From: a virus
Direction: 5' to 3' (one strand)
Length of the DNA: 64,000 nt
IMG/VR virus record: IMGVR_UViG_3300005663_001084
Span: 24,929-88,928 of that record
Under the pieces are notes generated by a model, which was given only the letters and a program-made list of their open reading frames with translations, made no database searches and was not told the origin of the DNA. This document shows positions 1-64,000 of the stretch, piece by piece. Position 1 is the first letter of the stretch. Every line of letters starts with the position of its first letter. The position numbers and the translations under genes are program-made.

Positions 1-530
1 ATGCCCGAACACGCGAACAGTTTGTAGGCTTGTCGGTACATGCGGGTGAACTGGAAGCCTGCCACCTTGCTGATCGCGTAGGGTGATTGGGGATCGAGCG
101 GTGTCTCCTCACTTTGTGGGGCGTCGGTCGAAGCGTTCCCGAACATCTCACTCGTGCCTGCAAAGTAGAAACGACAGTCCGGTGCGAGATGCCGCAAAGC
201 CTCCAACAGATGCAATGTGCCGACGGCGTTGATCTGGAACGTATCGAACGGAGAGTCGAACGACTCCTTGACGAAGCTCTGGGCTCCGAGATGGTAGCAC
301 TCGTCCGGCATCACGTTCCGCACCACGTCGAATACGCTGGCGTAGACCTGCAAATCTCCGCTGTGCAACACCAGATCGTTCGCAATGTGGTGGATGCGAC
401 CTGCCCGATCTGCCGGGTCTTCGACAGCCGCTCTCCTGACGAGCCCGTGAACTTCGTAGCCCTTCTCCAGCAGAAGCTCAGACAGATACGATCCATCCTG
501 CCCCGTGATTCCAGTAATGAATGCTCTCAT
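1..530 (-). CDS. gmd: GDP-mannose 4,6-dehydratase, N-terminal part; the C-terminus lies beyond the window start
   Basis: The reverse-complement translation from ATG 528-530 reads MRAFITGITGQDGSYLSELLLEKGYEVHGLVRR...YHLGAQSFVKESFDSPF...SPYAISKVAGF. This carries the Rossmann GxxGxxG and the Gmd and SDR signature blocks. The plus-strand ORF 87..689 is its antisense. Confidence 0.85.
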   Translation of the reverse strand, partial: MRAFITGITGQDGSYLSELLLEKGYEVHGLVRRAAVEDPADRAGRIHHIANDLVLHSGDLQVYASVFDVVRNVMPDECYHLGAQSFVKESFDSPFDTFQINAVGTLHLLEALRHLAPDCRFYFAGTSEMFGNASTDAPQSEETPLDPQSPYAISKVAGFQFTRMYRQAYKLFACSG

Positions 531-559
531 GGTCGGCCCCAGCCCCTTCGGCCATCCGG

Positions 560-886
560 TCACCCCGGCGGCATGTCGTCCGGCTCTCCAGTGTTTAGAT
601 CGAGGTGCTCGCCTTCGCCCTCATCTGGATACTCGGACAGACCCGCAGTCCCATGGACGCGCAGATCGGTTTCGTGGACCAGCTTGTAGAACTCCGCCCA
701 CATCGACTCCTCGTACTCCTCGGCCGACATGTCGTCAGGCGGAGCGGTCTGAGCCCCGATCTTCTGATTCGGCGTGCCGGTCTTCTCGTCGTGGTAATCC
801 GCGAAGGCACGCAGCGCCTCGCTGAGACCGCCCTCGAAATCGTCGGGCAGTCTGAAGTACAGCATGCCGAAGTGAAGGATCTTCAT
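560..886 (-). CDS. hypothetical acidic protein
   Basis: Internal Met (MKILHFG...) of ORF 560..1066. Its start overlaps the stop of the upstream gene as ATGA at 884-888. Confidence 0.5.
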   Translation of the reverse strand: MKILHFGMLYFRLPDDFEGGLSEALRAFADYHDEKTGTPNQKIGAQTAPPDDMSAEEYEESMWAEFYKLVHETDLRVHGTAGLSEYPDEGEGEHLDLNTGEPDDMPPG

Positions 887-1185
887 CACGCCTTCTCCAG
901 GTTCATCAGCATCTCGATGGCCTCGCTCAGCAGCGACCTCGGGATCGACGTATCTTCCCACCAGCCGTCTGCATCCTCCAGCATCGACACGCCCAGCACA
1001 AAGCCGTTTGGCTCGCCCCGGGTGAGGCAGGGCCTCGGGTAGGTGCCAATAGACAGCAGCGGCCACTCCGCGTCGCTTGGACGGTAGATCCGCTTCTCCA
1101 ACATCTGGTCGAGTGACTTCACCGGCCGGGCCAGGATGTCCAGGTCCTCAACTTTGACGCGGGTCCACTCGATGCTCATACCCAT
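886..1185 (-). CDS. hypothetical protein
   Basis: ORF directly downstream of a class-1 leaderless promoter. The second ATG (MSIEWT) lies 6 nt after the GATAAC -10. Confidence 0.55.
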   Translation of the reverse strand: MGMSIEWTRVKVEDLDILARPVKSLDQMLEKRIYRPSDAEWPLLSIGTYPRPCLTRGEPNGFVLGVSMLEDADGWWEDTSIPRSLLSEAIEMLMNLEKA

Positions 1186-1230
1186 GTTATCGGGACGGAG
1201 GGGCTATTCGGGCAGGTAAATTTACACGGC
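1186..1230 (-). promoter_or_regulatory. class-1 conserved promoter, minus-strand copy
   Basis: The reverse complement reads taCCTGCCcGAATAGCCccTCCgtcCCGATAACatgggtATG. This matches the window-wide consensus. Confidence 0.6.
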
Positions 1231-1737
1231 GGCTTTTCTACCTCGCTTTCGCTTGGCCTTGATACGGTCGATGGCGTCGAAAACGATCCGAAGCTCATCG
1301 AGGTGCTTCCAGCGTTCGCGCCACTGCTCGGCCTCCTGCAACGCAATTGCCAACAGGTTCGCGCGCCGATCCGCGTCGCTGAGGATCTCCACGGTGGGAA
1401 AGTACGCCCCGCCCTGGGACGTGGGATTCTCCGTGTAGAACGCGCGCACGACTGTGGGCTCCTGCTTCCCCATGGGCTTGCGGTAGATCGTGACTTCGAT
1501 GTTCCGGATGAGGAGCCGCGCCTGCTCCAAGCGATGATCGTTGGCTGCGCTATGATTATCCCAAGTGAAGAAACTGTGCATCGGACTCTTCTTCGCGTGT
1601 GCTCGTCGCAGAACCTCCTCGGGGAGAATCCCGCCCTCGTCTTTCCGGATGGTTTCGAGTTCCTGACCGATGTCGTTGGCCAGCGCTTTCTGTACCTTCG
1701 TGTACCGAGATCCCTTTTTGAAATTGTACTTCGCCAT
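1222..1737 (-). CDS. hypothetical protein
   Basis: ORF 1222..1794. The internal start MAKYNFKK is preceded by GGAGG 6 nt upstream. Confidence 0.55.
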   Translation of the reverse strand: MAKYNFKKGSRYTKVQKALANDIGQELETIRKDEGGILPEEVLRRAHAKKSPMHSFFTWDNHSAANDHRLEQARLLIRNIEVTIYRKPMGKQEPTVVRAFYTENPTSQGGAYFPTVEILSDADRRANLLAIALQEAEQWRERWKHLDELRIVFDAIDRIKAKRKRGRKAAV

Positions 1738-1802
1738 GATGACCTCCAGGAAAAAGTTGGAGGGAGGACCCCTCCATGGAGCCCTCCCTCGCAACCAAGA
1801 AA

Positions 1803-2123
1803 CTACCCAGCCGCAGCGCTGTGCGACTTACGTGTCTTGCCGCCGCTGGCGACCTGGAAGCCGCCCCACGTGCCGCCCTTCTCCGTACGCCATTCGCCGA
1901 GGCCGACGGAGATACCCGCTTCCGCCAGCAAGTTCACGATGGTCGTCTCGTCGATACGATCCGCGTTGAACAGGATCGACACATTGGTCTTCCATCCCGC
2001 AGGGAACTCCCCTCGGTAGCGAAGATCCATTGGACGTGCCGGGCCTACCGATCCATGCCTAACTGCCACTTCTGTCAAACCAACCCTCAACGCTGGAGAC
2101 ACAGCGCTGCCTACCCAACCCAA
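1803..2123 (-). CDS. hypothetical protein
   Basis: ORF in the same orientation as its neighbours; no recognisable motif. Confidence 0.3.
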   Translation of the reverse strand: MGWVGSAVSPALRVGLTEVAVRHGSVGPARPMDLRYRGEFPAGWKTNVSILFNADRIDETTIVNLLAEAGISVGLGEWRTEKGGTWGGFQVASGGKTRKSHSAAAG

Positions 2124-2130
2124 ATTCAGA

Positions 2131-2622
2131 TCATTCCCCTTCCGGCGGAATAATGGCGGCTATCAACATCTCTCCAAGTTTTGGCCAGTACTCCTTAAAT
2201 TTGGAGCCGCCTTTGATATACGTTATCCTGTAGCCACTATCCTCAGCCGAGTTCGTAGGCCCATTTTTAATGGCGACCCACCCATGCGCCTCCCAGCACT
2301 TCAACACCTCGACACGCTGCAAAGTTCGCAACTCAAACTCCGCCACGGCCAACTGATTGTGGCTGAAGTAGCAGTCGTTATCTTCGCGCCACAGGCAAGT
2401 TCGTTTGATGACGTCCAGGATGACGTTCTCTCTCAGCATTCCAACCAAGAGAGGCATTGCCATAAGACTGGTCAGGATATCGATCTGCTGCTGCTTGTCT
2501 GTTGTGAATTTGTGCTCCGCCAAGATATCCAACACAGCGCGAGTCAGACTCAACGCAGCGAGCCGACGCGTAGAGCCGCTGTTCAGAGGGACCTTGGTAA
2601 CCGTGATACTGTCTCTACCCAT
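2131..2622 (-). CDS. hypothetical protein; paralog of 9076..9558
   Basis: Start MGRDSITV lies directly after a class-1-like promoter. The C-terminal half aligns with 9076..9558: CWEAHGWV and YWESKGWV, and YWPKLGEML and YWPKLLEML. Confidence 0.6.
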   Translation of the reverse strand: MGRDSITVTKVPLNSGSTRRLAALSLTRAVLDILAEHKFTTDKQQQIDILTSLMAMPLLVGMLRENVILDVIKRTCLWREDNDCYFSHNQLAVAEFELRTLQRVEVLKCWEAHGWVAIKNGPTNSAEDSGYRITYIKGGSKFKEYWPKLGEMLIAAIIPPEGE

Positions 2623-2665
2623 AATAATATCATCGGATTGGCCGAGCATCCTGCTCAGACCAAAT
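2623..2665 (-). promoter_or_regulatory. class-1-like leaderless promoter
   Basis: The reverse complement reads ggCCAATCCGATGATattattATG. The -10 and spacer are conserved; the upstream part has diverged. Confidence 0.5.
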
Positions 2666-2699
2666 CCGAAAAATATTTGGAGACCGCTGAATTTTAGGA

Positions 2700-3092
2700 T
2701 CAGCGCAACCTGCGCCCGGTGCCGCCACGGTCCAGTTCTCCCCAGGGGAAGTACCAGATCTCGAAGTCGTCCGGGAGGTGCTCCGCCAGCCGCTTCGCGA
2801 CGTGATTTGCCTTCCGGGCGGCCATACGCTGCTCGAAAGCCCACGGCGTGAGGCTGGCCATGCGCTTCGTAACGTCGATGCGCCCGGCAAACTGCGGGGG
2901 TCCTTCCATGCCAACGTCGAGGTGGTAGGTGTCCGGATCGACACCTTCCTGGCTGGCGAAGCTGAACTGACCATCTGACCACTTCCAGGCGTCGAAGTCC
3001 TTGGAGCCGCTGCGGTAGTGGCCGATGTCGGTGTAGTGCTGAGGAGCGGCCTCGCAGAGCAGCTTACGGATGACTTGGCGGGTGGAGTCCAT
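2700..3092 (-). CDS. L-family protein 1; shares its C-terminal domain with 3092..4057
   Basis: N-terminus MDSTRQVIRKLLCEAA. ATGA-coupled to the upstream gene. Confidence 0.7.
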   Translation of the reverse strand: MDSTRQVIRKLLCEAAPQHYTDIGHYRSGSKDFDAWKWSDGQFSFASQEGVDPDTYHLDVGMEGPPQFAGRIDVTKRMASLTPWAFEQRMAARKANHVAKRLAEHLPDDFEIWYFPWGELDRGGTGRRLR

Positions 3093-4057
3093 CAGTACAT
3101 TCTCTGCCCAGGCCTGCCGCGTTGCTGCCCGCTGAAGTACCAGACCGCCTCGACCTCGGGGAACCGGTCGACGAGCCGCTTCACGACGACCTTCGCTTTC
3201 CGTGCAGCGATGGGATTGTCGAGCAGGTCCCAGGCCGTGATGCTGGCCTCGCGCCGCTGAGGGTCGTAGCGTCCGCCGAAGTCAGGAGCGCCCTGAGTGT
3301 CGTAAATCAGGTTGTGGAACTTGTTCGGATCGACGCCTTCATCGCTGGCAACGCGCAGCCGACCTTCGTCCCAGATCCACGCGTCGGTACCTTCGCCGTG
3401 GCCGACGGTGAGGTAGTTGGCGGGGGCTTCGTCCAGGACCGCCTCGGCCCGGACCAGGGATTTGTCCTGGATCTCGTAGCCCTCAACGGCACCGACGTTC
3501 GCATAGTCGAAGCCTTGCAGGACCGCAACTTTCTGTTCGGCGAACCGACCGTGGACGATGTAGTAGGCAGCCTGCCCAACGACCTCGGTGAACAGCGCAG
3601 GCCGGGCTTCCACGGTAGCCAGCTTGGCGTGCGTGTTGTACGCGGCGAGTTCCCCACGGAGTGTGAACGGCTGACCGCGGGCGATGTGCGTGAAGTAATC
3701 GTGGACGGTCCGGAATAGCAGATTGTCCTCGACGCTGAAGACCGGGTGCTCAGAATCTCCGCTGTAGATTTTTAGAACGCCTGTCTCGCGGAAGTCCCGC
3801 TGCATTTCTTCAGACGACTCGTACGGGTCCTCGTCCGTGTACTCGACACGGGACCGGCCCAGGAACCGGCGAAACAGAATTTTGTTGCTGCTGTTGAGCG
3901 CCTCCCAGTGGCGGGCCGCGTCCGGGTCGTAACTGGGAGCCTCCTCGTAGGCGTCAGCGACGAGCCGCGCGTACTCGTTAAAATCTTTAAGTTCGAGCTT
4001 CTCGCGCACGTCCGCTTCGAGAAGCAGCTTCCGGATGGCTGTGCGGGTAGCGTCCAT
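3092..4057 (-). CDS. L-family protein 2 (321 aa)
   Basis: N-terminus MDATRTAIRKLLLEAD. The C-terminal approximately 110 aa are homologous to protein 1 (EGVDP..., AARKA..KRL...WYF). Confidence 0.7.
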   Translation of the reverse strand: MDATRTAIRKLLLEADVREKLELKDFNEYARLVADAYEEAPSYDPDAARHWEALNSSNKILFRRFLGRSRVEYTDEDPYESSEEMQRDFRETGVLKIYSGDSEHPVFSVEDNLLFRTVHDYFTHIARGQPFTLRGELAAYNTHAKLATVEARPALFTEVVGQAAYYIVHGRFAEQKVAVLQGFDYANVGAVEGYEIQDKSLVRAEAVLDEAPANYLTVGHGEGTDAWIWDEGRLRVASDEGVDPNKFHNLIYDTQGAPDFGGRYDPQRREASITAWDLLDNPIAARKAKVVVKRLVDRFPEVEAVWYFSGQQRGRPGQRMY

Positions 4058-4431
4058 CAGATCTTCACGTCCTTCCGCAACGAAATGTGGACACCGGGGT
4101 TGATCTCGTCCAGCTTCAACCTGAGCTTGATGACCTCGACCTGATGCGGCCTGAGATTACGATCCCGCGCGGCGTAGAACGCGGCGTCCTTCGGGCTGTC
4201 AGCAACATACGTACCTGCCCGCAGAACGTCGTAATCACTGCGCTTCGGACGACCGTGATACAGTTCGACGGTCCCATCGAGCAGGATCGGGATGCCGTGG
4301 CGCTCCAGGTACTCGCCTACGGTTTCCTTGCCGAGAACCGGGTGGTCGAGCCAGACGCGGTTCAGACCCCCCTCGTCGTCGGCATCAGCCTCGTAGAGGA
4401 TCTTCCGGATGGCTTGGCGGGTGGCGTCCAT
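4057..4431 (-). CDS. L-family protein 3; possible H-Y-E ADP-ribosyltransferase- or Tpt1-like fold
   Basis: N-terminus MDATRQAIRKILYEAD. Motifs LYHGRP, GTYVADS and VEV. Confidence 0.65.
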   Translation of the reverse strand: MDATRQAIRKILYEADADDEGGLNRVWLDHPVLGKETVGEYLERHGIPILLDGTVELYHGRPKRSDYDVLRAGTYVADSPKDAAFYAARDRNLRPHQVEVIKLRLKLDEINPGVHISLRKDVKI

Positions 4432-4907
4432 CAGCGGCCCTCGATCTTGTCCGCGACGTTCACCATCTGCGAGAGCATGTTCCGGTAGCCGCCGCCGTGT
4501 TCGATGTTGGGGACGTCCGCGCTGTGAACCGCATCGATCTCGGTCTCACCGCGCTGAAGCGCCTCAATCGCCCGGTGGTGACCGTCCAGTATGAACCAGG
4601 CAGCGCGCTTTTCGAGCTTGCTGACCAGGAGCGGACTCTTAGCAGCATGGTAGGATAACTCCCCTTTCTCGATTTCACTGAAGGTTTTATCAATCTTCGG
4701 TTCCCAGGCGTACAGGCTGCGCAGCCGGACGCGCCAGGGTTTTCCCTTGATCGCGGCCTCAGCCAACAGACGCTTCACAAGATCGGGTGGGTAGCCCCGG
4801 TCAGAGCAGCCAGGAGGGGGTGCGGAGATCGAGCCGTCGCCGACCTGTTGGAAGACGCCGCGACCCTCGTTGAGGATGGAGCGAATGGCTTTGCGGGTGG
4901 GGTCCAT
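4431..4907 (-). CDS. L-family protein 4 with ParB/DGQHR-like nuclease domain
   Basis: N-terminus MDPTRKAIRSILNEG. Motif WFILDGHHRAIEALQRG, which is the ParB/Srx-type DGxHR signature. Confidence 0.7.
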   Translation of the reverse strand: MDPTRKAIRSILNEGRGVFQQVGDGSISAPPPGCSDRGYPPDLVKRLLAEAAIKGKPWRVRLRSLYAWEPKIDKTFSEIEKGELSYHAAKSPLLVSKLEKRAAWFILDGHHRAIEALQRGETEIDAVHSADVPNIEHGGGYRNMLSQMVNVADKIEGR

Positions 4908-4976
4908 CAGTCGTTTAGCATCCGCCGGGATTGTCCTCGTGGAATGAACTCGTCAGGTCGGCGTAGTGCATCGCAG

Positions 4977-5414
4977 TCAGTCTTCCTTGCCACCGCATAC
5001 GAGGGCGTTGTAGGTCAGCGCCACAGTCAGCAGGTTGTTGTGCTCGTAGGACAGCTTGGGGATCTCCAGCGACCGGAGGGTCATCTGCGGCTCGCCGTCG
5101 ATGTAGAGCATCCATCGGCCGGTGCGCACCGGCTCCCAGTCCGGGGAGTCCGGGCTGGTCTCGATGAGGTCGTTGCCGTCCCGGTCGAGGAACTTCAGCA
5201 CCATCTCGGGGACACGGCTCAGCAGGATCTGCCGGAACGAGACGGGCACCTCGAAGGCGACCCCCTCGTCGCGCATGTACTGGAGGACTTTCTCAGTGGC
5301 CTCTTCACCGATCCGGTCAGCGAGGTTCTGCGCCCACGGGTGGTCCATGGTCATCAGGTCGTAGGGCGCAGCGTCGAGGATCTGGAAGACGTTGCTGGGC
5401 TTCGGGAAGGGCAT
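4977..5414 (-). CDS. hypothetical protein
   Basis: ORF. Upstream sequence is TTGGCC-N18-TATACT followed by an AGGAGA ribosome-binding site. Confidence 0.5.
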   Translation of the reverse strand: MPFPKPSNVFQILDAAPYDLMTMDHPWAQNLADRIGEEATEKVLQYMRDEGVAFEVPVSFRQILLSRVPEMVLKFLDRDGNDLIETSPDSPDWEPVRTGRWMLYIDGEPQMTLRSLEIPKLSYEHNNLLTVALTYNALVCGGKED

Positions 5415-5480
5415 GGCAGGTCTCCTGGTAGGTGGCAGATAGTATACCCGACCACCGGACAGGAGGCCAACAGTCAGATA

Positions 5481-6059
5481 TCAGGTCCCGATCTGGTCGG
5501 CGTCCACGTACTTGACCTGCTGTCCGCAGCCGATGCAACGGTCGAGCATCTCGATCCGTCCGTCGTCATCCCGGCGGAGCAGCAGTGTGCCCACCACGCA
5601 GAACGGACACTCCCGCGAGAACGAGTCTGCCCGCACCGGCTCCAGGTCAGCGTAGTAGATCCGGAGGATAGGCTTCTCGATGTTACTTGGCTTCGTCGGC
5701 TCAAGTTTCGTCGAAATCAGCACCCGGCTGTAATAGTCGCCCCGGAACCCCTCAGAGTCGAAACGGGTCCGCTTGGGATCGATAGCATCCGTCGGGTCCA
5801 TGTAACCCACCCGAGCGCCTGCGTCCTCCAGATGACCGCCGATGATACGAGCCAAGGTGGTCTTCCCGCAGCCGAGGATACCGCTCAAGGAGATCTCGAC
5901 CATGCCGTGGCCTTCGACGTTGCAATCTTTCACGAGCGCATCCACCTTCTCGGCCATCTCCGGAGAGAAGACCTCGTTCCCACGAACAGTGCTCTCCAGG
6001 ATCTCGTCCTGCGCGCCGTACACGCGGTCTACCAGCTTCTTCCTGTGATCGTCGTCCAT
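5481..6059 (-). CDS. P-loop NTPase, possibly (d)NMP-kinase-like, with C-terminal zinc ribbon
   Basis: Walker A GILGCGKTTLARIIG. C-terminal CPFC...CIGCG. Confidence 0.55.
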   Translation of the reverse strand: MDDDHRKKLVDRVYGAQDEILESTVRGNEVFSPEMAEKVDALVKDCNVEGHGMVEISLSGILGCGKTTLARIIGGHLEDAGARVGYMDPTDAIDPKRTRFDSEGFRGDYYSRVLISTKLEPTKPSNIEKPILRIYYADLEPVRADSFSRECPFCVVGTLLLRRDDDGRIEMLDRCIGCGQQVKYVDADQIGT

Positions 6060-6103
6060 CGCTACTCCAAGTTGATCGGATCTTCAAGGTCATTCATAGT
6101 CAG

Positions 6104-6592
6104 TTACTCCTCAAGAATCTCCGGGTCGTCCAGAACCAAGCCGACGGCGACCCCGGCGGCCAGCCCCCACTTGAACTCGTCCATAAACTCAGGCATCTCA
6201 GCGTCACGCGCGAGAAGATCCGTCTGCGGGTACACCGCTTCAAGCGCATCGAACATCCGGATCATCGCCAAACTTTGCTTGGCGTCCGGCCCGTACAGCC
6301 CGATCCCGTTGAGGCTAAGGCGAACCATGTCGAGCGCAGCTTCGATGATGTGGGTAGTCGCCCTGTCCCCGTACTGCTCACGGAATGCCTGCATCGCCTT
6401 CTCAGCGACCTGGATTACCATCTTCTTCCCGCTGGTCAAGGTGACGATCCGGCACGTGGACGGCAGGACTAAGTTCCCGTCAGCGTCAAAAGATGACTGG
6501 TTGAGCTTGCAATCCCACAGAGCGATGATCCGCTCGAAGTCCTTCAGCGTGAAAGTGAGGGGGTTAGTGGTATCAGCCGCTGTACCGCTCAT
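6104..6592 (-). CDS. hypothetical protein
   Basis: ORF, ATGA-coupled to its downstream gene. Confidence 0.5.
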   Translation of the reverse strand: MSGTAADTTNPLTFTLKDFERIIALWDCKLNQSSFDADGNLVLPSTCRIVTLTSGKKMVIQVAEKAMQAFREQYGDRATTHIIEAALDMVRLSLNGIGLYGPDAKQSLAMIRMFDALEAVYPQTDLLARDAEMPEFMDEFKWGLAAGVAVGLVLDDPEILEE

Positions 6593-6771
6593 CGGGGTGT
6601 CTCCTTCTTCCTCAACGCCAGCATACCGCCCGTCGACGAGAGCAGAATCAGCATCGACGCTCCAAAGCCTGTGAGCAAGTGACTCTCCAACGACTGGCCC
6701 GTGGCTCCCAGGTACAGGAAGAACACGGCCATGAGCGTCAGCATGGTGACGTTAATTTTGACCAGCAGCAT
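6589..6771 (-). CDS. small membrane protein (60 aa)
   Basis: Internal start MLLVKINVTMLTLMAVFFLYLG, which is hydrophobic. Confidence 0.4.
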   Translation of the reverse strand: MLLVKINVTMLTLMAVFFLYLGATGQSLESHLLTGFGASMLILLSSTGGMLALRKKETPR

Positions 6772-7022
6772 CACGCCTCCAGTGGAATCGCCGGGACCCA
6801 GGCCCCATGACGGTGAGCCTCGGTATGGGAGCCGTCCGACTTGGCCAGACGCTTCTCCCAGACCCGGATGGTGCGCTCCAGCAGCTTCTTGCCGCCCGCG
6901 TCCCATTGCCGGAGGCAGTCGACGGCACAGACGACCCCGCGCTCGTCGCCTTTGTACTCAGCGATCTTTTGGGCAAGATCAGCGATGGCGGCAGCCGGGT
7001 TTTTACCGAAACAGATTCTCAT
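6771..7022 (-). CDS. hypothetical protein
   Basis: ORF with stop-start overlap to its neighbours. Confidence 0.45.
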   Translation of the reverse strand: MRICFGKNPAAAIADLAQKIAEYKGDERGVVCAVDCLRQWDAGGKKLLERTIRVWEKRLAKSDGSHTEAHRHGAWVPAIPLEA

Positions 7023-7234
7023 CAGTCCTTCTCCATGTGCTCGCGGACACTCAGTTCTTCTTTAAGCACGTCGTAGTGATCCTGCCACGTGGACGAGTCC
7101 TTCGTGAGAAGCTGCGCGGTGTCCACAGGGTTGTCCCAACTGGGATTCTCCCGGCACGCAAGCAGCCGTTTGCGATAGGCCAGCAGGCGAGGCGTAGTGA
7201 GTTTTTTGAGTTCGTCAGCCGTGAGGAGCTTCAT
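7022..7234 (-). CDS. hypothetical protein
   Basis: Internal start MKLLTADELKK, ATGA-coupled. Confidence 0.4.
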   Translation of the reverse strand: MKLLTADELKKLTTPRLLAYRKRLLACRENPSWDNPVDTAQLLTKDSSTWQDHYDVLKEELSVREHMEKD

Positions 7235-7728
7235 CAGAGCCCCACATCCAGGGCTTCCTGATGCCGACAGTGATAACAAGTCGAAACCTGCGGATACTGC
7301 GTCCAGTGATGGTCTTTATGCCACTCGCGCGGGACGCCCTCCATGCCGCACAACGCCTTACCGTGGTAGAGGATGTGGACGATCAGGAACGAACGGGGCT
7401 TGGATGTCAAACCGTGCATGCGGGTGGCCGTCTCCAGGTCGTCGGCGAACGGCTGAACCAAGCGGTAGCCCACCGACTCACCGCCGCCGGACTGCGTCCC
7501 GTCGAGGGCAATCTTGAATATCACAGCGGAAGCGCCATGAGATTGGACCCGGATCAGGCCCCGGAGGCTCCTTTCACGGTCGTAGGTCGTCATCTCCATG
7601 TCGCCGTCGGGCATCGGGTCGTCGGTGAACGGGATCTCGGCGCGGGCCTGCTCGCAGGCCGCAACAAGCTCGCGGAGGGTCGTCTCGGTGAGAAGAACCC
7701 GGGCGGCGTTGATTTGGATCTCAGACAT
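7234..7728 (-). CDS. hypothetical protein
   Basis: ORF, coupled to its neighbours. Confidence 0.5.
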   Translation of the reverse strand: MSEIQINAARVLLTETTLRELVAACEQARAEIPFTDDPMPDGDMEMTTYDRERSLRGLIRVQSHGASAVIFKIALDGTQSGGGESVGYRLVQPFADDLETATRMHGLTSKPRSFLIVHILYHGKALCGMEGVPREWHKDHHWTQYPQVSTCYHCRHQEALDVGL

Positions 7729-7970
7729 CAGGCATCCCTATCCAGGTCGACCGCGTCAGCTTCCAGGTACCGCTTAGCGAAGTCGATGACCTCCAGAGTC
7801 GTGTTGAACACGAAGCGCTCAGTCGTCGCTTCCTTGCGGATCTTCTCGTCGAACCCGCGAGTTTTCTTGAGCACCTTGATATCCACGGTGAAGCCATTCT
7901 CCACGCGCTTGATCTTGATCTCCCGGTGGGAGGGAGGACCGACCTCAGGCATTATGCTAGCATTGGCCAT
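7728..7970 (-). CDS. hypothetical protein
   Basis: Internal start MANASIMPEV. Confidence 0.4.
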   Translation of the reverse strand: MANASIMPEVGPPSHREIKIKRVENGFTVDIKVLKKTRGFDEKIRKEATTERFVFNTTLEVIDFAKRYLEADAVDLDRDA

Positions 7971-8233
7971 CAGGAGTTCTCCTCGATCTCGGCAATGCGC
8001 TCCCAGACCCAGTCGGCGTGACAATGATGGGTCGTGTGCGGTCCGGTCACGTGGTAGCGCCGCCCATGCTCATGGATCTTCTGGCCCGGCTCTCGCCCTT
8101 TGGCCTCCCGGCACCGCTTACACAGGCGGGCGGCGGTACGCTTCAGTTCATCAATCCGAACCCGCGTCTCAAGCAACCTGTCCCGCTCCGCTTGGTTCGC
8201 CTCGTCTTGTTCTGCGCGCAGGTCAACCACCAT
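7970..8233 (-). CDS. hypothetical basic protein
   Basis: ORF with a CxxC...HHCH motif. Confidence 0.45.
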   Translation of the reverse strand: MVVDLRAEQDEANQAERDRLLETRVRIDELKRTAARLCKRCREAKGREPGQKIHEHGRRYHVTGPHTTHHCHADWVWERIAEIEENS

Positions 8234-8829
8234 CAGGATTCCTTATTTTTCTCGTGCACCACTCTGGCGATGGCAATCGGGCATTCGTCGTCGTGTTCCA
8301 ACTCCTCAGGGTTCACAGACCGGTTGTTGCAGAACTTGCAGGACCAGCCCCGGACCATTGACTCGATACCCTTGGGGTCCAACTCCAGCCAATCGATATC
8401 CGCACTGCCCTTGAGATCGACAAAGACACCTTCGTACCTCGCGGCCACGTCGAACAGGTTGCTGCACTCCAGGGACATGTGATCCAGGGCGCGAAGGATC
8501 TGGTCCCGGACGATCCGCTCGATCTGCGGGCCGTCGTCCACGTCCACGTCGTTATCTTCGACGAGACCCCTGATCTCACGAGACGCTTCCTCGACGCAAG
8601 CCTGGACAACGACGTCCCGCTCGGTCAGAGTCCGGACACGCGTCACACGTTCGAGCAGTTCGGCGTACTCAGGGATCGCGCTATGTGCGGGCGGCAGCCG
8701 CATCACCACTTCGCGCAGGGGCGTCTCTCGTGGCTTGACCTCGGACCCCGGTGTGACAACGGGTTTCTTGGTCGTGGAGAACACGATGTGTTCGTAATCA
8801 TCGACCCCTTTGAATTCGTCAGGCATCAA
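8233..8829 (-). CDS. hypothetical protein
   Basis: ORF with C-terminal CKFC...ECP cysteines. Confidence 0.5.
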   Translation of the reverse strand: MMPDEFKGVDDYEHIVFSTTKKPVVTPGSEVKPRETPLREVVMRLPPAHSAIPEYAELLERVTRVRTLTERDVVVQACVEEASREIRGLVEDNDVDVDDGPQIERIVRDQILRALDHMSLECSNLFDVAARYEGVFVDLKGSADIDWLELDPKGIESMVRGWSCKFCNNRSVNPEELEHDDECPIAIARVVHEKNKES

Positions 8830-9041
8830 TCAGGCCTCCTGGACCCCTGACCGAAGCCCTTCTCCGGCTCGGCCCCTTCCGCGTGGAAAGTGTGGTCCTG
8901 GCGAATCGCGGCAGGCAGGACCACGGTGGAGAGCCACTTGATGGCGTCTGCGACCGCGCGAGCGTGGCCATGGTCCATGGCCGAGAACGTCTCCTTGCGC
9001 TGCGGAAAGCTGCCCATTGTCTCGATTTTGATCAGACCCAT
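8826..9041 (-). CDS. hypothetical protein
   Basis: ORF coupled to 8233..8829. Confidence 0.4.
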   Translation of the reverse strand: MGLIKIETMGSFPQRKETFSAMDHGHARAVADAIKWLSTVVLPAAIRQDHTFHAEGAEPEKGFGQGSRRPD

Positions 9042-9075
9042 CGCAGTTCCTCTTCGGCCTCGAACTCCACGTCAA

Positions 9076-9558
9076 TCACGCAATGGCAGGAAGCGTGACA
9101 GCGCGGAGCATCTCCAGGAGTTTGGGCCAATACTCCTCAACTGGAGATCCATCTTCGATGTACCGCATGCAGTACACGAAATCCTCTTCGGAGCGTTTGG
9201 CATGCAACTCGACCCAACCCTTCGACTCCCAGTACTTTAGAACCTCAATACGCTGCAAATACACCAACTCTGTGTGCAGCGCTTCCAACCGGCTTTGAGT
9301 GAAGTGGTGGCTATCCACAGTACTCAGCAGGCAGTTCCGGTCAACGACTTCCAGAATGGTCTCCAGGCTGAGCGTACCGACCAGGGCAGGTAGCTTCTTC
9401 AGCTTGTTCATAATCTCCAAGACCTGCTCATCGCGTACCGAGAAATCCCAGTCTTCCAGGATTCCCTGCACTGCGGTTCCCAGACTAGCTGCGGCCGTAA
9501 GCCGGTAGGCCTCCTCACAACGGGGCATCAGAATCCTGTCGTCATCTGGTCTGCTCAT
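9076..9558 (-). CDS. hypothetical protein; paralog of 2131..2622
   Basis: The ATG sits 6 nt after the GATAAT of a class-1 promoter. Shares the YWPKLLEML block with its paralog. Confidence 0.6.
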   Translation of the reverse strand: MSRPDDDRILMPRCEEAYRLTAAASLGTAVQGILEDWDFSVRDEQVLEIMNKLKKLPALVGTLSLETILEVVDRNCLLSTVDSHHFTQSRLEALHTELVYLQRIEVLKYWESKGWVELHAKRSEEDFVYCMRYIEDGSPVEEYWPKLLEMLRAVTLPAIA

Positions 9559-9605
9559 AACAGTATTATCGGATCGGGGCGGCTATTTAGCCAAGGAAAA
9601 TTATC
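9559..9605 (-). promoter_or_regulatory. class-1 conserved leaderless promoter
   Basis: The reverse complement reads aattttccTTGGCTAAATAGCCgcCCcGATCCGATAATactgttATG. Confidence 0.65.
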
Positions 9606-11514
9606 CGGCAGCGTTTAACCGCTCAACCGCCTTGGAGAACGCAAGAACACGTAAGTAGGTAGTGTCTCTCACTTTTCCTGAAATCGCCTCGATGATCTTT
9701 TTTGCAGTACACTCGGCGATCCTGGCCCCTCTGGACAGTTCCTTCACAGAGTATCCCGCACACAGCGAGCGCATCACATGCGTGTCGACGAACACGGGAA
9801 GGTCCTCCCAGTGCCGGAGGCATACCTGCATCAGCATCCGCTTAAACAAATCCTTTTCCACACTGACCTGGGCACGCGCTATGCCGGAGACAAGCGCGCT
9901 GCCCTTCCGAGCCCTAGGTTGCCGTGGGCGATTTACCTTCGGACGCTTGACCACGCGAGTCCTCGCCTCTTTCAAGGCCTCGGCCGCTTGCGTGATCTGA
10001 TCAGCCCAGTGCTGCCGAACCCGACGGCCGGGCTTGTCCAAGTCGTAGAGGTACTCGTAAATGGTGTACCGTTTCATCCCGGTCACTTCCGCTACAACGC
10101 TGGCGGCCATCCCTCGAATCAGTGGCGCAATCTCCGAGAGCAGCACCGACCGTATAGGATTACAACGCAGTTGTACTTCCCGAGCCACCTTCGCTGCACA
10201 AGCACCCACGCAGTACCGGGACCGCCAGTTGAGCGGGAGGTCCGCCTTGCAGACGCAACACGCACGATAAGCCAGGGGCAGGTCTGGGCGAACGGTACCA
10301 AAAGCTGCCTGACTCACACGAACAATTCCCACGCTGACCTCGGCCACAACCTTTTGCTGCGTCTGCCCGGCGGCGTAGCGTTCGCGGATATCGCGGATGA
10401 GATCGTCATCGTCGAACCAATCCGGCTTTGGCTCTCGCAGCAACGCCTGTAACCGATACCGCTCCTTCTGCTTGGCTTCTACGAATTTCTCCAAACATTT
10501 CGTAGAACAATAAACCCAGCGACTGGGCGGCAAAGGAGACTTCCCACACTGCTTACATACGGTGCCAACCTGACTTTCCTTCCGCTCCTTCTTTAGCTCC
10601 CTCGACCGCCGAACCCCAGCGACCGCGCGCACCTGGGCGTGTCCCGCCGCGACACACTCACCCGTACAGTACTTGATGTACTTTCTTGGTCTTCCGAATC
10701 GGACGTAGAAGCGGTTGCATTTCGCACACCGTGGAGCGACCCGACCGCGACGCGTTCGCTGCTTCTTGCTTGGTGTAACCGGTTTATTGCCTATGAGGAA
10801 GTTTGCCGCATCTGCCTGCATTCCGTCGTAAGCGACGTCCAGCGCGGCTTTGCGAAGACGCACGCGCATAGCCTTCTGCCCACAGCCCCTACGCTGCGTC
10901 GAGCTTGGGCAGAACAGGGGCAGCTTGCCACCCTTCGGCGGTCGGCGAGCTTTGAATGTTTTTTCACAGTGCGCACAGACGATACTGATTGCACGAAGCG
11001 GGATCAGGGGAAGGTGCTTGTACGTCTTTCCAACCGCGACAGCGTATACCGATGCCGAGCAGACATCGAACTCCTCGGCCAGGGAATAGGATGTCTGACC
11101 ATCCGCCCAACGATCCCGGACTTCCATTACCTCGGCGTCGCTAAACAGTCCTCTACTGCCCCGACGACTCCGCCCTCTCGGGATAGTCCTTGCCCGGACG
11201 TCGTTTTCTATGGCACGCGCCTTACGGATTGCATACTTGGACGCGGCCTCACCGATCTGAGGGTACAGCGCCCGGTAGCTCCGCTTCTTAACGACGTCTT
11301 TGCAGGCGTCGTCACAGTACTGCTGATTGTAATTCTCGGCGTAAAAAGGCCCCTCGCAGGCGTTACACTCTCGGGCAGTGTCCCAGGCCCAGGTCTTACC
11401 CCGCAAAATATTACCGACGCAGGACTTATCTACGCTGTACGTCTTCGCAATACGTGCCCGGCTCCACCCCTGCCGGGCGCGCTTCCGAATCAGATCCGCC
11501 CGGCGGCGAGTCAT
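9601..11514 (-). CDS. multi-domain DNA-binding protein with four to five tandem HTH plus zinc-ribbon modules
   Basis: Repeated HTH-like segments: RARQGWSRARIAKTYSV, RDRWADGQTSYSLAEEF, RERYAAGQTQQKVVAEV. Each is followed by Cxx C...YC(S/T)xxC zinc ribbons. The start is taken at the internal Met MTRRRADL. Confidence 0.6.
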   Translation of the reverse strand: MTRRRADLIRKRARQGWSRARIAKTYSVDKSCVGNILRGKTWAWDTARECNACEGPFYAENYNQQYCDDACKDVVKKRSYRALYPQIGEAASKYAIRKARAIENDVRARTIPRGRSRRGSRGLFSDAEVMEVRDRWADGQTSYSLAEEFDVCSASVYAVAVGKTYKHLPLIPLRAISIVCAHCEKTFKARRPPKGGKLPLFCPSSTQRRGCGQKAMRVRLRKAALDVAYDGMQADAANFLIGNKPVTPSKKQRTRRGRVAPRCAKCNRFYVRFGRPRKYIKYCTGECVAAGHAQVRAVAGVRRSRELKKERKESQVGTVCKQCGKSPLPPSRWVYCSTKCLEKFVEAKQKERYRLQALLREPKPDWFDDDDLIRDIRERYAAGQTQQKVVAEVSVGIVRVSQAAFGTVRPDLPLAYRACCVCKADLPLNWRSRYCVGACAAKVAREVQLRCNPIRSVLLSEIAPLIRGMAASVVAEVTGMKRYTIYEYLYDLDKPGRRVRQHWADQITQAAEALKEARTRVVKRPKVNRPRQPRARKGSALVSGIARAQVSVEKDLFKRMLMQVCLRHWEDLPVFVDTHVMRSLCAGYSVKELSRGARIAECTAKKIIEAISGKVRDTTYLRVLAFSKAVERLNAAG

Positions 11515-12152
11515 CTTTTGCGTTTTTTGCTTGCCTTGGTGCGCAATAGCTGTTGGATCTTCTTGATCACGGTGCCCCGAGTGACGCGGTACCGCGTTCC
11601 GGTCGACATAATGGCCCATACGACGCCCTTGTCATCCAGTTCCGCGTCCGCGACGAACGGGACGGTCTTGCGGGTCCGGTTGAGCGGCAGCTTCGGCCTA
11701 GTGAACCCGAGCGCATCCGACAGAGGACGCGGGTCGGCGATCTCCAGGGCTTTGTCGATGGCCTTGTCGATCTTGACCCGGGTGATGCCGCCCTGGTTCT
11801 GCTTGACCCGCAGCATGTTCAGGTAGCTCGCACCGATCCCGCGCATCATGGCCACCTTGAGCGACTTGTCGGGCAGGTTCCCCCGGCCGACTTCGAGCAT
11901 CACCTTGAGGTGCTCCAGGCTGCGGAACAGGACGCCGTGCTCGACGAGGCAGCGGTCCGTGAACTTGACGAACTCCTCGGGGGGCAGCTTATCAGACACT
12001 TCGACCATGATGTACGAGACCTCCAGAAGGAAGTCGGACTCGGCCTCCCCGTACTGGTCGATGATGCGCATCGCGGCGGCTGCGGACTTGACTGCGCGGA
12101 TCTCCTTCATCGTGGTGTAGGACAGCTTGCGGCGCGTTTTAACTTTGGGCAC
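11511..12152 (-). CDS. hypothetical protein
   Basis: ORF; basic C-terminal tail KKRKR. Confidence 0.5.
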   Translation of the reverse strand: MPKVKTRRKLSYTTMKEIRAVKSAAAAMRIIDQYGEAESDFLLEVSYIMVEVSDKLPPEEFVKFTDRCLVEHGVLFRSLEHLKVMLEVGRGNLPDKSLKVAMMRGIGASYLNMLRVKQNQGGITRVKIDKAIDKALEIADPRPLSDALGFTRPKLPLNRTRKTVPFVADAELDDKGVVWAIMSTGTRYRVTRGTVIKKIQQLLRTKASKKRKR

Positions 12153-12585
12153 GGTGCTTCTCCTTGTGTGGAGGTAACATTTTGTACGTAGATTCCATCA
12201 GGTCCACCTCGACCAGCTTCGCCAGTTCGTCCGGTAGGGCCATGATGCTCGTGATGATGTCAAAGTGGTCGGTGACGCCTTCTGCGGTGATGCCATCAGA
12301 CATGCCGTCCGCGATCCAGTCCATCAGGATCAGGAAGTCCGTCAGATCGTAGGCAAACCCACTGTCTGCGTGTCGACGCTCCCAATAGCGATCCAGGTAC
12401 TTCTCGGCGCGGACAACTGCCCCAGCATCGCACAGGGAGGGGTACGCATCGCAGTGCTGAACGGTCATCTGCTCGACGGTGGCCGTCAGCCACTGCTTGA
12501 TCTCGTAGCCAGTGCAGATATCAGCGATCTGGGGTACTTCGGCGTCCATACCTGTATCATCGGGGTGGCCGGAATCGAAGCTCAT
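12139..12585 (-). CDS. hypothetical acidic protein
   Basis: ORF directly downstream of a class-1 promoter. Confidence 0.5.
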   Translation of the reverse strand: MSFDSGHPDDTGMDAEVPQIADICTGYEIKQWLTATVEQMTVQHCDAYPSLCDAGAVVRAEKYLDRYWERRHADSGFAYDLTDFLILMDWIADGMSDGITAEGVTDHFDIITSIMALPDELAKLVEVDLMESTYKMLPPHKEKHRAQS

Positions 12586-12640
12586 AATAGTACTATCGGA
12601 TTCGGACAGCTATTTGGTCAGGTAATTTTGTGGGTCAAGC
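12586..12640 (-). promoter_or_regulatory. class-1 conserved leaderless promoter
   Basis: The reverse complement reads cacaaaattacCTGACCAAATAGCtgTCCgaATCCGATAGTactattATG. Confidence 0.65.
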
Positions 12641-13144
12641 CATCGCCTCCACGCAGTTGTACCACCGGCAGGAGCCCTGAGCAATGCCCGACAGCGGCAG
12701 TCCACACCCAGGGCAGGGCCTCAACGCGGGCCGGTCCAGTTGGAACTCAGACTCCAGGCCGCTCGCCTCGTAGATGCTGCCAGTCAGCAGGTACGGCGGC
12801 ACCCAGCCCGTACCCCGGCGACCCTCCTCGAAGCCCTTCATCTCGCAGTCGGAAGGGATCTCCTCGTGAAGAACCGTGAGCCGGTGGGCCGTCACGGGGC
12901 ACCAATCGTGGATCTTGGCGGCCAGCCGCGCGAACCATTCGATGGGCTGTGTTTCCTCCAGGTCCTCGGGCTCGATTACGTCCTCCAGGATCATCGTGTC
13001 GGCCAGAGCCTGCGGGGTGGAACCGATGTCGTCCAGCGTGAAGTAGCGGACCTTGGTAGGGAAATGACTGTGCCATATCCACTTGCCGAGATTGAATAGC
13101 TCGCTGTTGTCGATATTGAGAAGGTAGCAGATGTTGGCCCTCAC
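12635..13144 (-). CDS. hypothetical protein
   Basis: ORF with a C-terminal CPGC...CRWYNC cysteine cluster. Confidence 0.5.
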   Translation of the reverse strand: MRANICYLLNIDNSELFNLGKWIWHSHFPTKVRYFTLDDIGSTPQALADTMILEDVIEPEDLEETQPIEWFARLAAKIHDWCPVTAHRLTVLHEEIPSDCEMKGFEEGRRGTGWVPPYLLTGSIYEASGLESEFQLDRPALRPCPGCGLPLSGIAQGSCRWYNCVEAMA

Positions 13145-13217
13145 GCCTTCTCCAGACTACCCGTTTTCGTCACAGAGCCAGCAGGAGCGGCAAGTTGAAT
13201 AGTCATCCCGATTCCGT

Positions 13218-13544
13218 TCAGTGGACGAGGGATATGGACTGGAGTAATTCAGCGGTTTCGTGGATGTCCTTGTTGCGGGTGACGATATGATGTGCGGAAG
13301 CGTGCGCGGTCTGCTGACGGGCGAGGGGGAGTTCTCGGTAGACGTGAACGACGTATCCATTACTTCCCTTCTTCAGACCCCGGTGGGCCAACGTCGTGAC
13401 GATGCCATTGTGAAAAGTCAGAAAGAAGCAGTTTTCCGCGCGGGGTCCATTGTGGGGGAGGGTAGTCTCTGCCACGGCTGCACGGGTCTTCTGTACGTCG
13501 TCAAGTTCAGACCACCTCTTCCAGTCTTTCGTCGGGCGCTTCAT
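13218..13544 (-). CDS. hypothetical protein
   Basis: ORF; a GAGGAC-type ribosome-binding site lies upstream. Confidence 0.45.
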   Translation of the reverse strand: MKRPTKDWKRWSELDDVQKTRAAVAETTLPHNGPRAENCFFLTFHNGIVTTLAHRGLKKGSNGYVVHVYRELPLARQQTAHASAHHIVTRNKDIHETAELLQSISLVH

Positions 13545-13592
13545 GTCGGGTCCTCGTCTGACGTCTCCTAAATCATAAAGAGGTAGCAGATG

Positions 13593-13700
13593 TTACCCAT
13601 CAGCCTTCATCTGGTCCTTGGCTTTCTTGCGTTCCTTACGACGCGCCTGCCTGCGGCGCTTCTGAGACGCACTCGCATGTCTGATCTTTGTCCTGGCCAT
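13593..13700 (-). CDS. possible small basic peptide (35 aa)
   Basis: MARTKIRHASASQKRRRQARRKERKKAKDQMKADG, with a strong GGAGAGG ribosome-binding site 4 nt upstream. Absent from the ORF track because it is shorter than 60 aa. Confidence 0.3.
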   Translation of the reverse strand: MARTKIRHASASQKRRRQARRKERKKAKDQMKADG

Positions 13701-13774
13701 TTATCCTCTCCAATGTTCGGCCGCGAAGAGCCGGGCAAGACCAACGAGTATCCAAACCCACCAGTACTTGTCGC

Positions 13775-14113
13775 TCACGTCGGCCTCTTCAGCAGGCCCG
13801 GCTCCATGCGATTGTACCCGGAGTGCGGGTAGGCGCAGATGCGGCAGCTTAGCTGCGGAATGACCGACGTATGGCCGCAGTTGGGACAGTCAAAGAACCG
13901 GTTCAAGTCGGCCTCCGCCGCCTTTCTCACGGTTTCTTCGTAGCGCGCCTCCATCAGGTCCTGCGCAGCCTCAAACGCTTCCATTGCCTCAAGAATCTGG
14001 CGATACTCCGCATCGCTGAACTCACACAAGGTTCCGTGGGACTCGTCTTCCTCATCCTCGATCACCGAGAAATGCGGGTAGTGCTCGTCGCAGTCGATTG
14101 AGATCTTGGGCAT
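13775..14113 (-). CDS. zinc-ribbon protein
   Basis: Internal start MPKISIDCDEHYP. Cysteines CPNCGH...CRIC. Confidence 0.45.
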   Translation of the reverse strand: MPKISIDCDEHYPHFSVIEDEEDESHGTLCEFSDAEYRQILEAMEAFEAAQDLMEARYEETVRKAAEADLNRFFDCPNCGHTSVIPQLSCRICAYPHSGYNRMEPGLLKRPT

Positions 14114-14145
14114 GGGACGCGCTCCTCTCCTACCCTGTGGCATCT

Positions 14146-14364
14146 TCAGGCCACGTGGCCTGTCGGTTTCTTGATGGACTCCTCCAGGACGGCCTTCACC
14201 TCGATGCGCCAGCGCCCGTGCCAACCGCACTTGTCACAATCCAGAGTCAGATCCTCGTCGCGACCCATGTGCCCGCAGTCTACGCTGAACTTCGAGCCGC
14301 AGCCCGGACAGGTGGCCCTCACGTGCATGTGGCTAATTTCGCAGTAGTCGATCTTGACGTCCAT
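14146..14364 (-). CDS. zinc-ribbon protein (72 aa)
   Basis: CPGCGSK...CDKCGWHG. Its ATG abuts a class-1 promoter. Confidence 0.5.
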   Translation of the reverse strand: MDVKIDYCEISHMHVRATCPGCGSKFSVDCGHMGRDEDLTLDCDKCGWHGRWRIEVKAVLEESIKKPTGHVA

Positions 14365-14418
14365 AACAGTGTTATCGGATCGGGACGGCTATTTGGTCAG
14401 ATAATTTTGCGGGTCAGA
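14365..14418 (-). promoter_or_regulatory. class-1 conserved leaderless promoter
   Basis: The reverse complement reads cgcaaaattatCTGACCAAATAGCCgTCCcgATCCGATAACactgttATG. Confidence 0.65.
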
Positions 14419-14437
14419 GGAGGGAGAGAAATTTCGC

Positions 14438-14773
14438 TTAGTTGCCCCTCGTACGCGGCTGCCGCGTCTCGGGGTCCATCTCGTACGTCATCACTTCGTT
14501 GCAGAAAGTAATCGTCCCGCCGCCAGACAGTTTGCCGTCCCACACCTTGCCCCACGTCTCGTCTTCCCGCGAGCCAGTGATTGTGACACGGAACCCTACG
14601 TGTTCGCCTTCAGCGAGAACCCATGATGCCCCCGTCCAGTCTACACCTTCCGCCGGTTCCGCAACCCGCTGTCCCAGCGGATAACACAGCACCGTCTTGT
14701 TGCTAGGCATGGGAGTCTCGTCTTCAGGAGCCTCAGTGAGGAGGTGTCGGAGAGCTTTGCGGGTCTGATCCAT
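14438..14773 (-). CDS. L-family protein 5 (111 aa)
   Basis: Internal start MDQTRKALRHLLTEAPE of ORF 14438..15253. Confidence 0.65.
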   Translation of the reverse strand: MDQTRKALRHLLTEAPEDETPMPSNKTVLCYPLGQRVAEPAEGVDWTGASWVLAEGEHVGFRVTITGSREDETWGKVWDGKLSGGGTITFCNEVMTYEMDPETRQPRTRGN

Positions 14774-14836
14774 GGGCAGCAGTATACCTGGATATTCGAG
14801 GATTGCGAAATTGAAACGGGCAAAAATTTTGTGTGG
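14774..14836 (-). promoter_or_regulatory. class-2 upstream motif with a TATACT leaderless -10
   Basis: The reverse complement reads CACACAAAATTTTTGCCCGTTTCAATTTCGCAatcctcgaatatccaggTATACTgctgcccATG. Confidence 0.55.
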
Positions 14837-14837
14837 C

Positions 14838-15362
14838 TCAGGTCTGTAGGTCCAGGCGCAGGAAGATGGCTTCGTAATTCTCCCGGGACTCGCGATGCGT
14901 CTCCACAAAGCCAAAACGCTCGTACAAGTGGTGGGCCGCCCGCTCGTCGTCGAGATCAGACGTAAACAGCTTGAGGCACTCGTAGCCCTCATCCTTGGCC
15001 CGCTGAATCGTGAAGCGCAGCAAATCGGTCCCCAGGCCCTGCTTCCGGTGGTCGGGATGAACGCAGAACCAACCGACCCAGATCGCCTCGGGCGTAGGAA
15101 TCTCGTTGTAGAAGCCAGTAACCCCAGTGACCACACCGTTTTCAATAGCAACCCAGTAGCGAATGTCGGAGCACTCGTGGGCTTCCATGAAATCGGTGTG
15201 GGACCCAGGACGGGTGGCCTCCTCAAAGCAGCGCTTGATGGATTCCTGGTCATCGTCCTTGAACACCTGCTGCGTCAACAGCATGGCCTGATCGGCGAAC
15301 TCAGCGGTGAGCGGCAAGGGCTTCACAACAGTATTATTGGATCGGAAGGCCTGTTTACCCAA
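14838..15362 (-). CDS. GNAT family N-acetyltransferase
   Basis: Motif VHPDHRKQGLGTDLL (GNAT motif A) and C-terminal YERFGF. A GTG start near 15326, 6 nt after the promoter GATAAT-like -10, is equally likely. Confidence 0.7.
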   Translation of the reverse strand: MGKQAFRSNNTVVKPLPLTAEFADQAMLLTQQVFKDDDQESIKRCFEEATRPGSHTDFMEAHECSDIRYWVAIENGVVTGVTGFYNEIPTPEAIWVGWFCVHPDHRKQGLGTDLLRFTIQRAKDEGYECLKLFTSDLDDERAAHHLYERFGFVETHRESRENYEAIFLRLDLQT

Positions 15363-15375
15363 GGAAATCCGACTC
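15327..15375 (-). promoter_or_regulatory. class-1 leaderless promoter variant
   Basis: The reverse complement reads atttccTTGGGTAAAcAGgCCtTCCgATCCaATAATactgttGTG. Confidence 0.5.
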
Positions 15376-15867
15376 GGGAAACCTCTTCGCGCGTCGCATG
15401 AGAGCCTCAGGCGTCATCCGGGGGTGCATCAGGTCGGTGACATCGACCTTGATGGCCTCCCGCTGATCCCAGACGTCGAGGTAGACCGTGTCGCCCAGCG
15501 TCAGGCCGGGCAGCAGGACGCGCAGGCGATTCAGAACCTCGGAGTCGAGCGTGGGCACCGTAATCCCGTCGTCGTAGCCGCGAATCCAGCCGTGTTCTAG
15601 CGCTTCGGCCTCAACCCGTTGGCGGTCGTGGGGATCGTCGGAAACCGTGCTCACCTCGTCCAGCAACTCCTCGATGCCCGGGTCGCCAGGGTACATCTCA
15701 GGAAAGCGCCTCAAGGCCTCAGCGGCGTGCGTCGTCCAGCCACTCCCAGTCCAGCCACTCCCAATGTTGATGTACTCGCCGTCGGGCAGGAGCCACCAGC
15801 GGCCCAGCCATGTGGACTCGCGGGCCTCGGTGAGGATGGAACGGATGGCGTGACGGGTGGAATCCAT
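15355..15867 (-). CDS. L-family protein 6; WxLPDG-domain paralog of protein 7
   Basis: N-terminus MDSTRHAIRSILTEAR. Motifs WWLLPDGEYINIGSGW and HGWIRGYDDG. Confidence 0.7.
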   Translation of the reverse strand: MDSTRHAIRSILTEARESTWLGRWWLLPDGEYINIGSGWTGSGWTTHAAEALRRFPEMYPGDPGIEELLDEVSTVSDDPHDRQRVEAEALEHGWIRGYDDGITVPTLDSEVLNRLRVLLPGLTLGDTVYLDVWDQREAIKVDVTDLMHPRMTPEALMRRAKRFPESDFLG

Positions 15868-16391
15868 TAGGCCTGCCGCGTGACTTGGGCAGGATGCTTT
15901 GCCAGCAGAACCGTCTCCACATCGGCGTACATGTACCCACTGCCATATTCGAGCAGGATTTTGCCCTTCGTGGCACCCCGGTCGAGCAGGAACGTCTGTA
16001 TACGCCTCAGCGACTCAGCATCGAACTCCAGCATGTCGAAGCCGCCGGTATCGGTTACACGAATCCAGCCATCCCGGATCGCCACCTGCTCAGGGTTGTT
16101 CATGTAGCGCGCGACGAAGTCAGGCTTCTTGGCGTACTCCCGAGCAATATCGGCGTGGACGTCGTACCAGGGGCCGTCGAAGGTCTCGTCCATGATGTCC
16201 TGCTCAGAGGCCGACAGGAACCCCCAGTCGATCTCAGCAGCGACGGCCAGAGCAGCCGCCTCGTGATTCCAGCCACTGTCTTCAACAGTCACAACCTCGC
16301 CATCAGGCAGAATCCAGTAATCAGCACGGAGCACGTCGGCAGCATCGGACTCAGTGAGCAGCTTTCGGATGGCGTGACGGGTCTGATCCAT
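15867..16391 (-). CDS. L-family protein 7; WxLPDG-domain paralog of protein 6
   Basis: N-terminus MDQTRHAIRKLLTESD. Motifs YWILPDGEVVTVEDSGW and DGWIRVTDTGG. Confidence 0.7.
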   Translation of the reverse strand: MDQTRHAIRKLLTESDAADVLRADYWILPDGEVVTVEDSGWNHEAAALAVAAEIDWGFLSASEQDIMDETFDGPWYDVHADIAREYAKKPDFVARYMNNPEQVAIRDGWIRVTDTGGFDMLEFDAESLRRIQTFLLDRGATKGKILLEYGSGYMYADVETVLLAKHPAQVTRQA

Positions 16392-16460
16392 GGCGAAAAC
16401 ATCATATCAGGGAATCCGGGGATCTCGAAATTGAAACGGCCCAAAATTTTGTGTGTTCGG
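16392..16460 (-). promoter_or_regulatory. class-2 upstream motif
   Basis: The reverse complement reads CGAACACACAAAATTTTGGGCCGTTTCAATTTCGAGatccccggattccctGATATGatgttttcgccATG. Confidence 0.5.
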
Positions 16461-16461
16461 A

Positions 16462-16992
16462 TCAGGCCTCATCCCGTTGGATAGCCTCGTCAAGCGCCTT
16501 TACCCAGCCCGACCACTTGTTGTGCCTGCGCTGCGTTGTTTCGAGAGACGTCTCGGCACGCCGGATCTGTCTGGTGTCGGCCTCCTTACGGGCCTTGTTA
16601 AGCCACTCTTGAGCGTTGCGAAGGCGGGTCTCAGTCTGCACCTGATATTTGTAGCAGTAGCCGCGCAGGCTCGCCAGAGGGGAGGTGTGCAGTTCCATAC
16701 CGCAGTGCGGACAGAAGCGGGTGTCTCGGTTTTGTCCGCAACAGAAACGACGTCCGGCCATGGGGAGAGGACCGATCATACCACGTGCCCAGGTACTGAT
16801 CTCGGCCTCCGTCGCCGAACCGCAGCGGGGGCGCGCGAGCAAGCGAACAGACAAGGCCTCGCGCGGGTGCTCGCCGTCAAGCAGGTCGCGGCCGACTTTT
16901 ATGTCAGATGAGGATAAGACATTCTTCGCCCCGGTAGTCAGGTCGTCGAAGCCCGGCAAGTCTCGCACAGGTGTGTCCAGCGGGACGTCCAT
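16462..16992 (-). CDS. zinc-ribbon protein (176 aa)
   Basis: Internal start MDVPLDTPV lies exactly 6 nt after the GATAAT of a class-1 promoter. Cysteines CPHCGMEL and CCGQNRDTRFC. Confidence 0.55.
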   Translation of the reverse strand: MDVPLDTPVRDLPGFDDLTTGAKNVLSSSDIKVGRDLLDGEHPREALSVRLLARPRCGSATEAEISTWARGMIGPLPMAGRRFCCGQNRDTRFCPHCGMELHTSPLASLRGYCYKYQVQTETRLRNAQEWLNKARKEADTRQIRRAETSLETTQRRHNKWSGWVKALDEAIQRDEA

Positions 16993-17040
16993 AACAGTAT
17001 TATCGGCCTGCGAGGGCAATTTGGGCAGGTGAAAATCAGG
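16993..17040 (-). promoter_or_regulatory. class-1 leaderless promoter variant
   Basis: The reverse complement reads gattttcaCCTGCCCAAATtGCCcTCgcaggCCGATAATactgttATG. Confidence 0.55.
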
Positions 17041-17761
17041 AAACCAGGATCTTAATGCCCAGCCCGGCCTCCAGCTTCTCAACGGTAGAGCGACGAACAG
17101 CCTTCTTGCTCTGATAGAATATGTGATAGATCGTGTCTTCCGGCACGCCACAAGTCCGCGCAGTCTCGGCCAGATTTCGATCACGCAGAACTTCTCGGAC
17201 GACCTCAACTGGAACGTTGCGGCCTGCATCCGGACGTGGCATGTCCTCGGAGGCGTGACGTTTTCCATGACAGTCGGAGCAGAGCCAAAGCACATCCAGG
17301 CGACGGCTGTAGTCCTCGTGGTGAGCCTCCAGCCGCCCATCGGCACCACACTCCGAACAGCAGTCCGGTTTGACCATACGGCCACGCAGAACAGCGCTCT
17401 CAACCGCACTGCGCGCCAGATAGCGGTCACGGTGCTTGGCATACGAACGGTTCCTGTACTCGCGTTGCTGCTTGTTGATGTGCTCTCGATTATTCGTGGC
17501 GTAGGCCTTCGCAGAAGAATTACGACAGTCCCGGCACTGATTCGCGAGACCGTCGGCCTTCTTTCGATTTCGATGGTGGGCAGAGATGGGTTGGGTCTGG
17601 CGGCACTTCGAGCAACGCTTTACAGCCACGTCCTTACAGTGCGGACACAAAGTCAGGCCCTCGTCTATCGCATCAGCGAGACGTATGATCCTTGGCTCAG
17701 CCATGCAGCTTGCGATCACGTGGTAGTGCTCGTCTTGGCCAGCGAAGTAGGAAATAAGCAT
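17036..17761 (-). CDS. HNH endonuclease with N-terminal Cys-rich region and C-terminal HTH
   Basis: HNH signature CSECGADGRLEAHHEDYSRRLDVLWLCSDCHGKRH. C-terminal segment TARTCGVPEDTIYHIF. Confidence 0.65.
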   Translation of the reverse strand: MLISYFAGQDEHYHVIASCMAEPRIIRLADAIDEGLTLCPHCKDVAVKRCSKCRQTQPISAHHRNRKKADGLANQCRDCRNSSAKAYATNNREHINKQQREYRNRSYAKHRDRYLARSAVESAVLRGRMVKPDCCSECGADGRLEAHHEDYSRRLDVLWLCSDCHGKRHASEDMPRPDAGRNVPVEVVREVLRDRNLAETARTCGVPEDTIYHIFYQSKKAVRRSTVEKLEAGLGIKILVS

Positions 17762-18060
17762 AATGTATCCTCAAAACGTATCTTCTCCAACGTACCAGGA
17801 AATTAGGCGATTTCAAAGAGTAAAGGTGAAAAATTTCTGTGTGTTCGCCTGGGCCACCCCCACCCACCCCCTTTCTATCCCACAGGGGACCCCTGATATC
17901 CAAGGGATAGAAAGGACCCCCCTCCCAGGGGCCGGTGTACCGGCCTGGGGCGTCACTGGGCTGCCCACCGGCCCGCAGAGCGGGCTTGTGGGTCACAGGT
18001 GGCTGGGAGTGAGCGACAACAGGTGTTGAGGTGCACAGGTGAGCGGCAACGATGTTCCAC

Positions 18061-18108
18061 GGGGAACAAAGCGGCCCCTGATTGCGAGACATGGCAATCA
18101 GGGGCCGC
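18061..18108 (-). terminator. possible intrinsic terminator hairpin
   Basis: Perfect 15-bp stem GCGGCCCCTGATTGC, 8-nt loop, then GCAATCAGGGGCCGC. A TTTGTT tract follows on the minus strand. Confidence 0.45.
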
Positions 18109-18369
18109 TGGTGTATTGAGGCCGGAAGGCCGAGGTCAGACCACAGCCCTCCGGCTGGACAGGACCTGCTCGTCTCTGGTGGACGGGTGCAGGAGCTTGG
18201 GCTCACTCTACCTCTGGCTGATGGGCGTGTCAACCCTAGCGTTGGGCTGGCAGTCAGGCTGGCTGACCGAATAGAACCCCTCCGTTGATAGCGCTTCGCT
18301 AGGCCTCTCTTATAGAGAGAGTCTAGCGAGAGGCTGTACCCAGATAAAGATCATCCAGCGCTCCTTAGC

Positions 18370-18398
18370 TCTTGACAGACAGAGCCACAGAGTATAAG
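18370..18398 (+). promoter_or_regulatory. sigma70-like promoter for the HNH gene
   Basis: TCTTGACA-N15/17-TATAAG. A GGAGAG ribosome-binding site lies 7 nt before ATG 18427. Confidence 0.45.
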
Positions 18399-18426
18399 CT
18401 CCCTGAACCAGTTACGGAGAGCCAGA

Positions 18427-18954
18427 ATGGAAGAGCAGTGGAGGGTTATCCCCAGCGTCCCGTACTACGAGATCAGCGACCATGGTAGGGTTAGACGACT
18501 GGTGCCAGCTATTGGTACCTGGGTTGGCAGGGTCAAGACACCCTACGTCACAGCCAACGGCTACCTGAAGATCTCGTTGTCCGTGGACAAGAAGAGGTTC
18601 CAGCGCTTCGTCCACAGGTTGGTGGCAGAGGCGTTCATCGGTCCGATCCCAGACCTGCACCACGTCCATCACCTGGACCACGACAAGCAGAACAACCGGG
18701 CCACGAACCTGGAATGCCTGTCCCGCCGCCAGAACCAGCAGCTTACCCACACCACGCCGGTCAAGCGCAGCGCCATGGGCGGCATCCCTGAGATGCTGGT
18801 CCAGGCCTGGGCCAGGGGCTGGATGTTATGCGACGTGGCCGCTCAGCTTGAAGTGGACGAGGCACAGCTTAGCCGCTGGCTGCTACGGGAGGAGCTACCC
18901 AACGGTCGGCAGGCTGAGATCAGCCAGCGCCTGTGGTCGCTCGTGATAGGCTAG
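18427..18954 (+). CDS. HNH homing endonuclease (NUMOD4 plus HNH_3 type)
   Basis: Motifs PYYEISDHGRVRRL and HHVHHLDHDKQNNRATNLECLSRRQN. Confidence 0.75.
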   Translation: MEEQWRVIPSVPYYEISDHGRVRRLVPAIGTWVGRVKTPYVTANGYLKISLSVDKKRFQRFVHRLVAEAFIGPIPDLHHVHHLDHDKQNNRATNLECLSRRQNQQLTHTTPVKRSAMGGIPEMLVQAWARGWMLCDVAAQLEVDEAQLSRWLLREELPNGRQAEISQRLWSLVIG

Positions 18955-19176
18955 GCTACGAGGAGGACCAGCGCTGTGACAAGACCCACGCCAACCACGC
19001 CCAGGAATGCTAGGAGGATCAGGAGCCAGAACCCCAGGTACGCCATCATCGCCGCGAAGATGATCTTCTCCAGGAAGCGCAGCATCAGGCCACTCCCGTT
19101 AAGAAGCAGTAGATCCCCACGGCCACGATGAGGACGATCAGGAACAGGGTGAGGTCGTCGAGTTGGGGCTCGTGCA

Positions 19177-20166
19177 TCAGGCCACCGCCTCGACCAGACG
19201 GCCAGGGCCGGTGGGCTCAGTTACGAGGTCGCCGCCGAACAGCGCGTGGTACCGCGTCGTCGCCTCGACCCAGGCCTCAGCCACGTGGCAGTTGGGAATG
19301 CGCTTGCCCTTCACGCCGCTGAGGTAGCGGGCCAGGGCCTTCAGGTCGAAGCAGGCCGGGGTCGGCCGCACGGTCAGTTGTTCGTACTCGCCATGGTAGC
19401 CGTCGCTGAGAACGATCAGCTTGAACTCGAACTCCAGCCTCCACATATCGGTATCATCTGACACGGTCATATTGCCATGGCTGGTCTCTATGACACCCCC
19501 GGCCAGTGGCCCCTCCCACGTTATGGTGTAGCCAGTCGAGGTGTAGCCCTCACGCGGCTCCACATTCATGCGTGAGAGGCCGTAGCGTTCCTGTGACGCC
19601 ACGATCTCCACGTCACCATAGGCTCGCTTGGTCCGCTGGCTGAGGAAGTTCTCCTGAAGCGCAGCGGGCGGGTTGAGCAGTACGTCGATGATCCGGCGGG
19701 CCAGTGGCCGCAAGCCGTCACGATACTGATCCACCCGGTCGATGCTGGCGTAGTCGACCTCGTAGTTGTTGAGCGTATCCATGTAGCCGATTTGCCCGCG
19801 ACCGTCCGGACGGTCGCTGATCTCGTTGTTCACGTTCCAGGTCTTCCCGGCATCGCGCCCCTCGGCCCGGGTTGTCTCCCACATGTCGTCCATGCGCCGC
19901 TGGCAGAAGATCTGGACGAACTTCTCCAGGTGGTTCTCGTCGCTCGCCAGCATGGCCAGGGTCTCCGGCCGGTGGCCCGAGATCCACTCCAGCAGGACCA
20001 TCACGCCGTATTGGTAGTAATCATCCTGGCACAGGGACGGGTCGCGCGTGATCCTGGCGAAGCGGGCCGCCACGCGGCCGATGATGATATCGCTGCGCGA
20101 CAGCACATCTGAGAGGACAGCGTCGGATGACACCGGCGCGTCCGGCAACGGGAATTTAGGTGGCAT
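19177..20166 (-). CDS. hypothetical protein (329 aa)
   Basis: Long ORF on its own between two non-coding regions. No confident motif. Confidence 0.5.
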   Translation of the reverse strand: MPPKFPLPDAPVSSDAVLSDVLSRSDIIIGRVAARFARITRDPSLCQDDYYQYGVMVLLEWISGHRPETLAMLASDENHLEKFVQIFCQRRMDDMWETTRAEGRDAGKTWNVNNEISDRPDGRGQIGYMDTLNNYEVDYASIDRVDQYRDGLRPLARRIIDVLLNPPAALQENFLSQRTKRAYGDVEIVASQERYGLSRMNVEPREGYTSTGYTITWEGPLAGGVIETSHGNMTVSDDTDMWRLEFEFKLIVLSDGYHGEYEQLTVRPTPACFDLKALARYLSGVKGKRIPNCHVAEAWVEATTRYHALFGGDLVTEPTGPGRLVEAVA

Positions 20167-20919
20167 GGGGTGGGGCTCTCCTGCACTCGGGTCCTATCCG
20201 CCAGTCACCATACCGGGACGCGCCACGCGCGTCAAGGACTTTTCGTGAGATTTGCTACATTTTCTTGTGGGAGTTTATCAACAGGTCGTCAACAACGCCT
20301 CCTCCGCCCGGCCGCCAGCGTAGTCAGAGCCAATACCTGTGTAGCATACGTCCAGTCTCACCGGGGTGGAGCGGAGGAGGGGCCAACGAAGTGTTCAGAA
20401 ACTCGCGGAAATCTCGCGTGCCAGCGTGACCCCTCGCACCCCCGACACTTATCTTCTGTCTATGTGTAGGCTATCACTACACTTAGTTGTGTAACACGTT
20501 ACATTGCTACATATAGCATGCTACATCCTTCTCACCTGCCCGATCCCCAGGTCGCTGCACCGTGACCACCCGACATCTGTGTCCGCCGGTGGCGGCTGGT
20601 GACTCTGTAACCCGTTGGCCTCATTGACCTCACTCATTGTTGCACTTTTGTTGCAGTCTTATTTCAATGGGCTGCCGGTAGCCGCTGTCCAAGTTGAGCC
20701 GCTGTCTGGACTGGGGGCGCTGGGCTGTCCACATCTTGGACTGCCAGCTTATCCACATACTGTCAACATGACCATGTCGTTATGGCGCAGTGACACACCT
20801 AACGCATCCCAATCCAGTTCAATTTGGAGCCTATTATTTACATTGAGCCGTTGTTGTTGCAGTTATTTACAGTTACTGCGTTGAGGGCACCGGCCGCACG
20901 GCGGCCCGGCCCATGGGAG

Positions 20920-20970
20920 GGTGGGAGGATTTACATGACCAAAAAGCCGTCCGAATCCGATAATACCTGT
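20920..20970 (+). promoter_or_regulatory. class-1 conserved leaderless promoter
   Basis: ttaCATGACCAAAAAGCCgTCCgaATCCGATAATAcctgtATG. It lies inside track ORF 20824..21969. Confidence 0.6.
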
Positions 20971-21969
20971 ATGACCACCGCAGCGACCACCGACGTAGAC
21001 ACGCTCTTCAACCGGTTCGCCAAGATGGCCTCGGACACGTTCAAGCCCACCGGCCTGTACCCGGACAGTGCAGTGCTGTCGATGCTTCAGCGGGCTGAGG
21101 TGTTCTGCTTCCCCTCCATGCTCACCGCTGAAGAGAGGCCCGAAAGCGCCACGATCCTGAAGACTCGCCTGCCCCATAAGGCCTGTGCTATGGTCTCCCC
21201 TCGGGCAGTCACAGTGTTCGGTGGTCAAACCTTACACCACGGTCGCCAAGGCATCGATATCGATACAATCGAGAACCTGGACTCAGCGTGGGGTGCTAGG
21301 CTCAAGCGAATCGCTGACAGTACGCAAACAGATCTCAACACGAGTCTCGACAGCGTAAAGCTCTGGACAGGGTTCGACTCTGTCGTCATGTACTACCCGG
21401 GCGAGAAGACGAGTGGCGACCTGTTGGCCTACGGGTGGGCGTTGCTGGTTGAGGACGACACCAGTGGTGGTGCAACGAGGATAATCATGCCGCCAAAAGT
21501 GGTGATCATGCGTACCGGCAGGAAGCCCGAGCTACTGGTGAGCGACAGGCAGGACCACGGGATGTCTCATCAGGACGTTAAACTCGTGATAGAGAGCATG
21601 GAGCGCCACGCCATGATCGGTATGGGAGAGGTGGCTGTAGCCTCCGCTCCAATCAGTCGTGTCGTCCTGCGGGAACGTCCTGTCAAGAAGCCCAAGCGTC
21701 CTAGCCGGTACATCGGCCGGGTGGGCGAGAAGCCGAGGACCATCCTCATCGATCCCAGTAACCGTGAGTCCATTCAATACGTTGGTTTGGGTGGGCATCG
21801 TGGTCCGCTGCTCGAAGGCCACAAGCGCCGTGGCCACCACCGGACTTACCGGTCTGAGCGCTATAAGAAGATGCGGGGCAAAACCGCCTGGGTAAAGCCG
21901 ACGTGGATCGGACCCCGAAACTGGACGGACCATGGACGCGTCTACATCGTACAGGTAGTAGGAGGATGA
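20971..21969 (+). CDS. hypothetical protein (332 aa)
   Basis: Start moved to MTTAATTDV because a leaderless promoter ends 6 nt upstream. The first 49 codons of the track ORF are the promoter read through. Confidence 0.55.
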   Translation: MTTAATTDVDTLFNRFAKMASDTFKPTGLYPDSAVLSMLQRAEVFCFPSMLTAEERPESATILKTRLPHKACAMVSPRAVTVFGGQTLHHGRQGIDIDTIENLDSAWGARLKRIADSTQTDLNTSLDSVKLWTGFDSVVMYYPGEKTSGDLLAYGWALLVEDDTSGGATRIIMPPKVVIMRTGRKPELLVSDRQDHGMSHQDVKLVIESMERHAMIGMGEVAVASAPISRVVLRERPVKKPKRPSRYIGRVGEKPRTILIDPSNRESIQYVGLGGHRGPLLEGHKRRGHHRTYRSERYKKMRGKTAWVKPTWIGPRNWTDHGRVYIVQVVGG

Positions 21970-21973
21970 CAAC

Positions 21974-22276
21974 GTGACTGAGATCAACTGGCGTAGTGCC
22001 GACGAGCACATGATTGCTGATGTGGATGACGTGAAGCTGACCGCCTACAACCCTATCAACCAGTCTGCCTGGAACGTGGTGGCCAAGCGCCCCGCGTTCG
22101 AGGTCGACTACGATGATGTGAAGCGGCAGAGGATTCAGGAAGTCGAAGTCACGATGAAGGTCGTTGCTCAGGGTGCCGACACCGAGTCCCTGAACAGTGT
22201 GGGGCAGCGGGCTCTGGATGCTCTGGAAGGGATGCGCCGCCGTCTGGAGACCGATGTTACTACGGTAGGCGTGTGA
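21974..22276 (+). CDS. hypothetical protein
   Basis: ORF following 20971..21969. GGAGGATGA lies upstream. Confidence 0.45.
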   Translation: MTEINWRSADEHMIADVDDVKLTAYNPINQSAWNVVAKRPAFEVDYDDVKRQRIQEVEVTMKVVAQGADTESLNSVGQRALDALEGMRRRLETDVTTVGV

Positions 22277-22292
22277 GGGTCAGAGGCGGGTA

Positions 22293-22709
22293 CTACCGGC
22301 CAGTAACTACGTAGCGGCTCTTGAGTTCGTCCCCGTCAACACTGGGATGGCTGTAGTAGACGCCTCCCTCGGAGGTGTACAGATCCACGTCGAGGGTACT
22401 GGTGAACTGGTCTACCGTAGGATCTAGGATGTGACTGCCGACGATCACCCATGTGTGGTCCCACTCCTCAAGCTCCTCGAATCCGGGCCGGTCTCCTGTG
22501 ACTGTGATGAACTGGCCGCCTTGGATCTTTGCCTGGATTCCTTTGGCGCGGAGAAGTTTGACGAGTCCCTCGGCGGTCTCGCTGCAATCCCCGAACTGGG
22601 CAACGTCGCACACGAACTGCTTACGGGCCTGCTTGGCAAGATCAATGGTGGCGTCCGTGATCGACTCAGTGAGCATCCTGCGTATGACTGTTCTGGTGGA
22701 GTCCATCAC
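22293..22709 (-). CDS. L-family protein 8
   Basis: N-terminus MMDSTRTVIRRMLTESI. Confidence 0.65.
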   Translation of the reverse strand: MMDSTRTVIRRMLTESITDATIDLAKQARKQFVCDVAQFGDCSETAEGLVKLLRAKGIQAKIQGGQFITVTGDRPGFEELEEWDHTWVIVGSHILDPTVDQFTSTLDVDLYTSEGGVYYSHPSVDGDELKSRYVVTGR

Positions 22710-23098
22710 ATGGCTCTCAACTTCTCAATGAACTCTACGACTTCCAGGTCTGCGAATTCCCTGTCCTGAAGCCACTCGTACGTGTCGCAGGGGACCTCGT
22801 AAGCCATAATGGACCGCGCACCCGACATCATTCTGGCAATCAGCCTGTGGTGTCCGTCCAGGAGTTTGCCGCACGCGATCCAGATCGGCGGAATGTCTTT
22901 GGCCTGCCGGAGCGCCGCGATCTTCTCCGGGTCCTGGTGTAGCTCGTAGGTCAGTATCTGCCTTGGGTCCTCTTCAACCAATTCGGCGGTCAGGTCGATC
23001 CCGGCTGCGCGGGCTTCGTCAACGACCTCCCGTTCCCAGTCCTTGAGAGGGTCGGCCTCGGTGAGCATCCTGCGTATGGCTGTTCTGGTTGGGTCCAC
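22706..23098 (-). CDS. L-family protein 9 with ParB/DGQHR-like domain
   Basis: GTG start. N-terminus (V)DPTRTAIRRMLTEAD. Motif KLLDGHHRLIARMMSG. Confidence 0.65.
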   Translation of the reverse strand: MDPTRTAIRRMLTEADPLKDWEREVVDEARAAGIDLTAELVEEDPRQILTYELHQDPEKIAALRQAKDIPPIWIACGKLLDGHHRLIARMMSGARSIMAYEVPCDTYEWLQDREFADLEVVEFIEKLRAM

Positions 23099-23145
23099 GG
23101 CAGGCAGTATACCCGGTGGGCCTCAGCATGGCGAGTAGAGCCTCT
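23099..23145 (-). promoter_or_regulatory. TATACT leaderless promoter
   Basis: The reverse complement reads TTGACTcacc...ccaccgggTATACTgcctgccGTG. Compare the 14774 copy, gTATACTgctgcccATG. Confidence 0.45.
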
Positions 23146-23153
23146 TAGGTGAG

Positions 23154-23495
23154 TCAAGCCTGCGGCAGGGTGGGTCTGCGTGCCTCTTCAGACCACAGAA
23201 GGTTGTAGATGGACCCCCTGTCCAGGATCTCGCTCTGTTCGTACTCCTCGCCATACCACAGCAGGACGTCGTCGTCGCCCTCTTTACAAAGCGCCAGCAG
23301 TTCGTATCTTTGCTCCTGATGGCGTAGCATCGTCACCCTGATGTAGTAGGCCGTGTATCCGTCTTCAAAGTCATCCGGCGGATCGCTGCATTCCACCTTG
23401 AAGTCGTCGCCCCATTGGTTGAGGGCTGTCTCGAAGGCCTCGATTACGTCGTCAGTCCGGTCAGTCATACCATGGGCCTCCGTACCTGGGGTCAC
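23154..23495 (-). CDS. hypothetical acidic protein
   Basis: ORF. Confidence 0.45.
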   Translation of the reverse strand: MTPGTEAHGMTDRTDDVIEAFETALNQWGDDFKVECSDPPDDFEDGYTAYYIRVTMLRHQEQRYELLALCKEGDDDVLLWYGEEYEQSEILDRGSIYNLLWSEEARRPTLPQA

Positions 23496-23636
23496 GTCGC
23501 TTCTCCTTGGCTCGCTTCGCCTTCTGGTCCCTGAGTCGCTTGAGATCCTTCAGCGTGAACTGTGGCTTCTCGCCGCCCGCCTTGCAGATCTTCACGTAGT
23601 TCGCGTAGATCTCGGTCAGCAACTTGTCGCTCTCGA

Positions 23637-23867
23637 TCACGGCTGTGGGTCCTGCGGCCGGGCGAACTCTAACGCAACGCAGGTGTCGCAGACGTCGACG
23701 AAGGTCCATTTGTACTCATGGGTTCTGGCCATCCGGTACTCCCACCCGTGGTGCTTGGCCTCCGCTCTCAACTGGGCTGCCCCGAAGTTGGGCTGCTGGA
23801 GACCGCCGAAGTCTGAGAACTGGCGGCCGCAGTGGTCACACAGCAGGTGAACGGGGCGCTGGATCAT
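23637..23867 (-). CDS. zinc-ribbon protein
   Basis: Internal start MIQRPVHLLCDHCGRQF. Cysteines CDTC. Confidence 0.4.
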   Translation of the reverse strand: MIQRPVHLLCDHCGRQFSDFGGLQQPNFGAAQLRAEAKHHGWEYRMARTHEYKWTFVDVCDTCVALEFARPQDPQP

Positions 23868-24103
23868 CAGGCCGCCTTCGAGCGTGCCGTTATCAGCAGA
23901 CACCCGTGCTTGAAGTCGGCTCCGGTGTTCCGCAGCATGTCGGCCATGTGAGCGAGGTTGATCGTTTCGGCAAGGGCACAGGTGGCTACCGTGGGCACCT
24001 CGTAGTAGATGTAACCCGGCCCTTCCTCCACGCCATACGTCACGACCACCACAGCCTCGTCGGGAAGGTCTCCGATTGCCGCCTTCAATTCTCCCACGTT
24101 CAT
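23867..24103 (-). CDS. hypothetical protein
   Basis: Internal start MNVGELKAAIGDLP, coupled to its neighbours. Confidence 0.4.
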   Translation of the reverse strand: MNVGELKAAIGDLPDEAVVVVTYGVEEGPGYIYYEVPTVATCALAETINLAHMADMLRNTGADFKHGCLLITARSKAA

Positions 24104-24681
24104 ACCTGCTCCCTGATCTTCTTCTGGCCGGAGCCGAGACAGACAGGACACTGTACAGTCCCATCGTCACGGGGGCCTGCAAGGATCTGAATCTCCCCAC
24201 TCCCTTTGCACCGCTCGCACTTACTGACTTCCTTGATACCTTTCCGTAGCGTCACCGGCGCGGGCATACGCAACGCCGAGAGCGGCACTGACTGCTCGTC
24301 GATGTGCTCCCGTACCCTATCGATGTGGTCCCGGATCGCGTACATGGCCTCGCAGCGCATCTTCGCAGTAGCGTGGGCCATCTTGAAATCAAGGGAGTAG
24401 TTGCCCCATTGTGGTCCCTCTAGTTCACTGGCTGCCCGGATTAACTCGTCCATGTATTCGTCGCACAATCCCATTTCCGCAATCTTCACCTCGGCTTGCG
24501 CGACGGCGTCACGCGAGTGACAGAAGTCAGGAAGATGGTCGTCCCCTATCGACTCGCCACGGCCACGCCCATACGGATGCCAGAGTCGCCAGCCGTGCGG
24601 GTTCGCGTCGAACTCCCACTGCATGACGTGTTCGGCCACGAATTGGTTGTACTCCCACGTCTCCATCTTCTTGTCAATCAC
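24100..24681 (-). CDS. hypothetical protein; paralog of 25434..25799
   Basis: Shared blocks QAEVKIAEMGL and RAEAKIARMGI, and AKMRCEAMYAIRDHI and ARERCEAMYAMREQI. C-terminal CERCKGSG...CPVCLGSG. Confidence 0.5.
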   Translation of the reverse strand: MIDKKMETWEYNQFVAEHVMQWEFDANPHGWRLWHPYGRGRGESIGDDHLPDFCHSRDAVAQAEVKIAEMGLCDEYMDELIRAASELEGPQWGNYSLDFKMAHATAKMRCEAMYAIRDHIDRVREHIDEQSVPLSALRMPAPVTLRKGIKEVSKCERCKGSGEIQILAGPRDDGTVQCPVCLGSGQKKIREQV

Positions 24682-24721
24682 TGCTGGTTCTCCTTCAGAG
24701 CCGGTAGTTGGTCACGCTGGA

Positions 24722-24964
24722 TCATGCCGTCACGCCCATCTCCTTCAGCTTTTCAAAGACATCCTCGGGGATCTTCTCCCAGAAGACGATGTGCCGGAGC
24801 TTGTAGCCGCCCTGCTGAGGTTTATGGAGCCAGAGCAGCGGGTGCTTGCTAGTGATGAGGCTGCGGAAGGCGGGGCCTTGGACATGCCCGCCGTGGTCAG
24901 GCGTGCTCAGGTAGTACTGCGTCTCTTCGGTGTAGCAGACGTAGTATCGGGTCCGGCTGGGCAT
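24722..24964 (-). CDS. hypothetical protein
   Basis: ORF. Confidence 0.4.
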   Translation of the reverse strand: MPSRTRYYVCYTEETQYYLSTPDHGGHVQGPAFRSLITSKHPLLWLHKPQQGGYKLRHIVFWEKIPEDVFEKLKEMGVTA

Positions 24965-25437
24965 CAGTAAAATCCTCCGTCTGGACTGTCAGCGCCATCC
25001 TCGACCCTCAAATTGTTGGTCCTCGTTGAGGGTGTGAACGTCTGCCCGCACCCGATACACTGAATCTCTCCTGACAATCCCGACATATCATCCTTCCACT
25101 TGTAGATCGGAGCGAATACGACCTCGGCGCTGTTGGCCCCACAGTGGGGACATATTTCATCGGGATGCTTGGGGTCCTTCTCCTCCGGCCACGTCTCGCC
25201 CTTGGGGTCGGCTGGATACTTCAGGTCGCCCTGGGGGTAGGTGAAATGGTCCATGCGGTCGACGGCCTCCTTCAGTCTGGCCTCTGACCGCTTCAGCCGC
25301 TCGCCCTGCATCTTGGCGATCTCCGCGCGGGCTGCCTTCATCGCGTTGTCGACTCCCTCGGCGCGGCCGATGCGGTAGCCGACCGCTATGCCCACCACGT
25401 GGGCGATCAGTATGTAGACCAGAGTCTCGATCATCAT
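24964..25437 (-). CDS. membrane-anchored zinc-ribbon protein
   Basis: N-terminal transmembrane segment MMIETLVYILIAHVVGIAVG. Cysteines CPHCGAN...CIGCGQ. Confidence 0.45.
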   Translation of the reverse strand: MMIETLVYILIAHVVGIAVGYRIGRAEGVDNAMKAARAEIAKMQGERLKRSEARLKEAVDRMDHFTYPQGDLKYPADPKGETWPEEKDPKHPDEICPHCGANSAEVVFAPIYKWKDDMSGLSGEIQCIGCGQTFTPSTRTNNLRVEDGADSPDGGFY

Positions 25438-25799
25438 GCTGCCCTCGCTCTCTCAATCTGTTCCCGCATGGCGTACATGGCCTCGCAGCGCTCGCGGGCG
25501 GTGGCTGTAACCATTGCGAGTTTGGCACGCACGGTCAACTCCTTCAGTCCCAGGGCACTGAGAATAACGTCGCGCAGCGAGAGCCAGTATCGAGCAGGAA
25601 TCCCCATCCTTGCGATCTTCGCCTCGGCTCGCGCGGCGGCGTTGAGGTCGGTGGTGAACAAGGGACAAGTAGGCGCATTAACCCAGGCTCTGCCTTTGGG
25701 GTCGTTTTCATCCTTCTTCCAAGCGCGGTTGCCAATCATCACGGACTCGACGCCAAAGACGGCGTTCCAGACCCACGCATCCAGTTCGGAGTCAGTCAT
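25434..25799 (-). CDS. hypothetical protein; paralog of 24100..24681
   Basis: Internal start MTDSELDAWVW. Shares the blocks listed for its paralog. Confidence 0.45.
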   Translation of the reverse strand: MTDSELDAWVWNAVFGVESVMIGNRAWKKDENDPKGRAWVNAPTCPLFTTDLNAAARAEAKIARMGIPARYWLSLRDVILSALGLKELTVRAKLAMVTATARERCEAMYAMREQIERARAA

Positions 25800-26071
25800 T
25801 TCAAGGCCTCGTCGATCTGCTCCGGCGTGAAGCTCTCCGGTGCGCGGTCGGCCTGCTTCCAAAGGGCACGACCTACCTCCTTCAGCCGCTCGATCTCGTC
25901 CAGCAGGGTCGCGGTCCTGTAGGCCAGATCGTGCGCCCGTGTCACGCACAACTCCCGGTTGCCTTGGCTCCGGTGACGTTGGTAGGATGCCAACAGTTCC
26001 CTCGTTCTCGCCAGATCGGTTTCGGTCAGGTGGTCAGTCCTCATAGTGCCGGTTCTCCTTGCTTCGGTCAC
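25796..26071 (-). CDS. hypothetical protein
   Basis: ORF. Confidence 0.4.
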   Translation of the reverse strand: MTEARRTGTMRTDHLTETDLARTRELLASYQRHRSQGNRELCVTRAHDLAYRTATLLDEIERLKEVGRALWKQADRAPESFTPEQIDEALK

Positions 26072-26271
26072 GTCTTCTCCTCGACGACAGACAGTTCCAG
26101 AGAATCGCCCAGAAGCCTCGCTGTGACGGTATTGGACGTATGCGTCGTGTCCCAGTCTCTGCTGGCCAAATCCAACAACGCCTCCTCGGCGAGACGAACA
26201 GCTTCGTCTTTGGATTTGGCCATGACGTTTACATCGACAAGCACATTGAATGTGACCCGGTATCTAGCCAT
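26068..26271 (-). CDS. hypothetical protein
   Basis: ORF. Confidence 0.35.
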   Translation of the reverse strand: MARYRVTFNVLVDVNVMAKSKDEAVRLAEEALLDLASRDWDTTHTSNTVTARLLGDSLELSVVEEKT

Positions 26272-26713
26272 CGTGGGCTGCCATCTGGTCGGCCTCTTCC
26301 CGGCTGGTCACCGAGTCGCAGTTCTTGCCGTCGTATCGCTCGGCGTGCTCGCAGCAAACATCGTACTCGGCCACCACGCCCCAGCAGTTGACGTCGATCC
26401 GCTTCGTGGCTCGCTCGTGGCAGCAGTAGCACTGCTGGTCGAAGTCGAGAAGGCCGGTCTTCTTCGTGTAGCTCGTGTGCCACATGCGACCGTACCGTTC
26501 GTTGAGGTAGGCCTCGCGATTCTCCTGCTCGGCCCGGTGAATGTGGTTCTGCTCTACCTGACAGAAGCAGCGGGTGGCCTCCGGGTCGACGTGGTGCCAG
26601 CCGTCATCTTGCTTCTCGACGTCCCAGCCATCGCCGCACTGCTTGCAGCGGCTCCAGGTCAGCGACTTGATCCCGTCGGCCCGGCCACGGTAGTAGTCCT
26701 GAGACTCAGGCAT
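26264..26713 (-). CDS. Cys/His-rich protein
   Basis: Internal start MPESQDYYRGR. Many CxxC and CCH motifs. Confidence 0.45.
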   Translation of the reverse strand: MPESQDYYRGRADGIKSLTWSRCKQCGDGWDVEKQDDGWHHVDPEATRCFCQVEQNHIHRAEQENREAYLNERYGRMWHTSYTKKTGLLDFDQQCYCCHERATKRIDVNCWGVVAEYDVCCEHAERYDGKNCDSVTSREEADQMAAHDG

Positions 26714-27149
26714 CGGTGGGCTCCGGCTCGAACAGAGCGTCGCTGGCTTGTCGACGAGGACACGTACTCCGATGCGTCGATAGAGGTTCACTGTGCAGCA
26801 GGACAGGACACTGGCATGTGCCGTTCCGGATCGTGGTCAGGATCTTGCGAAGGCGGTCGTTCTCAGCGTCCCGGGCCTTGATCTGTAGTACGTTCATGGC
26901 GTTGCCCGTCAGATCCAAGGCCGCCTTCAGCGATTGAACCTTGTCCTTCAGCCGGTCCTCGCGCTTCTCGTGAAAGGCTCCCTCGGCTCGGTTCAACAGT
27001 TCGACGTACCGGTCGTTGTAGGCCTGGAGCCGCCGGACCTCGTCGATGCACTCCTCCAGGTAGTCAGCCACCGGGTCCTCACCTGTGGGACTCGCAGCCC
27101 TGAGGCGGCGCGCAGCTTGCTCCACTTCAGTCAGGCGCTCGGACGTCAT
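26706..27149 (-). CDS. coiled-coil protein
   Basis: Internal start MTSERLTEVEQAARRL. Confidence 0.4.
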   Translation of the reverse strand: MTSERLTEVEQAARRLRAASPTGEDPVADYLEECIDEVRRLQAYNDRYVELLNRAEGAFHEKREDRLKDKVQSLKAALDLTGNAMNVLQIKARDAENDRLRKILTTIRNGTCQCPVLLHSEPLSTHRSTCPRRQASDALFEPEPTDA

Positions 27150-27230
27150 GGTCAGGTCTCCGTATGCAAGAACACCCGCAACCCTGGCATTTCTCACGAA
27201 TATCCCGTTTAAGTGCCATTGTGGGTCTCC

Positions 27231-27575
27231 TTACCTGGGGTCCTTCGGCGGCATCGACACATTCGGCACCTTGCACTGAAGGCGGCCGGTCCGTACTCCT
27301 TCGAGATTCAGATTCGGCATCTCAGGCGGCTCCATCTTCACCGCGCACACGCCGAACTCGTCAGGCGACATCCGCACCATCGAACATTCCCCCTCGCCCT
27401 TTGGTTTGCACATGGACGTGAAGTGCTGCGGCACCGGGTACCCGCGCTTCATGCACCACTCGTTGATCCGCATCCGTGCCCCGATGTCGCCTTCCGCCAG
27501 TACCACAATCATCCCCTGGTGCTGTGGCATGTTCAGCTTCGCGAGGTACATCGTCACATCCTTATACGATTTCAT
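27231..27575 (-). CDS. hypothetical protein
   Basis: Internal start MKSYKDVTMYLAKL. Confidence 0.4.
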   Translation of the reverse strand: MKSYKDVTMYLAKLNMPQHQGMIVVLAEGDIGARMRINEWCMKRGYPVPQHFTSMCKPKGEGECSMVRMSPDEFGVCAVKMEPPEMPNLNLEGVRTGRLQCKVPNVSMPPKDPR

Positions 27576-27832
27576 GTCGGCTCCGGGGTGTGGGCTCTGT
27601 AGGCCAGCGCCTGTAGGTGCTCGACCTGATCCTGGTGGCTGGCGAAGTACTTCTCGCCGCCCTCCTCGATGGTGGCCAGGATCTTCTTCAGGCGGTCGAT
27701 CTCGGCGTCCTTTTCCTTGATCAGGCAATCGACATGGTAGAGCTTGCCGGTTTCGTCCAGGTGTTGTGCCGCACCGTAGGCAACTACTTCGTTACAGAAG
27801 GCGCAGTCTCGGTAGTTATTGGAGTCAGTCAT
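27572..27832 (-). CDS. hypothetical protein
   Basis: Internal start MTDSNNYRDCAFCNEVV. Confidence 0.4.
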   Translation of the reverse strand: MTDSNNYRDCAFCNEVVAYGAAQHLDETGKLYHVDCLIKEKDAEIDRLKKILATIEEGGEKYFASHQDQVEHLQALAYRAHTPEPT

Positions 27833-27833
27833 C

Positions 27834-28037
27834 TCACTCCTCCTTCGCATCTTCAGTCCGATCAAAATACCCCTTCCCATCCTTGATTGTGTACCAATGT
27901 AATTTGCACTTCCCCGGACCACTTGTATCTTCCGGATACGGAAGTCCGATCCTGCTAGGCATTAGTCCACCGTAAAGCTCGTGAACAATCCCATCGAGCG
28001 GCCCGCCGACGAAAAGAATCTGCCGGGGGGAACTCAT
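27834..28037 (-). CDS. hypothetical protein
   Basis: ORF. Confidence 0.35.
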   Translation of the reverse strand: MSSPRQILFVGGPLDGIVHELYGGLMPSRIGLPYPEDTSGPGKCKLHWYTIKDGKGYFDRTEDAKEE

Positions 28038-28333
28038 CCGGATACCCCGCCGTCTTCGGCCTCTCTAGCCTCTCTAGCCTCTCTAGCCTCTCTGGCCCGT
28101 ATGGCTGCGAGGGCTCTGTCGCGGTCTACGTCGTTGGCGTGGACATGCCAATGCTGCGACTTACGCGCTGCGGCCAACTCCTGCCGCAGCCCTTCGGCGT
28201 ACTCATCCAGCGCGGCGGTGATGACTCTCTCAGTACAGCCACTATGGAGACCTCCAAAACGTCGGCAACAACTCTCCAAGAGTGTCATTACAGTCTCGTC
28301 CACGATCTTGTCCCGCAGTTCGTTGGTCATCAC
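28034..28333 (-). CDS. NELRDK-family protein (member A) with AREAREAREARE repeat
   Basis: Blocks MMTNELRDKIV and AALDEYAEGLRQELAAAR. The C-terminal (ARE)x4 is encoded by a 9-bp tandem repeat. Confidence 0.5.
   Translation of the reverse strand: MMTNELRDKIVDETVMTLLESCCRRFGGLHSGCTERVITAALDEYAEGLRQELAAARKSQHWHVHANDVDRDRALAAIRAREAREAREAREAEDGGVSG
28063..28098. repeat. 9-bp tandem repeat (CCTCTCTAG) x4 inside a CDS
   Basis: gcctctctagcctctctagcctctctagcctctctggcc. Confidence 0.8.
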
Positions 28334-28605
28334 TCCTCCCCTTCGTCTTCAGCCTGCGATTCGCGCCAGCGTTTGAGCAGGGCCTCGCGGGCTTTCTCGT
28401 CCATCCGCATCATCGAAAGCGGGTAGTACCGCGCGCCGTCGTCATCCGTGATCCTCACGTGAGGCTCGGCGAATCGTTTGATCCCCTCGCGCACTCCAAC
28501 TCTGTAACCCACCCCGATGCCAATCAGGAAAGCGACAAACGCGCAAACGATCACCATACAAAACCACGACCAATCCCATAATGAGTCCGGCTTTGCCATC
28601 TTCAC
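28330..28605 (-). CDS. membrane protein
   Basis: Transmembrane segment WFCMVIVCAFVAFLIGIGVGY. Confidence 0.4.
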   Translation of the reverse strand: MKMAKPDSLWDWSWFCMVIVCAFVAFLIGIGVGYRVGVREGIKRFAEPHVRITDDDGARYYPLSMMRMDEKAREALLKRWRESQAEDEGEE

Positions 28606-29216
28606 TCCTCCCCGCCGCCTTCAGCTAGCTCGGCCTCGATGCCTTCCAGGATTTTTGTAGCGGCCTCACGCTCGGCATCGCTGACAGGTCCAGTACCGAG
28701 TACGATAAGAATCTCTCCATTATCCCCGGTTATGCCGATCTGTTGACCACTGGCGGAATCTCGAAGAAACCCCAGCGCGTCCTTTTGGTACTGTTCTTTG
28801 GTTAGGACCTTCATTTTTCCTGTGTCGTCTTCGTCCCGCAACTTCTCCTCGTCGTCTTTGGCTTGTATGGTAGCGAGAGCTTTCTTAGCGCAGTGAGCCC
28901 ACTGCGCTATGTCTAGGTACCAAGTCAAAGCCTTACGCGCGACGGCCAACTTGATTCGGTAGCCTTCGTTTTGAACCCGATAATTCTCTGCCAACATTTT
29001 AACAGACCGCAAACAAGCAGATTGATCTTCTAGCTCGTGCCGCAACCCCTCGGCGTATTCGTTCAGCGCGGCGGCGATGATGGGACTCACCTTTTCATAT
29101 GCTTTGTTCCGCAACGCCGCGTATTCTTTACAATCCATGTCGCAGCGGTCGCCGAAAACGCCGGACACAGCCGCTGTTATCTTCCGTGCGATATTTTCCT
29201 GTCGTTCGTCGCTCAT
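28602..29216 (-). CDS. NELRDK-family protein (member B)
   Basis: Block AALNEYAEGLRHELEDQ. Confidence 0.5.
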   Translation of the reverse strand: MSDERQENIARKITAAVSGVFGDRCDMDCKEYAALRNKAYEKVSPIIAAALNEYAEGLRHELEDQSACLRSVKMLAENYRVQNEGYRIKLAVARKALTWYLDIAQWAHCAKKALATIQAKDDEEKLRDEDDTGKMKVLTKEQYQKDALGFLRDSASGQQIGITGDNGEILIVLGTGPVSDAEREAATKILEGIEAELAEGGGEE

Positions 29217-29244
29217 CGTTCTTCCTTTCCGCCGTCTTCGACGG

Positions 29245-29349
29245 CTACCACCATCCCGTGATGACCCCGGCGATGAGAATCATATACCACACGACTATCA
29301 AGATCCCAATAATGAGCCACACCTCCGGTGGCGGGGTGTCCGGGTTCAT
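29245..29349 (-). CDS. possible small membrane peptide (34 aa)
   Basis: MNPDTPPPEVWLIIGILIVVWYMILIAGVITGWW, ATGA-coupled to 29346..29654. Not in the ORF track. Confidence 0.3.
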   Translation of the reverse strand: MNPDTPPPEVWLIIGILIVVWYMILIAGVITGWW

Positions 29350-29654
29350 GCCTTCTCGCCTTTGTCGGCCTGCATGGCTTTGAGCGCTTCACGGGCGGTG
29401 TCGGCCTGCCCCTGCGCCCAGGGTGATGCACCGCCACTATAGCGTCTGATTTCCTTCAGTGCGGTCATCGCCACATCCAAATTATCCCGCAGCCCCTTGG
29501 CGTACTCGTCCAGCGCGTCGGCGATGATGGGAACTGCCACGTCCCAGCGCACCGAGATATGGTTTGCGCCATAAAAAGTGCAATCTTCTTCGAGAGTCTC
29601 CGACAATGCCCGCGCGATCTTGTCCCGCAGTTCGTTGGAGTCAGGCATCTTCAT
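29346..29654 (-). CDS. NELRDK-family protein (member C)
   Basis: Blocks MKMPDSNELRDKIA and ADALDEYAKGLRDNL. Confidence 0.5.
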   Translation of the reverse strand: MKMPDSNELRDKIARALSETLEEDCTFYGANHISVRWDVAVPIIADALDEYAKGLRDNLDVAMTALKEIRRYSGGASPWAQGQADTAREALKAMQADKGEKA

Positions 29655-30096
29655 CCTCCCCGCCGTCCTTGTAAGCCTCTTGAATGAGCTTCAATCCTTT
29701 GCGTATCTGGTCTGGGTTGTCGCTCTCGGAGATCTTGTGCAGCACGACTGAACGAATCTTGGCCAGGAATTCGACTTTATCAATGATTAGAGCCTCTTCG
29801 GGCTGCATGGCTGCGAGAGTTTCTCGGGTAATCTCGCGACACCGAATAGTCTCTTCGGACTTACCGGTAATCCATGTAGTACATATTTCTTGGATCTTAC
29901 CCAATGCCTCCCGACTTACGGCCAACTTCTCTCGCAGCCCCTCGGCATACTCGTCCAGTGCGGCCGCGACGTAGCTAGGTAACTTGTCCAGGCCTTGGAT
30001 CATGCGTGGCTCGTGGACAAGCCATGCGTCGGCCCATTTATGTGACCACTCGTCCGCGACCTTGTCCCGCAGTTCGTTTTTGTCAGGCATCTCCAT
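29641..30096 (-). CDS. NELRDK-family protein (member D)
   Basis: Internal start MEMPDKNELRDKVA. Block AALDEYAEGLREKL. Confidence 0.5.
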   Translation of the reverse strand: MEMPDKNELRDKVADEWSHKWADAWLVHEPRMIQGLDKLPSYVAAALDEYAEGLREKLAVSREALGKIQEICTTWITGKSEETIRCREITRETLAAMQPEEALIIDKVEFLAKIRSVVLHKISESDNPDQIRKGLKLIQEAYKDGGEDEDA

Positions 30097-30400
30097 CTCC
30101 CACTTTCTCTTTGATCGCGTCCAGGGCATCTTGCGCGGCCAGCACGTGACATAAAAAACCGTGTCGAGGCTCGGTAACATCTTCATCGGTAATCACGTGC
30201 GGGCAGCTACAGCCTCTGGCGATGATGAACTTAAAAGCATTTGCAGCCACGTACAGGGCTTCGACCTGCTTTTGGCCCCGAGAGTCTTTCAGCCTCCTCA
30301 CCATCACCCCGCGATGATGAAGGCAATACCTCTTACTGTCGAGCCTTGGGTCAGTGTAGATACCAATAGTGCCACAGTCCAGAAATTCACATTTAGCCAT
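30083..30400 (-). CDS. Cys/His-rich protein
   Basis: MAKCEFLDCG...CLHH...CSCPH. Confidence 0.45.
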   Translation of the reverse strand: MAKCEFLDCGTIGIYTDPRLDSKRYCLHHRGVMVRRLKDSRGQKQVEALYVAANAFKFIIARGCSCPHVITDEDVTEPRHGFLCHVLAAQDALDAIKEKVGDGDA

Positions 30401-30422
30401 GCTCAGTTCTCCTCGTCGTCCA

Positions 30423-30962
30423 TCATAAGATGCGTCCGTCCTCGTAAGCCTTCGCGAACTCCTTCGCGAACTCCGGGCTCAGGTCCATCAGGGCATGTCG
30501 GATGGCGTTGGCTGTCCGGCCCGGGTCCCGGCCTTCCAGGAACGTCTCCTTGCAGCTATCCACGAAGCGCTGGAGAGGGTGGTTCAGGTCGTCTGCCCGC
30601 TCTAAAGCATTTAGCGCTCCACGGGCGATGTCATAGACTGAGCCTTTACTTCGGTCGGTCTCGGCCATGAGGATATTGATGGTGCTCTGGTCGATTTTTA
30701 GTAAGTCGTATCCATCTTGAGTCAGCTTGCGTTGCAGGTCGAGCGCCTCAGTCAAACGCTCGACCTCGGCCTGCTGGGCGTCGAGCGCATCCAGTAGCCG
30801 TCCGGACTCCTGGGCCAACTCCCACGCGAGGCGCACCGGACCGTTCATATCGGTCAGGTTTACCCCGTGCATCGTGTTCAGCTTCTGCATGCGGGCGAAC
30901 CTGCTCTTTAGGTTGTCCCGCTTTTCCTGGAGTAGCACGTCATCCATCGTCAGGCTCCTCAT
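30423..30962 (-). CDS. hypothetical protein
   Basis: ORF. Confidence 0.45.
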   Translation of the reverse strand: MRSLTMDDVLLQEKRDNLKSRFARMQKLNTMHGVNLTDMNGPVRLAWELAQESGRLLDALDAQQAEVERLTEALDLQRKLTQDGYDLLKIDQSTINILMAETDRSKGSVYDIARGALNALERADDLNHPLQRFVDSCKETFLEGRDPGRTANAIRHALMDLSPEFAKEFAKAYEDGRIL

Positions 30963-31221
30963 CCATTATGTCGCCCAGCCGGTCGAACAGGTAGTCCGCC
31001 TTTAGATCGACGTTGATCGCCGTGAAGCGTAACCGCTGGCAAACATTAGATATGGGAAACATATCGCCTTCGACACCTCCGGGACCAGCGGCTGACTCAG
31101 CCAGTGCTCGGATAATGTGGAAACACTCACGCAGTGCCTCCTCGGCGTCGCCCAGGTTCTCGATGAGGTCCATTCTGAAGCGGCCCCGGTCGTCTACGAT
31201 GCTGGCGAATGATCCTGCCAT
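30940..31221 (-). CDS. hypothetical protein
   Basis: Internal start MAGSFASIVDD. Confidence 0.4.
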   Translation of the reverse strand: MAGSFASIVDDRGRFRMDLIENLGDAEEALRECFHIIRALAESAAGPGGVEGDMFPISNVCQRLRFTAINVDLKADYLFDRLGDIMDEEPDDG

Positions 31222-31370
31222 CAGACTGCTCCCGTGCAGATCAGGGTGACCAGGACCCCGGCCGCGCCGCCGAGTACGACACCGATCCAGAAGGACATCC
31301 ACTGTTTGAAGCGGACCTCCCGGACCAACTGCATCGTGTGGAACTCTCTAAGCTCGTGGTCAGTGGCCAT
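31221..31370 (-). CDS. possible small membrane protein (49 aa)
   Basis: MATDHELREFHTMQLVREVRFKQWMSFWIGVVLGGAAGVLVTLICTGAV. Its stop overlaps the start of the downstream gene. Not in the ORF track. Confidence 0.35.
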   Translation of the reverse strand: MATDHELREFHTMQLVREVRFKQWMSFWIGVVLGGAAGVLVTLICTGAV

Positions 31371-31626
31371 CGGTTGACTCCTGCGGCTCGAACAAAGCGC
31401 TGGTCACGATCTCCTTCACCGCGCTCACGTTACCCATGATGACGTAGTGGCGGGCGCAGATCAGGGCGTGCCGGAGCCGGTTGATCTCGTTGACGCACTC
31501 CTTCATGTCGACGGTGTAGGTATTCTCCCAGTGGCCATCATCCGGGTCCACCGTGGCCACGAACTTCTGGTGCTCCCGCAGGCGCTTCAAGGTCATCAGG
31601 GCTGGGGTTCCTTGCTCCATGACCAT
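31360..31626 (-). CDS. hypothetical protein
   Basis: The ATG lies 6 nt after the GATAAT of a class-1 promoter. Confidence 0.5.
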   Translation of the reverse strand: MVMEQGTPALMTLKRLREHQKFVATVDPDDGHWENTYTVDMKECVNEINRLRHALICARHYVIMGNVSAVKEIVTSALFEPQESTDGH

Positions 31627-31665
31627 ATTATCGGATCGGCAGGGCAGTTTGCCCAGAATTTCTTG
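31627..31665 (-). promoter_or_regulatory. class-1 leaderless promoter, minus-strand member of a divergent pair
   Basis: The reverse complement reads aaattCTGGGCAAActGCCcTgCCgATCCGATAATatggtcATG. Confidence 0.6.
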
Positions 31666-31698
31666 CCCAAATAGCCCTCTGAATCCGATAATACAGGC
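31650..31698 (+). promoter_or_regulatory. class-1 leaderless promoter, plus-strand member of a divergent pair
   Basis: gaatttcTTGCCCAAATAGCCcTCtgaATCCGATAATAcaggcATG. Confidence 0.65.
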
Positions 31699-31953
31699 AT
31701 GAAGACCAAGACGGCCCGGCCCATGTATCTGATCGTGCCCGACAACGCGCCGCCCTACGTACTCAAAGGCAGGATGACTGTGGCCATCAAGGACAAGCTC
31801 GGTGGCTCGCGCAACAAGCTGCTCAAGATTGAAGACGGTGTCGCGTCGCAGCTATCTATGACCGGACACTTCACCGAGAAGGACCCGTGGTCCTGGGTCG
31901 AGGTGCCACGGCAGACGTTCGCGACGCCGGAGAAGGAGGCTCCCAGTGACTGA
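31699..31953 (+). CDS. hypothetical protein
   Basis: Leaderless start 6 nt after the -10. Confidence 0.55.
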   Translation: MKTKTARPMYLIVPDNAPPYVLKGRMTVAIKDKLGGSRNKLLKIEDGVASQLSMTGHFTEKDPWSWVEVPRQTFATPEKEAPSD

Positions 31954-32194
31954 GCCCGACGGCACACCGATCCAGCCCCTCGCCGCCGACGTGGTCCCGC
32001 GTATGATCCCCGAGCGTGAGGAGTGGCCGGATGCCTGTTGCGACGAGTGCGGTAATCAGCAGCACATTTGCAGTGGTGAGGGCTGGGTCTTTAACGAGCA
32101 GTACTACCGCGATACGAAGACGAACCGGGTGCTCTGCCCTCAGTGCGCGGTCGACGTGCTCCAGGGTGTAGAGCACGTGGAGGAGAAACCGTGA
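31946..32194 (+). CDS. zinc-ribbon protein
   Basis: CCDECGNQ...CPQCA. Confidence 0.5.
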   Translation: MTEPDGTPIQPLAADVVPRMIPEREEWPDACCDECGNQQHICSGEGWVFNEQYYRDTKTNRVLCPQCAVDVLQGVEHVEEKP

Positions 32195-32373
32195 AGTGTC
32201 CCAAGTGCGGAGCAGAGAACACCAGCTTGTACGGCTACTTCGATGAGCCAGAGACGATGCGCTGCAACGCCTGCCTCGACCGGCGGGAGCGCTGGGTCAG
32301 GCTCGCCATGTTGGTTGGGCTGGTGACGGCTTTCGTGATACTAATCGTGATGCTGAGGGGGCTGCTTCAATGA
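32191..32373 (+). CDS. zinc-ribbon plus transmembrane protein (60 aa)
   Basis: GTG start after GGAGGAGA. CPKCGAE...CNAC, then transmembrane segment LAMLVGLVTAFVILIVML. Confidence 0.45.
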   Translation: MKCPKCGAENTSLYGYFDEPETMRCNACLDRRERWVRLAMLVGLVTAFVILIVMLRGLLQ

Positions 32374-32849
32374 CGCTTGACCTAGAGAAGATCAAAGAAG
32401 CCCTGGCGTCACGCCCGACCAACTGCCCGTACTGCAAGATCTCCGTGCCGGGTTCGGTCCAGATGGCGTGCACGAACCTGGAGGATGACTGCGAGTTTCA
32501 GATCTGGTGCAGTGGCTGTTGGGCGCACGGACCGACGTGTAGCACTTTGCAAAGTGCACTCGACGGCTGGAACAGAGTGGCTGACGCGTCAGACGACAAG
32601 GCGCTTGACGAGTACGAGATCGCGAACCTCATGGGCCTGTTGATGCGGTCGGCCGAGCATGACAACGGCGACTGGTTTTGCCAAGTCATGTACAAGCTGA
32701 TCGCCGAGTGCCGGGTGCAGGGCCTGAAGATGCTCGACAACAACTTCGGCGACCGGATCAACGTGGAGACCCTCGCGCTCATGTCTTCAACCCAGTGGAC
32801 GCTGCGCCCCGGCCAGCAAATGCTGAGCGGAGGCTGCCAAGATGGCTGA
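32370..32849 (+). CDS. Cys-rich protein
   Basis: CPYCKI...CSGCWAHGPTC. Confidence 0.5.
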   Translation: MTLDLEKIKEALASRPTNCPYCKISVPGSVQMACTNLEDDCEFQIWCSGCWAHGPTCSTLQSALDGWNRVADASDDKALDEYEIANLMGLLMRSAEHDNGDWFCQVMYKLIAECRVQGLKMLDNNFGDRINVETLALMSSTQWTLRPGQQMLSGGCQDG

Positions 32850-32854
32850 AGGAG

Positions 32855-33052
32855 ATGAAGATGGCGAGTGAAGTTTCCAACGAGACGATGATCGAAGAAT
32901 CTCTGGAGGTCGCGTCGGATGCCCTGAACGACTGGGAGTACAAGTTTCTGATAAGCATCAAGGAACGGGTCGACCAGGGCCGCGAACTCACAGACAATCA
33001 GCAGGACAAGCTGGACCAGATCTACAAGAAGGTCTGCGACTCTCCGTACTAA
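32855..33052 (+). CDS. hypothetical acidic protein
   Basis: MKMASEVSNE, with GGAG directly upstream. Confidence 0.45.
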   Translation: MKMASEVSNETMIEESLEVASDALNDWEYKFLISIKERVDQGRELTDNQQDKLDQIYKKVCDSPY

Positions 33053-33358
33053 ATGGCGCGGAACAACATGACTGTGAAGTACTTCAAGCTGAAGGTGGCA
33101 GGGCTCTCCGTGTTCTTCGTGGTGATGGTAACCTGGGGGCTCGGAGCCTCCATCAAGAACCACAACCAGCATATGGCTAACCTGTACGCTGCCGAAGACC
33201 AGCCCTTCGTCAATCAAGCAGGCCAGCACGTCGTCACGATTACCAACTACCGACTGGCCGCGTGGCTGAAGCGGCACCCAGAAGCAGTGGTCGTCGCCTT
33301 AACGTCCCACCATGGTGGGACGGCCATCGTGGTCTACACAATTTACGAGGTGGAGTAG
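33053..33358 (+). CDS. membrane-anchored protein
   Basis: Transmembrane segment LSVFFVVMVTWGLGA. Confidence 0.45.
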   Translation: MARNNMTVKYFKLKVAGLSVFFVVMVTWGLGASIKNHNQHMANLYAAEDQPFVNQAGQHVVTITNYRLAAWLKRHPEAVVVALTSHHGGTAIVVYTIYEVE

Positions 33359-33525
33359 ATGATCAAGATCCCGCAAATACTCAACTGGATACTAGCCGTC
33401 ACGGCCGGTACCGCACTGATCGCCGCTGCTCAGTACCACGACAGCACCTTCGTGTGTGTCATTGGCGGCGTGCTGTCGGTGTTGGGCCTGATCGGACTGC
33501 TGAAAGAGATGGCTGGCGACTGATG
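33358..33525 (+). CDS. small membrane protein (55 aa)
   Basis: MIKIPQILNWILAVTAGTALIAAAQ...VIGGVLSVLGLIGLL. Not in the ORF track. Confidence 0.35.
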
Positions 33526-33548
33526 GGCAAGGTGAGGTGCGGTAGTCT

Positions 33549-33800
33549 TTGGTTAGGTCCGACATGGGAGATACAACGATGACTGAGGATCGCAATTGTC
33601 GGGTGTGGGTGTCAAGGGGGGATCTGATTCTACTGCTGGCTGCGTTGGCGTTCCTGCTCCTATGCACGATCACGATTGGCCTGAGCAGCATCAACAACAC
33701 CCTGGAACAGATCCGGGACCGCCTGCCCGCGCCCGTGGTTGAGAAGGAGAAGCCAGGACTGACGACAACGCCATCGTTGGCGACTGACTGGCCTCGTTGA
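33549..33800 (+). CDS. membrane protein
   Basis: Transmembrane segment LILLLAALAFLLLCTITIGL. Confidence 0.4.
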   Translation: MVRSDMGDTTMTEDRNCRVWVSRGDLILLLAALAFLLLCTITIGLSSINNTLEQIRDRLPAPVVEKEKPGLTTTPSLATDWPR

Positions 33801-33809
33801 GGAGGTACT

Positions 33810-33986
33810 ATGAAAATCTCACTCGCTGCAATCATAATCACGTTCCTGTCAGTGGCTATTTGCGTTGTCGAAGGCTTGGCTTGGTATCCTGACAATGAGG
33901 TTTTTGCTGGCATCTTCACGAACCACTTGCTTCTAGGTATTGTCCTCTTTGTAGTCATCGAGATGAGCTTTAGGAGACACAACTGA
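33810..33986 (+). CDS. small membrane protein (58 aa), AT-rich
   Basis: MKISLAAIIITFLSVAICVVEGLAWYPDNEVFAGIFTNHLLLGIVLFVVIEMSFRRHN. GC is markedly lower than the surroundings. Not in the ORF track. Confidence 0.35.
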   Translation: MKISLAAIIITFLSVAICVVEGLAWYPDNEVFAGIFTNHLLLGIVLFVVIEMSFRRHN

Positions 33987-34053
33987 TGGGCTGGATGTAC
34001 TGCGGACAGGACGACTTGGGCCGGGACATCGGCTACGGCGAGGAGGTTGCGAA

Positions 34054-34299
34054 GTGCTGACTCTCTGCGCCCATATCGGATGTCCGGCAAAGATCCTGCT
34101 CACCATCGAGCACATAATGACCGAAGGTATCGTTTGGTACTGCCGTCGCCACACGCCTGCGTCAGCCAGCAAGGCCAAGGCACAGTATCTGTTCGACAAG
34201 TGCGTGAAGGAACTGGGGGCGTTAGGCTACGAGATCCTGGACAGCCACGAGTCTCTGGAGCCGGTGGGGATCTTTCTCATCGAGGACAACGATGAGTGA
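34054..34299 (+). CDS. hypothetical protein
   Basis: ORF with cysteines CAHIGCP...YCRRH. Confidence 0.4.
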   Translation: MLTLCAHIGCPAKILLTIEHIMTEGIVWYCRRHTPASASKAKAQYLFDKCVKELGALGYEILDSHESLEPVGIFLIEDNDE

Positions 34300-34543
34300 C
34301 ACTGTGGTCGACTTGGTGGCCTCGTTCAAGTACTTCAATGTCCATGGGTGGCCACGGAAGAAACACCGCAAAACCCGGGACTACACGGTCGTCTGCAAGA
34401 AGGGCTCCACCCTGGGTGAGATCGTGTTCTACAGTAACTGGCGGCAGCACGTCCTGGTCCCAACATCGGGCACAGTTTGGAGCAAGGGCTGCCTCGCCAA
34501 CGTGAACGAGTTCATCGAAGGTATTGGAAGGAAGTGGAGGTGA
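34292..34543 (+). CDS. hypothetical protein
   Basis: ORF. Confidence 0.4.
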   Translation: MSDTVVDLVASFKYFNVHGWPRKKHRKTRDYTVVCKKGSTLGEIVFYSNWRQHVLVPTSGTVWSKGCLANVNEFIEGIGRKWR

Positions 34544-34546
34544 CTT

Positions 34547-34765
34547 GTGAAAGAAGCTGAAGCGACAAACGGTGAGAAGCTGAAGGCTTTAGTGGCATCG
34601 TTTAATCTCAGATGTACCTTGACGACCGCCCTGAAGCACATAGAGCCATTTGGCCCGGAACGTACGTGCTGGGATGAGTGGGCAGACCAGCTTAAACGCT
34701 TCCAGACGGAGGCTGCATTCCCTCCCGATCCCTTCTGGTCTCCGCCACCTAAGCCTAAAGCGTAA
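34547..34765 (+). CDS. hypothetical protein
   Basis: GTG start after GGAGGTGA. Confidence 0.35.
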   Translation: MKEAEATNGEKLKALVASFNLRCTLTTALKHIEPFGPERTCWDEWADQLKRFQTEAAFPPDPFWSPPPKPKA

Positions 34766-34774
34766 CTTTTCTAC

Positions 34775-34815
34775 ATTTTCTCCTAGCCAAATAGCCTTCC
34801 CAATCCGATAGTACT
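34775..34815 (+). promoter_or_regulatory. class-1 conserved promoter
   Basis: ttttctCCTAGCCAAATAGCCtTCCcaATCCGATAGTActc. It sits ahead of the NAD salvage operon. Confidence 0.6.
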
Positions 34816-34856
34816 CATAGCGGGTTTAACCGATACCGCACGCATGGAGACACCAG

Positions 34857-35786
34857 ATGAAAGAAGTCAGCCCCCCGGCGGCAGATGTCGGCGTCCTAGT
34901 CGGCAGGTTCCAAGTCCACAAACTCCACGAAGCACACCTGGAACTGATCAGGCACGTGGTCAAGCACCACGACCGCGTGATGATCTTCCTGGGCATGTCG
35001 CCGTGCCGCGTCACGAGGAACAACCCCCTCGACTTCGACGCCCGCAAAGCGATGATCCAGGACGCCTTCCCGGACGTAAGTGTCTACTACGTCAGGGACT
35101 GCCGACCCGATGACCTGTGGTCTAAGCGCCTCGACAACATGATCTATGAGCACATCAAGCCGGGCGCGAAGGTCCTGCTGTACGGTGGGCGCGACGCGTT
35201 CATCAAGCACTACGAAGGCAAGATCCCCACGCGCGAGTTGGAGCAGGAGGTCTTCATCTCGGGCACCGCCGTGCGCAACACCATCGCCAACACCGTGCCC
35301 AAGACGACCGACTTCCGCGCCGGGGTCATCTGGGCCTCCCAGAATCAGTACCCGCGTGCCATCCCCACCGTCGACGTGGCCGTCTGGGACGAGACCGGCG
35401 AGAAGCTCCTACTGGCCCGCAAGCCCGACGAGGATCTCTACCGCTTCATCGGCGGCTTTGCCACTGGCCCAACGTACGAGTCCGACGCGCGGCGCGAGGT
35501 CGACGAGGAAGCGCACATCGCCATCACCGATCCAGTCTACGTGGGCTCGCATCAGGTCGACGACTGGCGCTACCGCAGCGAGGCCGACAAGATCGTCACG
35601 CTCCTATTCGAGGCCAAGCGGCTCAGCGGCAACCCACGTCCCGACGATGACATCGCTGAACTCAAGTGGTTTGATTTCGCAACACTCCGCGACGAAATGG
35701 TCGTCCCGGAGCACCGTCCACTCCTCAAGATGCTTCAATGCAAGAGGGAGACACACCATGAAGACGAACATCGTACTGGCGACTGA
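34857..35786 (+). CDS. nadM: bifunctional NMN adenylyltransferase/Nudix hydrolase (NadM-Nudix type)
   Basis: N-terminal cytidylyltransferase-fold block VLVGRFQVHKLHEAHLELI. Nudix box GGFATGPTYESDARREVDEEAHI. The 3' end overlaps the nadV start. Confidence 0.8.
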   Translation: MKEVSPPAADVGVLVGRFQVHKLHEAHLELIRHVVKHHDRVMIFLGMSPCRVTRNNPLDFDARKAMIQDAFPDVSVYYVRDCRPDDLWSKRLDNMIYEHIKPGAKVLLYGGRDAFIKHYEGKIPTRELEQEVFISGTAVRNTIANTVPKTTDFRAGVIWASQNQYPRAIPTVDVAVWDETGEKLLLARKPDEDLYRFIGGFATGPTYESDARREVDEEAHIAITDPVYVGSHQVDDWRYRSEADKIVTLLFEAKRLSGNPRPDDDIAELKWFDFATLRDEMVVPEHRPLLKMLQCKRETHHEDEHRTGD

Positions 35787-37140
35787 CAGCTACAAGCTCA
35801 CCCACTGGAATCAGTACCCACGCGGCACGGAGAAGGTCTACTCCTACTTCGAGGCGAGGCCCGGCGCGAAGTACCGCGACACCGTGTTCTTCGGTCTCCA
35901 GTACATCATCGCCGAGTACCTCGCAGGCCACGTCGTCACGACCCAGAAGATCGACGAGGCCGAGGCGTTGGCAGCCCAGCACTTCGGCAATCCGAACATC
36001 TTCAACCGCGCCCGCTGGGACCACATCGTCGACCAGCACGACGGCCGCCTGCCTGTCCGCATCAAGGCGGTGCCCGAGGGCACGCCGGTCCCTGTCAACA
36101 ACGTGATGATGACCATCGAGAACACGGACCCGGCCTGCTACTGGCTGACCAACCACCTGGAGACGATCCTCACGCACGTGTGGTACCCGTCCACCGTGGC
36201 CACGCAGAGCCGGGAGGCCAAGCGGATCTGCAAGAGGTACCTCGAAGAGACTGCCGAGTCCGCTGGCGGCCTGGACTTCATGCTGCACGACTTCGGCTAC
36301 CGTGGCGTGTCGTCGGTGGAGTCGGCTGGCCTCGGCGGCGCTGGTCACCTCGTCAACTTCCACGGCACTGACACCATCGCGGCGATGGAACTGCTGCGTC
36401 AGTACTACGATGCCGACGTACCCGCGTTCAGCGTACCGGCCACCGAACACAGCGTGATGACCGCGCACGGTGCAGACGGTGAGAACTGGGTGCTGTCGCA
36501 ACTGCTCGATGCCTACCCTACCGGCATCCTGTCCATCGTGATCGACTCGTACGACTACCGGAAGTTCATCAAGATGGCAGGCACGACGTTCAAGGATCGC
36601 ATCCTTGCCCGCGACGGCAAGGTCGTCTTCCGTCCCGACAGCGGAGATCCGTGCGAGGTGACACTGGAGGTCCTGGAACTGCTGGGCGAGTACTTCGGGT
36701 CAGCCGACGGTAAGCCCGGCTACAAGATCCTGCACCCCCAGGTCGGCGTGATCTGGGGCGATGGCATCGATCTCGAAGACATGGAGCGCATCCTGGCCGA
36801 CATCACCTACGCGGGTTGGAGCGCCGAGAACATGGTGTTCGGCATGGGCGGCGGCCTGCTCCAGAAAGTCAACCGCGACATCCAGCGCTTCGCGTTCAAG
36901 AGCAGCTACCAGGAGCGCGGCGGCGAAGGCCACGACATCTTCAAGGAGCCCATCGACAAGACCAAGACCAGCAAGAAGGGCCGACTGAAGCTGGTGCGCC
37001 TCGAAGGCGCGCACGGCTCCACGCTGACCACCGTCGGCATCGATGATCCACGCGAGGACCTGCTGGAGACGGTCTTCGAGGGCGGTCAGGTCCTGAAACG
37101 TTACAGCCTGGACGAGATCCGCGCGAGAGCAGCACTGTAA
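35758..37140 (+). CDS. nadV: nicotinamide phosphoribosyltransferase (NAMPT/NadV)
   Basis: MKTNIVLATDSYKLTHWNQYP...FGYRGVSS...HGTDT. It is co-linear with the NAMPT family throughout. The track ORF 35146..37140 is over-extended into the nadM alternate frame. Confidence 0.85.
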   Translation: MKTNIVLATDSYKLTHWNQYPRGTEKVYSYFEARPGAKYRDTVFFGLQYIIAEYLAGHVVTTQKIDEAEALAAQHFGNPNIFNRARWDHIVDQHDGRLPVRIKAVPEGTPVPVNNVMMTIENTDPACYWLTNHLETILTHVWYPSTVATQSREAKRICKRYLEETAESAGGLDFMLHDFGYRGVSSVESAGLGGAGHLVNFHGTDTIAAMELLRQYYDADVPAFSVPATEHSVMTAHGADGENWVLSQLLDAYPTGILSIVIDSYDYRKFIKMAGTTFKDRILARDGKVVFRPDSGDPCEVTLEVLELLGEYFGSADGKPGYKILHPQVGVIWGDGIDLEDMERILADITYAGWSAENMVFGMGGGLLQKVNRDIQRFAFKSSYQERGGEGHDIFKEPIDKTKTSKKGRLKLVRLEGAHGSTLTTVGIDDPREDLLETVFEGGQVLKRYSLDEIRARAAL

Positions 37141-37184
37141 CACCCAGAAGCAGCCCCGGATGCACGTTATTGGCCCGGGGTTGC

Positions 37185-37221
37185 TTTTTACCTGCCCGAA
37201 TAGCCATCCCGATCCGATGAT
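37185..37221 (+). promoter_or_regulatory. class-1 conserved promoter
   Basis: tttaCCTGCCCGAATAGCCaTCCcgATCCGATGATatg. Confidence 0.55.
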
Positions 37222-37692
37222 ATGGGTGGAGACAAGCAGATGCACAAGAACTACCTGGAGATCGACCCGCGCGGCGGGCCAACCAACGTACCTGCCGGTC
37301 AGGTCTTTGGTGGCGTGCGCTTCACGTTACTGAAGGGAGCCACAGAACAGCGAGTGGAAGTCAACTCGCTGTTCTGTGGACCGGCAGTGATCAGCAGGAT
37401 CAACTTGGACCCGCACGGCGCGACCTCGGCGGTGGTCTACCAGCTTGTTCACGATGGCCAGATCACATGCGTCTGGCACCAAAGACACCTTGGGCCAGCC
37501 CTCCAGATCTTTGACCGGCGCTACGACATCTCCCGGGACCGCGAGGCCGAACGGCGTGGCGAGAACCTGAAGGAGTTCGGCGAGCAGTCGGCCCGGGCAC
37601 TGGTGGGCATGACCAGGGCCGACCGGATGAGCATCATGCACCGAGCTATGGTGCCCGGTGCAGGCGAGGAGGCGTGGACATGGGTCAAGTAA
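37222..37692 (+). CDS. hypothetical protein
   Basis: ORF. The alternative start ATG 37240 (MHKNY) follows GGAG. Confidence 0.45.
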   Translation: MGGDKQMHKNYLEIDPRGGPTNVPAGQVFGGVRFTLLKGATEQRVEVNSLFCGPAVISRINLDPHGATSAVVYQLVHDGQITCVWHQRHLGPALQIFDRRYDISRDREAERRGENLKEFGEQSARALVGMTRADRMSIMHRAMVPGAGEEAWTWVK

Positions 37693-37898
37693 AGAAGGTA
37701 ACCTTGGAACTCGACGTGGAACTGACCGAGGAGCAGCTTCAGAAGATCTTGATCGCCTGCGCGCAGACCATCGCAGAGAAGCTGGGCGAGGGTCACGACG
37801 TACAGGTGATACAGAATCCTGTTGCGTTCCCCACTATGACTGGCCTGTCCCACATCGTCATGGAGCACAGCATCGTGGCGGTCGACCTGGAGAGGTAA
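37674..37898 (+). CDS. hypothetical protein
   Basis: ORF. Confidence 0.35.
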   Translation: MDMGQVKKVTLELDVELTEEQLQKILIACAQTIAEKLGEGHDVQVIQNPVAFPTMTGLSHIVMEHSIVAVDLER

Positions 37899-37900
37899 CA

Positions 37901-38518
37901 GTGGAATACTACGAGTCACATTGCCCTGACTGTAACGCGACCTACCGTTGGGTTGGCTACAAGACTGGCATCGGCAAGACGCCCGAGCAGCTTGCTGCTA
38001 TGAATCGCCTGCACACTACCTGCGAGAGATGCGGCAGCACGAACCTGAAGACTGGGCTCGACCACGGCAGCCCGGAAGCGCAGGCGTACGACTCGGCGTT
38101 GAAAGGCACGATCAGCAGAATGCTACAGCCCACCCAGGAGGTGCGGACAGTCAAGACGACCGAGACCAAGCTCAGTGACGATGTGTGCCTGACTTGCCTT
38201 TTCTCCCACATGGAGCAGGTGTCTGTTGAGGATGGGAAGCTGAAAGTCCTTGGTCGGCTCGGCTATCCACCCGTTCTCAAGGGCTCTGTGGAGGCTGACT
38301 TTAAGATCGAGGTGGAACCTGAGACGGGCCATTTACGGGCACTCGTGGCTGGCCCGATCCGAACGGATTCTCATCCCATCAAGTACCGTGTGGACGTGGC
38401 TGAATTGGGGATGAGAGTGCACTGGATTGGAGATGCAAAAAGACGATGGCTAATGAGACGGACTGGGAAGAAACGTTGGAGGAACTTTGATGGCGGTGAC
38501 CCCCCTTCGAGAACATAG
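37901..38518 (+). CDS. zinc-ribbon protein
   Basis: GTG start after GGAGAGG. CPDCNATY...CERCGS. Confidence 0.45.
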   Translation: MEYYESHCPDCNATYRWVGYKTGIGKTPEQLAAMNRLHTTCERCGSTNLKTGLDHGSPEAQAYDSALKGTISRMLQPTQEVRTVKTTETKLSDDVCLTCLFSHMEQVSVEDGKLKVLGRLGYPPVLKGSVEADFKIEVEPETGHLRALVAGPIRTDSHPIKYRVDVAELGMRVHWIGDAKRRWLMRRTGKKRWRNFDGGDPPSRT

Positions 38519-38566
38519 GCCCCCTCGGCGTCAATGACCACGATGTGAAGTACGGAGACAACCAAG

Positions 38567-38785
38567 ATGACACTCAACGGTGAAGCGCGAGGGATCGCAG
38601 ATCTGCATCGCTGCCAGATCCAGGGCTACCTCAAGGCGGTCAAGGCTACGCTGTACTCGCTGGAGGAAGACTGCTCGCTGTTCAAGCATATGCCCAAGAC
38701 GCACATTCAGATCGGTAACCTGCTCTCCCAACTTGGACACGTCATGGCTGAGTGTGACGACGAGTTCTTGACGCAGGCACGCTGA
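38567..38785 (+). CDS. hypothetical protein
   Basis: ORF. Confidence 0.4.
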   Translation: MTLNGEARGIADLHRCQIQGYLKAVKATLYSLEEDCSLFKHMPKTHIQIGNLLSQLGHVMAECDDEFLTQAR

Positions 38786-39078
38786 TGGTCCCCCCGATCC
38801 ATCTCAACGACTCCGGCCCACGCGTCGCCCACTGGATCTTCTGTCCACGCTGTGGGTGGCAGACGCCCAAGCCCAACAGCGCCTGCGCCAATACCTGTTG
38901 CGGTAATGACCTCCACTACGCTGACCTGAGTCAGGCTGACCTCGACGAGATGGAGCGCGACGGCCTCACCGTCAAGGAGTTGGTCGACCGCTACTGGCAG
39001 AAGAGACGGGACGCTCAGCCGAAGCCTAAGAAGTTGCCGGACGAGGACCCGTACGACTGGAAGCCGCCGGAGGAGTAG
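38785..39078 (+). CDS. zinc-ribbon protein
   Basis: CPRCGWQTP...CANTCCG. Confidence 0.45.
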   Translation: MVPPIHLNDSGPRVAHWIFCPRCGWQTPKPNSACANTCCGNDLHYADLSQADLDEMERDGLTVKELVDRYWQKRRDAQPKPKKLPDEDPYDWKPPEE

Positions 39079-39079
39079 G

Positions 39080-39283
39080 ATGAGCGAGTTGATCACGTTC
39101 TCCGAGGAACTGATCCCCCAGGTCGTCAGGATCATGCGGATGGGGATCGTCGTGGCCATGAAGCGAGAGGACAAGAGAGGCAACCGCGAAGAGCGTGCCC
39201 TTGTGAAACGTGCTGCGGTGGCGCTGGAAGAGCAGTGCGTCTCGCTTATGGAGTACTGGGACCAGATGCAGAGCGAGGACTGA
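39080..39283 (+). CDS. hypothetical protein
   Basis: ORF. Confidence 0.4.
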   Translation: MSELITFSEELIPQVVRIMRMGIVVAMKREDKRGNREERALVKRAAVALEEQCVSLMEYWDQMQSED

Positions 39284-39285
39284 CT

Positions 39286-39636
39286 GTGGGCGAAGCAAGG
39301 TCGTTGGTTCCCGGCAAGCCCCTCATCTGCCAAGTGTGCGAGAAGAACGAGGCCAAAGGCGTCTGCTGCGTGCCCAGCGTCCCATACTCGGCAGCGTACT
39401 GTCAGGAGTGTCTGAACGCCAATGCACACCCCTGGTTTATCATCGTGGCCAACACAGCCTGCGTGGGCAGCTACGAGGACTGCGCCCCGTGGTGGAAAGA
39501 GATGGTCGAGGATACCTGCAAGCACCTGGGCAAGACTCTGGAAGAGTTCAAGGCCGAGGTTCTCAAGGACGTCGAGGATATGGAGCGGAGTCTGCTGGAG
39601 CAACTGGGAGATCCGGATAACGGACAGGAGGACTGA
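39286..39636 (+). CDS. Cys-rich protein
   Basis: GTG start. CQVCEKNEAKGVCCVP...CQECLN. Confidence 0.45.
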   Translation: MGEARSLVPGKPLICQVCEKNEAKGVCCVPSVPYSAAYCQECLNANAHPWFIIVANTACVGSYEDCAPWWKEMVEDTCKHLGKTLEEFKAEVLKDVEDMERSLLEQLGDPDNGQED

Positions 39637-39671
39637 CACGTGTACGACTACGCAGATTTTCGTCCGGCCGC

Positions 39672-40103
39672 CTAAGCACCGTACTTCTCTCGTACGGTCT
39701 CCGCATACTTGGGCACCACAGCCACCGGGATCTGCTCGAAGCCTGCGTCACGCAGCACAGCGAAGCGGTGGCGACCGTTGGTGAATCCGGGCAGGCCGGA
39801 CTCGTACGGCCCAATCTCGGGCATGATGATCGGCACGTCCGGGTTGTCGTGGAACCACTGCTGGAACTTCTCATACCTGTTGCTGATCGTAGGCCCGGTG
39901 CCGCCGGGGCCTACGTAGTCCGACGACTGCGCCCAGGCCGCGTCGAACTTGGCCACGTCCACTACGACCTCAACATCGGTACCGGCACGTTCAGGTTTGA
40001 CGAACAGACGACCGCCAACATTGAACTTCTTGTGAGGAGAACTCTCCGGAGGCCGCTCCGCTGCCTCGGTCAGGATGTGGCGTATGGCTCGGCGCGCGTC
40101 CAT
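39672..40103 (-). CDS. L-family protein 10 with ParB-like domain
   Basis: N-terminus MDARRAIRHILTEAA. Motif GFTNGRHRFAVLRDAGF. Confidence 0.65.
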   Translation of the reverse strand: MDARRAIRHILTEAAERPPESSPHKKFNVGGRLFVKPERAGTDVEVVVDVAKFDAAWAQSSDYVGPGGTGPTISNRYEKFQQWFHDNPDVPIIMPEIGPYESGLPGFTNGRHRFAVLRDAGFEQIPVAVVPKYAETVREKYGA

Positions 40104-41095
40104 CAGTCACCTGCCTGACGCTGACGTTCCCGGCGGGCGAACAGCTTAGTCTTCTCTTTCTCCGCACGGCGTACAGACACAATCTTCACACTGGCATACT
40201 TGGTGCGTAGTTGATTGATCGCTTCGTGCCACCTGTCCACGCTTTTCATCACGTCGGTCCAGGTGTCGAAGGCGTAGCCTCGCTTACCCAAAAACGGAAA
40301 CTCCCCTGTCTTCTTCCAGTGCGGGTAAGCATCCATGTACTTCTGCTCAGGGCTGATCACCCAGATATCACTGGACTCCGGAACTTTAAGGGCACCGGAC
40401 TTCACTGCCCACTCGACCTCGGCAGAGTACAACGCGCCCATGTTCTTCACGCCCTGATGAAACCACTTCTTCCATTCGGAAGCGTCTGGGAAGTCCGGCT
40501 GGTCGTAGTCCAGGTGGCTCGTAATTGCTCTTCGGTATGGGTCGTCTGAGTTGTGCTCTTCATCCAGGAACTGCAAGAACAGCCTGACCATATCGTCGAC
40601 GCTGTTTATCCTGCGCCCTGATCTCGCGATCCAGTGGCCAAAACTCTGTAGTGGCCCGCTGTACTGGAATCCGTAGTGTTGCTGCGCCGCCCCGAAATCT
40701 CTGAGCGCTTTCAGGACGTAACTTCCCATCTTCGTAAGGATCTGCTGTGGGTCTCCGGGACTGTTGAACAGACGGCCGAGGGCTTCCATGTTGTTGGCCA
40801 TGAGGTACGCTGGATCGTCGTACCGGATCATCGATACGTCGTTGAGGGCGGCCACGTCATCGCCGGGCATGCGGATCAGGAGTTCGCGGAGTTGTCCCCA
40901 GTCCATGATCATGTCCTGAATGGACGTGGCCCCGATACCCTTCAGCCCTTCGAGGCGACCGCTCATCAGATTAGCGAGCATCTCGTCATAGTTATAGGAC
41001 CCGAAGTCCAGCGCGAGGTAGAAGTATTGAGGCACGGCAGCGTCGGCTGCCTCGGTCAGCATGATGCGGCGCATGGCTGTGCGGGTGGGGTCCAT
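40103..41095 (-). CDS. L-family protein 11 (330 aa)
   Basis: N-terminus MDPTRTAMRRIMLTEAA. ATGA-coupled. Confidence 0.7.
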   Translation of the reverse strand: MDPTRTAMRRIMLTEAADAAVPQYFYLALDFGSYNYDEMLANLMSGRLEGLKGIGATSIQDMIMDWGQLRELLIRMPGDDVAALNDVSMIRYDDPAYLMANNMEALGRLFNSPGDPQQILTKMGSYVLKALRDFGAAQQHYGFQYSGPLQSFGHWIARSGRRINSVDDMVRLFLQFLDEEHNSDDPYRRAITSHLDYDQPDFPDASEWKKWFHQGVKNMGALYSAEVEWAVKSGALKVPESSDIWVISPEQKYMDAYPHWKKTGEFPFLGKRGYAFDTWTDVMKSVDRWHEAINQLRTKYASVKIVSVRRAEKEKTKLFARRERQRQAGD

Positions 41096-41718
41096 CAGTA
41101 GTAGCTCGGGTTGTAGGGCCGGTCCTCGCCGTACTGCTCGACCAGGGCACGCAGGCTGTCGTCCAAATGCTCGACGGCCTCGCGATACTTGCTGTTGTTG
41201 AGTGGGTAGTACAGGGTGCCTGTCCGCTCGTAGACTACGAGAATCCCCAACGTCGCCTCGGCCAGCTTGATGACCACGTCGTAGCAGGCGTCAGCCGCCG
41301 CGCGGTACAGCGGGTCCTCCACCTGGAGCGAGCCCTTCATCCTGGTGGCGCGCTTGCGTAGCCGTGTCGCGGCCTTCTGCATCGACTCCAACGACTCGTC
41401 CTTGTACTTGCTGACCTCCAGGTGCTCGCGGTACACGTCGCGTACATACTCTTCGTTGACGTGGCGGATGATGCCCATCTCTTCGTTGATGTGGCCGACC
41501 TCGATGCGGAGCGGGCTGGCCTTCGCATAGACCGCAGAGCCCAGCGAGCCCAGGATGCAGTGGACCGCCTCGGCGATGCGCTGGAGGCCAATCTCGTACT
41601 CGGTGTATGCCTGGAACCAGCCGCCTTCTGGCAGGCCGCCGTAGATCGTGCCAAGGGCGCAGTGGTCAGGCGCAGCTTCGGTCAGCATCTGGCGTATGAC
41701 GTGGCGTGTCTGGTCCAT
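41095..41718 (-). CDS. L-family protein 12
   Basis: Internal start MDQTRHVIRQMLTEAA of ORF 41095..41817. Confidence 0.65.
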   Translation of the reverse strand: MDQTRHVIRQMLTEAAPDHCALGTIYGGLPEGGWFQAYTEYEIGLQRIAEAVHCILGSLGSAVYAKASPLRIEVGHINEEMGIIRHVNEEYVRDVYREHLEVSKYKDESLESMQKAATRLRKRATRMKGSLQVEDPLYRAAADACYDVVIKLAEATLGILVVYERTGTLYYPLNNSKYREAVEHLDDSLRALVEQYGEDRPYNPSYY

Positions 41719-41722
41719 CGCG

Positions 41723-43399
41723 TTACTCGAACAGGTGGATCTCTTTCGGATTGAACTCAGCTTCAAGGACTCCCTGAAGTTTGCCGGTCCACTTGTACTG
41801 ACCGGGGTTGACAACACTGAGCCTGCCGGTGTCGCCCTCGAAGTGGCCTTTCCAACGGCTATCGACAGGAGGGTCCAAGTAGTCCCAGACTAGGTTGTGC
41901 GACCACGTGGGCAGTTCACCGTGCTCCTGAAAATACTCTTCCATGGCTTCGTCGTCTTCCAGGTCGAAGTCAACCAAGTCTTCCATGATCTGTTGATGGC
42001 GCTCGACTTGACCGTGATTCAGCACCCATATCTCATGTGTTCTTGGGTCTGTATAATCCATCTCGAACTCGTCGCCAGGATCGACATGGTACGCCTCGTT
42101 GCCATGCCCAAGCTCGAAGTAGAATATCGCTGTACTTTCGTCACCAACCGTGTGCGGGACGACAGGAGACTCGGTCAGCAGGATACCGCGCATGATCTGC
42201 CGCATCGAGTCCGCCACGTGCCGCTCGCGTCCGCGCTGTCCGTAGGCGGGCTCCCCGAACTCGTCCGGCCACGGCGTGTCTTTGTACGACTGAAACTGTG
42301 GATCATCCAAGAACGTGCCAAGGTGTTTCCACCGCAGACGCAGGAGTTCCTCAGGAAGAAGCTCGTGCGTTCGGCTTTGGTTAAGCGGCCACGGGTTGGT
42401 GGGCCTTTCCTCGTCTCCCGGCATGAGGTCGCGTACGCTGCCGGGCTTGACGACGAACGTCGGTCCCACGCGCTCGATGTACTGCCTCCAGAACTCGGGG
42501 TCCGGCTTGCCGTAGAGTACCGTGTAGCGCTGGTACATGTCCGCGCCGGTCCTGGGCATCTGTCTCCAGTGCCATGCGTTGTCGTTCTGGACCGCCCAGA
42601 GGATCTTGTTGGCTCCCCGAAAGCCCACGTCCTGGTCAAGCCGGATGTTGCTGGCCCCAAACATCGCGCCTTTTGTATGCTTGGCGATCTGACCGCGCAC
42701 GGCCCGGAGCAGCTTCTCGTGCGCCTCGCGGACGATTGGCGTCGTCTTGGCTGTCCCACTCCAAGGATCGGTTGCCTTCTCTTCAATCGCCGCGCGCATC
42801 CAAGCTCGGATCATTTCCTTGTATGGGCGGAAGAGTCTCAGGGCGAACTCGCCGGGCATGCGCCGTTCGAGCTTCTCGTTCAAGAACCCGATGAAGTCCT
42901 CGAAGCTCGGCATCATGGCCCCGTCTACCTTGTCGTACCACTCCTTGTCCCAGTGCGCTGCCCCGGTCGCCTTCCGGTAGCTCTCCCAGTCAAGACTGTC
43001 AAGCGCGATCAGGATGGCCTGGGCCGTGTCCGACGAGGGGATGTTCTGGCCCACTCGGCGCATGAAGAGCGTGAGAGGGATGCTGGCCGAAAGCTGGTCT
43101 TCGTCGAACAGCGCGGTCCGCGTCTCGACCTGGAGGCCGAACACGACCGGCGCGCCGCCGAACTTCTCGGCTGCCTTTCTGGCTTCGCTCTCTGCCGTCA
43201 TCGCGTTCTGTGTAGCATAGATGCCTCCGTACGAGGCGATGGTGCCGCGCTCGGGATCGTACTGGCGCTGCTCGGGAGGAATGTCGGCACGCAGGCCCTC
43301 CTTGAAGACCAGACGGGCGCGGCCTGAAGACGTTCCGTGATAGTAGATCTCGCGGGCTTCGGTGAGCATCCTACGTATGGCTTGTCGGGCTGCGTCCAT
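41723..43399 (-). CDS. L-family protein 13 (about 558 aa); possible H-Y-E ADP-ribosyltransferase-like N-terminal domain; internal second leader motif
   Basis: N-terminus MDAARQAIRRMLTEARE. Candidate ART motifs YYHGTSSGR and YGGIYAT. Internal copy SMRQIMRGILLTES. The C-terminal approximately 170 aa are homologous to protein 14 (FYFELGHGN...LPTWSH...KGHFEGDTGRLS...EIHLFE). Confidence 0.7.
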   Translation of the reverse strand: MDAARQAIRRMLTEAREIYYHGTSSGRARLVFKEGLRADIPPEQRQYDPERGTIASYGGIYATQNAMTAESEARKAAEKFGGAPVVFGLQVETRTALFDEDQLSASIPLTLFMRRVGQNIPSSDTAQAILIALDSLDWESYRKATGAAHWDKEWYDKVDGAMMPSFEDFIGFLNEKLERRMPGEFALRLFRPYKEMIRAWMRAAIEEKATDPWSGTAKTTPIVREAHEKLLRAVRGQIAKHTKGAMFGASNIRLDQDVGFRGANKILWAVQNDNAWHWRQMPRTGADMYQRYTVLYGKPDPEFWRQYIERVGPTFVVKPGSVRDLMPGDEERPTNPWPLNQSRTHELLPEELLRLRWKHLGTFLDDPQFQSYKDTPWPDEFGEPAYGQRGRERHVADSMRQIMRGILLTESPVVPHTVGDESTAIFYFELGHGNEAYHVDPGDEFEMDYTDPRTHEIWVLNHGQVERHQQIMEDLVDFDLEDDEAMEEYFQEHGELPTWSHNLVWDYLDPPVDSRWKGHFEGDTGRLSVVNPGQYKWTGKLQGVLEAEFNPKEIHLFE

Positions 43400-43403
43400 T
43401 GCG

Positions 43404-45230
43404 CTACTCAAAAACGTGAATTTCAGTCGGGCTGAACTCGGAGCGGAGCATTCCGATCAACTGGTTGGTGAGTTTGAAGCGTCCAGGGTTCATGGCGCTG
43501 AGCCTTCCGGTGTCACCCTCATAATGACCTTTCCAGTACTGGTCGGGGTTCGGCCAGAGCATACCATGCGACCACGTGGGCAAGCCTCGTCCCTTCTCTT
43601 CTTGTTGATCGACGTAAGCCTGCAACGCTTCGGGATCGCTTAGGTCAACACCCTCGTCCTCGATGTTAGGCATGTTAAGCTGATGGTAACGCTGGATTTC
43701 GCCGTGCATCAGAACCCAAATCTCATGGGTCAGCGGATCGGTGTACTCCATCCCGTCGTCATACGAGGTGTTCCCGTGTCCGAGGTCGAAGTAAAATACG
43801 GATGTACCTTCATCGTCGATCTTGTGGAGCGTGACATCGCTGGCGACGACAGATTCGGGGAGGCTCTCCTTGTCCATCACCACAAGAGCCGGAAGCGCCT
43901 CGACACCCAGGACGTGGAGAGCGTCGTACCGGTGGCTGCCCTCCAGGACGTACGGGCCTTCTTTGTCGACAACCACGATCAGCGGCACGATCCAACCACT
44001 TGCAGCGATCTGCTGCGCCAGTTCGCGGGCCGCCTCGTTGTCATCTCCAGAAGTCTCGAAAGCAGACAAGGGAACGGCGCGGATGCCGGACAGCACCTCG
44101 TAGTCCAGAAGACTGGCCGCGATGGAACTGGTATTTGGAACTTCGTCACCCACGCGGAGGCCGCTGACCTCGTCACCAGCCCGTGGGTAGAGTTCGTCCT
44201 CCTGGGCCTCGGCGAGTATTCGACGTATCACACGTCGGCTTTCGGTCAGCGCCTCGTCCTGCCCGGCGTAAAACCTGCGGATCGCACCCATGATGCGGCG
44301 CGAGTTTTCTCCGGGATCGAACATGTAGGACTTATTCCGTTCGGCCTTCCAGTAGTAGTCGTTACGCTCGTCGAATTCGCCCAGGCCGTCCTCCATATCG
44401 ACCGGCATGCCCTCGGCGCTGAAGTTATCGATCCAGCCCTCCAAGGTCCGGTACTGCGCCGAGGTGGGCTGGACCATCATGTCGAGGCCGCCGTCTTCAG
44501 GCATCAGACGGATCGCGCCCAGGCTCATAAACTCCTGCATGCCGCGCGTGCCGCCCCCGCCGTAACCGATGTTCCGATGGTCAAAGCCGCGCCCGTAGCC
44601 GCCGCCCCCGCCCGAGATCATGTCGCCGTCAGGCAGCAAGTAGAACGCATCGGTGAAGCTGCTCGTGATCCCGAACCGGCCCTTGGCTTTCTCGAACGGG
44701 TCGGCCTCGTCCTCCGCGTCCTCTACGCCGGGCCAGTCCTCCATGGACAGCGGCATCTCGTTGTCTAGCTTTCGGAGAACCTGGAGCGGGATCTCGCGGT
44801 ACCTGGACTCCTGGCCGTTCTGCACACTACGGAATACGGAGCGAGCGTACTCTCCGGCCGACCAGCCGAACTCGTCACTGATCACTCCAATGATCCGGGC
44901 GTGGAAGTCCAGCAGTATCTGGGGTTCGTTCTGGACGAGCGCAGCCATCTCTCCCGGATTCCAGTTGAGTGCGTCGTAGACCGCGCTCCAGATAGTCCGG
45001 TGCTCACCCTCGTCGAACGTAGCCAGCGTGTACTCGGGGAACAGTTCAGTGACAATCCTCTCGTAGCGCTGCCAGTCGTAGTCCCTGTCCTCCTCACGGT
45101 TTACCGCGTCCAGGAAGAACTCCCGCAGGTGATCGTACGTCATGTTCCAGACGTGCCGAGGCTGGGTGGGAGCCTCAACGCTGGCCTGCTCGGCCAACAC
45201 CTGCCGCATCACTAGGCGAGTGGCATCCAT
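43404..45230 (-). CDS. L-family protein 14 (about 608 aa) with internal leader copy, ParB-like domain and a C-terminal domain shared with protein 13
   Basis: N-terminus MDATRLVMRQVLAEQ. Internal copy ESRRVIRRILAEAQ. ParB-like motif YVLEGSHRYDALHVLG. C-terminal FYFDLGHGN...LPTWSH...EIHVFE. Confidence 0.7.
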   Translation of the reverse strand: MDATRLVMRQVLAEQASVEAPTQPRHVWNMTYDHLREFFLDAVNREEDRDYDWQRYERIVTELFPEYTLATFDEGEHRTIWSAVYDALNWNPGEMAALVQNEPQILLDFHARIIGVISDEFGWSAGEYARSVFRSVQNGQESRYREIPLQVLRKLDNEMPLSMEDWPGVEDAEDEADPFEKAKGRFGITSSFTDAFYLLPDGDMISGGGGGYGRGFDHRNIGYGGGGTRGMQEFMSLGAIRLMPEDGGLDMMVQPTSAQYRTLEGWIDNFSAEGMPVDMEDGLGEFDERNDYYWKAERNKSYMFDPGENSRRIMGAIRRFYAGQDEALTESRRVIRRILAEAQEDELYPRAGDEVSGLRVGDEVPNTSSIAASLLDYEVLSGIRAVPLSAFETSGDDNEAARELAQQIAASGWIVPLIVVVDKEGPYVLEGSHRYDALHVLGVEALPALVVMDKESLPESVVASDVTLHKIDDEGTSVFYFDLGHGNTSYDDGMEYTDPLTHEIWVLMHGEIQRYHQLNMPNIEDEGVDLSDPEALQAYVDQQEEKGRGLPTWSHGMLWPNPDQYWKGHYEGDTGRLSAMNPGRFKLTNQLIGMLRSEFSPTEIHVFE

Positions 45231-45688
45231 CAGCCCCAGGCTTCCTTGTCGTGCTGTACCAGCGCGCGGGTCATGTCCTGGGTGAGCGGCTCGACGTTGA
45301 TGGTGTCTTCCGACGGGACCGCAGCCATCCGCTTGAGCCACTGCCCTTCCGCCCCGGCCTGCGAAAGCGGGTCTGCCGTGTCGACCTCCCACTCCTCGCC
45401 GCTCGGGCTGAACGTGACAATGGAGATGTCGCCGCTCCCCATGGCCTGATTCAGATCCCAGTCCATCTTCGAGGCCCAGCGTATGGCGTCGAACTTGTTA
45501 TCGAACGCGAAGATTTCACCCTGGCCGTAGCGCTCGCCAGTCCCAGACATGGCCCAGTTGGAGGGCTGCATCGGGACGAGCCCACGCTTCTGGATATCTG
45601 AGACCCGGTCAGTGGGGGTGACGTGGTAGTACTCGACGCCCTGGGCCTCGGTGAGTATCCGTCTGAGGGCTCTGCGGGTGGGGTCCAT
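45230..45688 (-). CDS. L-family protein 15; possible ART-like fold
   Basis: Internal start MDPTRRALRRILTEAQ. Motifs YYHVTPTDR, GEIFAFD and EEWEVD. Confidence 0.6.
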   Translation of the reverse strand: MDPTRRALRRILTEAQGVEYYHVTPTDRVSDIQKRGLVPMQPSNWAMSGTGERYGQGEIFAFDNKFDAIRWASKMDWDLNQAMGSGDISIVTFSPSGEEWEVDTADPLSQAGAEGQWLKRMAAVPSEDTINVEPLTQDMTRALVQHDKEAWG

Positions 45689-45727
45689 GGAGGTGAATCT
45701 TACTCGTTTTGGCATCCCCGAGTCAAT
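45689..45727 (-). promoter_or_regulatory. sigma70-like promoter for the 45688-to-39672 L-family operon
   Basis: The reverse complement reads TTGACT-N18-TAAGATtcacctccATG. Confidence 0.5.
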
Positions 45728-45729
45728 TT

Positions 45730-45775
45730 GGTAGAAATTCCCTGCCGAAATAGCCCTCCGAATCCGATGATATAG
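45730..45775 (+). promoter_or_regulatory. class-1 conserved promoter, divergent from the previous one
   Basis: agaaattcCCTGCCGAAATAGCCcTCCgaATCCGATGATAtagg. Confidence 0.6.
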
Positions 45776-45840
45776 GTATAAGCCCGGCAGTGGCATCCCG
45801 ATGTGGGGCGACCTACTGCTTGGCACGGTACGGTGCGGTG

Positions 45841-46206
45841 ATGATCTTCAAGGACCTGATCAAACAAGACGAGTTTGCCGGGCACATGGTGTTATGCGTG
45901 CTCACTGCGCACGCCCAGGACGTGGCCAACGGCGACTTCCGCAAGGTCCCCGGCTGGGAGAACATAGACGGCAGGGAACTCGACATCATTCTGAGCATTG
46001 ACGGTGTTGAGGTTCCGTTCCAGCCCGCCATGGAGCGTATGGCCGAATGCCGCGAGGAGTGGATCAAGAAAGAGGCGTTCAATCTGTTCCAGGAGAAGCT
46101 GAGCGGCAAGTTCCCCGAAATCGGAGACCTGCTGGAACAGATCGAACAGAAGATCCGCGACGTTGCGCGCGAGACGTTGGGAATCGAACTGGAAGAGGAC
46201 TACTAA
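45841..46206 (+). CDS. hypothetical protein
   Basis: Internal ATG start MIFKDLIKQ. Confidence 0.45.
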   Translation: MIFKDLIKQDEFAGHMVLCVLTAHAQDVANGDFRKVPGWENIDGRELDIILSIDGVEVPFQPAMERMAECREEWIKKEAFNLFQEKLSGKFPEIGDLLEQIEQKIRDVARETLGIELEEDY

Positions 46207-46608
46207 GTGCGCAAGCCCAACCTGACCGTCGACGAGCTACTGGAGGACATCGAGTGCGAGGGTCTGCGCGAAGCTCAGGAGATCGTTTGCAAGTTCTGCG
46301 GTCATCCCTCCCACTCGGACACCTCGATCAGCAGACTGATCGAGGTTGCCCTGAGTCGTCTGGGAAATCACGACCACCCATCGGATGCTACACTCAAAGA
46401 CTCAGTTAAGTTCTACCAACTGAACTACTACATCACCCTCCTGGAGTACTGCCCGAACTGTGTCTGCGGCGGCGGGGACACCTGCTCGCCATGCCACTGG
46501 TTTCTGGTCACGGCCTCAGAGATCCTGCGCATGGCGGCGCTAGTCAAGACGATCCGACACATCCAGAAAGACGAGGACAAACCATGGCCTACGAATACGA
46601 AACCCTGA
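46207..46608 (+). CDS. Cys-rich protein
   Basis: GTG start. CKFCGH...CPNCVCGGGDTCSPCH. Confidence 0.45.
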   Translation: MRKPNLTVDELLEDIECEGLREAQEIVCKFCGHPSHSDTSISRLIEVALSRLGNHDHPSDATLKDSVKFYQLNYYITLLEYCPNCVCGGGDTCSPCHWFLVTASEILRMAALVKTIRHIQKDEDKPWPTNTKP

Positions 46609-46850
46609 AGCCCCAACTCCTCACCGACGACGGGCAGCGCATGTTCATCCAGGGCCGCGACGAGGTACTCAAGCTGATGCCGAACCGCAGCGACTCCGTT
46701 CTTATGGGTCGGGCTTTGGATTTCTTCAAGGCCGGGGACAGTTGGCTGAAGATGGCCTGTGTGGATCGTATGGTCGAGATCGGAGACCTCCACGAGATCT
46801 CTGGCGACAACGTCGTTGCCCAACACCGAGTATTCGTGAGAGCGCGGTAA
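46584..46850 (+). CDS. hypothetical protein
   Basis: Internal start MAYEYETLKP. Confidence 0.4.
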   Translation: MAYEYETLKPQLLTDDGQRMFIQGRDEVLKLMPNRSDSVLMGRALDFFKAGDSWLKMACVDRMVEIGDLHEISGDNVVAQHRVFVRAR

Positions 46851-46852
46851 TC

Positions 46853-47335
46853 ATGCCAGAAGATCACGACTGGAAAGCGATCAGCCAACTGATGGAGCAG
46901 GCGTCCGTCCTGGCCCAGCGGTACAATCTGTGCATCTGGAACGGCATCAAAGCTGACGGCAGCAGGCACATCGAAGCCTACCGCATGAAGCGTGGCGAGA
47001 AGGACGTTGTGCTGACTACCCCGAGCATGGAAAAAATGATCGAGAAGCTCACCGTGATGGCTGTAGAGGGGAAGCTGGAACATCACGACCGCGCCGTCGA
47101 AGACATCGACCCAGAGATCTGGCACCTGCACATCGACAGCGCTGCGTTCAATCTGCTGCACAAGACACAGGATCTGCACCAGACGTTCAGTCATCTGATC
47201 GGCCCGGTAGGGCTGGTGTACGACCGGTACTGCGTCATCGACATGCAGCTACGGAACCTGTGCCTATCTATCCAAAACCTAACCAGTTCGATACGCAAAG
47301 TCCCCATTCGAGAAAGAGAGAAGAAGCATGGATAA
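46853..47335 (+). CDS. hypothetical protein
   Basis: Internal start MPEDHDWKAIS. Confidence 0.45.
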   Translation: MPEDHDWKAISQLMEQASVLAQRYNLCIWNGIKADGSRHIEAYRMKRGEKDVVLTTPSMEKMIEKLTVMAVEGKLEHHDRAVEDIDPEIWHLHIDSAAFNLLHKTQDLHQTFSHLIGPVGLVYDRYCVIDMQLRNLCLSIQNLTSSIRKVPIREREKKHG

Positions 47336-48002
47336 TCCGATCATCGTGGCCCTCGATGGCATCGACATGTCGAAGGCTATCGCTCTCGCGCAGCTATTGA
47401 AGGATGACGTGTGGGGGTTCAAGGTCAACGACCTGTTCTTCCAGCACGGCATCCAGGCTGCCAACAACCTCGGGGTCTTTGGCAACGTCATGCTCGATGG
47501 GAAGTTCCACGACATCCCGAATACCGTGGAGAACACCACGAAGAAGATCGCAATCTTCGGCCACCCGGCTCCCGGCATCGTTACCATACACGCCTCCGGC
47601 GGCCCTGCGATGATACGGGCTGCTGTTGAGTACCTTCCGGGAAAGGTTGCGGCTGTCACCGTGCTCACGTCATTAGACGAGGACGCCTGCATGCACGTTT
47701 ACAACGTGCGGCCTGAGGTTGCCGTCAAGCGCCTCGCCAGTATGGCCCACGAATACGGAGCCAGCTTCATTGTGTGCAGCCCTCTGGAACTTGCCGCGCT
47801 CAAAGACATCCCTCGTCCCAAGATCGTCCCAGGCATCCGCCCGCTCTGGTACCAGGAGGCTGACGATCAGGCGCGGAAAATGACTCCTGCCGAGGCAATG
47901 GAAGCCGGGGCCGGGTTCCTGGTCATGGGCCGTCCGATCCTGCGCGCGGACGATCCGGTCGAAGCCGCGCAGCGCACACTCGAAGAGATCAAGAAGGGGT
48001 AA
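47328..48002 (+). CDS. pyrF: orotidine 5'-phosphate decarboxylase
   Basis: IVALDGIDM...FKVN; LDGKFHDIPNTV (catalytic DxKxxDIPNT); HASGG; VTVLTS; PGIRP; GRPI. All OMPDC signature blocks are present, in order. Confidence 0.85.
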   Translation: MDNPIIVALDGIDMSKAIALAQLLKDDVWGFKVNDLFFQHGIQAANNLGVFGNVMLDGKFHDIPNTVENTTKKIAIFGHPAPGIVTIHASGGPAMIRAAVEYLPGKVAAVTVLTSLDEDACMHVYNVRPEVAVKRLASMAHEYGASFIVCSPLELAALKDIPRPKIVPGIRPLWYQEADDQARKMTPAEAMEAGAGFLVMGRPILRADDPVEAAQRTLEEIKKG

Positions 48003-48004
48003 CT

Positions 48005-48823
48005 ATGTCACGCGACTGGAAGAACACAGGACTCTACCAGGAGTTCAACCAGGACGATGCGGACACCCGCGTCGAACGGTTCATTGAGGCCGCCGCCAAG
48101 CTGACCGTCGAGTTCCTGGAGGACCAGGATGCCTTCTGGCATTGGGACGGCCACAAGCACGTGGCGGAGTTGACCAGCGGCAAGCTGAGCAACTTCTTCG
48201 CCAACTGCACGCCGATCTTCACACACCCCGGCATCCAGAAGGACATCGCACACGCACTGTGCGAGAAGCTGGTGCGCAGCGTGTACGTCGGGATGGATAA
48301 GTTCCTGGGGAAGCCCGCAGGATACCACGGTCAGCCACGTATACTCACCGACGATAGGCTGTTCAAGACGCACCCTAACCGCTGGGTCGTCGGCTCCGCC
48401 ATGGGCAGCATCGGCCTCGCGCAGTCCATCGCCTCGGTCCTGGGCCAGGGCTGGAAGGCCGCATTCGCCGACAAAGGTGGCGACGGCATGGAACTCAAGC
48501 GGTTCGACCTGGGGGAAGCGCCCATGGTCCTGCTCTGCGAGGATGTGTTCACAACCGGTGGGACCATCAAGTCGACGATCATGGCCGTCGAGAAGAAGCA
48601 CGAGGACGTTCTCTTCGTGCCCGAGGTCCCGACCATCATCAACCGCAACCCGGGCTACTCCTTCCAGGTCAAGCAGGGTGGACCCGGCTTCCACTTCCCG
48701 GCGCTCATCACCAAGGTCGCTGAAACCTGGGACGATGTCACCAGCCTGCCCGAGCGCATGAAAGGCTGCGTCCCGATCCGGCCGAAAGTAGGATGGAAAA
48801 AACTAACAACCGCGATGTTATAG
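48005..48823 (+). CDS. type-I phosphoribosyltransferase, putative orotate PRTase, with a roughly 100-aa N-terminal extension
   Basis: PRPP-binding motif VLLCEDVFTTGGTIKS. Adjacent to pyrF. Confidence 0.6.
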   Translation: MSRDWKNTGLYQEFNQDDADTRVERFIEAAAKLTVEFLEDQDAFWHWDGHKHVAELTSGKLSNFFANCTPIFTHPGIQKDIAHALCEKLVRSVYVGMDKFLGKPAGYHGQPRILTDDRLFKTHPNRWVVGSAMGSIGLAQSIASVLGQGWKAAFADKGGDGMELKRFDLGEAPMVLLCEDVFTTGGTIKSTIMAVEKKHEDVLFVPEVPTIINRNPGYSFQVKQGGPGFHFPALITKVAETWDDVTSLPERMKGCVPIRPKVGWKKLTTAML

Positions 48824-48832
48824 GGGTTTGGA

Positions 48833-49351
48833 ATGGCAGAAAACACGTACCGTTGCTCCGTATGTGAACGAGACTTGCCGGAGTCAAGTTTCCATAAGCA
48901 ATCCAGAAAAGCAGGCAAAGCAGTTCGGCGTCGTCCTGTGGGCTACAAGTGCAGGACATGCCGGACGGAGTACAGAAAGCGGTGGTACCGGAATGGCGGA
49001 AATGCCAGTGTCAAAAGCACGAATCAGCGGCAAAGGTTGACTAATCCAAAGATCAGAATGCTGCATGCCGCGCGGAAGAGAGCGAAAAAGTTGGGACTGC
49101 CGTGCTCTCTGAGCAAGGAAGACTTCGAGATCCCGAAGATCTGCCCTGTTTTAGGTATCCATCTTGAGATTACTCTCGGAGGGATTACCACAAACACACC
49201 GACCATGGATCGGGTAGATAACTCAAAGGGGTATGTTCCTGGAAACGTCCAGGTCATCTCTTGGAGAGCAAACATGATTAAGCGGGACGCAACTATCCCT
49301 GAGTTGGAAGCGATTATTCGGTACATGCGGAAATTCTCCCCGGCTGCATAA
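48833..49351 (+). CDS. HNH homing endonuclease, lower-GC gene
   Basis: Motif MDRVDNSKGYVPGNVQVISWRANMIK. N-terminal CSVCER...CRTCRTEY. Confidence 0.7.
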   Translation: MAENTYRCSVCERDLPESSFHKQSRKAGKAVRRRPVGYKCRTCRTEYRKRWYRNGGNASVKSTNQRQRLTNPKIRMLHAARKRAKKLGLPCSLSKEDFEIPKICPVLGIHLEITLGGITTNTPTMDRVDNSKGYVPGNVQVISWRANMIKRDATIPELEAIIRYMRKFSPAA

Positions 49352-49387
49352 CTGGCGAGCGCTGGCCGACGAGAAGCTGGAGAAGTA

Positions 49388-49600
49388 GTGGGCAGCGAGA
49401 CGCTACCTTACGAGTGTTGGGCGATCATGTCTACGAACGAGAGCCCACGTGTCGTGCGGATCAACGGCCAGTTGGCAGTGTACGACAACCAGCCCGCCGC
49501 GTTGTTTAAGCTGGGTGACATCCTAGAGGCCAACCCAGGCAAGCAACACGCATACGCAGTCAGGCCTGCCACCGTCACCCTGGAGTTTCGAGATGAGTAA
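49388..49600 (+). CDS. hypothetical protein
   Basis: GTG start. Confidence 0.35.
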   Translation: MGSETLPYECWAIMSTNESPRVVRINGQLAVYDNQPAALFKLGDILEANPGKQHAYAVRPATVTLEFRDE

Positions 49601-49973
49601 AAAGTTCGAGCGCGCACGCGTCCGGGTCAAGGGGAACTACGACACGGGAGGCAGGCTGGGCTGGCAAATCGGACCCGAGATCTATGCTGAGCAGTGGTGG
49701 ATTCCTGTGCTCTGGGACGACGACGAAGATCCAGATTGCTTCAAGAAGGTTGGGCTCAACTTCCTGGATCACGGCCAGGAGCAGCGCGAACTCCGACAGA
49801 ACATCCTCGACATAGTCACCGACCTCGTGTCTAAGTTCATGTACTACAACCGAGAAGAAGAAGATGACACGCTCTCAGTCGAACGCCTGGAGCAGGCTTT
49901 CAAAGATGGCGTGATCACCCACGAAGAGGTGGCCGCCCACTTCCTGAAGGAACTGAAGGGCAAGAATGGATGA
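49593..49973 (+). CDS. hypothetical protein
   Basis: ORF. Confidence 0.45.
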   Translation: MSKKFERARVRVKGNYDTGGRLGWQIGPEIYAEQWWIPVLWDDDEDPDCFKKVGLNFLDHGQEQRELRQNILDIVTDLVSKFMYYNREEEDDTLSVERLEQAFKDGVITHEEVAAHFLKELKGKNG

Positions 49974-50361
49974 CATCCCACCACCACTACCACCACCATC
50001 ACCACTAACACGCGCTGATGTCGCCGCCGAAGTCGCTGAGTCCTTCAAGGACTACTACGACGAAGAGGATCGTGGCAAGCTGGAGGTGGCCAGCGTCGAG
50101 GGCATCGACCAGTACGTCCGCAGTCTGAACCTGTACTTCGTCATGGGCGAAATGGACGCAGACAGCGGCGGTCGTGGCTGGATTGCAGAGATCTGGGTCG
50201 ACGAAGCCAAGGCCGAGGAGCGTGCTACGTACATCGAAAAACGCGGTAAGCCTATCTACAAGTACCCGACCTTCTTCAGCGTCCAGGAAATCAACCTTGG
50301 CGAGGAGTTAGAGATCCACAACGAGGACAGAGACCCCCTGCCTCCGCAGCAGCTACCCTGA
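49966..50361 (+). CDS. hypothetical protein
   Basis: ORF with N-terminal Pro-rich repeat PPPLPPPSPL. Confidence 0.45.
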   Translation: MDDIPPPLPPPSPLTRADVAAEVAESFKDYYDEEDRGKLEVASVEGIDQYVRSLNLYFVMGEMDADSGGRGWIAEIWVDEAKAEERATYIEKRGKPIYKYPTFFSVQEINLGEELEIHNEDRDPLPPQQLP

Positions 50362-50371
50362 GGATCGCATA

Positions 50372-50563
50372 GTGCACCTGTATATGCTCTACTGCCTGAC
50401 GACGCACCGCGCCTTCCTGTGGCACTCGCCCAAGCGGGACGACACTGCGGCCGTCGCGAAGGCCAAGACGTTGCTGGTCAAGGGTGGGCACGGAAAGCTG
50501 TACAAAGGGCCGACCGGCGTGGACGAGATGGATTTCCTGGAGAACGTCTATGGCCCGCTATAA
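50372..50563 (+). CDS. hypothetical protein
   Basis: GTG start. Confidence 0.35.
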   Translation: MHLYMLYCLTTHRAFLWHSPKRDDTAAVAKAKTLLVKGGHGKLYKGPTGVDEMDFLENVYGPL

Positions 50564-50885
50564 CGATCTGCTTAACGAGCGCCCTCTCCCTGAGATGAAG
50601 TACCGCTGCTGGTTCCGTAAGGAAGATCCCAGAAAAAGGGGAGAAGTAGTCGAGGCAACCAATATCGAGGCTGCTGCCAAGATATTCGCTGAAGAGTGGG
50701 GCGATTGGGAGGAGGGTGTCTTCGACATCCTGGTCAATCCCGTGCGCACCGGTAAGATCTACAATGTCAAAGTCTCAGTGTGGCTGGAGCTAAACACTGA
50801 GACGGACAAGGTCACGCTGACCCGCATCAAGCTGGAAGGCCGCGAGAAGCCGAAGCGAAGGCCGCGCAAGAAGAAGAAGAAGTGA
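50550..50885 (+). CDS. hypothetical basic protein
   Basis: Internal start MARYNDLLNER. C-terminal tail KRRPRKKKKK. Confidence 0.45.
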   Translation: MARYNDLLNERPLPEMKYRCWFRKEDPRKRGEVVEATNIEAAAKIFAEEWGDWEEGVFDILVNPVRTGKIYNVKVSVWLELNTETDKVTLTRIKLEGREKPKRRPRKKKKK

Positions 50886-51094
50886 CCTGGGGATCTCCCA
50901 GGTCGACCTGCGCCCCCGGCCATCGGCGCATTGAGGTGTGTACCAAAATGGCAGCAGACCAAAATGATGCTGACAAAGACGTTATAAAGTTTTCCCCAAT
51001 CCTTGAACACGGTTATCCCCATGATGAGTTACGCGACCTAGCAGAGTTCCGGCAGAAAGTGCTGGCCAGCCTTATGATCAAGCCGTGGCAGATT

Positions 51095-51136
51095 TTTCCT
51101 GACCGATTTAGTCCTCCCAATCCGATAATACATAGT
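51095..51136 (+). promoter_or_regulatory. class-1 conserved promoter inside track ORF 50882..51355
   Basis: tttcCTGACCGAtTTAGtCCtCCcaATCCGATAATAcatagtATG. It sits in a roughly 240-bp AT-rich stretch. Confidence 0.55.
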
Positions 51137-51355
51137 ATGAGCATGACGACAGACGAAGTTGTTGCCTGGATGCTGGAGATGGCGGAGAGGCGCGTTCCCT
51201 TCCGCTTGGAGTACAACATCAACTACGGCGCGAACAATCGCATAGGCTGGAGCGTGTCCATCTACGGTCACATTGTGGTCGAGTTCGCCCCGACGTTCAC
51301 AGAAGCCATCGCAGAGGCAAAACGAAAGTACGCCGAGGTCCTGGCTGATGAGTGA
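51137..51355 (+). CDS. hypothetical protein (72 aa)
   Basis: Start MSMTTDEV is 7 nt after the -10. The upstream part of the track ORF is most likely intergenic. Confidence 0.5.
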   Translation: MSMTTDEVVAWMLEMAERRVPFRLEYNINYGANNRIGWSVSIYGHIVVEFAPTFTEAIAEAKRKYAEVLADE

Positions 51356-51653
51356 CGAGAAGCAGGCCTTTGGTATACTCGGCCGGACGGGCCAGTTCGA
51401 TGGACCGTGGAATTGGTACAGGTTCGACTATGCCGAGGACAAGTTAGTGGTCTCGGCAGAGCCCGTATTCCCGTGGAACACCGTGCACATGGCTCAGCAG
51501 GAAGCGATGAAGTTGATGAAGCAGGAGCCGGACCTCTGGACGACCCAGGTCGTGATCCAGCCCGATGGCTGGGGTCCGAACCTGCCGTACGAGAACAACA
51601 CAACCACCGGGGAGCACCTCGGCTTTGCTCCCTCAGCAGGAGGTAACTGGTAA
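51348..51653 (+). CDS. hypothetical protein
   Basis: Internal start MSDEKQAFGIL. Confidence 0.45.
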   Translation: MSDEKQAFGILGRTGQFDGPWNWYRFDYAEDKLVVSAEPVFPWNTVHMAQQEAMKLMKQEPDLWTTQVVIQPDGWGPNLPYENNTTTGEHLGFAPSAGGNW

Positions 51654-52105
51654 TGGGCGACTACGACGGACCCCCGATGATCCGCGCAGACGTGCGAATC
51701 AAGGGTTTTCAGATAAGCATCATGCGTGCGCTGAGCGAGGAGGTGCGGCCCTTCGCCGAGGACATCCAGCGGCAGGTCGAGCACGCGATCCAGAACATGG
51801 ATCTGGAAAAAGAGCTTGCGGATGTCGTCTCTTACCAAGCCAAAGAAACCATCCGGGACATGGTCAAGCGCCAGTTCCGCGACACCATCCACCAGGAGAA
51901 GTGGGAACAGAAGTTCCAGGCTCTCGTCGAGGAGTACGCCGACAAGTACCTGAACGAACTCGTCGAGGCAGAGGTTAAGCACCGAGTCCGAGACACCGTG
52001 TACAGCGTGATAGGCACGAAAATGCGCGCCACGCTCGGAGAGAAGGTCGAAACCTACGTCAAGGAACTGCTACATGACTCGGAAGGAAGCGGTCAGCCTG
52101 ATTAA
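51653..52105 (+). CDS. hypothetical protein
   Basis: ORF, ATGA-coupled. Confidence 0.5.
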   Translation: MGDYDGPPMIRADVRIKGFQISIMRALSEEVRPFAEDIQRQVEHAIQNMDLEKELADVVSYQAKETIRDMVKRQFRDTIHQEKWEQKFQALVEEYADKYLNELVEAEVKHRVRDTVYSVIGTKMRATLGEKVETYVKELLHDSEGSGQPD

Positions 52106-52273
52106 GGCCCGGCTCGGCGATATCGAGCATTGGTCTGCGGAGTTCAAGGAGCGTTGCACGGACGGCGTCCTGCGGCGGGACTTGATCTTGTTCGAGAAAC
52201 AGTGCAAGGTGTTTAGCGACGAGCTATTCATCCTGTGCCTGAAGACGCACGGCCATCTTGTGAGAGACGACGT

Positions 52274-52711
52274 ATGTCAGACGACAGCCCCCTCGACTAC
52301 GACCGGGTCCTGAACCGGATTGTCGACGGTATCGAAGGTATGCTGCCCGACCCGTTACAGTGGAGTTCGGACCGCGTCAAGACAATCATACGAGCGATCC
52401 TGGTCGAGGTGGAAGAGGTCGTCCACATCTCCTCGCACAACGCGGGATGCGCCATCGCGGCCAACAAGCTGCTCGACATCGCCAAGACAGGCAGGCACGG
52501 CGGAACCTTCGGGGGCGAGTCCATGGAGGCTTGCGCCCAGGAGATCCTCAAGCTGCACGCCGACCACCTGCGCATGGAGAAGCTGGAACGAGGCGATTCT
52601 CTCTGCATCGAGAGAGGAACCCCGATCACCACACGTCAGTTAGTCCTTCCCGAGGGGGACACGCTGCGAGAGCAAATCGACAAGGCCGAATTTACCAACG
52701 AGGTGACCTGA
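52274..52711 (+). CDS. hypothetical protein
   Basis: Internal start MSDDSPLDYDR. Confidence 0.45.
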   Translation: MSDDSPLDYDRVLNRIVDGIEGMLPDPLQWSSDRVKTIIRAILVEVEEVVHISSHNAGCAIAANKLLDIAKTGRHGGTFGGESMEACAQEILKLHADHLRMEKLERGDSLCIERGTPITTRQLVLPEGDTLREQIDKAEFTNEVT

Positions 52712-52790
52712 TGGACGTAGACGAACAGTTCGACAAGATCATCCAGGACGCGATCACCGAGGCGTCTGGGATCGACTGCTCCATCAAGGT

Positions 52791-53312
52791 TCAGTCGTAG
52801 AAGACGTTCTCAGTCTTGCCGCCATAGAACATGTGAGCGGCGGCAAGACGATTTCCAAAGGGTCCGTAGAAATTCTGGTTCGAGGCCAACCAGAATTCTC
52901 CACCTCTGCGGAGAATGTACGCAGCGTGCCAGTCACCGCTCTTGCTGCCTACGTACACGCGCCAGCTTTCGGAGTACCTGTCCTTCAACACACACTCGGC
53001 GATTCGCATCATGTCGTCGCAGTCGCCGTAGTTCAGGACCACGCTGACCCAAGGCACGCTGGAGTAGTCGAGTCTGCCGCCCCAGGGGTCCTGCTTCCAC
53101 TTGAAGCCGCGCTCCTTGTACCACGCTGCAAGCTGGTAGCCGGTCCGGAACTGACCGCGCATCAGCCGCAGTTCTCGTACAGCCCGGCGGCGCTTGAAGA
53201 AGTAACGAACGTACTGGCCAAGTCCCAGGAACCAGTCCCGGACGCGAACGCCCTTGTCGAAGACGAGATCGGCTGCCTCGGGGTGGCGAGCCAGCCAGCG
53301 GGGTGCAGACAT
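52791..53312 (-). CDS. hypothetical protein; possible Cys peptidase-like fold
   Basis: Internal start MSAPRWLARHP. Motif VLNYGDCDDMMRIAEC...DWHAAY suggests a Cys-His pair, but the call is weak. Confidence 0.4.
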   Translation of the reverse strand: MSAPRWLARHPEAADLVFDKGVRVRDWFLGLGQYVRYFFKRRRAVRELRLMRGQFRTGYQLAAWYKERGFKWKQDPWGGRLDYSSVPWVSVVLNYGDCDDMMRIAECVLKDRYSESWRVYVGSKSGDWHAAYILRRGGEFWLASNQNFYGPFGNRLAAAHMFYGGKTENVFYD

Positions 53313-53322
53313 GTGGGTCTCC

Positions 53323-53739
53323 TTATGGCTGAATCCGGTACGCCGCCCCGTCCCACTCCCCACCCAGCTTCTCCCAGGCTCTCGCAGCGGCTTTGGTAAG
53401 CTGAACGTCGCTCCTGACTGCCAGACCATAGTATCCGGCCAGCGCCTTGAGCACACGGCCGTACAAACCCTGGCCTCGGTACTCATCATCGATGTTGGCG
53501 TTCCGGACGACCAGGAGGCCTTTATCCCAGCCGTGGAACAGGTGACCTTCGCCGACGCCCTCACCATCGTGAAACACCATCCAGTTGATGGAGTTAATGG
53601 CGTAGGGCTCGACACTGACAGTGAACCCGTCTCCGATGCTGAACTCGGCAGGCTGTTCCTTGCCGATCATGGCCAAGGTATGGTCATCGGCCTCGTGGAG
53701 TTCCCGGGTCACAATCTGGTGTACAGGCGGGGCTTCCAT
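53323..53739 (-). CDS. GNAT family N-acetyltransferase
   Basis: Motif A DDEYRGQGLYGRVLKAL. Confidence 0.6.
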   Translation of the reverse strand: MEAPPVHQIVTRELHEADDHTLAMIGKEQPAEFSIGDGFTVSVEPYAINSINWMVFHDGEGVGEGHLFHGWDKGLLVVRNANIDDEYRGQGLYGRVLKALAGYYGLAVRSDVQLTKAAARAWEKLGGEWDGAAYRIQP

Positions 53740-53782
53740 GCCAGAATCCTAGCATAGCGCCGATCTCTCAGCAAATCCCCAG

Positions 53783-53825
53783 TTTTCACCTAGCCAAATA
53801 GCCTTCCCAATCCGATAACATAGTT
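53783..53825 (+). promoter_or_regulatory. class-1 conserved promoter
   Basis: ttttcaCCTAGCCAAATAGCCtTCCcaATCCGATAACAtagttATG. The ATG opens only a 14-codon ORF before the real gene at 53903. Confidence 0.6.
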
Positions 53826-53902
53826 ATGGAGCCTCTCCTACAGGACCAGTTCACAGAATCCAGGCATTGAGCCGGTAGAGACAGAACCCCCGGAGTACTA
53901 CG

Positions 53903-54382
53903 ATGAGTGACAAGAGTGTTGTCGCGTTTGATCCCGATGCCCTCAAGAAGGCGATCCGTGGCCGCGTCCAAGCCGCCTTCGTCGACATGATCCCGGACGA
54001 GGCCTGGGACAAGATGGTCAGCGGGGAGATCGACAGCTTCTTCAAGGAACCGCAGAAAGTCGTCACGGCGGAGGAGAAGCGCCACAGCCGGAATCAGTCC
54101 TGGCAGAGCGACCAGTACGAAATCTCCCGCGTCGAGATGACGCCTTTCCGGCAGGTCGTCTACGATCAACTTCGGCCGCTCGTCATCGCCGAAATCGTGA
54201 AACGCATCAATTCCGCCAATTTCGAGTCTGTGTGGTTTAACGAAGGCGAGCACCGGCTCGGACCCTTTTTTGAAAAGATCCTCCGGGACTGTGTACCCGA
54301 AATGGTGGCTCTCATGTTCAAGGGCGTTTTCGCCCGTGCAGCCGGTGCCACGATGGAGAGCCTCAGGAACCAGCAGTTCTAA
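53903..54382 (+). CDS. hypothetical protein
   Basis: GGAG lies 8 nt upstream. Confidence 0.5.
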   Translation: MSDKSVVAFDPDALKKAIRGRVQAAFVDMIPDEAWDKMVSGEIDSFFKEPQKVVTAEEKRHSRNQSWQSDQYEISRVEMTPFRQVVYDQLRPLVIAEIVKRINSANFESVWFNEGEHRLGPFFEKILRDCVPEMVALMFKGVFARAAGATMESLRNQQF

Positions 54383-54696
54383 TGTGCGTCCACGTCACTA
54401 TGCAAGATATCCGGCTGGGCAAGCCTGACAGCCCGGCATACGGCCCAATCGCTTTGGCAGTTGGCCGCGCCCAGGGTGGCGGCGTAGCCAGCGTCTACTA
54501 CTCCGACATTCTCACGACACGGGGGATCTTCGAGACGCCGGAAGAGGTGTGCCAGTGGATATTGGCATTTGACCACGGAGAGGCCTCGGGATATTTACCA
54601 CCCCCATTTACCTTCACTCTAAAAAATAAAGCCCGTTTTGAAGCGTACCCGATGCCCGATCCTCCCTGGCCCCGGTGGTTGTGGAGGTGGGACTGA
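54382..54696 (+). CDS. hypothetical protein
   Basis: ORF, coupled. Confidence 0.45.
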   Translation: MCVHVTMQDIRLGKPDSPAYGPIALAVGRAQGGGVASVYYSDILTTRGIFETPEEVCQWILAFDHGEASGYLPPPFTFTLKNKARFEAYPMPDPPWPRWLWRWD

Positions 54697-54959
54697 TGCA
54701 CGACTTGTCCGAAGAACACATCGCTACGCTCCGGCTTGCGGATAAGCAGGGCGGACTCACGTTCCAATGCGAGAAGAATGGTCCCCATCTCCTAACCGTG
54801 CTCGATGAAGACGCCCCCTGCTCTCGGCCGGTCGCGGCTGACCTGTCACGTTGGGGACTCATCCAGGTAGTCGGTGCCTCGGATACACAGATAGGGTACA
54901 AACTCACTGACGAAGCCAAAGAGTGGCTTCGAGAACACCCGGAGACTGATGATGCGTAA
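54696..54959 (+). CDS. hypothetical protein
   Basis: Internal start MHDLSEEH. Confidence 0.4.
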   Translation: MHDLSEEHIATLRLADKQGGLTFQCEKNGPHLLTVLDEDAPCSRPVAADLSRWGLIQVVGASDTQIGYKLTDEAKEWLREHPETDDA

Positions 54960-55383
54960 ACCCAGCGACGAGTTCTGGGCAGCCTTCCGTTGCGGCGGAA
55001 GCCTCGTCATCCTGTGCGAGCACTGCGGACGGACACACTTCTGTACCACTTCCGGGGCTGTCGACTACAACGAAGGTGAACTGGAAGAGCTACTGGAGAA
55101 GGCCAAGAAAGACCCCGACATGTACCGTGAAGACGGCACGTACAGCAGCATCGAGTGGGGATACATCGGCGGGAAGCAGTCTGTCATGCACTGCCCCTGC
55201 AACGAAGAGAAGATCGCTCCCTACGAACAGTTCATCATCGTCCACGCCGAACAGATCCTGGAGTATCTCCAGAGCCGAGCTAATAAAAAACTCAGGAGTT
55301 CTCAGAGCCTCATGGACAAGGTCAACGAGACACTTAACGCCACAGAGGAAGCAGACAATGCGAGTAACCGTAGCCCCGAATGA
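54949..55383 (+). CDS. zinc-binding protein
   Basis: CEHCGRTHFC...HCPC. Confidence 0.45.
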   Translation: MMRKPSDEFWAAFRCGGSLVILCEHCGRTHFCTTSGAVDYNEGELEELLEKAKKDPDMYREDGTYSSIEWGYIGGKQSVMHCPCNEEKIAPYEQFIIVHAEQILEYLQSRANKKLRSSQSLMDKVNETLNATEEADNASNRSPE

Positions 55384-56566
55384 ACCGCCCGAGTCCTGGA
55401 CCTCATCGGTTTTCCTCGCCGGTCCCACGCCACGCAAAGAGGGCGACACCCGCTGGCGTGACAAAGCTATCGCGGAGTTCAAGAAGAGAGGCTTCGACGG
55501 TGTGATCCTCGACCCCGAGCGTGAGGACTGGCCCGAAGACAAAGAGGGCTACGAAGAGCAGATCCACTGGGAGCAGGAGATGCGCGAGCGGTGCGACGTA
55601 ATCCTGTTCTTCGTCCCGCGCCACATGGAACTGGCCCCCGGACTGACGACCAACATCGAGTTCGGCCAGGACCTATCAGGCTGGAAGGTCGTCTACGGCA
55701 GGCCCAACGACGCGGTCAAGATGGACTACATGGATCTCATCTACAAGCAGCGCTACAAGGTGGTCCACGAGACGTCCATCGAGGCCACGGTCCAGGCCGC
55801 CATGGACATGATCGAGACGCTCACGGAGAAGATCCACGACGTCGAGGCGGAGACGAGTGCGCTGCGTGAGGACGGCGAGACCTATGTGCCTCTTCACATC
55901 TGGTCGTCTCCCCAGTTCCAGTCCTGGTACAAGGCTCAGCTTGCCGTGGGCAACCGTCTTGACGCCGCCCGCGTGGAGTACGCGTTCGTGATGCCCAAGG
56001 CAGGGCTGCTGTTCATGTTCGTACTGTGGGTCAAGGTCTGGATCGAGGCAGAGCAGCGGCACAAGGAGAACGAGTTCATCGTCAGCCGCACCGACATCTC
56101 CACCATCGTGGCGTACAAGAAGGCGCTGTCCGGATCGCTGGCCGACACTGAACTGGTCCTGGTCCAGGAGTTCCGCAGCCCGGTCCGTAACAGCAGCGGC
56201 TTCGTCTACGAGTTGCCCGGTGGGTCAAGCATCAAGCCTGGGCAGGACCCGCTACAGATCGCGGCCGAAGAACTCCACGAGGAAACCGGCATCAAGATCG
56301 ACGACCCGAAGCGGTTCGTTCAGGTCATGCCGAAGCAGCTTGTCGCCACCATGCTCACGCACCAAGCCCACGTCTTCGCCATCGAACTGACCGAGGAGGA
56401 GATGGCTGTCGCGCGGGCCAAGGACGCGGCCGACGAGACCCACGGTCTGGAAGAGGACTCGGAGAAGACCTACGTCCGGGTCACGACGTTCGGTGAGCTT
56501 CCCGACCGCGATGTCGACTGGTCGACCATCGGGATGATCACCACGGCCCTACGCCAGGAACTCTGA
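55358..56566 (+). CDS. fusion of nucleoside 2-deoxyribosyltransferase-like (DNPH1/NDT fold) and Nudix hydrolase
   Basis: N-terminal SVFLAGPTP...CDVILFFVP...TNIEFG. C-terminal Nudix-like box GGSSIKPGQDPLQIAAEELHEETG. The start was moved from the over-extended track ORF 55076. Confidence 0.5.
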   Translation: MRVTVAPNEPPESWTSSVFLAGPTPRKEGDTRWRDKAIAEFKKRGFDGVILDPEREDWPEDKEGYEEQIHWEQEMRERCDVILFFVPRHMELAPGLTTNIEFGQDLSGWKVVYGRPNDAVKMDYMDLIYKQRYKVVHETSIEATVQAAMDMIETLTEKIHDVEAETSALREDGETYVPLHIWSSPQFQSWYKAQLAVGNRLDAARVEYAFVMPKAGLLFMFVLWVKVWIEAEQRHKENEFIVSRTDISTIVAYKKALSGSLADTELVLVQEFRSPVRNSSGFVYELPGGSSIKPGQDPLQIAAEELHEETGIKIDDPKRFVQVMPKQLVATMLTHQAHVFAIELTEEEMAVARAKDAADETHGLEEDSEKTYVRVTTFGELPDRDVDWSTIGMITTALRQEL

Positions 56567-56567
56567 C

Positions 56568-56864
56568 ATGCCTCCAGCGATTATGATGTCTTACGACCGT
56601 GTGCAGGTCTTCCGGTTTGGCGACGGCACTGATTGGGTTGCTACGCGTGACGTCGACGAGGCCATCAAGTGGTACTGTGCCGAGAACGGGTTCGAGGATG
56701 CCGACGATGCCGGATTCGATCCGAATCCCGTCTGCCTGATGACCGAGCACTACATCGAAGGGAACAACCCTGAAGCAGGTCGGGAGACCTTCCTCGACTG
56801 CATCAAGATACGCATTAAGAATGGCTGGGAGTTCCCGGCCGTCATCAGCAGCGAGAACTCCTGA
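56568..56864 (+). CDS. hypothetical protein
   Basis: ORF. Confidence 0.45.
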   Translation: MPPAIMMSYDRVQVFRFGDGTDWVATRDVDEAIKWYCAENGFEDADDAGFDPNPVCLMTEHYIEGNNPEAGRETFLDCIKIRIKNGWEFPAVISSENS

Positions 56865-56865
56865 T

Positions 56866-57687
56866 ATGAATGATGATTACCATGGTCCTCCGCCAGGAGT
56901 TACAGCCATGAATTTCGACACCGAGCTTGTGCAGTGCATGGTCGACCGCATCTGCGATTTTCACAGGGGCCAGACCCGTAAGGCCCTGCCGATCCCGTAC
57001 ACCTTTCATCTCTTCGACGTGGCCAAGACGCTGGTCAACTGGGGCATCGAAGATGCCGACGTCATTGCCGCTGGTCTGGGGCACGACCTGATCGAGGACA
57101 CCAAGGACAGTCACCCCAGCCTGATCGCACAATTCGGCACACGTATCGCCGGGATGATCGACGAACTGACTTGGGTCAAGGAGGACGGCACCAGTCGGAC
57201 GGCCAAGGTCAAGCACTGGAAGCAGTTCGCCGAGCACTCCACCATCCAGGCCCTGGTCATCAAGGCGGCCGACCGCTACTGCAACGTCCGGGACTACGCC
57301 CGGCAGCGCAGTCGGGACAACGAGTACGAAGGCGAGTACGCGGCCCGGTATGCCTGCTATCTGTACCCGGTGTGGCGGGCGATCTACACTCGGCAGGACG
57401 AGGTCTCTCGGGTCTTCGGAGACAGGGCGCAGCGGCTCATGGACCCGGACATCCGGTGGATCATCCGCCTCATCCGCTGCGACGTGAAGATTTGCCTGGA
57501 CGTCATCAACTCCAGGACGGTCCTCATCGACGGCGCTCTGGACATCGGGCTGGGCAAGGAACTTTGCGACGCTCAGGCTGATCTGGAGAGGCTGAACCAC
57601 GAGCGCTCCAAGAACGAGAAGGAGATCCAGGCAGCCGAATTGAGGCTCCATAAGCTGAATAGGCGGGCCTCCGATGAGCCTGAGTGA
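56866..57687 (+). CDS. HD-domain phosphohydrolase of the SpoT/Mesh1 small-alarmone-hydrolase type
   Basis: FHRGQTRKALPIPYTFHLFDVAKTL...AAGLGHDLIEDT matches the RelA/SpoT HD signature. The alternative start ATG 56908 has an AGGAG ribosome-binding site. Confidence 0.65.
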   Translation: MNDDYHGPPPGVTAMNFDTELVQCMVDRICDFHRGQTRKALPIPYTFHLFDVAKTLVNWGIEDADVIAAGLGHDLIEDTKDSHPSLIAQFGTRIAGMIDELTWVKEDGTSRTAKVKHWKQFAEHSTIQALVIKAADRYCNVRDYARQRSRDNEYEGEYAARYACYLYPVWRAIYTRQDEVSRVFGDRAQRLMDPDIRWIIRLIRCDVKICLDVINSRTVLIDGALDIGLGKELCDAQADLERLNHERSKNEKEIQAAELRLHKLNRRASDEPE

Positions 57688-57714
57688 CCCTCTATACATT
57701 TTTATTGGATTTGT

Positions 57715-57750
57715 AACCGTAAATACCCCTCCAAATCCGATAATATAAGT
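57715..57750 (+). promoter_or_regulatory. class-1 promoter variant
   Basis: gtAACCGTAAATAcCCcTCCaaATCCGATAATAtaagt. ATG follows 14 nt downstream. Confidence 0.5.
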
Positions 57751-57758
57751 AGTGCTAC

Positions 57759-58166
57759 ATGGACGATGAAATACTACAGCGCGAAGTGACCCTGGCCCTG
57801 GAGAAGGAACTCCAGGGCTATCAAAGCACGGTTGACCTGCTGAAGCAGGGCTTGAAGGAGGCCAAGAACCGGGCCAACATCAAGTTCAACGTGCACCTCC
57901 GCTGCATATGGGCCGACCACGGCGGCAGGGACGCCAAGGCCGAGCGCACCCGGGACCTGGAGAAGGCTCTCAAGAACGCGGTCACCCGTTACCTCAAGAT
58001 CAACAAGCGGTCCGATGTCCAGGCCCAGTGGCAGGTCACGTTCCAGCTTCCCTGCGGAGCAGGCGGGAAGGTCCCCGACAAAGTATGGAAGCCTCTCGCC
58101 ATCAAGGTGCTGGAGAAGTACGCACCCAGTACGTCCAGCTTGCAGCGTTGGAAGGGTGAGCTATGA
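57759..58166 (+). CDS. hypothetical protein
   Basis: ORF. Confidence 0.5.
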   Translation: MDDEILQREVTLALEKELQGYQSTVDLLKQGLKEAKNRANIKFNVHLRCIWADHGGRDAKAERTRDLEKALKNAVTRYLKINKRSDVQAQWQVTFQLPCGAGGKVPDKVWKPLAIKVLEKYAPSTSSLQRWKGEL

Positions 58167-58513
58167 GCACCGCCATGCAGAAGCTGAAGGAGGAGCTTGC
58201 CACGGCCGACGCCAAGGTCGATCAGATCTCAGGTGAGCTTACGAAAGCTGTCGAAATCAGGAACTCAGTCCTCGACCGCATGTTCGAGACTGACACAGGC
58301 TTCCGCATCGGGGGCGACGCTATCCAGACGCTGTCGTATGGAAGTAGGCCTCCGCGCCGTGTGAAAATCTTGCGCCTGACTAATCGCGATTGGAGCAACG
58401 GCAAAAACTGGTGGTGCGCAGTTCAAATTTACAAGAAAGACGGGACGCTTGGAAAGAACGAGGCCCGGGTATTCAGCGCCAAGGACGAACTCGCACAGGT
58501 TGACAAGGAATAG
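58163..58513 (+). CDS. hypothetical protein
   Basis: ORF, ATGA-coupled. Confidence 0.45.
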   Translation: MSTAMQKLKEELATADAKVDQISGELTKAVEIRNSVLDRMFETDTGFRIGGDAIQTLSYGSRPPRRVKILRLTNRDWSNGKNWWCAVQIYKKDGTLGKNEARVFSAKDELAQVDKE

Positions 58514-58515
58514 CT

Positions 58516-58788
58516 ATGCCTCATGGCGAGAAGACGCGAATCGGCATCGAGATCTTCAACGCTTTTGACCTGACCCGAGGTCGAGTCGAGGAAGACTTCG
58601 AGCCCGAAGCACTGGCGTACAGAGAGTGGCCGAGCGTCCCCATCAAGGGCGACCGGATCTACCTTAGCGAGACAGACAAAACGTACGAGGTCCTGTGGCG
58701 AACCTGGAGTTCCTTGGTAGACGGCAAGGCTGTGGTGATCACGACCGGAGCGTACGTCACACTCGCAGTGCAGGAGGTAGACCACTGA
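58516..58788 (+). CDS. hypothetical protein
   Basis: ORF. Confidence 0.45.
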   Translation: MPHGEKTRIGIEIFNAFDLTRGRVEEDFEPEALAYREWPSVPIKGDRIYLSETDKTYEVLWRTWSSLVDGKAVVITTGAYVTLAVQEVDH

Positions 58789-59426
58789 TGGCCAAAGTCA
58801 CCAAAGCTCAGCGTGCCAAGGTCGCGAAGGCCCTGAATAAACTGCTGGCCGAGCGCCGGATCTCTGACGGCGGCTACGCTCCGGCCACCGAACAGGACAT
58901 CGATCAAATCCACGTCCTGTTCTGCACGATCATCGAAGCCAAGTGGGGAAGCGATCCTGATGGCGATCTGCCTGTCGAATACAAGTTGATCAACCGCCAC
59001 ACAGAAGAGCGACTTCACTACTACCCGATCCCGTACGGCCACCGGCTCAAGGACTTCGAGGCGATGCGGAATCGGGTAAGCCTGCTGATGGCCAACTTGG
59101 ACATGGCTCAGGAAGCTGTGAGCAAAATGATGCGTGGCTTCATGGACTACGACATGCCTCGGATAGGCCTCACGTACCGGAACTGGTACATGGGAGGTGC
59201 CGCGCCGCACCAACGCGGCCACTACTGGGCCGCAAGCTCGAAGCTATTCAAGGGACGTCAGGTTGTCGAAGTTACGCACGGACAACCAACCGGTCGAGGC
59301 TTGGTCGTCCGGTTGCCGGGACAGGATGAACAGATTTCGCTGGACGAGATCAAGCTCTGGGGTCCCCAAGTCCTGAATTTCGACAGTGGACCGCTACCTT
59401 GGGGAGATTCCAACGATGAAAAATAA
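58788..59426 (+). CDS. hypothetical protein
   Basis: Internal start MAKVTKAQRAK overlapping the previous stop. Confidence 0.5.
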   Translation: MAKVTKAQRAKVAKALNKLLAERRISDGGYAPATEQDIDQIHVLFCTIIEAKWGSDPDGDLPVEYKLINRHTEERLHYYPIPYGHRLKDFEAMRNRVSLLMANLDMAQEAVSKMMRGFMDYDMPRIGLTYRNWYMGGAAPHQRGHYWAASSKLFKGRQVVEVTHGQPTGRGLVVRLPGQDEQISLDEIKLWGPQVLNFDSGPLPWGDSNDEK

Positions 59427-59637
59427 GTTCTTGCCTACTCTGATGGTCTGGGTAGTGGGCTACGCACTCGGTGCCGCGTCCGTAGGGTGCATTGTAGGTA
59501 TTGTCCACGTGGTCTATAATCCTCCTGATCCGGGCGAAGCGCCCCTCGGTATGCCGATAGCAGGCCTCGGGCTGTTCACCCTTGCTTTCATCCTCGGCAT
59601 CATCCTAACGACGATGTACGATACGGAGAAGAAATGA
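59416..59637 (+). CDS. membrane protein (2 transmembrane segments)
   Basis: MKNKFLPTLMVWVVGYALGAASVGCIVGIV...GLGLFTLAFILGIIL. Confidence 0.45.
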   Translation: MKNKFLPTLMVWVVGYALGAASVGCIVGIVHVVYNPPDPGEAPLGMPIAGLGLFTLAFILGIILTTMYDTEKK

Positions 59638-59906
59638 CCAACGAACACAAAGATGGGTGGAAACCCTCGCTCACATCGAAGTGTGCTGTCTGCAACGAGC
59701 GCCGGGCCGAGATCAACCTGAATAGCGTCACCGGGCACACCGGACAGTACTACGACATGTCTCCCGAGGCCATGTCGCAGACCCTGCGGTTCTGCAAGAA
59801 CAGTACCAAGTGCCGCGAGGTCGCGGGCGCGATGGTCCGCCTGAAGATGCCGTACGACCACCCAGAATGCTGGCGAGCGGAGCAAAAGAAGCTCGACGGC
59901 AGATGA
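59634..59906 (+). CDS. Cys-rich protein
   Basis: CAVCNERR...FCKNSTKC...HPECW. Confidence 0.45.
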   Translation: MTNEHKDGWKPSLTSKCAVCNERRAEINLNSVTGHTGQYYDMSPEAMSQTLRFCKNSTKCREVAGAMVRLKMPYDHPECWRAEQKKLDGR

Positions 59907-59910
59907 TTCT

Positions 59911-59955
59911 GTAAAATTTCCTTGCGTAAATACCCCTTCCGATCCGATAACATTG
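59911..59955 (+). promoter_or_regulatory. class-1 promoter variant
   Basis: aaatttcCTTGCGTAAATAcCCcTtCCgATCCGATAACAttgg. An AGGAGG ribosome-binding site follows. Confidence 0.5.
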
Positions 59956-59970
59956 GTAGGAGGACTGCTC

Positions 59971-61107
59971 ATGCCTGACCTGCTAAGCTCTGACGACTGG
60001 GAAAAGCGACTCTTCGGAGACTATAGACGTCAGTGGTGGGCGGGTGCAGAAGTCTATCGCATGGGCTCCACCCTCGACGAGCCTGTCCTCGAAGCAGATC
60101 AGGCTGCCCTCGATGCTTGGCGTGAGAAAGTCACCGATCCTCAGGCGATCAAGGCTTTCGAGGACGAGTACCTGTGCACGCGCCCGCGACAAGACGAGGC
60201 CCGGCAGCAGGCCAAGACCAAACTGTTCCGTGCGGCCTACGGCAAGTCTTCTCTTACTGACGCTACCAAAGTGTGGATGCAGGCGGAGATGCTGCGCAAG
60301 GAAAGGCAGGCCGACAGCGGCACCACGTCTCCCGAAAATGTCTCCGGCGTCGTCACAACCAAGTTCACCAGTGCCACGCAGGGCAAAGTCGACGTGGTCG
60401 ACGGCAGTAACGACGTCCATGTCAGCACCCACGACGGTGCGACACAGTGTACGTTCACCGTCGAGATCCCCGGCGTCGACCAGTGGATCGTCGACGAGTA
60501 CCGGCGGAACCTGAAGACACTGCGGGACATCTACGGAGACCAGATCAGCGATGTCGTCCTGCCGGAGCAGACCGAAGAGGCGCTACGTGAGTTCAACGAG
60601 AACTTCCGGCGGCACGCCAGCAGTCTGTACAGCAGTCCCGAAGTCGTGAAGACAACCGACTTGCTTGGCATGCTCCTGCTGGATACGCTGGGTACGCTGG
60701 CAACGGGAGTCAGCGTCAACTACTGGAGCCTGCAACGTTACACCTTGAAAGACCTGGGCGAAGAGCGGCAGGCACTGGGCATCCCAGTTGGGTGCGCCGC
60801 CCAAGGCCGGAACATCGTGATTCGCAAGGCCGGTAAGAACTACCCGCACGTCAACGGTCACGAGTGGCACATTGATCACACAGAGTGTAGCGCCAGTCTC
60901 ATCTCCCCCGCGTTCCCGACGTATGAGCGGGCGAACGCGGTGGCCGAACAACTTATCAACAACTGTCAGTGGGGGCTGTCAGGCTACGAACCTGGAGAGG
61001 TTTTCAACAACTTCCCCGCTCACATGGGCGAGTACATGCAGTACATGACTCGTCGTGACGTGGACTTTGTGGATTACCAGACGTGGCTGCTACGCTTCCA
61101 TCGTTAA
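59971..61107 (+). CDS. hypothetical protein (379 aa)
   Basis: ATG start MPDLLSSDDW after AGGAGG. The track start 59953 is a TTG. Confidence 0.55.
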   Translation: MPDLLSSDDWEKRLFGDYRRQWWAGAEVYRMGSTLDEPVLEADQAALDAWREKVTDPQAIKAFEDEYLCTRPRQDEARQQAKTKLFRAAYGKSSLTDATKVWMQAEMLRKERQADSGTTSPENVSGVVTTKFTSATQGKVDVVDGSNDVHVSTHDGATQCTFTVEIPGVDQWIVDEYRRNLKTLRDIYGDQISDVVLPEQTEEALREFNENFRRHASSLYSSPEVVKTTDLLGMLLLDTLGTLATGVSVNYWSLQRYTLKDLGEERQALGIPVGCAAQGRNIVIRKAGKNYPHVNGHEWHIDHTECSASLISPAFPTYERANAVAEQLINNCQWGLSGYEPGEVFNNFPAHMGEYMQYMTRRDVDFVDYQTWLLRFHR

Positions 61108-61508
61108 TGGCCCAGCGAGAGATCATTCATCGGCTGTCCAAATGCTTCCAGGCCCTGCCTCGCAGAGACTGGTTGGGCAACTTGGTGTGGCATGCCAAGA
61201 AGGGCAACCCGGTCCTGTGCGGGTCGACCGATCACGACTGGTACATCAAGTACGGGTTCGGATCGCCTGCTGTCATGGCCGTCACGCGCGCCGACCTCAC
61301 TAAGTTCCAGCCCACCATGAAAGTCGACGAGCTTCCGGCCCATATCCGGCACCAAGTCGTTGCGGCGTTCGAGTCGCTCTGCGTACCATACGGCTACGAT
61401 GTCTACATGGATACGTTGGAAGCGGCCTCGCAAGCGGATGTCTACGAGGCCATCCTGTCGCTGGAAGGGTCGGACTTCGAGGAAGACTCAGTTCCGAAGG
61501 GCACGTAG
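61107..61508 (+). CDS. hypothetical protein
   Basis: Internal start MAQREIIHRL overlapping the stop (TAATG). Confidence 0.45.
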   Translation: MAQREIIHRLSKCFQALPRRDWLGNLVWHAKKGNPVLCGSTDHDWYIKYGFGSPAVMAVTRADLTKFQPTMKVDELPAHIRHQVVAAFESLCVPYGYDVYMDTLEAASQADVYEAILSLEGSDFEEDSVPKGT

Positions 61509-61805
61509 GACCGTGTCCCGAACGCCGCCCTTCTTCTGGGGCGGCTCACCCAGATCCAGTTCGCCCTGAACCTCTTTCGGCTCCGGCTTGACCGGCTTCT
61601 CCTCAGGCTCCGGCTCGGAATGCTGGACTAGCTGGCCCGGCTTGGTCCGAGCGTGCACACTGCGACGGGAAGTCTCATTCTGGACGTCCTCCCAGTCCAC
61701 CTTGTAGCGCTCGGACGCCTTGAAGATGGACTGCATGAAGGGAAGGCCACGCTGGCGACGAAGCTGGGATGCGAAGTCGGCGGCTCTTTCGATACGGTCA
61801 GGCAT
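61488..61805 (-). CDS. hypothetical protein
   Basis: ORF. Confidence 0.45.
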   Translation of the reverse strand: MPDRIERAADFASQLRRQRGLPFMQSIFKASERYKVDWEDVQNETSRRSVHARTKPGQLVQHSEPEPEEKPVKPEPKEVQGELDLGEPPQKKGGVRDTVLRALRN

Positions 61806-61818
61806 GATTGGTCCTCAG

Positions 61819-62295
61819 TTATGGGCCGAACAGGGTACGGACCTGGATCTTCGACTCCAGTGTAGCCTGCTTGCTCTCGAACTTGTAGCGGCGAAGCTCT
61901 CCGGGGTTGATGATGTCGAGGAAGTCCCGGTAAGGAACCTCGAAGATCTGCATGCCCCTGCCGCCGGGACCACTGATGTCGATGTAGAACTGGGTACCCA
62001 TCTCCCGGACGCCTGCGTCGAGGTAGGTCTGCTGGACTCGGCGGAGCAGATCCTTGGTGAGCGTCTGCGCCTCAAATCCAGTCCCGACTAAGCGCGCCCA
62101 GCCCTGAGCCTTGGCCCAGTCCTCGTAGGTGCCGCCCTCCAGGTCCTTGTTGAAGCGCTCGCGGTAGTAATCCCCGGCGACCGCTTCGTGCCGACGCTGT
62201 CCGGTCACGGGCAGGATGGTCCCGTCAGGCAGGAGCCAACTGTACGTGGCGTCTGCCTCAAGCAGGAGCGTAGTGACGTCGTGCTGCGAGGTCAT
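61819..62295 (-). CDS. WxLPDG-domain protein; homolog of L-family proteins 6 and 7 but lacking the leader
   Basis: Internal start MTSQHDVTTLLLEADATYSWLLPDGTILPVTGQRRHEAVAGDYY. Compare YWILPDGEVVTV in protein 7. Confidence 0.5.
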   Translation of the reverse strand: MTSQHDVTTLLLEADATYSWLLPDGTILPVTGQRRHEAVAGDYYRERFNKDLEGGTYEDWAKAQGWARLVGTGFEAQTLTKDLLRRVQQTYLDAGVREMGTQFYIDISGPGGRGMQIFEVPYRDFLDIINPGELRRYKFESKQATLESKIQVRTLFGP

Positions 62296-62316
62296 ACTTG
62301 ACTTTCTTCCTGGGGT

Positions 62317-63219
62317 TTGTACAATAGGATCATGTACAAGACCTGCACAAACCCGACGTGCCAACAGTCTAACCCACAGTCGGTCTCAAACTTCGCTATC
62401 GACCGGCGTGTCAAGACGAAGATATCTTATCAGGCTAGGTGCAGGGACTGCAAGCGGCAAGCCGCCCGGGAGAACAGGCGGAAACGTGTACAGGAGAGCA
62501 AGGGTCTTTATTCTCGATGGAGTACGATGAAAACTCGGTGCTATAACAAGAACTGCGACGCGTATAAGTACTATGGAGCCCGAGGGATTGAGGTATGTAA
62601 AGGCTGGAGAGAATCCTACGGAGCCTTTGAGGCGTGGGCTCTAGCCTCCGGCTACGACCCGAAGAAGACGCTGGACCGCGTAGACTGCACCGGACCGTAC
62701 TCCCCAGATAACTGCCGGTGGGCGACGTGCCAGGAGCAGGCACTAAACACTCGTAGGACGAATCCTGGAAGACACAAGCCAAAGCCCAGAAAGAGTAAGT
62801 CCAGCAGAGCCCCTCTCGAAGTAGTGATGAAAAGACGCTGGTACGATATGCGAAACAGATGCAGCAATCCGAACAACAGAGCGTACCTCCACTACGGGGG
62901 CAGAGGCATTCTCATAGCCTCAGAGTGGCAGGACTTTGCCACCTTCCGCATTTGGCTGATCAGCCAGGGTTTCAAGGTAGAACTTACATTGGATCGTGTC
63001 GACGTAAACGGATCGTACTCCCCAGAAAACTGTCGGCTTGCAACAAGAACACAGCAAGCCAGAAACACACGACAGGTTAGGTTGTCCAGAGAAAAGGCAG
63101 CAGAGATCAGGATACTCTCTGCCCAAGGTGTATCCGGTAGGCAGATCGCCAAGCGATTTGGAGTTACGCCACCAACCATTTACTCAGTGCTAAACGGAAG
63201 ACTTTGGCGCACGCCATAG
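62317..63219 (+). CDS. tandem-domain DNA-binding protein (actinophage HNH-like/YGGRGI family) with C-terminal HTH; lower GC
   Basis: Two repeats of RW..M..RC.N.....Y.YYG(A/G)RGI.VC..W..F..F........LDRVD..G.Y.P.NCR.AT, followed by RQIAKRFGVTPPTIYSVLNG. Confidence 0.5.
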   Translation: MYNRIMYKTCTNPTCQQSNPQSVSNFAIDRRVKTKISYQARCRDCKRQAARENRRKRVQESKGLYSRWSTMKTRCYNKNCDAYKYYGARGIEVCKGWRESYGAFEAWALASGYDPKKTLDRVDCTGPYSPDNCRWATCQEQALNTRRTNPGRHKPKPRKSKSSRAPLEVVMKRRWYDMRNRCSNPNNRAYLHYGGRGILIASEWQDFATFRIWLISQGFKVELTLDRVDVNGSYSPENCRLATRTQQARNTRQVRLSREKAAEIRILSAQGVSGRQIAKRFGVTPPTIYSVLNGRLWRTP

Positions 63220-63663
63220 ACGACACCAACCTTCTGGTCGAATCCAATTCCTTATTTGTGAACATAAATTCTTCCCGTTCGAGACTTTCATGTACGAAAA
63301 TTCACAATTCCCGCAGCGCTGAGTCTCGCTGGCCGACTCGTCGGTGTACTCGGCGTCGGCAGGGTCCATCTTGTACGCGTCGGTGCCGCTGCCCAGGATG
63401 TAGTAGAGCAGGGGCTCACGCATCTGGACCTCGGGCGGCAGGCGGGACCAGTCGCGGATCACCTTCTTGACCGGGGAGGGAGCCTGGGTTCCGGCCTCCG
63501 GATAGCCGCGCACCCGGACCGGCTTCTCCGGTGCAGGGTCCGGTTGCGGATTGAGGTCGCGGGGCTCGACGGTGCCCTGCGACATCATCTCTTCGTCGTC
63601 CTCAGGCGGGAGCGGGGCCTGCTCGTTCAGCAGCTTCCGCATCGCCCTGCGTGTCTGGTCCAT
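63190..63663 (-). CDS. L-family protein 16
   Basis: N-terminus MDQTRRAMRKLLNEQA. C-terminal CGNCEF...C. Confidence 0.65.
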   Translation of the reverse strand: MDQTRRAMRKLLNEQAPLPPEDDEEMMSQGTVEPRDLNPQPDPAPEKPVRVRGYPEAGTQAPSPVKKVIRDWSRLPPEVQMREPLLYYILGSGTDAYKMDPADAEYTDESASETQRCGNCEFSYMKVSNGKNLCSQIRNWIRPEGWCRLWRAPKSSV

Positions 63664-64000
63664 TCATCTGCACTCCGAGTTCCTGAAGTTCCTCGTCCCA
63701 GTCCGAGGTGTCACGGTCCGAGAGTTCCTGAAGGAGCGTGGCGTCGATACTGTAGCGGCCCTCTAGGTAGTCAGCCATGCCGCCGGTCTGGTGCGTGAGG
63801 TTGACGATCTCATTTAGCTTACCGAAAAGCTGCTGCATAGGAAACTGCTGGGCGTCGGCCTCGATCTTCTCCAGTACCTCAACCCCGTCCTCGATCCGTT
63901 CGCGCGTGGCCTCGATACCCAGAGGCTGCCAGTGATCCCACCACACGGGGAAGACGAACGTCTGGTACAGTTCCCGCAGGAAGCTGCTAGGATCGGCGTC
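63602..64000 (-). CDS. hypothetical protein; the ORF continues past the window end
   Basis: The open frame extends upstream of the track start 63946 with no stop before position 64000. Confidence 0.35.
   Translation of the reverse strand, partial: DADPSSFLRELYQTFVFPVWWDHWQPLGIEATRERIEDGVEVLEKIEADAQQFPMQQLFGKLNEIVNLTHQTGGMADYLEGRYSIDATLLQELSDRDTSDWDEELQELGVQMNGPDTQGDAEAAERAGPAPA

What the first reader, a model, noticed from the sequence alone, without database searches (positions are those of the whole stretch)
55358..56566. Deoxyribosyltransferase/DNPH1-like domain fused to a Nudix hydrolase
The N-terminal approximately 150 aa resemble the NDT/DNPH1 N-glycosidase fold (SVFLAGP...CDVILFFVP...TTNIEFG). 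The C-terminus has a degenerate Nudix box.

This is a two-headed nucleotide-cleaving enzyme next to an alarmone-hydrolase-like HD protein. A candidate function is degradation of signalling nucleotides or modified dNMPs.
Basis: inference. Interest (0 to 1): 0.5.

Follow-up and report, generated by a model that had tools for sequence, protein, structure and literature searches.

The report
NAD-linked base-cleaving/Nudix fusion enzyme
This phage-like gene encodes a real two-domain enzyme, a base-removing (deoxyribosyltransferase-like) domain fused to an ADP-ribose-type Nudix pyrophosphatase, from a widespread but biochemically untested family whose relatives lie inside NAD+ salvage gene clusters, so it most likely recycles NAD+ breakdown products rather than DNA precursors.

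Summary
The gene 55358-56566 (+) encodes a 402-aa protein. Its N-terminal domain matches PF15891 (48 bits against a cut-off of 30). Its C-terminal half matches Nudix (22.3 against 21.1) and superposes on the whole two-subdomain ADP-ribose pyrophosphatase NudF.

The three metal-binding Nudix glutamates and the NDT-type glutamates (E72, E101) are invariant in 114 homologues.

The family is large: 1421 hits, including many jumbo-phage contigs, Bacillus phage G gp334, Patescibacteria-labelled MAGs, Myxococcota and Actinomadura. It has no experimental characterisation.

New here: in 44 of 111 dereplicated lineages the gene lies within 10 kb of NAD genes (NrtR, PncA, PncB, NadE, NMNAT, NAD kinase, ADP-ribosylglycohydrolase, NAMPT, Prs, NadA). 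NrtR-type operators (TAGTGT-N7-ACACTA; 21 exact sites against 0.18 expected) lie directly upstream of the gene or its operon.

The window carries a NadV/NatV pair 18 kb upstream.

Best reading: a bifunctional NAD+/ADP-ribose-processing enzyme of NAD turnover and salvage. The exact substrates are unknown.

Aravind's group had already flagged gp334 as an "ARC"-Nudix fusion that uses NAD+. This is therefore a new member of a known, uncharacterised kind.

The parts
55358..56566 (+). Gene for the 402-aa fusion protein (stop codon included)
   Evidence: (P0001 100% identical)
55345..55351 (+). Shine-Dalgarno-like GAGGAAG, 6 nt before the ATG
   Evidence: read directly from the sequence
55358..55762 (+). 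N-terminal NDT/DrHyd-like Rossmannoid domain (aa 1-135; PF15891). Invariant residues: F19, G22, W33, R34, W71, E72, D80, E101, G103
55646..55666 (+). TTNIEFG motif (aa 97-103). E101 sits where NDT-type enzymes carry the catalytic glutamate
   Evidence: The equivalence to NDT Glu98 is inferred from motif position
55763..55951 (+). Conserved helical linker (aa 136-198; R170, P178, W190 invariant)
55952..56122 (+). Beta-sheet subdomain equivalent to the N-terminal subdomain of NudF-type ADPRases (aa 199-255; E232, R234, K236, N238, E239, R244 invariant)
56123..56563 (+). Nudix fold (aa 256-402), including the invariant acidic loop D367-S-E369-x-T371
56222..56293 (+). Degenerate Nudix box GSSIKPGQDPLQIAAEELHEETGI (aa 289-312)
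54949..55383 (+). Upstream 144-aa Cys-rich ORF that overlaps the fusion gene by 26 nt. No family hit; function unknown
56568..56864 (+). Downstream 98-aa ORF that starts 2 nt after the fusion stop codon. Only weak PHROG hits to families of unknown function
56821..57687 (+). HD_4 (SpoT/Mesh1/small-alarmone-hydrolase-like) gene with an HDLIEDT motif. The true start may be ATG 56908
34857..35786 (+). NatV/NadM-Nudix-like gene (NMNAT motif GRFQVHKLHEAH plus a canonical Nudix box). This is the same phage's NAD+ salvage module
35758..37140 (+). Nicotinamide phosphoribosyltransferase (NadV/NAMPT). The start is taken at ATG 35758, preceded by AGAGGGAGA
   Evidence: (phrog_448, E=3.5e-160)

Best explanation
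The gene encodes a bifunctional hydrolase of the NAD+/ADP-ribose network.

The C-terminal half is a NudF-type nucleoside-diphosphate-sugar pyrophosphatase. It most likely splits ADP-ribose, or a close NAD-derived relative, into AMP plus a ribose phosphate.

The N-terminal NDT/DrHyd-type domain most likely cleaves an N-glycosidic bond of one of the nucleotides in the same reaction chain. Candidates are nicotinamide from NMN or NAD-like molecules, adenine from AMP, or the N-glycosidic link of a cyclic ADPR.

Together the two domains would turn NAD+-consumption products into ribose-5-phosphate, AMP and free base. These feed PRPP-dependent re-synthesis of NAD+: NadV/NatV in this phage, and PncA/PncB/NMNAT/NadE in relatives. 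In a phage this would support NAD+ supply during infection, including when host NADase defences fire.

Shown: the two folds, the conserved catalytic-type residues, the breadth of the family, the NAD-island neighbourhood and the NrtR-type operators.

Inferred: catalysis, the substrates, the order of reactions and the benefit to the phage.
For: (1) Domains and folds.
- Pfam hits for both domains are above their cut-offs.
- The AF2 model has pLDDT 94.3 and pTM 0.90.
- Residues ~190-402 align over about 215 columns with whole NudF ADPRases (9b1z, 1g0s) and with NudK (E 2e-11 to 1e-9, TMt about 0.7).
- The best PDB sequence hits are ADP-ribose/ADP-sugar pyrophosphatases.

(2) Catalytic-type residues are invariant in 114 sequences that are about 45% identical to the query: E72, D80, E101, E305, E309 and E369, with E308 at 112/114.

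(3) Genomic context.
- The homologue P0037 lies inside a cluster NMNAT-PncA-NADK-PncB-[fusion]-HisPhos-rSAM-ARH-Prs-NadE.
- Across 164 loci the commonest neighbour families are NrtR (26 loci), NMNAT-like (18+9+8), PncB (17), NadE (15), PncA (14), NAD kinase (13) and ADP-ribosylglycohydrolase (12). NAMPT, Prs and NadA are also found.
- After dereplication at 70% identity, 44 of 111 lineages have at least one NAD gene within 10 kb and 25 have at least two.
- In 21 of 135 loci the immediate neighbour is an NAD gene.

(4) Predicted co-regulation.
- The palindrome TAGTGT-N7-ACACTA occurs 21 times exactly, against 0.18 expected. Its GT-N7-AC core is that of published NrtR boxes (PMC2330246).
- The sites lie in intergenic DNA upstream of NAD genes.
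- They lie directly upstream of the fusion gene in L158 (two exact sites) and L131. They also lie upstream of operons that contain it, in L117 and L146.
- NrtR is released from DNA by ADP-ribose (PMC2330246).

(5) An independent fusion of the same N-domain to another phosphoesterase (Metallophos_2) exists.

(6) The window itself encodes NadV and a NatV-like NMNAT-Nudix. NAMPT is also a neighbour of the fusion gene in 5 jumbo-phage loci.

(7) Precedent: NadM-Nudix and KVP40 NatV couple an ADPRase Nudix domain to NAD salvage (discussed in PMC7824862 and PMC13464706).

(8) Iyer et al. independently assigned phage G gp334 to NAD+-utilising domains.
Against: - No biochemical data exist for any member of the family.
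- In this window the gene is not in an NAD island. It lies 18 kb from NadV/NatV, and there is no NrtR and no NrtR-type site.
- About 60% of related loci show no NAD gene within 10 kb. Cultured Actinomadura and Myxococcota copies sit in unrelated contexts, next to Der GTPase and NO synthase.
- The phage already has an ADPRase-type Nudix domain in its NatV-like protein, so a second ADPR hydrolase looks redundant and the true substrate may differ.
- ADPRase-specific features are not met: TIGR00052 scores 14 bits against a cut-off of 79.6, and the proline expected downstream of the Nudix box is not conserved.
- The Nudix box lacks its Arg and first Glu.
- Some jumbo-phage loci instead place the gene beside a dNMP-kinase-like gene, ThyA and PurA.
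- An NAD-degrading activity inside NAD-synthesis operons would be a futile cycle unless it is restricted to by-products.
Confidence: 0.55

Rival explanations
1. ARC-Nudix 'toggle' (Iyer, Aravind et al.). The N-domain is an ADP-ribosyl-cyclase/NADase-like enzyme that consumes NAD+ to make a cADPR-like messenger with which the phage manipulates the host. The fused Nudix domain then destroys that messenger.
Confidence: 0.12
2. Anti-defence signal eraser. The enzyme destroys host immune messengers derived from NAD+ (1''-2'/1''-3' gcADPR, N7-cADPR, His-ADPR and similar). The N-domain opens a glycosidic link and the Nudix domain cuts the pyrophosphate. Recycling would be a by-product.
For: The family is enriched on jumbo-phage contigs. 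ADPR-type Nudix domain. N-glycosidase fold related to TIR. The alternative fusion is to Metallophos_2; from memory, ADPRibase-Mn, which hydrolyses cADPR, belongs to the wider calcineurin-like metallophosphoesterase superfamily. General proposal for phage Nudix, SLOG and Macro domains in PMC9503650.
Against: The family is present in non-viral genomes in housekeeping contexts. It is predicted to be under NrtR control alongside biosynthetic genes. There is no match to known defence or anti-defence models. gcADPR links are O-glycosidic, not the N-glycosidic bonds typical of this fold.
Confidence: 0.15
3. Nucleotide-pool sanitation or DNA-precursor remodelling. A MutT-like pyrophosphatase converts (modified) dNTP or dNDP-X to dNMP, and a DNPH1-like domain removes the base.
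Against: The Nudix half has the two-subdomain NDP-sugar/ADPRase architecture, not the compact MutT one. MutT models score only 13-14 bits. PF05014 (NDT/DNPH1) is not hit. The NAD genes and NrtR operators are the dominant and most specific context.
Confidence: 0.08
4. One domain is a non-catalytic sensor. Either the Nudix half binds ADPR, as the NrtR effector domain does, and gates the N-glycosidase, or the N-domain binds a nucleotide and gates the Nudix hydrolase.
For: The Nudix box is degenerate, scoring 22.3 bits against a cut-off of 21.1, with the Arg and first Glu lost. NrtR shows that Nudix domains can become ADPR sensors (PMC2330246). The TIR/DrHyd/SLOG class includes non-catalytic binders (PMC9503650). 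The high pTM and the conserved linker suggest tight coupling between the domains.
Against: All three metal-binding Glu residues, the acidic loop of the Nudix half, and E72, D80 and E101 of the N-domain are invariant over sequences about 45% identical to the query. That pattern is typical of catalysis in both domains.
Confidence: 0.1

Closest known systems
Bacillus phage G gp334 (AEO93593.1), called a novel 'ARC superfamily'-Nudix fusion by Iyer, Anantharaman, Krishnan, Burroughs and Aravind 2021 (PMC7824862) and Iyer et al. 2022 (PMC9503650)
   Same: Full-length homologue: 39% identity over 100% of the protein, with the same two-domain architecture and the same invariant residues. It has already been linked computationally to NAD+/ADPr chemistry.
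   Different: That assignment is a prediction mentioned in passing, with no biochemistry. The papers describe the domain as rare in phages, whereas 191 viral stretches and at least 585 genomic stretches were found here. They did not report the NAD-salvage islands or the NrtR operators. The fold search here places the N-domain with PF15891 and the NDTs rather than with CD38-type cyclases.
NadM-Nudix (Synechocystis, Francisella) and Vibrio phage KVP40 NatV: NMN adenylyltransferase fused to an ADPRase-type Nudix domain
   Same: An ADPR-type Nudix domain is fused to a second NAD-pathway domain. These proteins are encoded in NAD salvage clusters with NadV/Prs and under NrtR. A NatV-like gene is present in this same window.
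   Different: The partner domain here is an NDT/DrHyd N-glycosidase fold, not a HIGH-motif nucleotidyltransferase. The Nudix half also retains the extra N-terminal beta subdomain of NudF.
E. coli / Klebsiella NudF ADP-ribose pyrophosphatase (1g0s, 9b1z) and NudK/YffH GDP-mannose hydrolase (3o6z)
   Same: Best structural match to residues ~190-402 across both subdomains (E 2e-11, TMt 0.70). The metal-binding glutamates of the Nudix helix are conserved.
   Different: Only 13-16% identity. TIGR00052 scores far below its cut-off. The Nudix box lacks its Arg and the GX5E Glu and has one extra residue. The protein here carries a 190-residue N-terminal extension.
PF15891 structure 4mcj (BDI_0649, Parabacteroides distasonis; function unknown), and behind it nucleoside 2-deoxyribosyltransferases, DNPH1/Rcl and the CMP hydrolase MilB
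   Different: R26, R34, R88 and T97-T98-N99 are specific to the fusion family. No PF05014 hit. Nothing is known about the substrate of any PF15891 member.
Phage NAD+ reconstitution pathways NARP1 (Adps + Namat), NARP2 (Nampt + Nmnat) and NARP3 (PnuC + NadR-like)
   Same: Same biological theme: phage-encoded restoration of NAD+. The window encodes the NARP2-type pair, and relatives of the fusion gene sit in larger NAD islands.
   Different: The fusion protein is not a component of any described NARP. It is predicted to be hydrolytic, processing by-products, rather than synthetic.

Membership tests
PF15891 Nuc_deoxyri_tr2 (NDT/DrHyd-like Rossmannoid domains) | Profile match above Pfam's gathering score | tested here: met
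   48.2 bits against a cut-off of 30, E=1.5e-12, aa 16-93. All 45 unusual-length relatives also hit it.
PF15891 Nuc_deoxyri_tr2 (NDT/DrHyd-like Rossmannoid domains) | Three-layer alpha/beta fold superposable on solved members | tested here: met
PF15891 Nuc_deoxyri_tr2 (NDT/DrHyd-like Rossmannoid domains) | Conserved acidic residues after strand 3 and in the following helix (catalytic Glu of NDT-type enzymes) | tested here: met
   E72, D80 and E101 are invariant in 114 sequences, and E101 aligns with the Glu of 4mcj. Residue-level equivalence to NDT Glu98/Asp72 is inferred, not superposed.
PF15891 Nuc_deoxyri_tr2 (NDT/DrHyd-like Rossmannoid domains) | N-glycosidic bond hydrolysis or transfer | not testable with these tools
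   Needs an enzyme assay.
DNPH1/Rcl and classical nucleoside 2-deoxyribosyltransferases (PF05014) | PF05014 profile match, and these proteins being the closest structures | tested here: not met
ADP-ribosyl cyclase (ARC/CD38) clade, as assigned by Iyer et al. | Closest structural or sequence similarity to CD38 or Aplysia cyclase | tested here: not met
Nudix hydrolase superfamily (PF00293) | Profile match above the gathering score, and the Nudix fold | tested here: met
   22.3 bits against a cut-off of 21.1, which is marginal. Foldseek E 2e-11 to Nudix ADPRases.
Nudix hydrolase superfamily (PF00293) | Full Nudix box GX5EX7REUXEEXGU | tested here: not met
   The family consensus is G-x6-[E/K/Q]-x7-[D/E/H/S]-E-[LV]-x-E-E-T-G-[LI]. 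The Arg and the first Glu are lost and there is one inserted residue. The three metal-binding Glu residues (E305, E308, E309) are kept.
ADP-ribose pyrophosphatase subfamily (NudF/YffH-AdpP, TIGR00052) | Two-subdomain architecture (N-terminal beta sheet plus Nudix) | tested here: met
   About 215 aligned columns against 200-residue NudF chains, TMt 0.64-0.70.
ADP-ribose pyrophosphatase subfamily (NudF/YffH-AdpP, TIGR00052) | Subfamily HMM above its cut-off | tested here: not met
   TIGR00052 scores 14 bits against a cut-off of 79.55.
ADP-ribose pyrophosphatase subfamily (NudF/YffH-AdpP, TIGR00052) | Conserved proline about 15-16 residues after the Nudix box (ADPRase signature; recalled from Dunn et al. 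1999) | tested here: not met
   Position 325 is Pro in the query but S/A/T/G in the family. R326-Q327 are conserved instead.
ADP-ribose pyrophosphatase subfamily (NudF/YffH-AdpP, TIGR00052) | Hydrolysis of ADP-ribose to AMP plus ribose-5-phosphate | not testable with these tools
   Needs an enzyme assay.
NrtR regulon / NAD salvage island member | Conserved gene neighbourhood with NAD biosynthesis and salvage genes | tested here: met
   Met for the family: 44/111 lineages (70% dereplication) have at least one NAD gene within 10 kb, and 21/135 loci have one as the immediate neighbour. For the window copy itself the only link is a NadV/NatV pair 18 kb away.
NrtR regulon / NAD salvage island member | NrtR-type operator (palindrome with GT-N7-AC core) upstream of the gene or its operon | tested here: met
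   Met for homologues: TAGTGT-N7-ACACTA occurs 21 times exactly against 0.18 expected, including two exact sites upstream of the fusion gene in L158 and one 1-mismatch site in L131. Not met in the window, which has no site and no NrtR. Binding itself was not tested.
NadM-Nudix / NatV bifunctional NMNAT-ADPRase | N-terminal HIGH-motif nucleotidyltransferase domain | tested here: not met
   No CTP_transf_like hit in the fusion protein. That architecture belongs to the separate ORF 34857-35786.

The most novel reading that the evidence does not exclude
The family could be an undescribed catalytic module of NAD+ recycling. It would be a single polypeptide that takes the ADP-ribosyl products of NADase/TIR immunity (ADPR and cyclic ADPR isomers), or the NMN left by NAD-dependent ligases. 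It would strip the base and the pyrophosphate to yield ribose-5-phosphate for PRPP. That would make it both an eraser of NAD-derived immune signals and the missing 'ADPR/NMN-to-R5P' step of a fourth, Preiss-Handler-type phage NAD+ reconstitution route (PncA-PncB-NMNAT-NadE under a phage- or MAG-borne NrtR). It might also give a gene to the long-known NMN nucleosidase activity, which to my knowledge has no assigned gene.
Probability: 0.2. Interest if true: 0.75.

Novelty: new member of a known kind. Interest (0 to 1): 0.45.

Why it matters
NAD+ depletion and NAD-derived messengers are central to bacterial antiphage immunity, and three phage NAD+ reconstitution pathways have been described since 2024. 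This family has more than 1,000 members. It is abundant in jumbo phages and in Patescibacteria-labelled MAG contigs.

The family is embedded in NAD islands, and a predicted ADP-ribose-responsive repressor sits upstream of it. Even so, no member has been assayed.

Defining its two activities would show how ADP-ribose-type by-products are fed back into NAD+ synthesis, or how NAD-derived signals are destroyed. It would also give the first function to any PF15891 domain. A cultivable entry point exists in Bacillus phage G gp334.

Tried and rejected
- **Literature.** Searches for PF15891, Nuc_deoxyri_tr2, YtoQ, NMN nucleosidase, and deoxyribosyltransferase+Nudix+phage gave nothing useful. The NARP3 paper concerns PnuC/NadR, not this protein. 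The NrtR paper does not mention the family.
- **HD_4 as a conserved partner.** Rejected as a family trait. It recurs in only 2 other loci, L005 and L164.
- **Other NAD genes in the window.** tblastn with NAD-island proteins found no PncA, PncB, NadE, NrtR or ARH. Only NadV and NatV-like genes were found, by profile search.
- **Defence or anti-defence models.** PADLOC gave no hits for the fusion protein or five neighbouring ORFs.
- **Placing the window among known phages.** The two largest ORFs have no tblastn hit in 50,697 phage records. Most large ORFs have no PHROG. There are no tRNAs.
- **Fold libraries.** BFVD holds no close full-length relative. The afdb50 library was unavailable.
- **Recurrent unknown neighbours.** The conserved radical-SAM protein and 'unk3' gave no PDB sequence hit.
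- **Cellular isolates.** The Actinomadura, Nannocystaceae and Enhygromyxa contexts were uninformative.
- **Promoters and terminators.** The scan around the gene gave nothing above shuffle expectation.
- **Not possible here.** Model coordinates could not be inspected, so the relative position of the two active sites is unknown.
Full report
**1.

The mechanical ORF runs from GTG 55076 to 56566. The gene starts at ATG 55358, for four reasons:
- the 402-aa translation is identical to a database protein, P0001, 'hypothetical protein LCGC14_0164520 [marine sediment metagenome]', whose longest carrying contig is 224,854 bp;
- all homologues begin at the aligned Met;
- GAGGAAG lies 6 nt upstream;
- the preceding 144-aa ORF ends at 55383, a 26-nt overlap typical of coupled genes.

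Pfam gives PF15891 Nuc_deoxyri_tr2 (aa 16-93, 48.2 bits, cut-off 30) and PF00293 NUDIX (aa 263-341, 22.3 bits, cut-off 21.1). PHROGs gives a family of unknown function for the N-terminus and 'nudix hydrolase' for the C-terminus.

**2. Anatomy**

An AlphaFold2 model built on 114 homologues is confident: pLDDT 94.3 and pTM 0.90, which suggests a fixed arrangement of the domains. The layout is:

| Residues | Element |
|---|---|
| 1-135 | five-stranded alpha/beta domain |
| 136-198 | conserved helical linker |
| 199-255 | beta-sheet subdomain |
| 256-402 | Nudix fold |

Foldseek against the PDB aligns about 215 columns (residues ~190-402) with entire ADP-ribose pyrophosphatases. These are Klebsiella and E. 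coli NudF (9b1z, 1g0s; E 2e-11 to 5e-9, TM normalised to the target about 0.7) and the GDP-mannose hydrolase NudK. PDB sequence searches likewise return ADP-ribose/ADP-sugar pyrophosphatases: Thermus Ndx4, B. methanolicus Act and NUDT5. The C-terminal half is thus a NudF-type NDP-sugar pyrophosphatase, not a compact MutT.

No ADP-ribosyl cyclase appears among the best 60 matches.

**3. Conserved residues**

Across 114 full-length homologues that are about 45% identical to the query (per-column counts):
- *N-domain invariants:* F19, G22, W33, R34, P53, W71, E72, D80, E101, G103. Nearly invariant: P23, P25, R26, Y65, Q68, W85, P87, R88, T97, T98, N99.
- *E101* lies in TTNxEFG at the start of the helix after strand 3. 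This is where this fold class carries its catalytic glutamate. It aligns with the Glu of 4mcj.
- *R26, R34, R88 and TTN* are not shared with 4mcj. They are candidates for family-specific phosphate contacts (inference).
- *Nudix box:* G289-x6-[E/K/Q]-x7-[D/E/H/S]-E305-[LV]-x-E308-E309-T-G311-[LI]. The Arg of REUxEE and the Glu of GX5E, which normally pair, are both lost, and one residue is inserted. The three metal-binding glutamates are invariant or nearly so.
- *Acidic loop:* D367-S-E369-x-T371 is also conserved. It resembles the loop that supplies the catalytic base in NudF and NudK; that comparison is from memory and was not superposed.
- *Linker and beta subdomain:* they carry their own invariants (R170, P178, W190, E232, R234, K236, N238, E239, R244).

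This pattern argues that both halves are catalytic and tightly coupled.

**4. Distribution**

- The word-indexed search found 1421 relatives. The best 120 are nearly all full-length two-domain proteins.
- phmmer with the N-domain alone against 1.84 billion cluster representatives found 1161 hits (811 at E<=1e-10). Their lengths cluster at about 380-420 aa (Nudix fusion) and about 150-190 aa (standalone domain).
- A few relatives fuse the same N-domain to a Metallophos_2 phosphoesterase instead. This is a second, independent coupling of this domain to phosphoester cleavage.
- IMG/VR holds at least 191 encoding stretches. Most of the best 80 lie on contigs of 100-620 kb.
- In GenBank phages the full-length form is in Bacillus phage G (gp334, AEO93593.1, 39% identity) and in an uncultured 485-kb phage.
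- GTDB species genomes gave at least 585 stretches: many Patescibacteria/Saccharibacteria MAG contigs, Planctomycetes, Myxococcota (including a 6.97-Mb Nannocystaceae contig and Enhygromyxa salina), and Actinomadura and Spirillospora isolates.

**5. Genomic context points to NAD+**

The first look-up already showed it. Homologue P0037 lies in the cluster NMNAT-like / isochorismatase (PncA) / NAD kinase / NAPRTase (PncB) / [fusion] / His_Phos_1 / radical SAM / ADP-ribosylglycohydrolase / Prs / NadE.

I then called ORFs in 164 fetched loci plus the window and clustered them by BLASTP. Cluster representatives were annotated with Pfam. The most frequent neighbour families were:

| Neighbour family | Loci |
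|---|---|
| NrtR (Nudix + NrtR_WHD) | 26 |
| NMNAT-like cytidylyltransferases | 18+9+8 |
| PncB | 17 |
| NadE | 15 |
| PncA | 14 |
| NAD kinase | 13 |
| ADP-ribosylglycohydrolase | 12 |

NAMPT, Prs and NadA formed smaller clusters (about 6 loci each).

After dereplicating the fusion proteins at 70% identity, 44 of 111 lineages have at least one NAD gene within 10 kb and 25 have at least two. At 55% identity the figures are 19 and 14 of 48. In 21 of 135 loci the immediate neighbour, less than 300 bp away, is an NAD gene. Typical islands read NADK-NadE-NrtR-rSAM-PncA-PncB-[fusion]-NadA-NMNAT, or [fusion]-kinase-...-NrtR-NAMPT-...-NMNAT.

**6. Predicted co-regulation**

A de novo search for palindromes in intergenic DNA flanking NAD genes of NrtR-bearing loci found TAGTGT-N7-ACACTA. 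It occurs 21 times exactly in 2.88 Mb of fetched loci, against 0.18 expected from composition and none in five shuffles. Its GT-N7-AC core and palindromic symmetry match the common core of NrtR boxes reported by Rodionov et al. 2008 (PMC2330246, sect. 14).

The sites sit just upstream of NadE, PncA, PncB, NADK, ARH, NadA and nrtR. They also sit directly upstream of the fusion gene in two loci:
- L158 has two exact sites, 19 and 93 nt before the ORF, ahead of the operon fusion-PncB-NMNAT.
- L131 has one 1-mismatch site 19 nt before the ORF.

Sites also precede operons that contain the fusion gene: ARH-fusion in L117 and PncA-PncB-fusion-NMNAT in L146.

NrtR is released from DNA by ADP-ribose (PMC2330246). 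An ADP-ribose-consuming enzyme in this regulon parallels the known NrtR-controlled NadM-Nudix. One caveat is that the motif was discovered and counted on the same data. The excess is, however, far larger than the roughly 45,000 half-site and spacer combinations tried could explain.

**7. The window itself**

- No PncA, PncB, NadE, NrtR or ARH homologue is present, and no TAGTGT-N7-ACACTA site.
- About 18-20 kb upstream lies a KVP40-like pair. ORF 34857-35786 is NMNAT-like (GRFQVHKLHEAH) with a canonical Nudix box. It is followed by NAMPT, 35758-37140 (phrog_448, E=3.5e-160; PF18127 + PF04095).
- NAMPT is also a neighbour of the fusion gene in five jumbo-phage loci.
- The local operon is: 144-aa Cys-rich ORF, fusion gene, 98-aa ORF, HD_4. 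The genes overlap or are separated by a few nucleotides.
- The HD_4 protein carries HDLIEDT. Its best matches are SpoT hydrolase domains, small alarmone hydrolases and Mesh1.
- An HD_4 gene also sits directly upstream of the closest IMG/VR homologue (L005) and near one MAG copy (L164), but nowhere else.
- The element looks like a novel large phage. It has dense co-directional small ORFs without family hits, two HNH homing-endonuclease-like genes, NadV/NatV and OMP decarboxylase, and no similarity of its largest ORFs to GenBank phages.

**8. Prior knowledge**

- Iyer et al. 2021 cite AEO93593.1 (gp334) as a novel member of the 'ARC superfamily' in jumbo phages. They note that it is fused to Nudix and predict that it uses NAD+ to make ADPr-derived signals that the fused domain degrades (PMC7824862).
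- Iyer et al. [quoted passage not shown]
- I found no experimental work.
- NARP1-3 do not include this protein.

The architecture and a link to NAD+ are therefore already on record as predictions. What this analysis adds is the size of the family, the structure-based placement (PF15891/NDT plus NudF), the NAD-salvage islands, the NrtR-type operators and the alternative Metallophos fusion.

**9. Mechanism**

I commit to a bifunctional hydrolase of NAD+ turnover and salvage (confidence 0.55). The Nudix half cleaves ADP-ribose or a close NAD-derived NDP-sugar. The N-domain cleaves an N-glycosidic bond of a nucleotide in the same chain. The products are ribose-5-phosphate, AMP and free base for PRPP-dependent NAD+ re-synthesis.

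Which glycosidic bond is cut is open. It could be NMN or an NAD-like molecule (releasing nicotinamide), AMP (releasing adenine), or the N-link of a cADPR.

Against redundancy: the phage already has NatV, so the substrate may be a derivative rather than plain ADPR.

Rivals:
- the ARC 'toggle' (0.12);
- an eraser of NAD-derived immune signals (0.15);
- one domain acting as a sensor (0.10).

**10. Verdict**

This is a real, well-conserved two-domain enzyme. It is a new member of a known but uncharacterised family. Its dNMP reading is unlikely, and its ADPR/cADPR suggestion is on target.

Interest is moderate (0.45). The family is timely for phage NAD+ biology and directly testable through phage G gp334. 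It is neither unprecedented nor mechanistically surprising.

Noticed in passing
window 34857-37140 (+): KVP40/NARP2-type NAD+ salvage pair. A NatV-like NMNAT-Nudix gene (34857-35786) overlaps the start of NAMPT/NadV (35758-37140). The mechanical ORF 35146-37140 overstates the NAMPT gene by about 200 codons.
   Followed up: partly
window 56821-57687 (+): HD_4 protein with an HDLIEDT motif. Best matches are small alarmone hydrolases, SpoT hydrolase domains and Mesh1. Mesh1 is reported to be an NADPH phosphatase (from memory), so an NAD(P)-related role beside the fusion gene is conceivable. An HD_4 gene also abuts the closest viral homologue (L005:9322-9924).
   Followed up: partly
L158:6257-6349, L131:9963, L117:8927, L106:6866, and 15 loci in all: A 19-bp palindrome TAGTGT-N7-ACACTA (NrtR-box-like, GT-N7-AC core) upstream of NAD genes in Patescibacteria- and Gammaproteobacteria-labelled contigs: 21 exact sites against 0.18 expected.
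   Followed up: yes
proteins P0122-P0252: A few relatives fuse the same PF15891 domain to a Metallophos_2/Metallophos phosphoesterase instead of Nudix. One relative carries a Sak single-strand-annealing domain. In P0171 the domain is C-terminal (aa 248-367).
   Followed up: partly
L105:9018-9887, L040:17441-18130, L004:9320-10138: Recurrent unexplained members of the NAD islands: a radical-SAM protein of about 290 aa (10 loci), an unannotated family of about 230 aa ('unk3', 17 loci) and a His_Phos_1 phosphatase. The first two have no PDB sequence match.
   Followed up: partly
L027-L030, L037, L040, L051, L056 (jumbo-phage loci): In one jumbo-phage clade the fusion gene lies among RNA-repair-type genes (Ro60/TROVE-vWA, RlaP nucleotidyltransferase, 5'-3' exonuclease, a P-loop kinase) together with an NMNAT-like gene.
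   Followed up: no
L019, L023, L033, L036, L054, L058-L061: A dNMP-kinase-like (PF21448) gene sits 10-30 nt downstream of the fusion gene in several phage loci. It may be a different P-loop kinase, for example one acting on a ribosyl product.
   Followed up: no
window 47328-48002 (+): Orotidine-5'-phosphate decarboxylase (PF00215, E=2e-35), an unusual auxiliary nucleotide-synthesis gene for a phage-like element.
   Followed up: no
window 9601-11619 (-) and 62317-63219 (+): Two HNH homing-endonuclease-like ORFs. The second matches phrog_3377 at E=4e-68.
   Followed up: no
window 54949-55383 (+): A 144-aa ORF with CxxC...CPC cysteine pairs (zinc-ribbon-like) that overlaps the fusion gene start by 26 nt. 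It has no family hit and is conserved only in the near-identical contig.
   Followed up: no
whole window: There are no tRNA genes. Most large ORFs (for example 4848-6674 and 43404-45392) have no PHROG, Pfam or GenBank-phage match, so the element is very distant from cultured phages.
   Followed up: partly
L152:11176-12558, L162:11182-12468: In Actinomadura and Spirillospora isolates the fusion gene lies between the Der GTPase gene and a bacterial nitric oxide synthase gene (PF02898, E=3e-153). This arrangement is conserved across three genomes.
   Followed up: no
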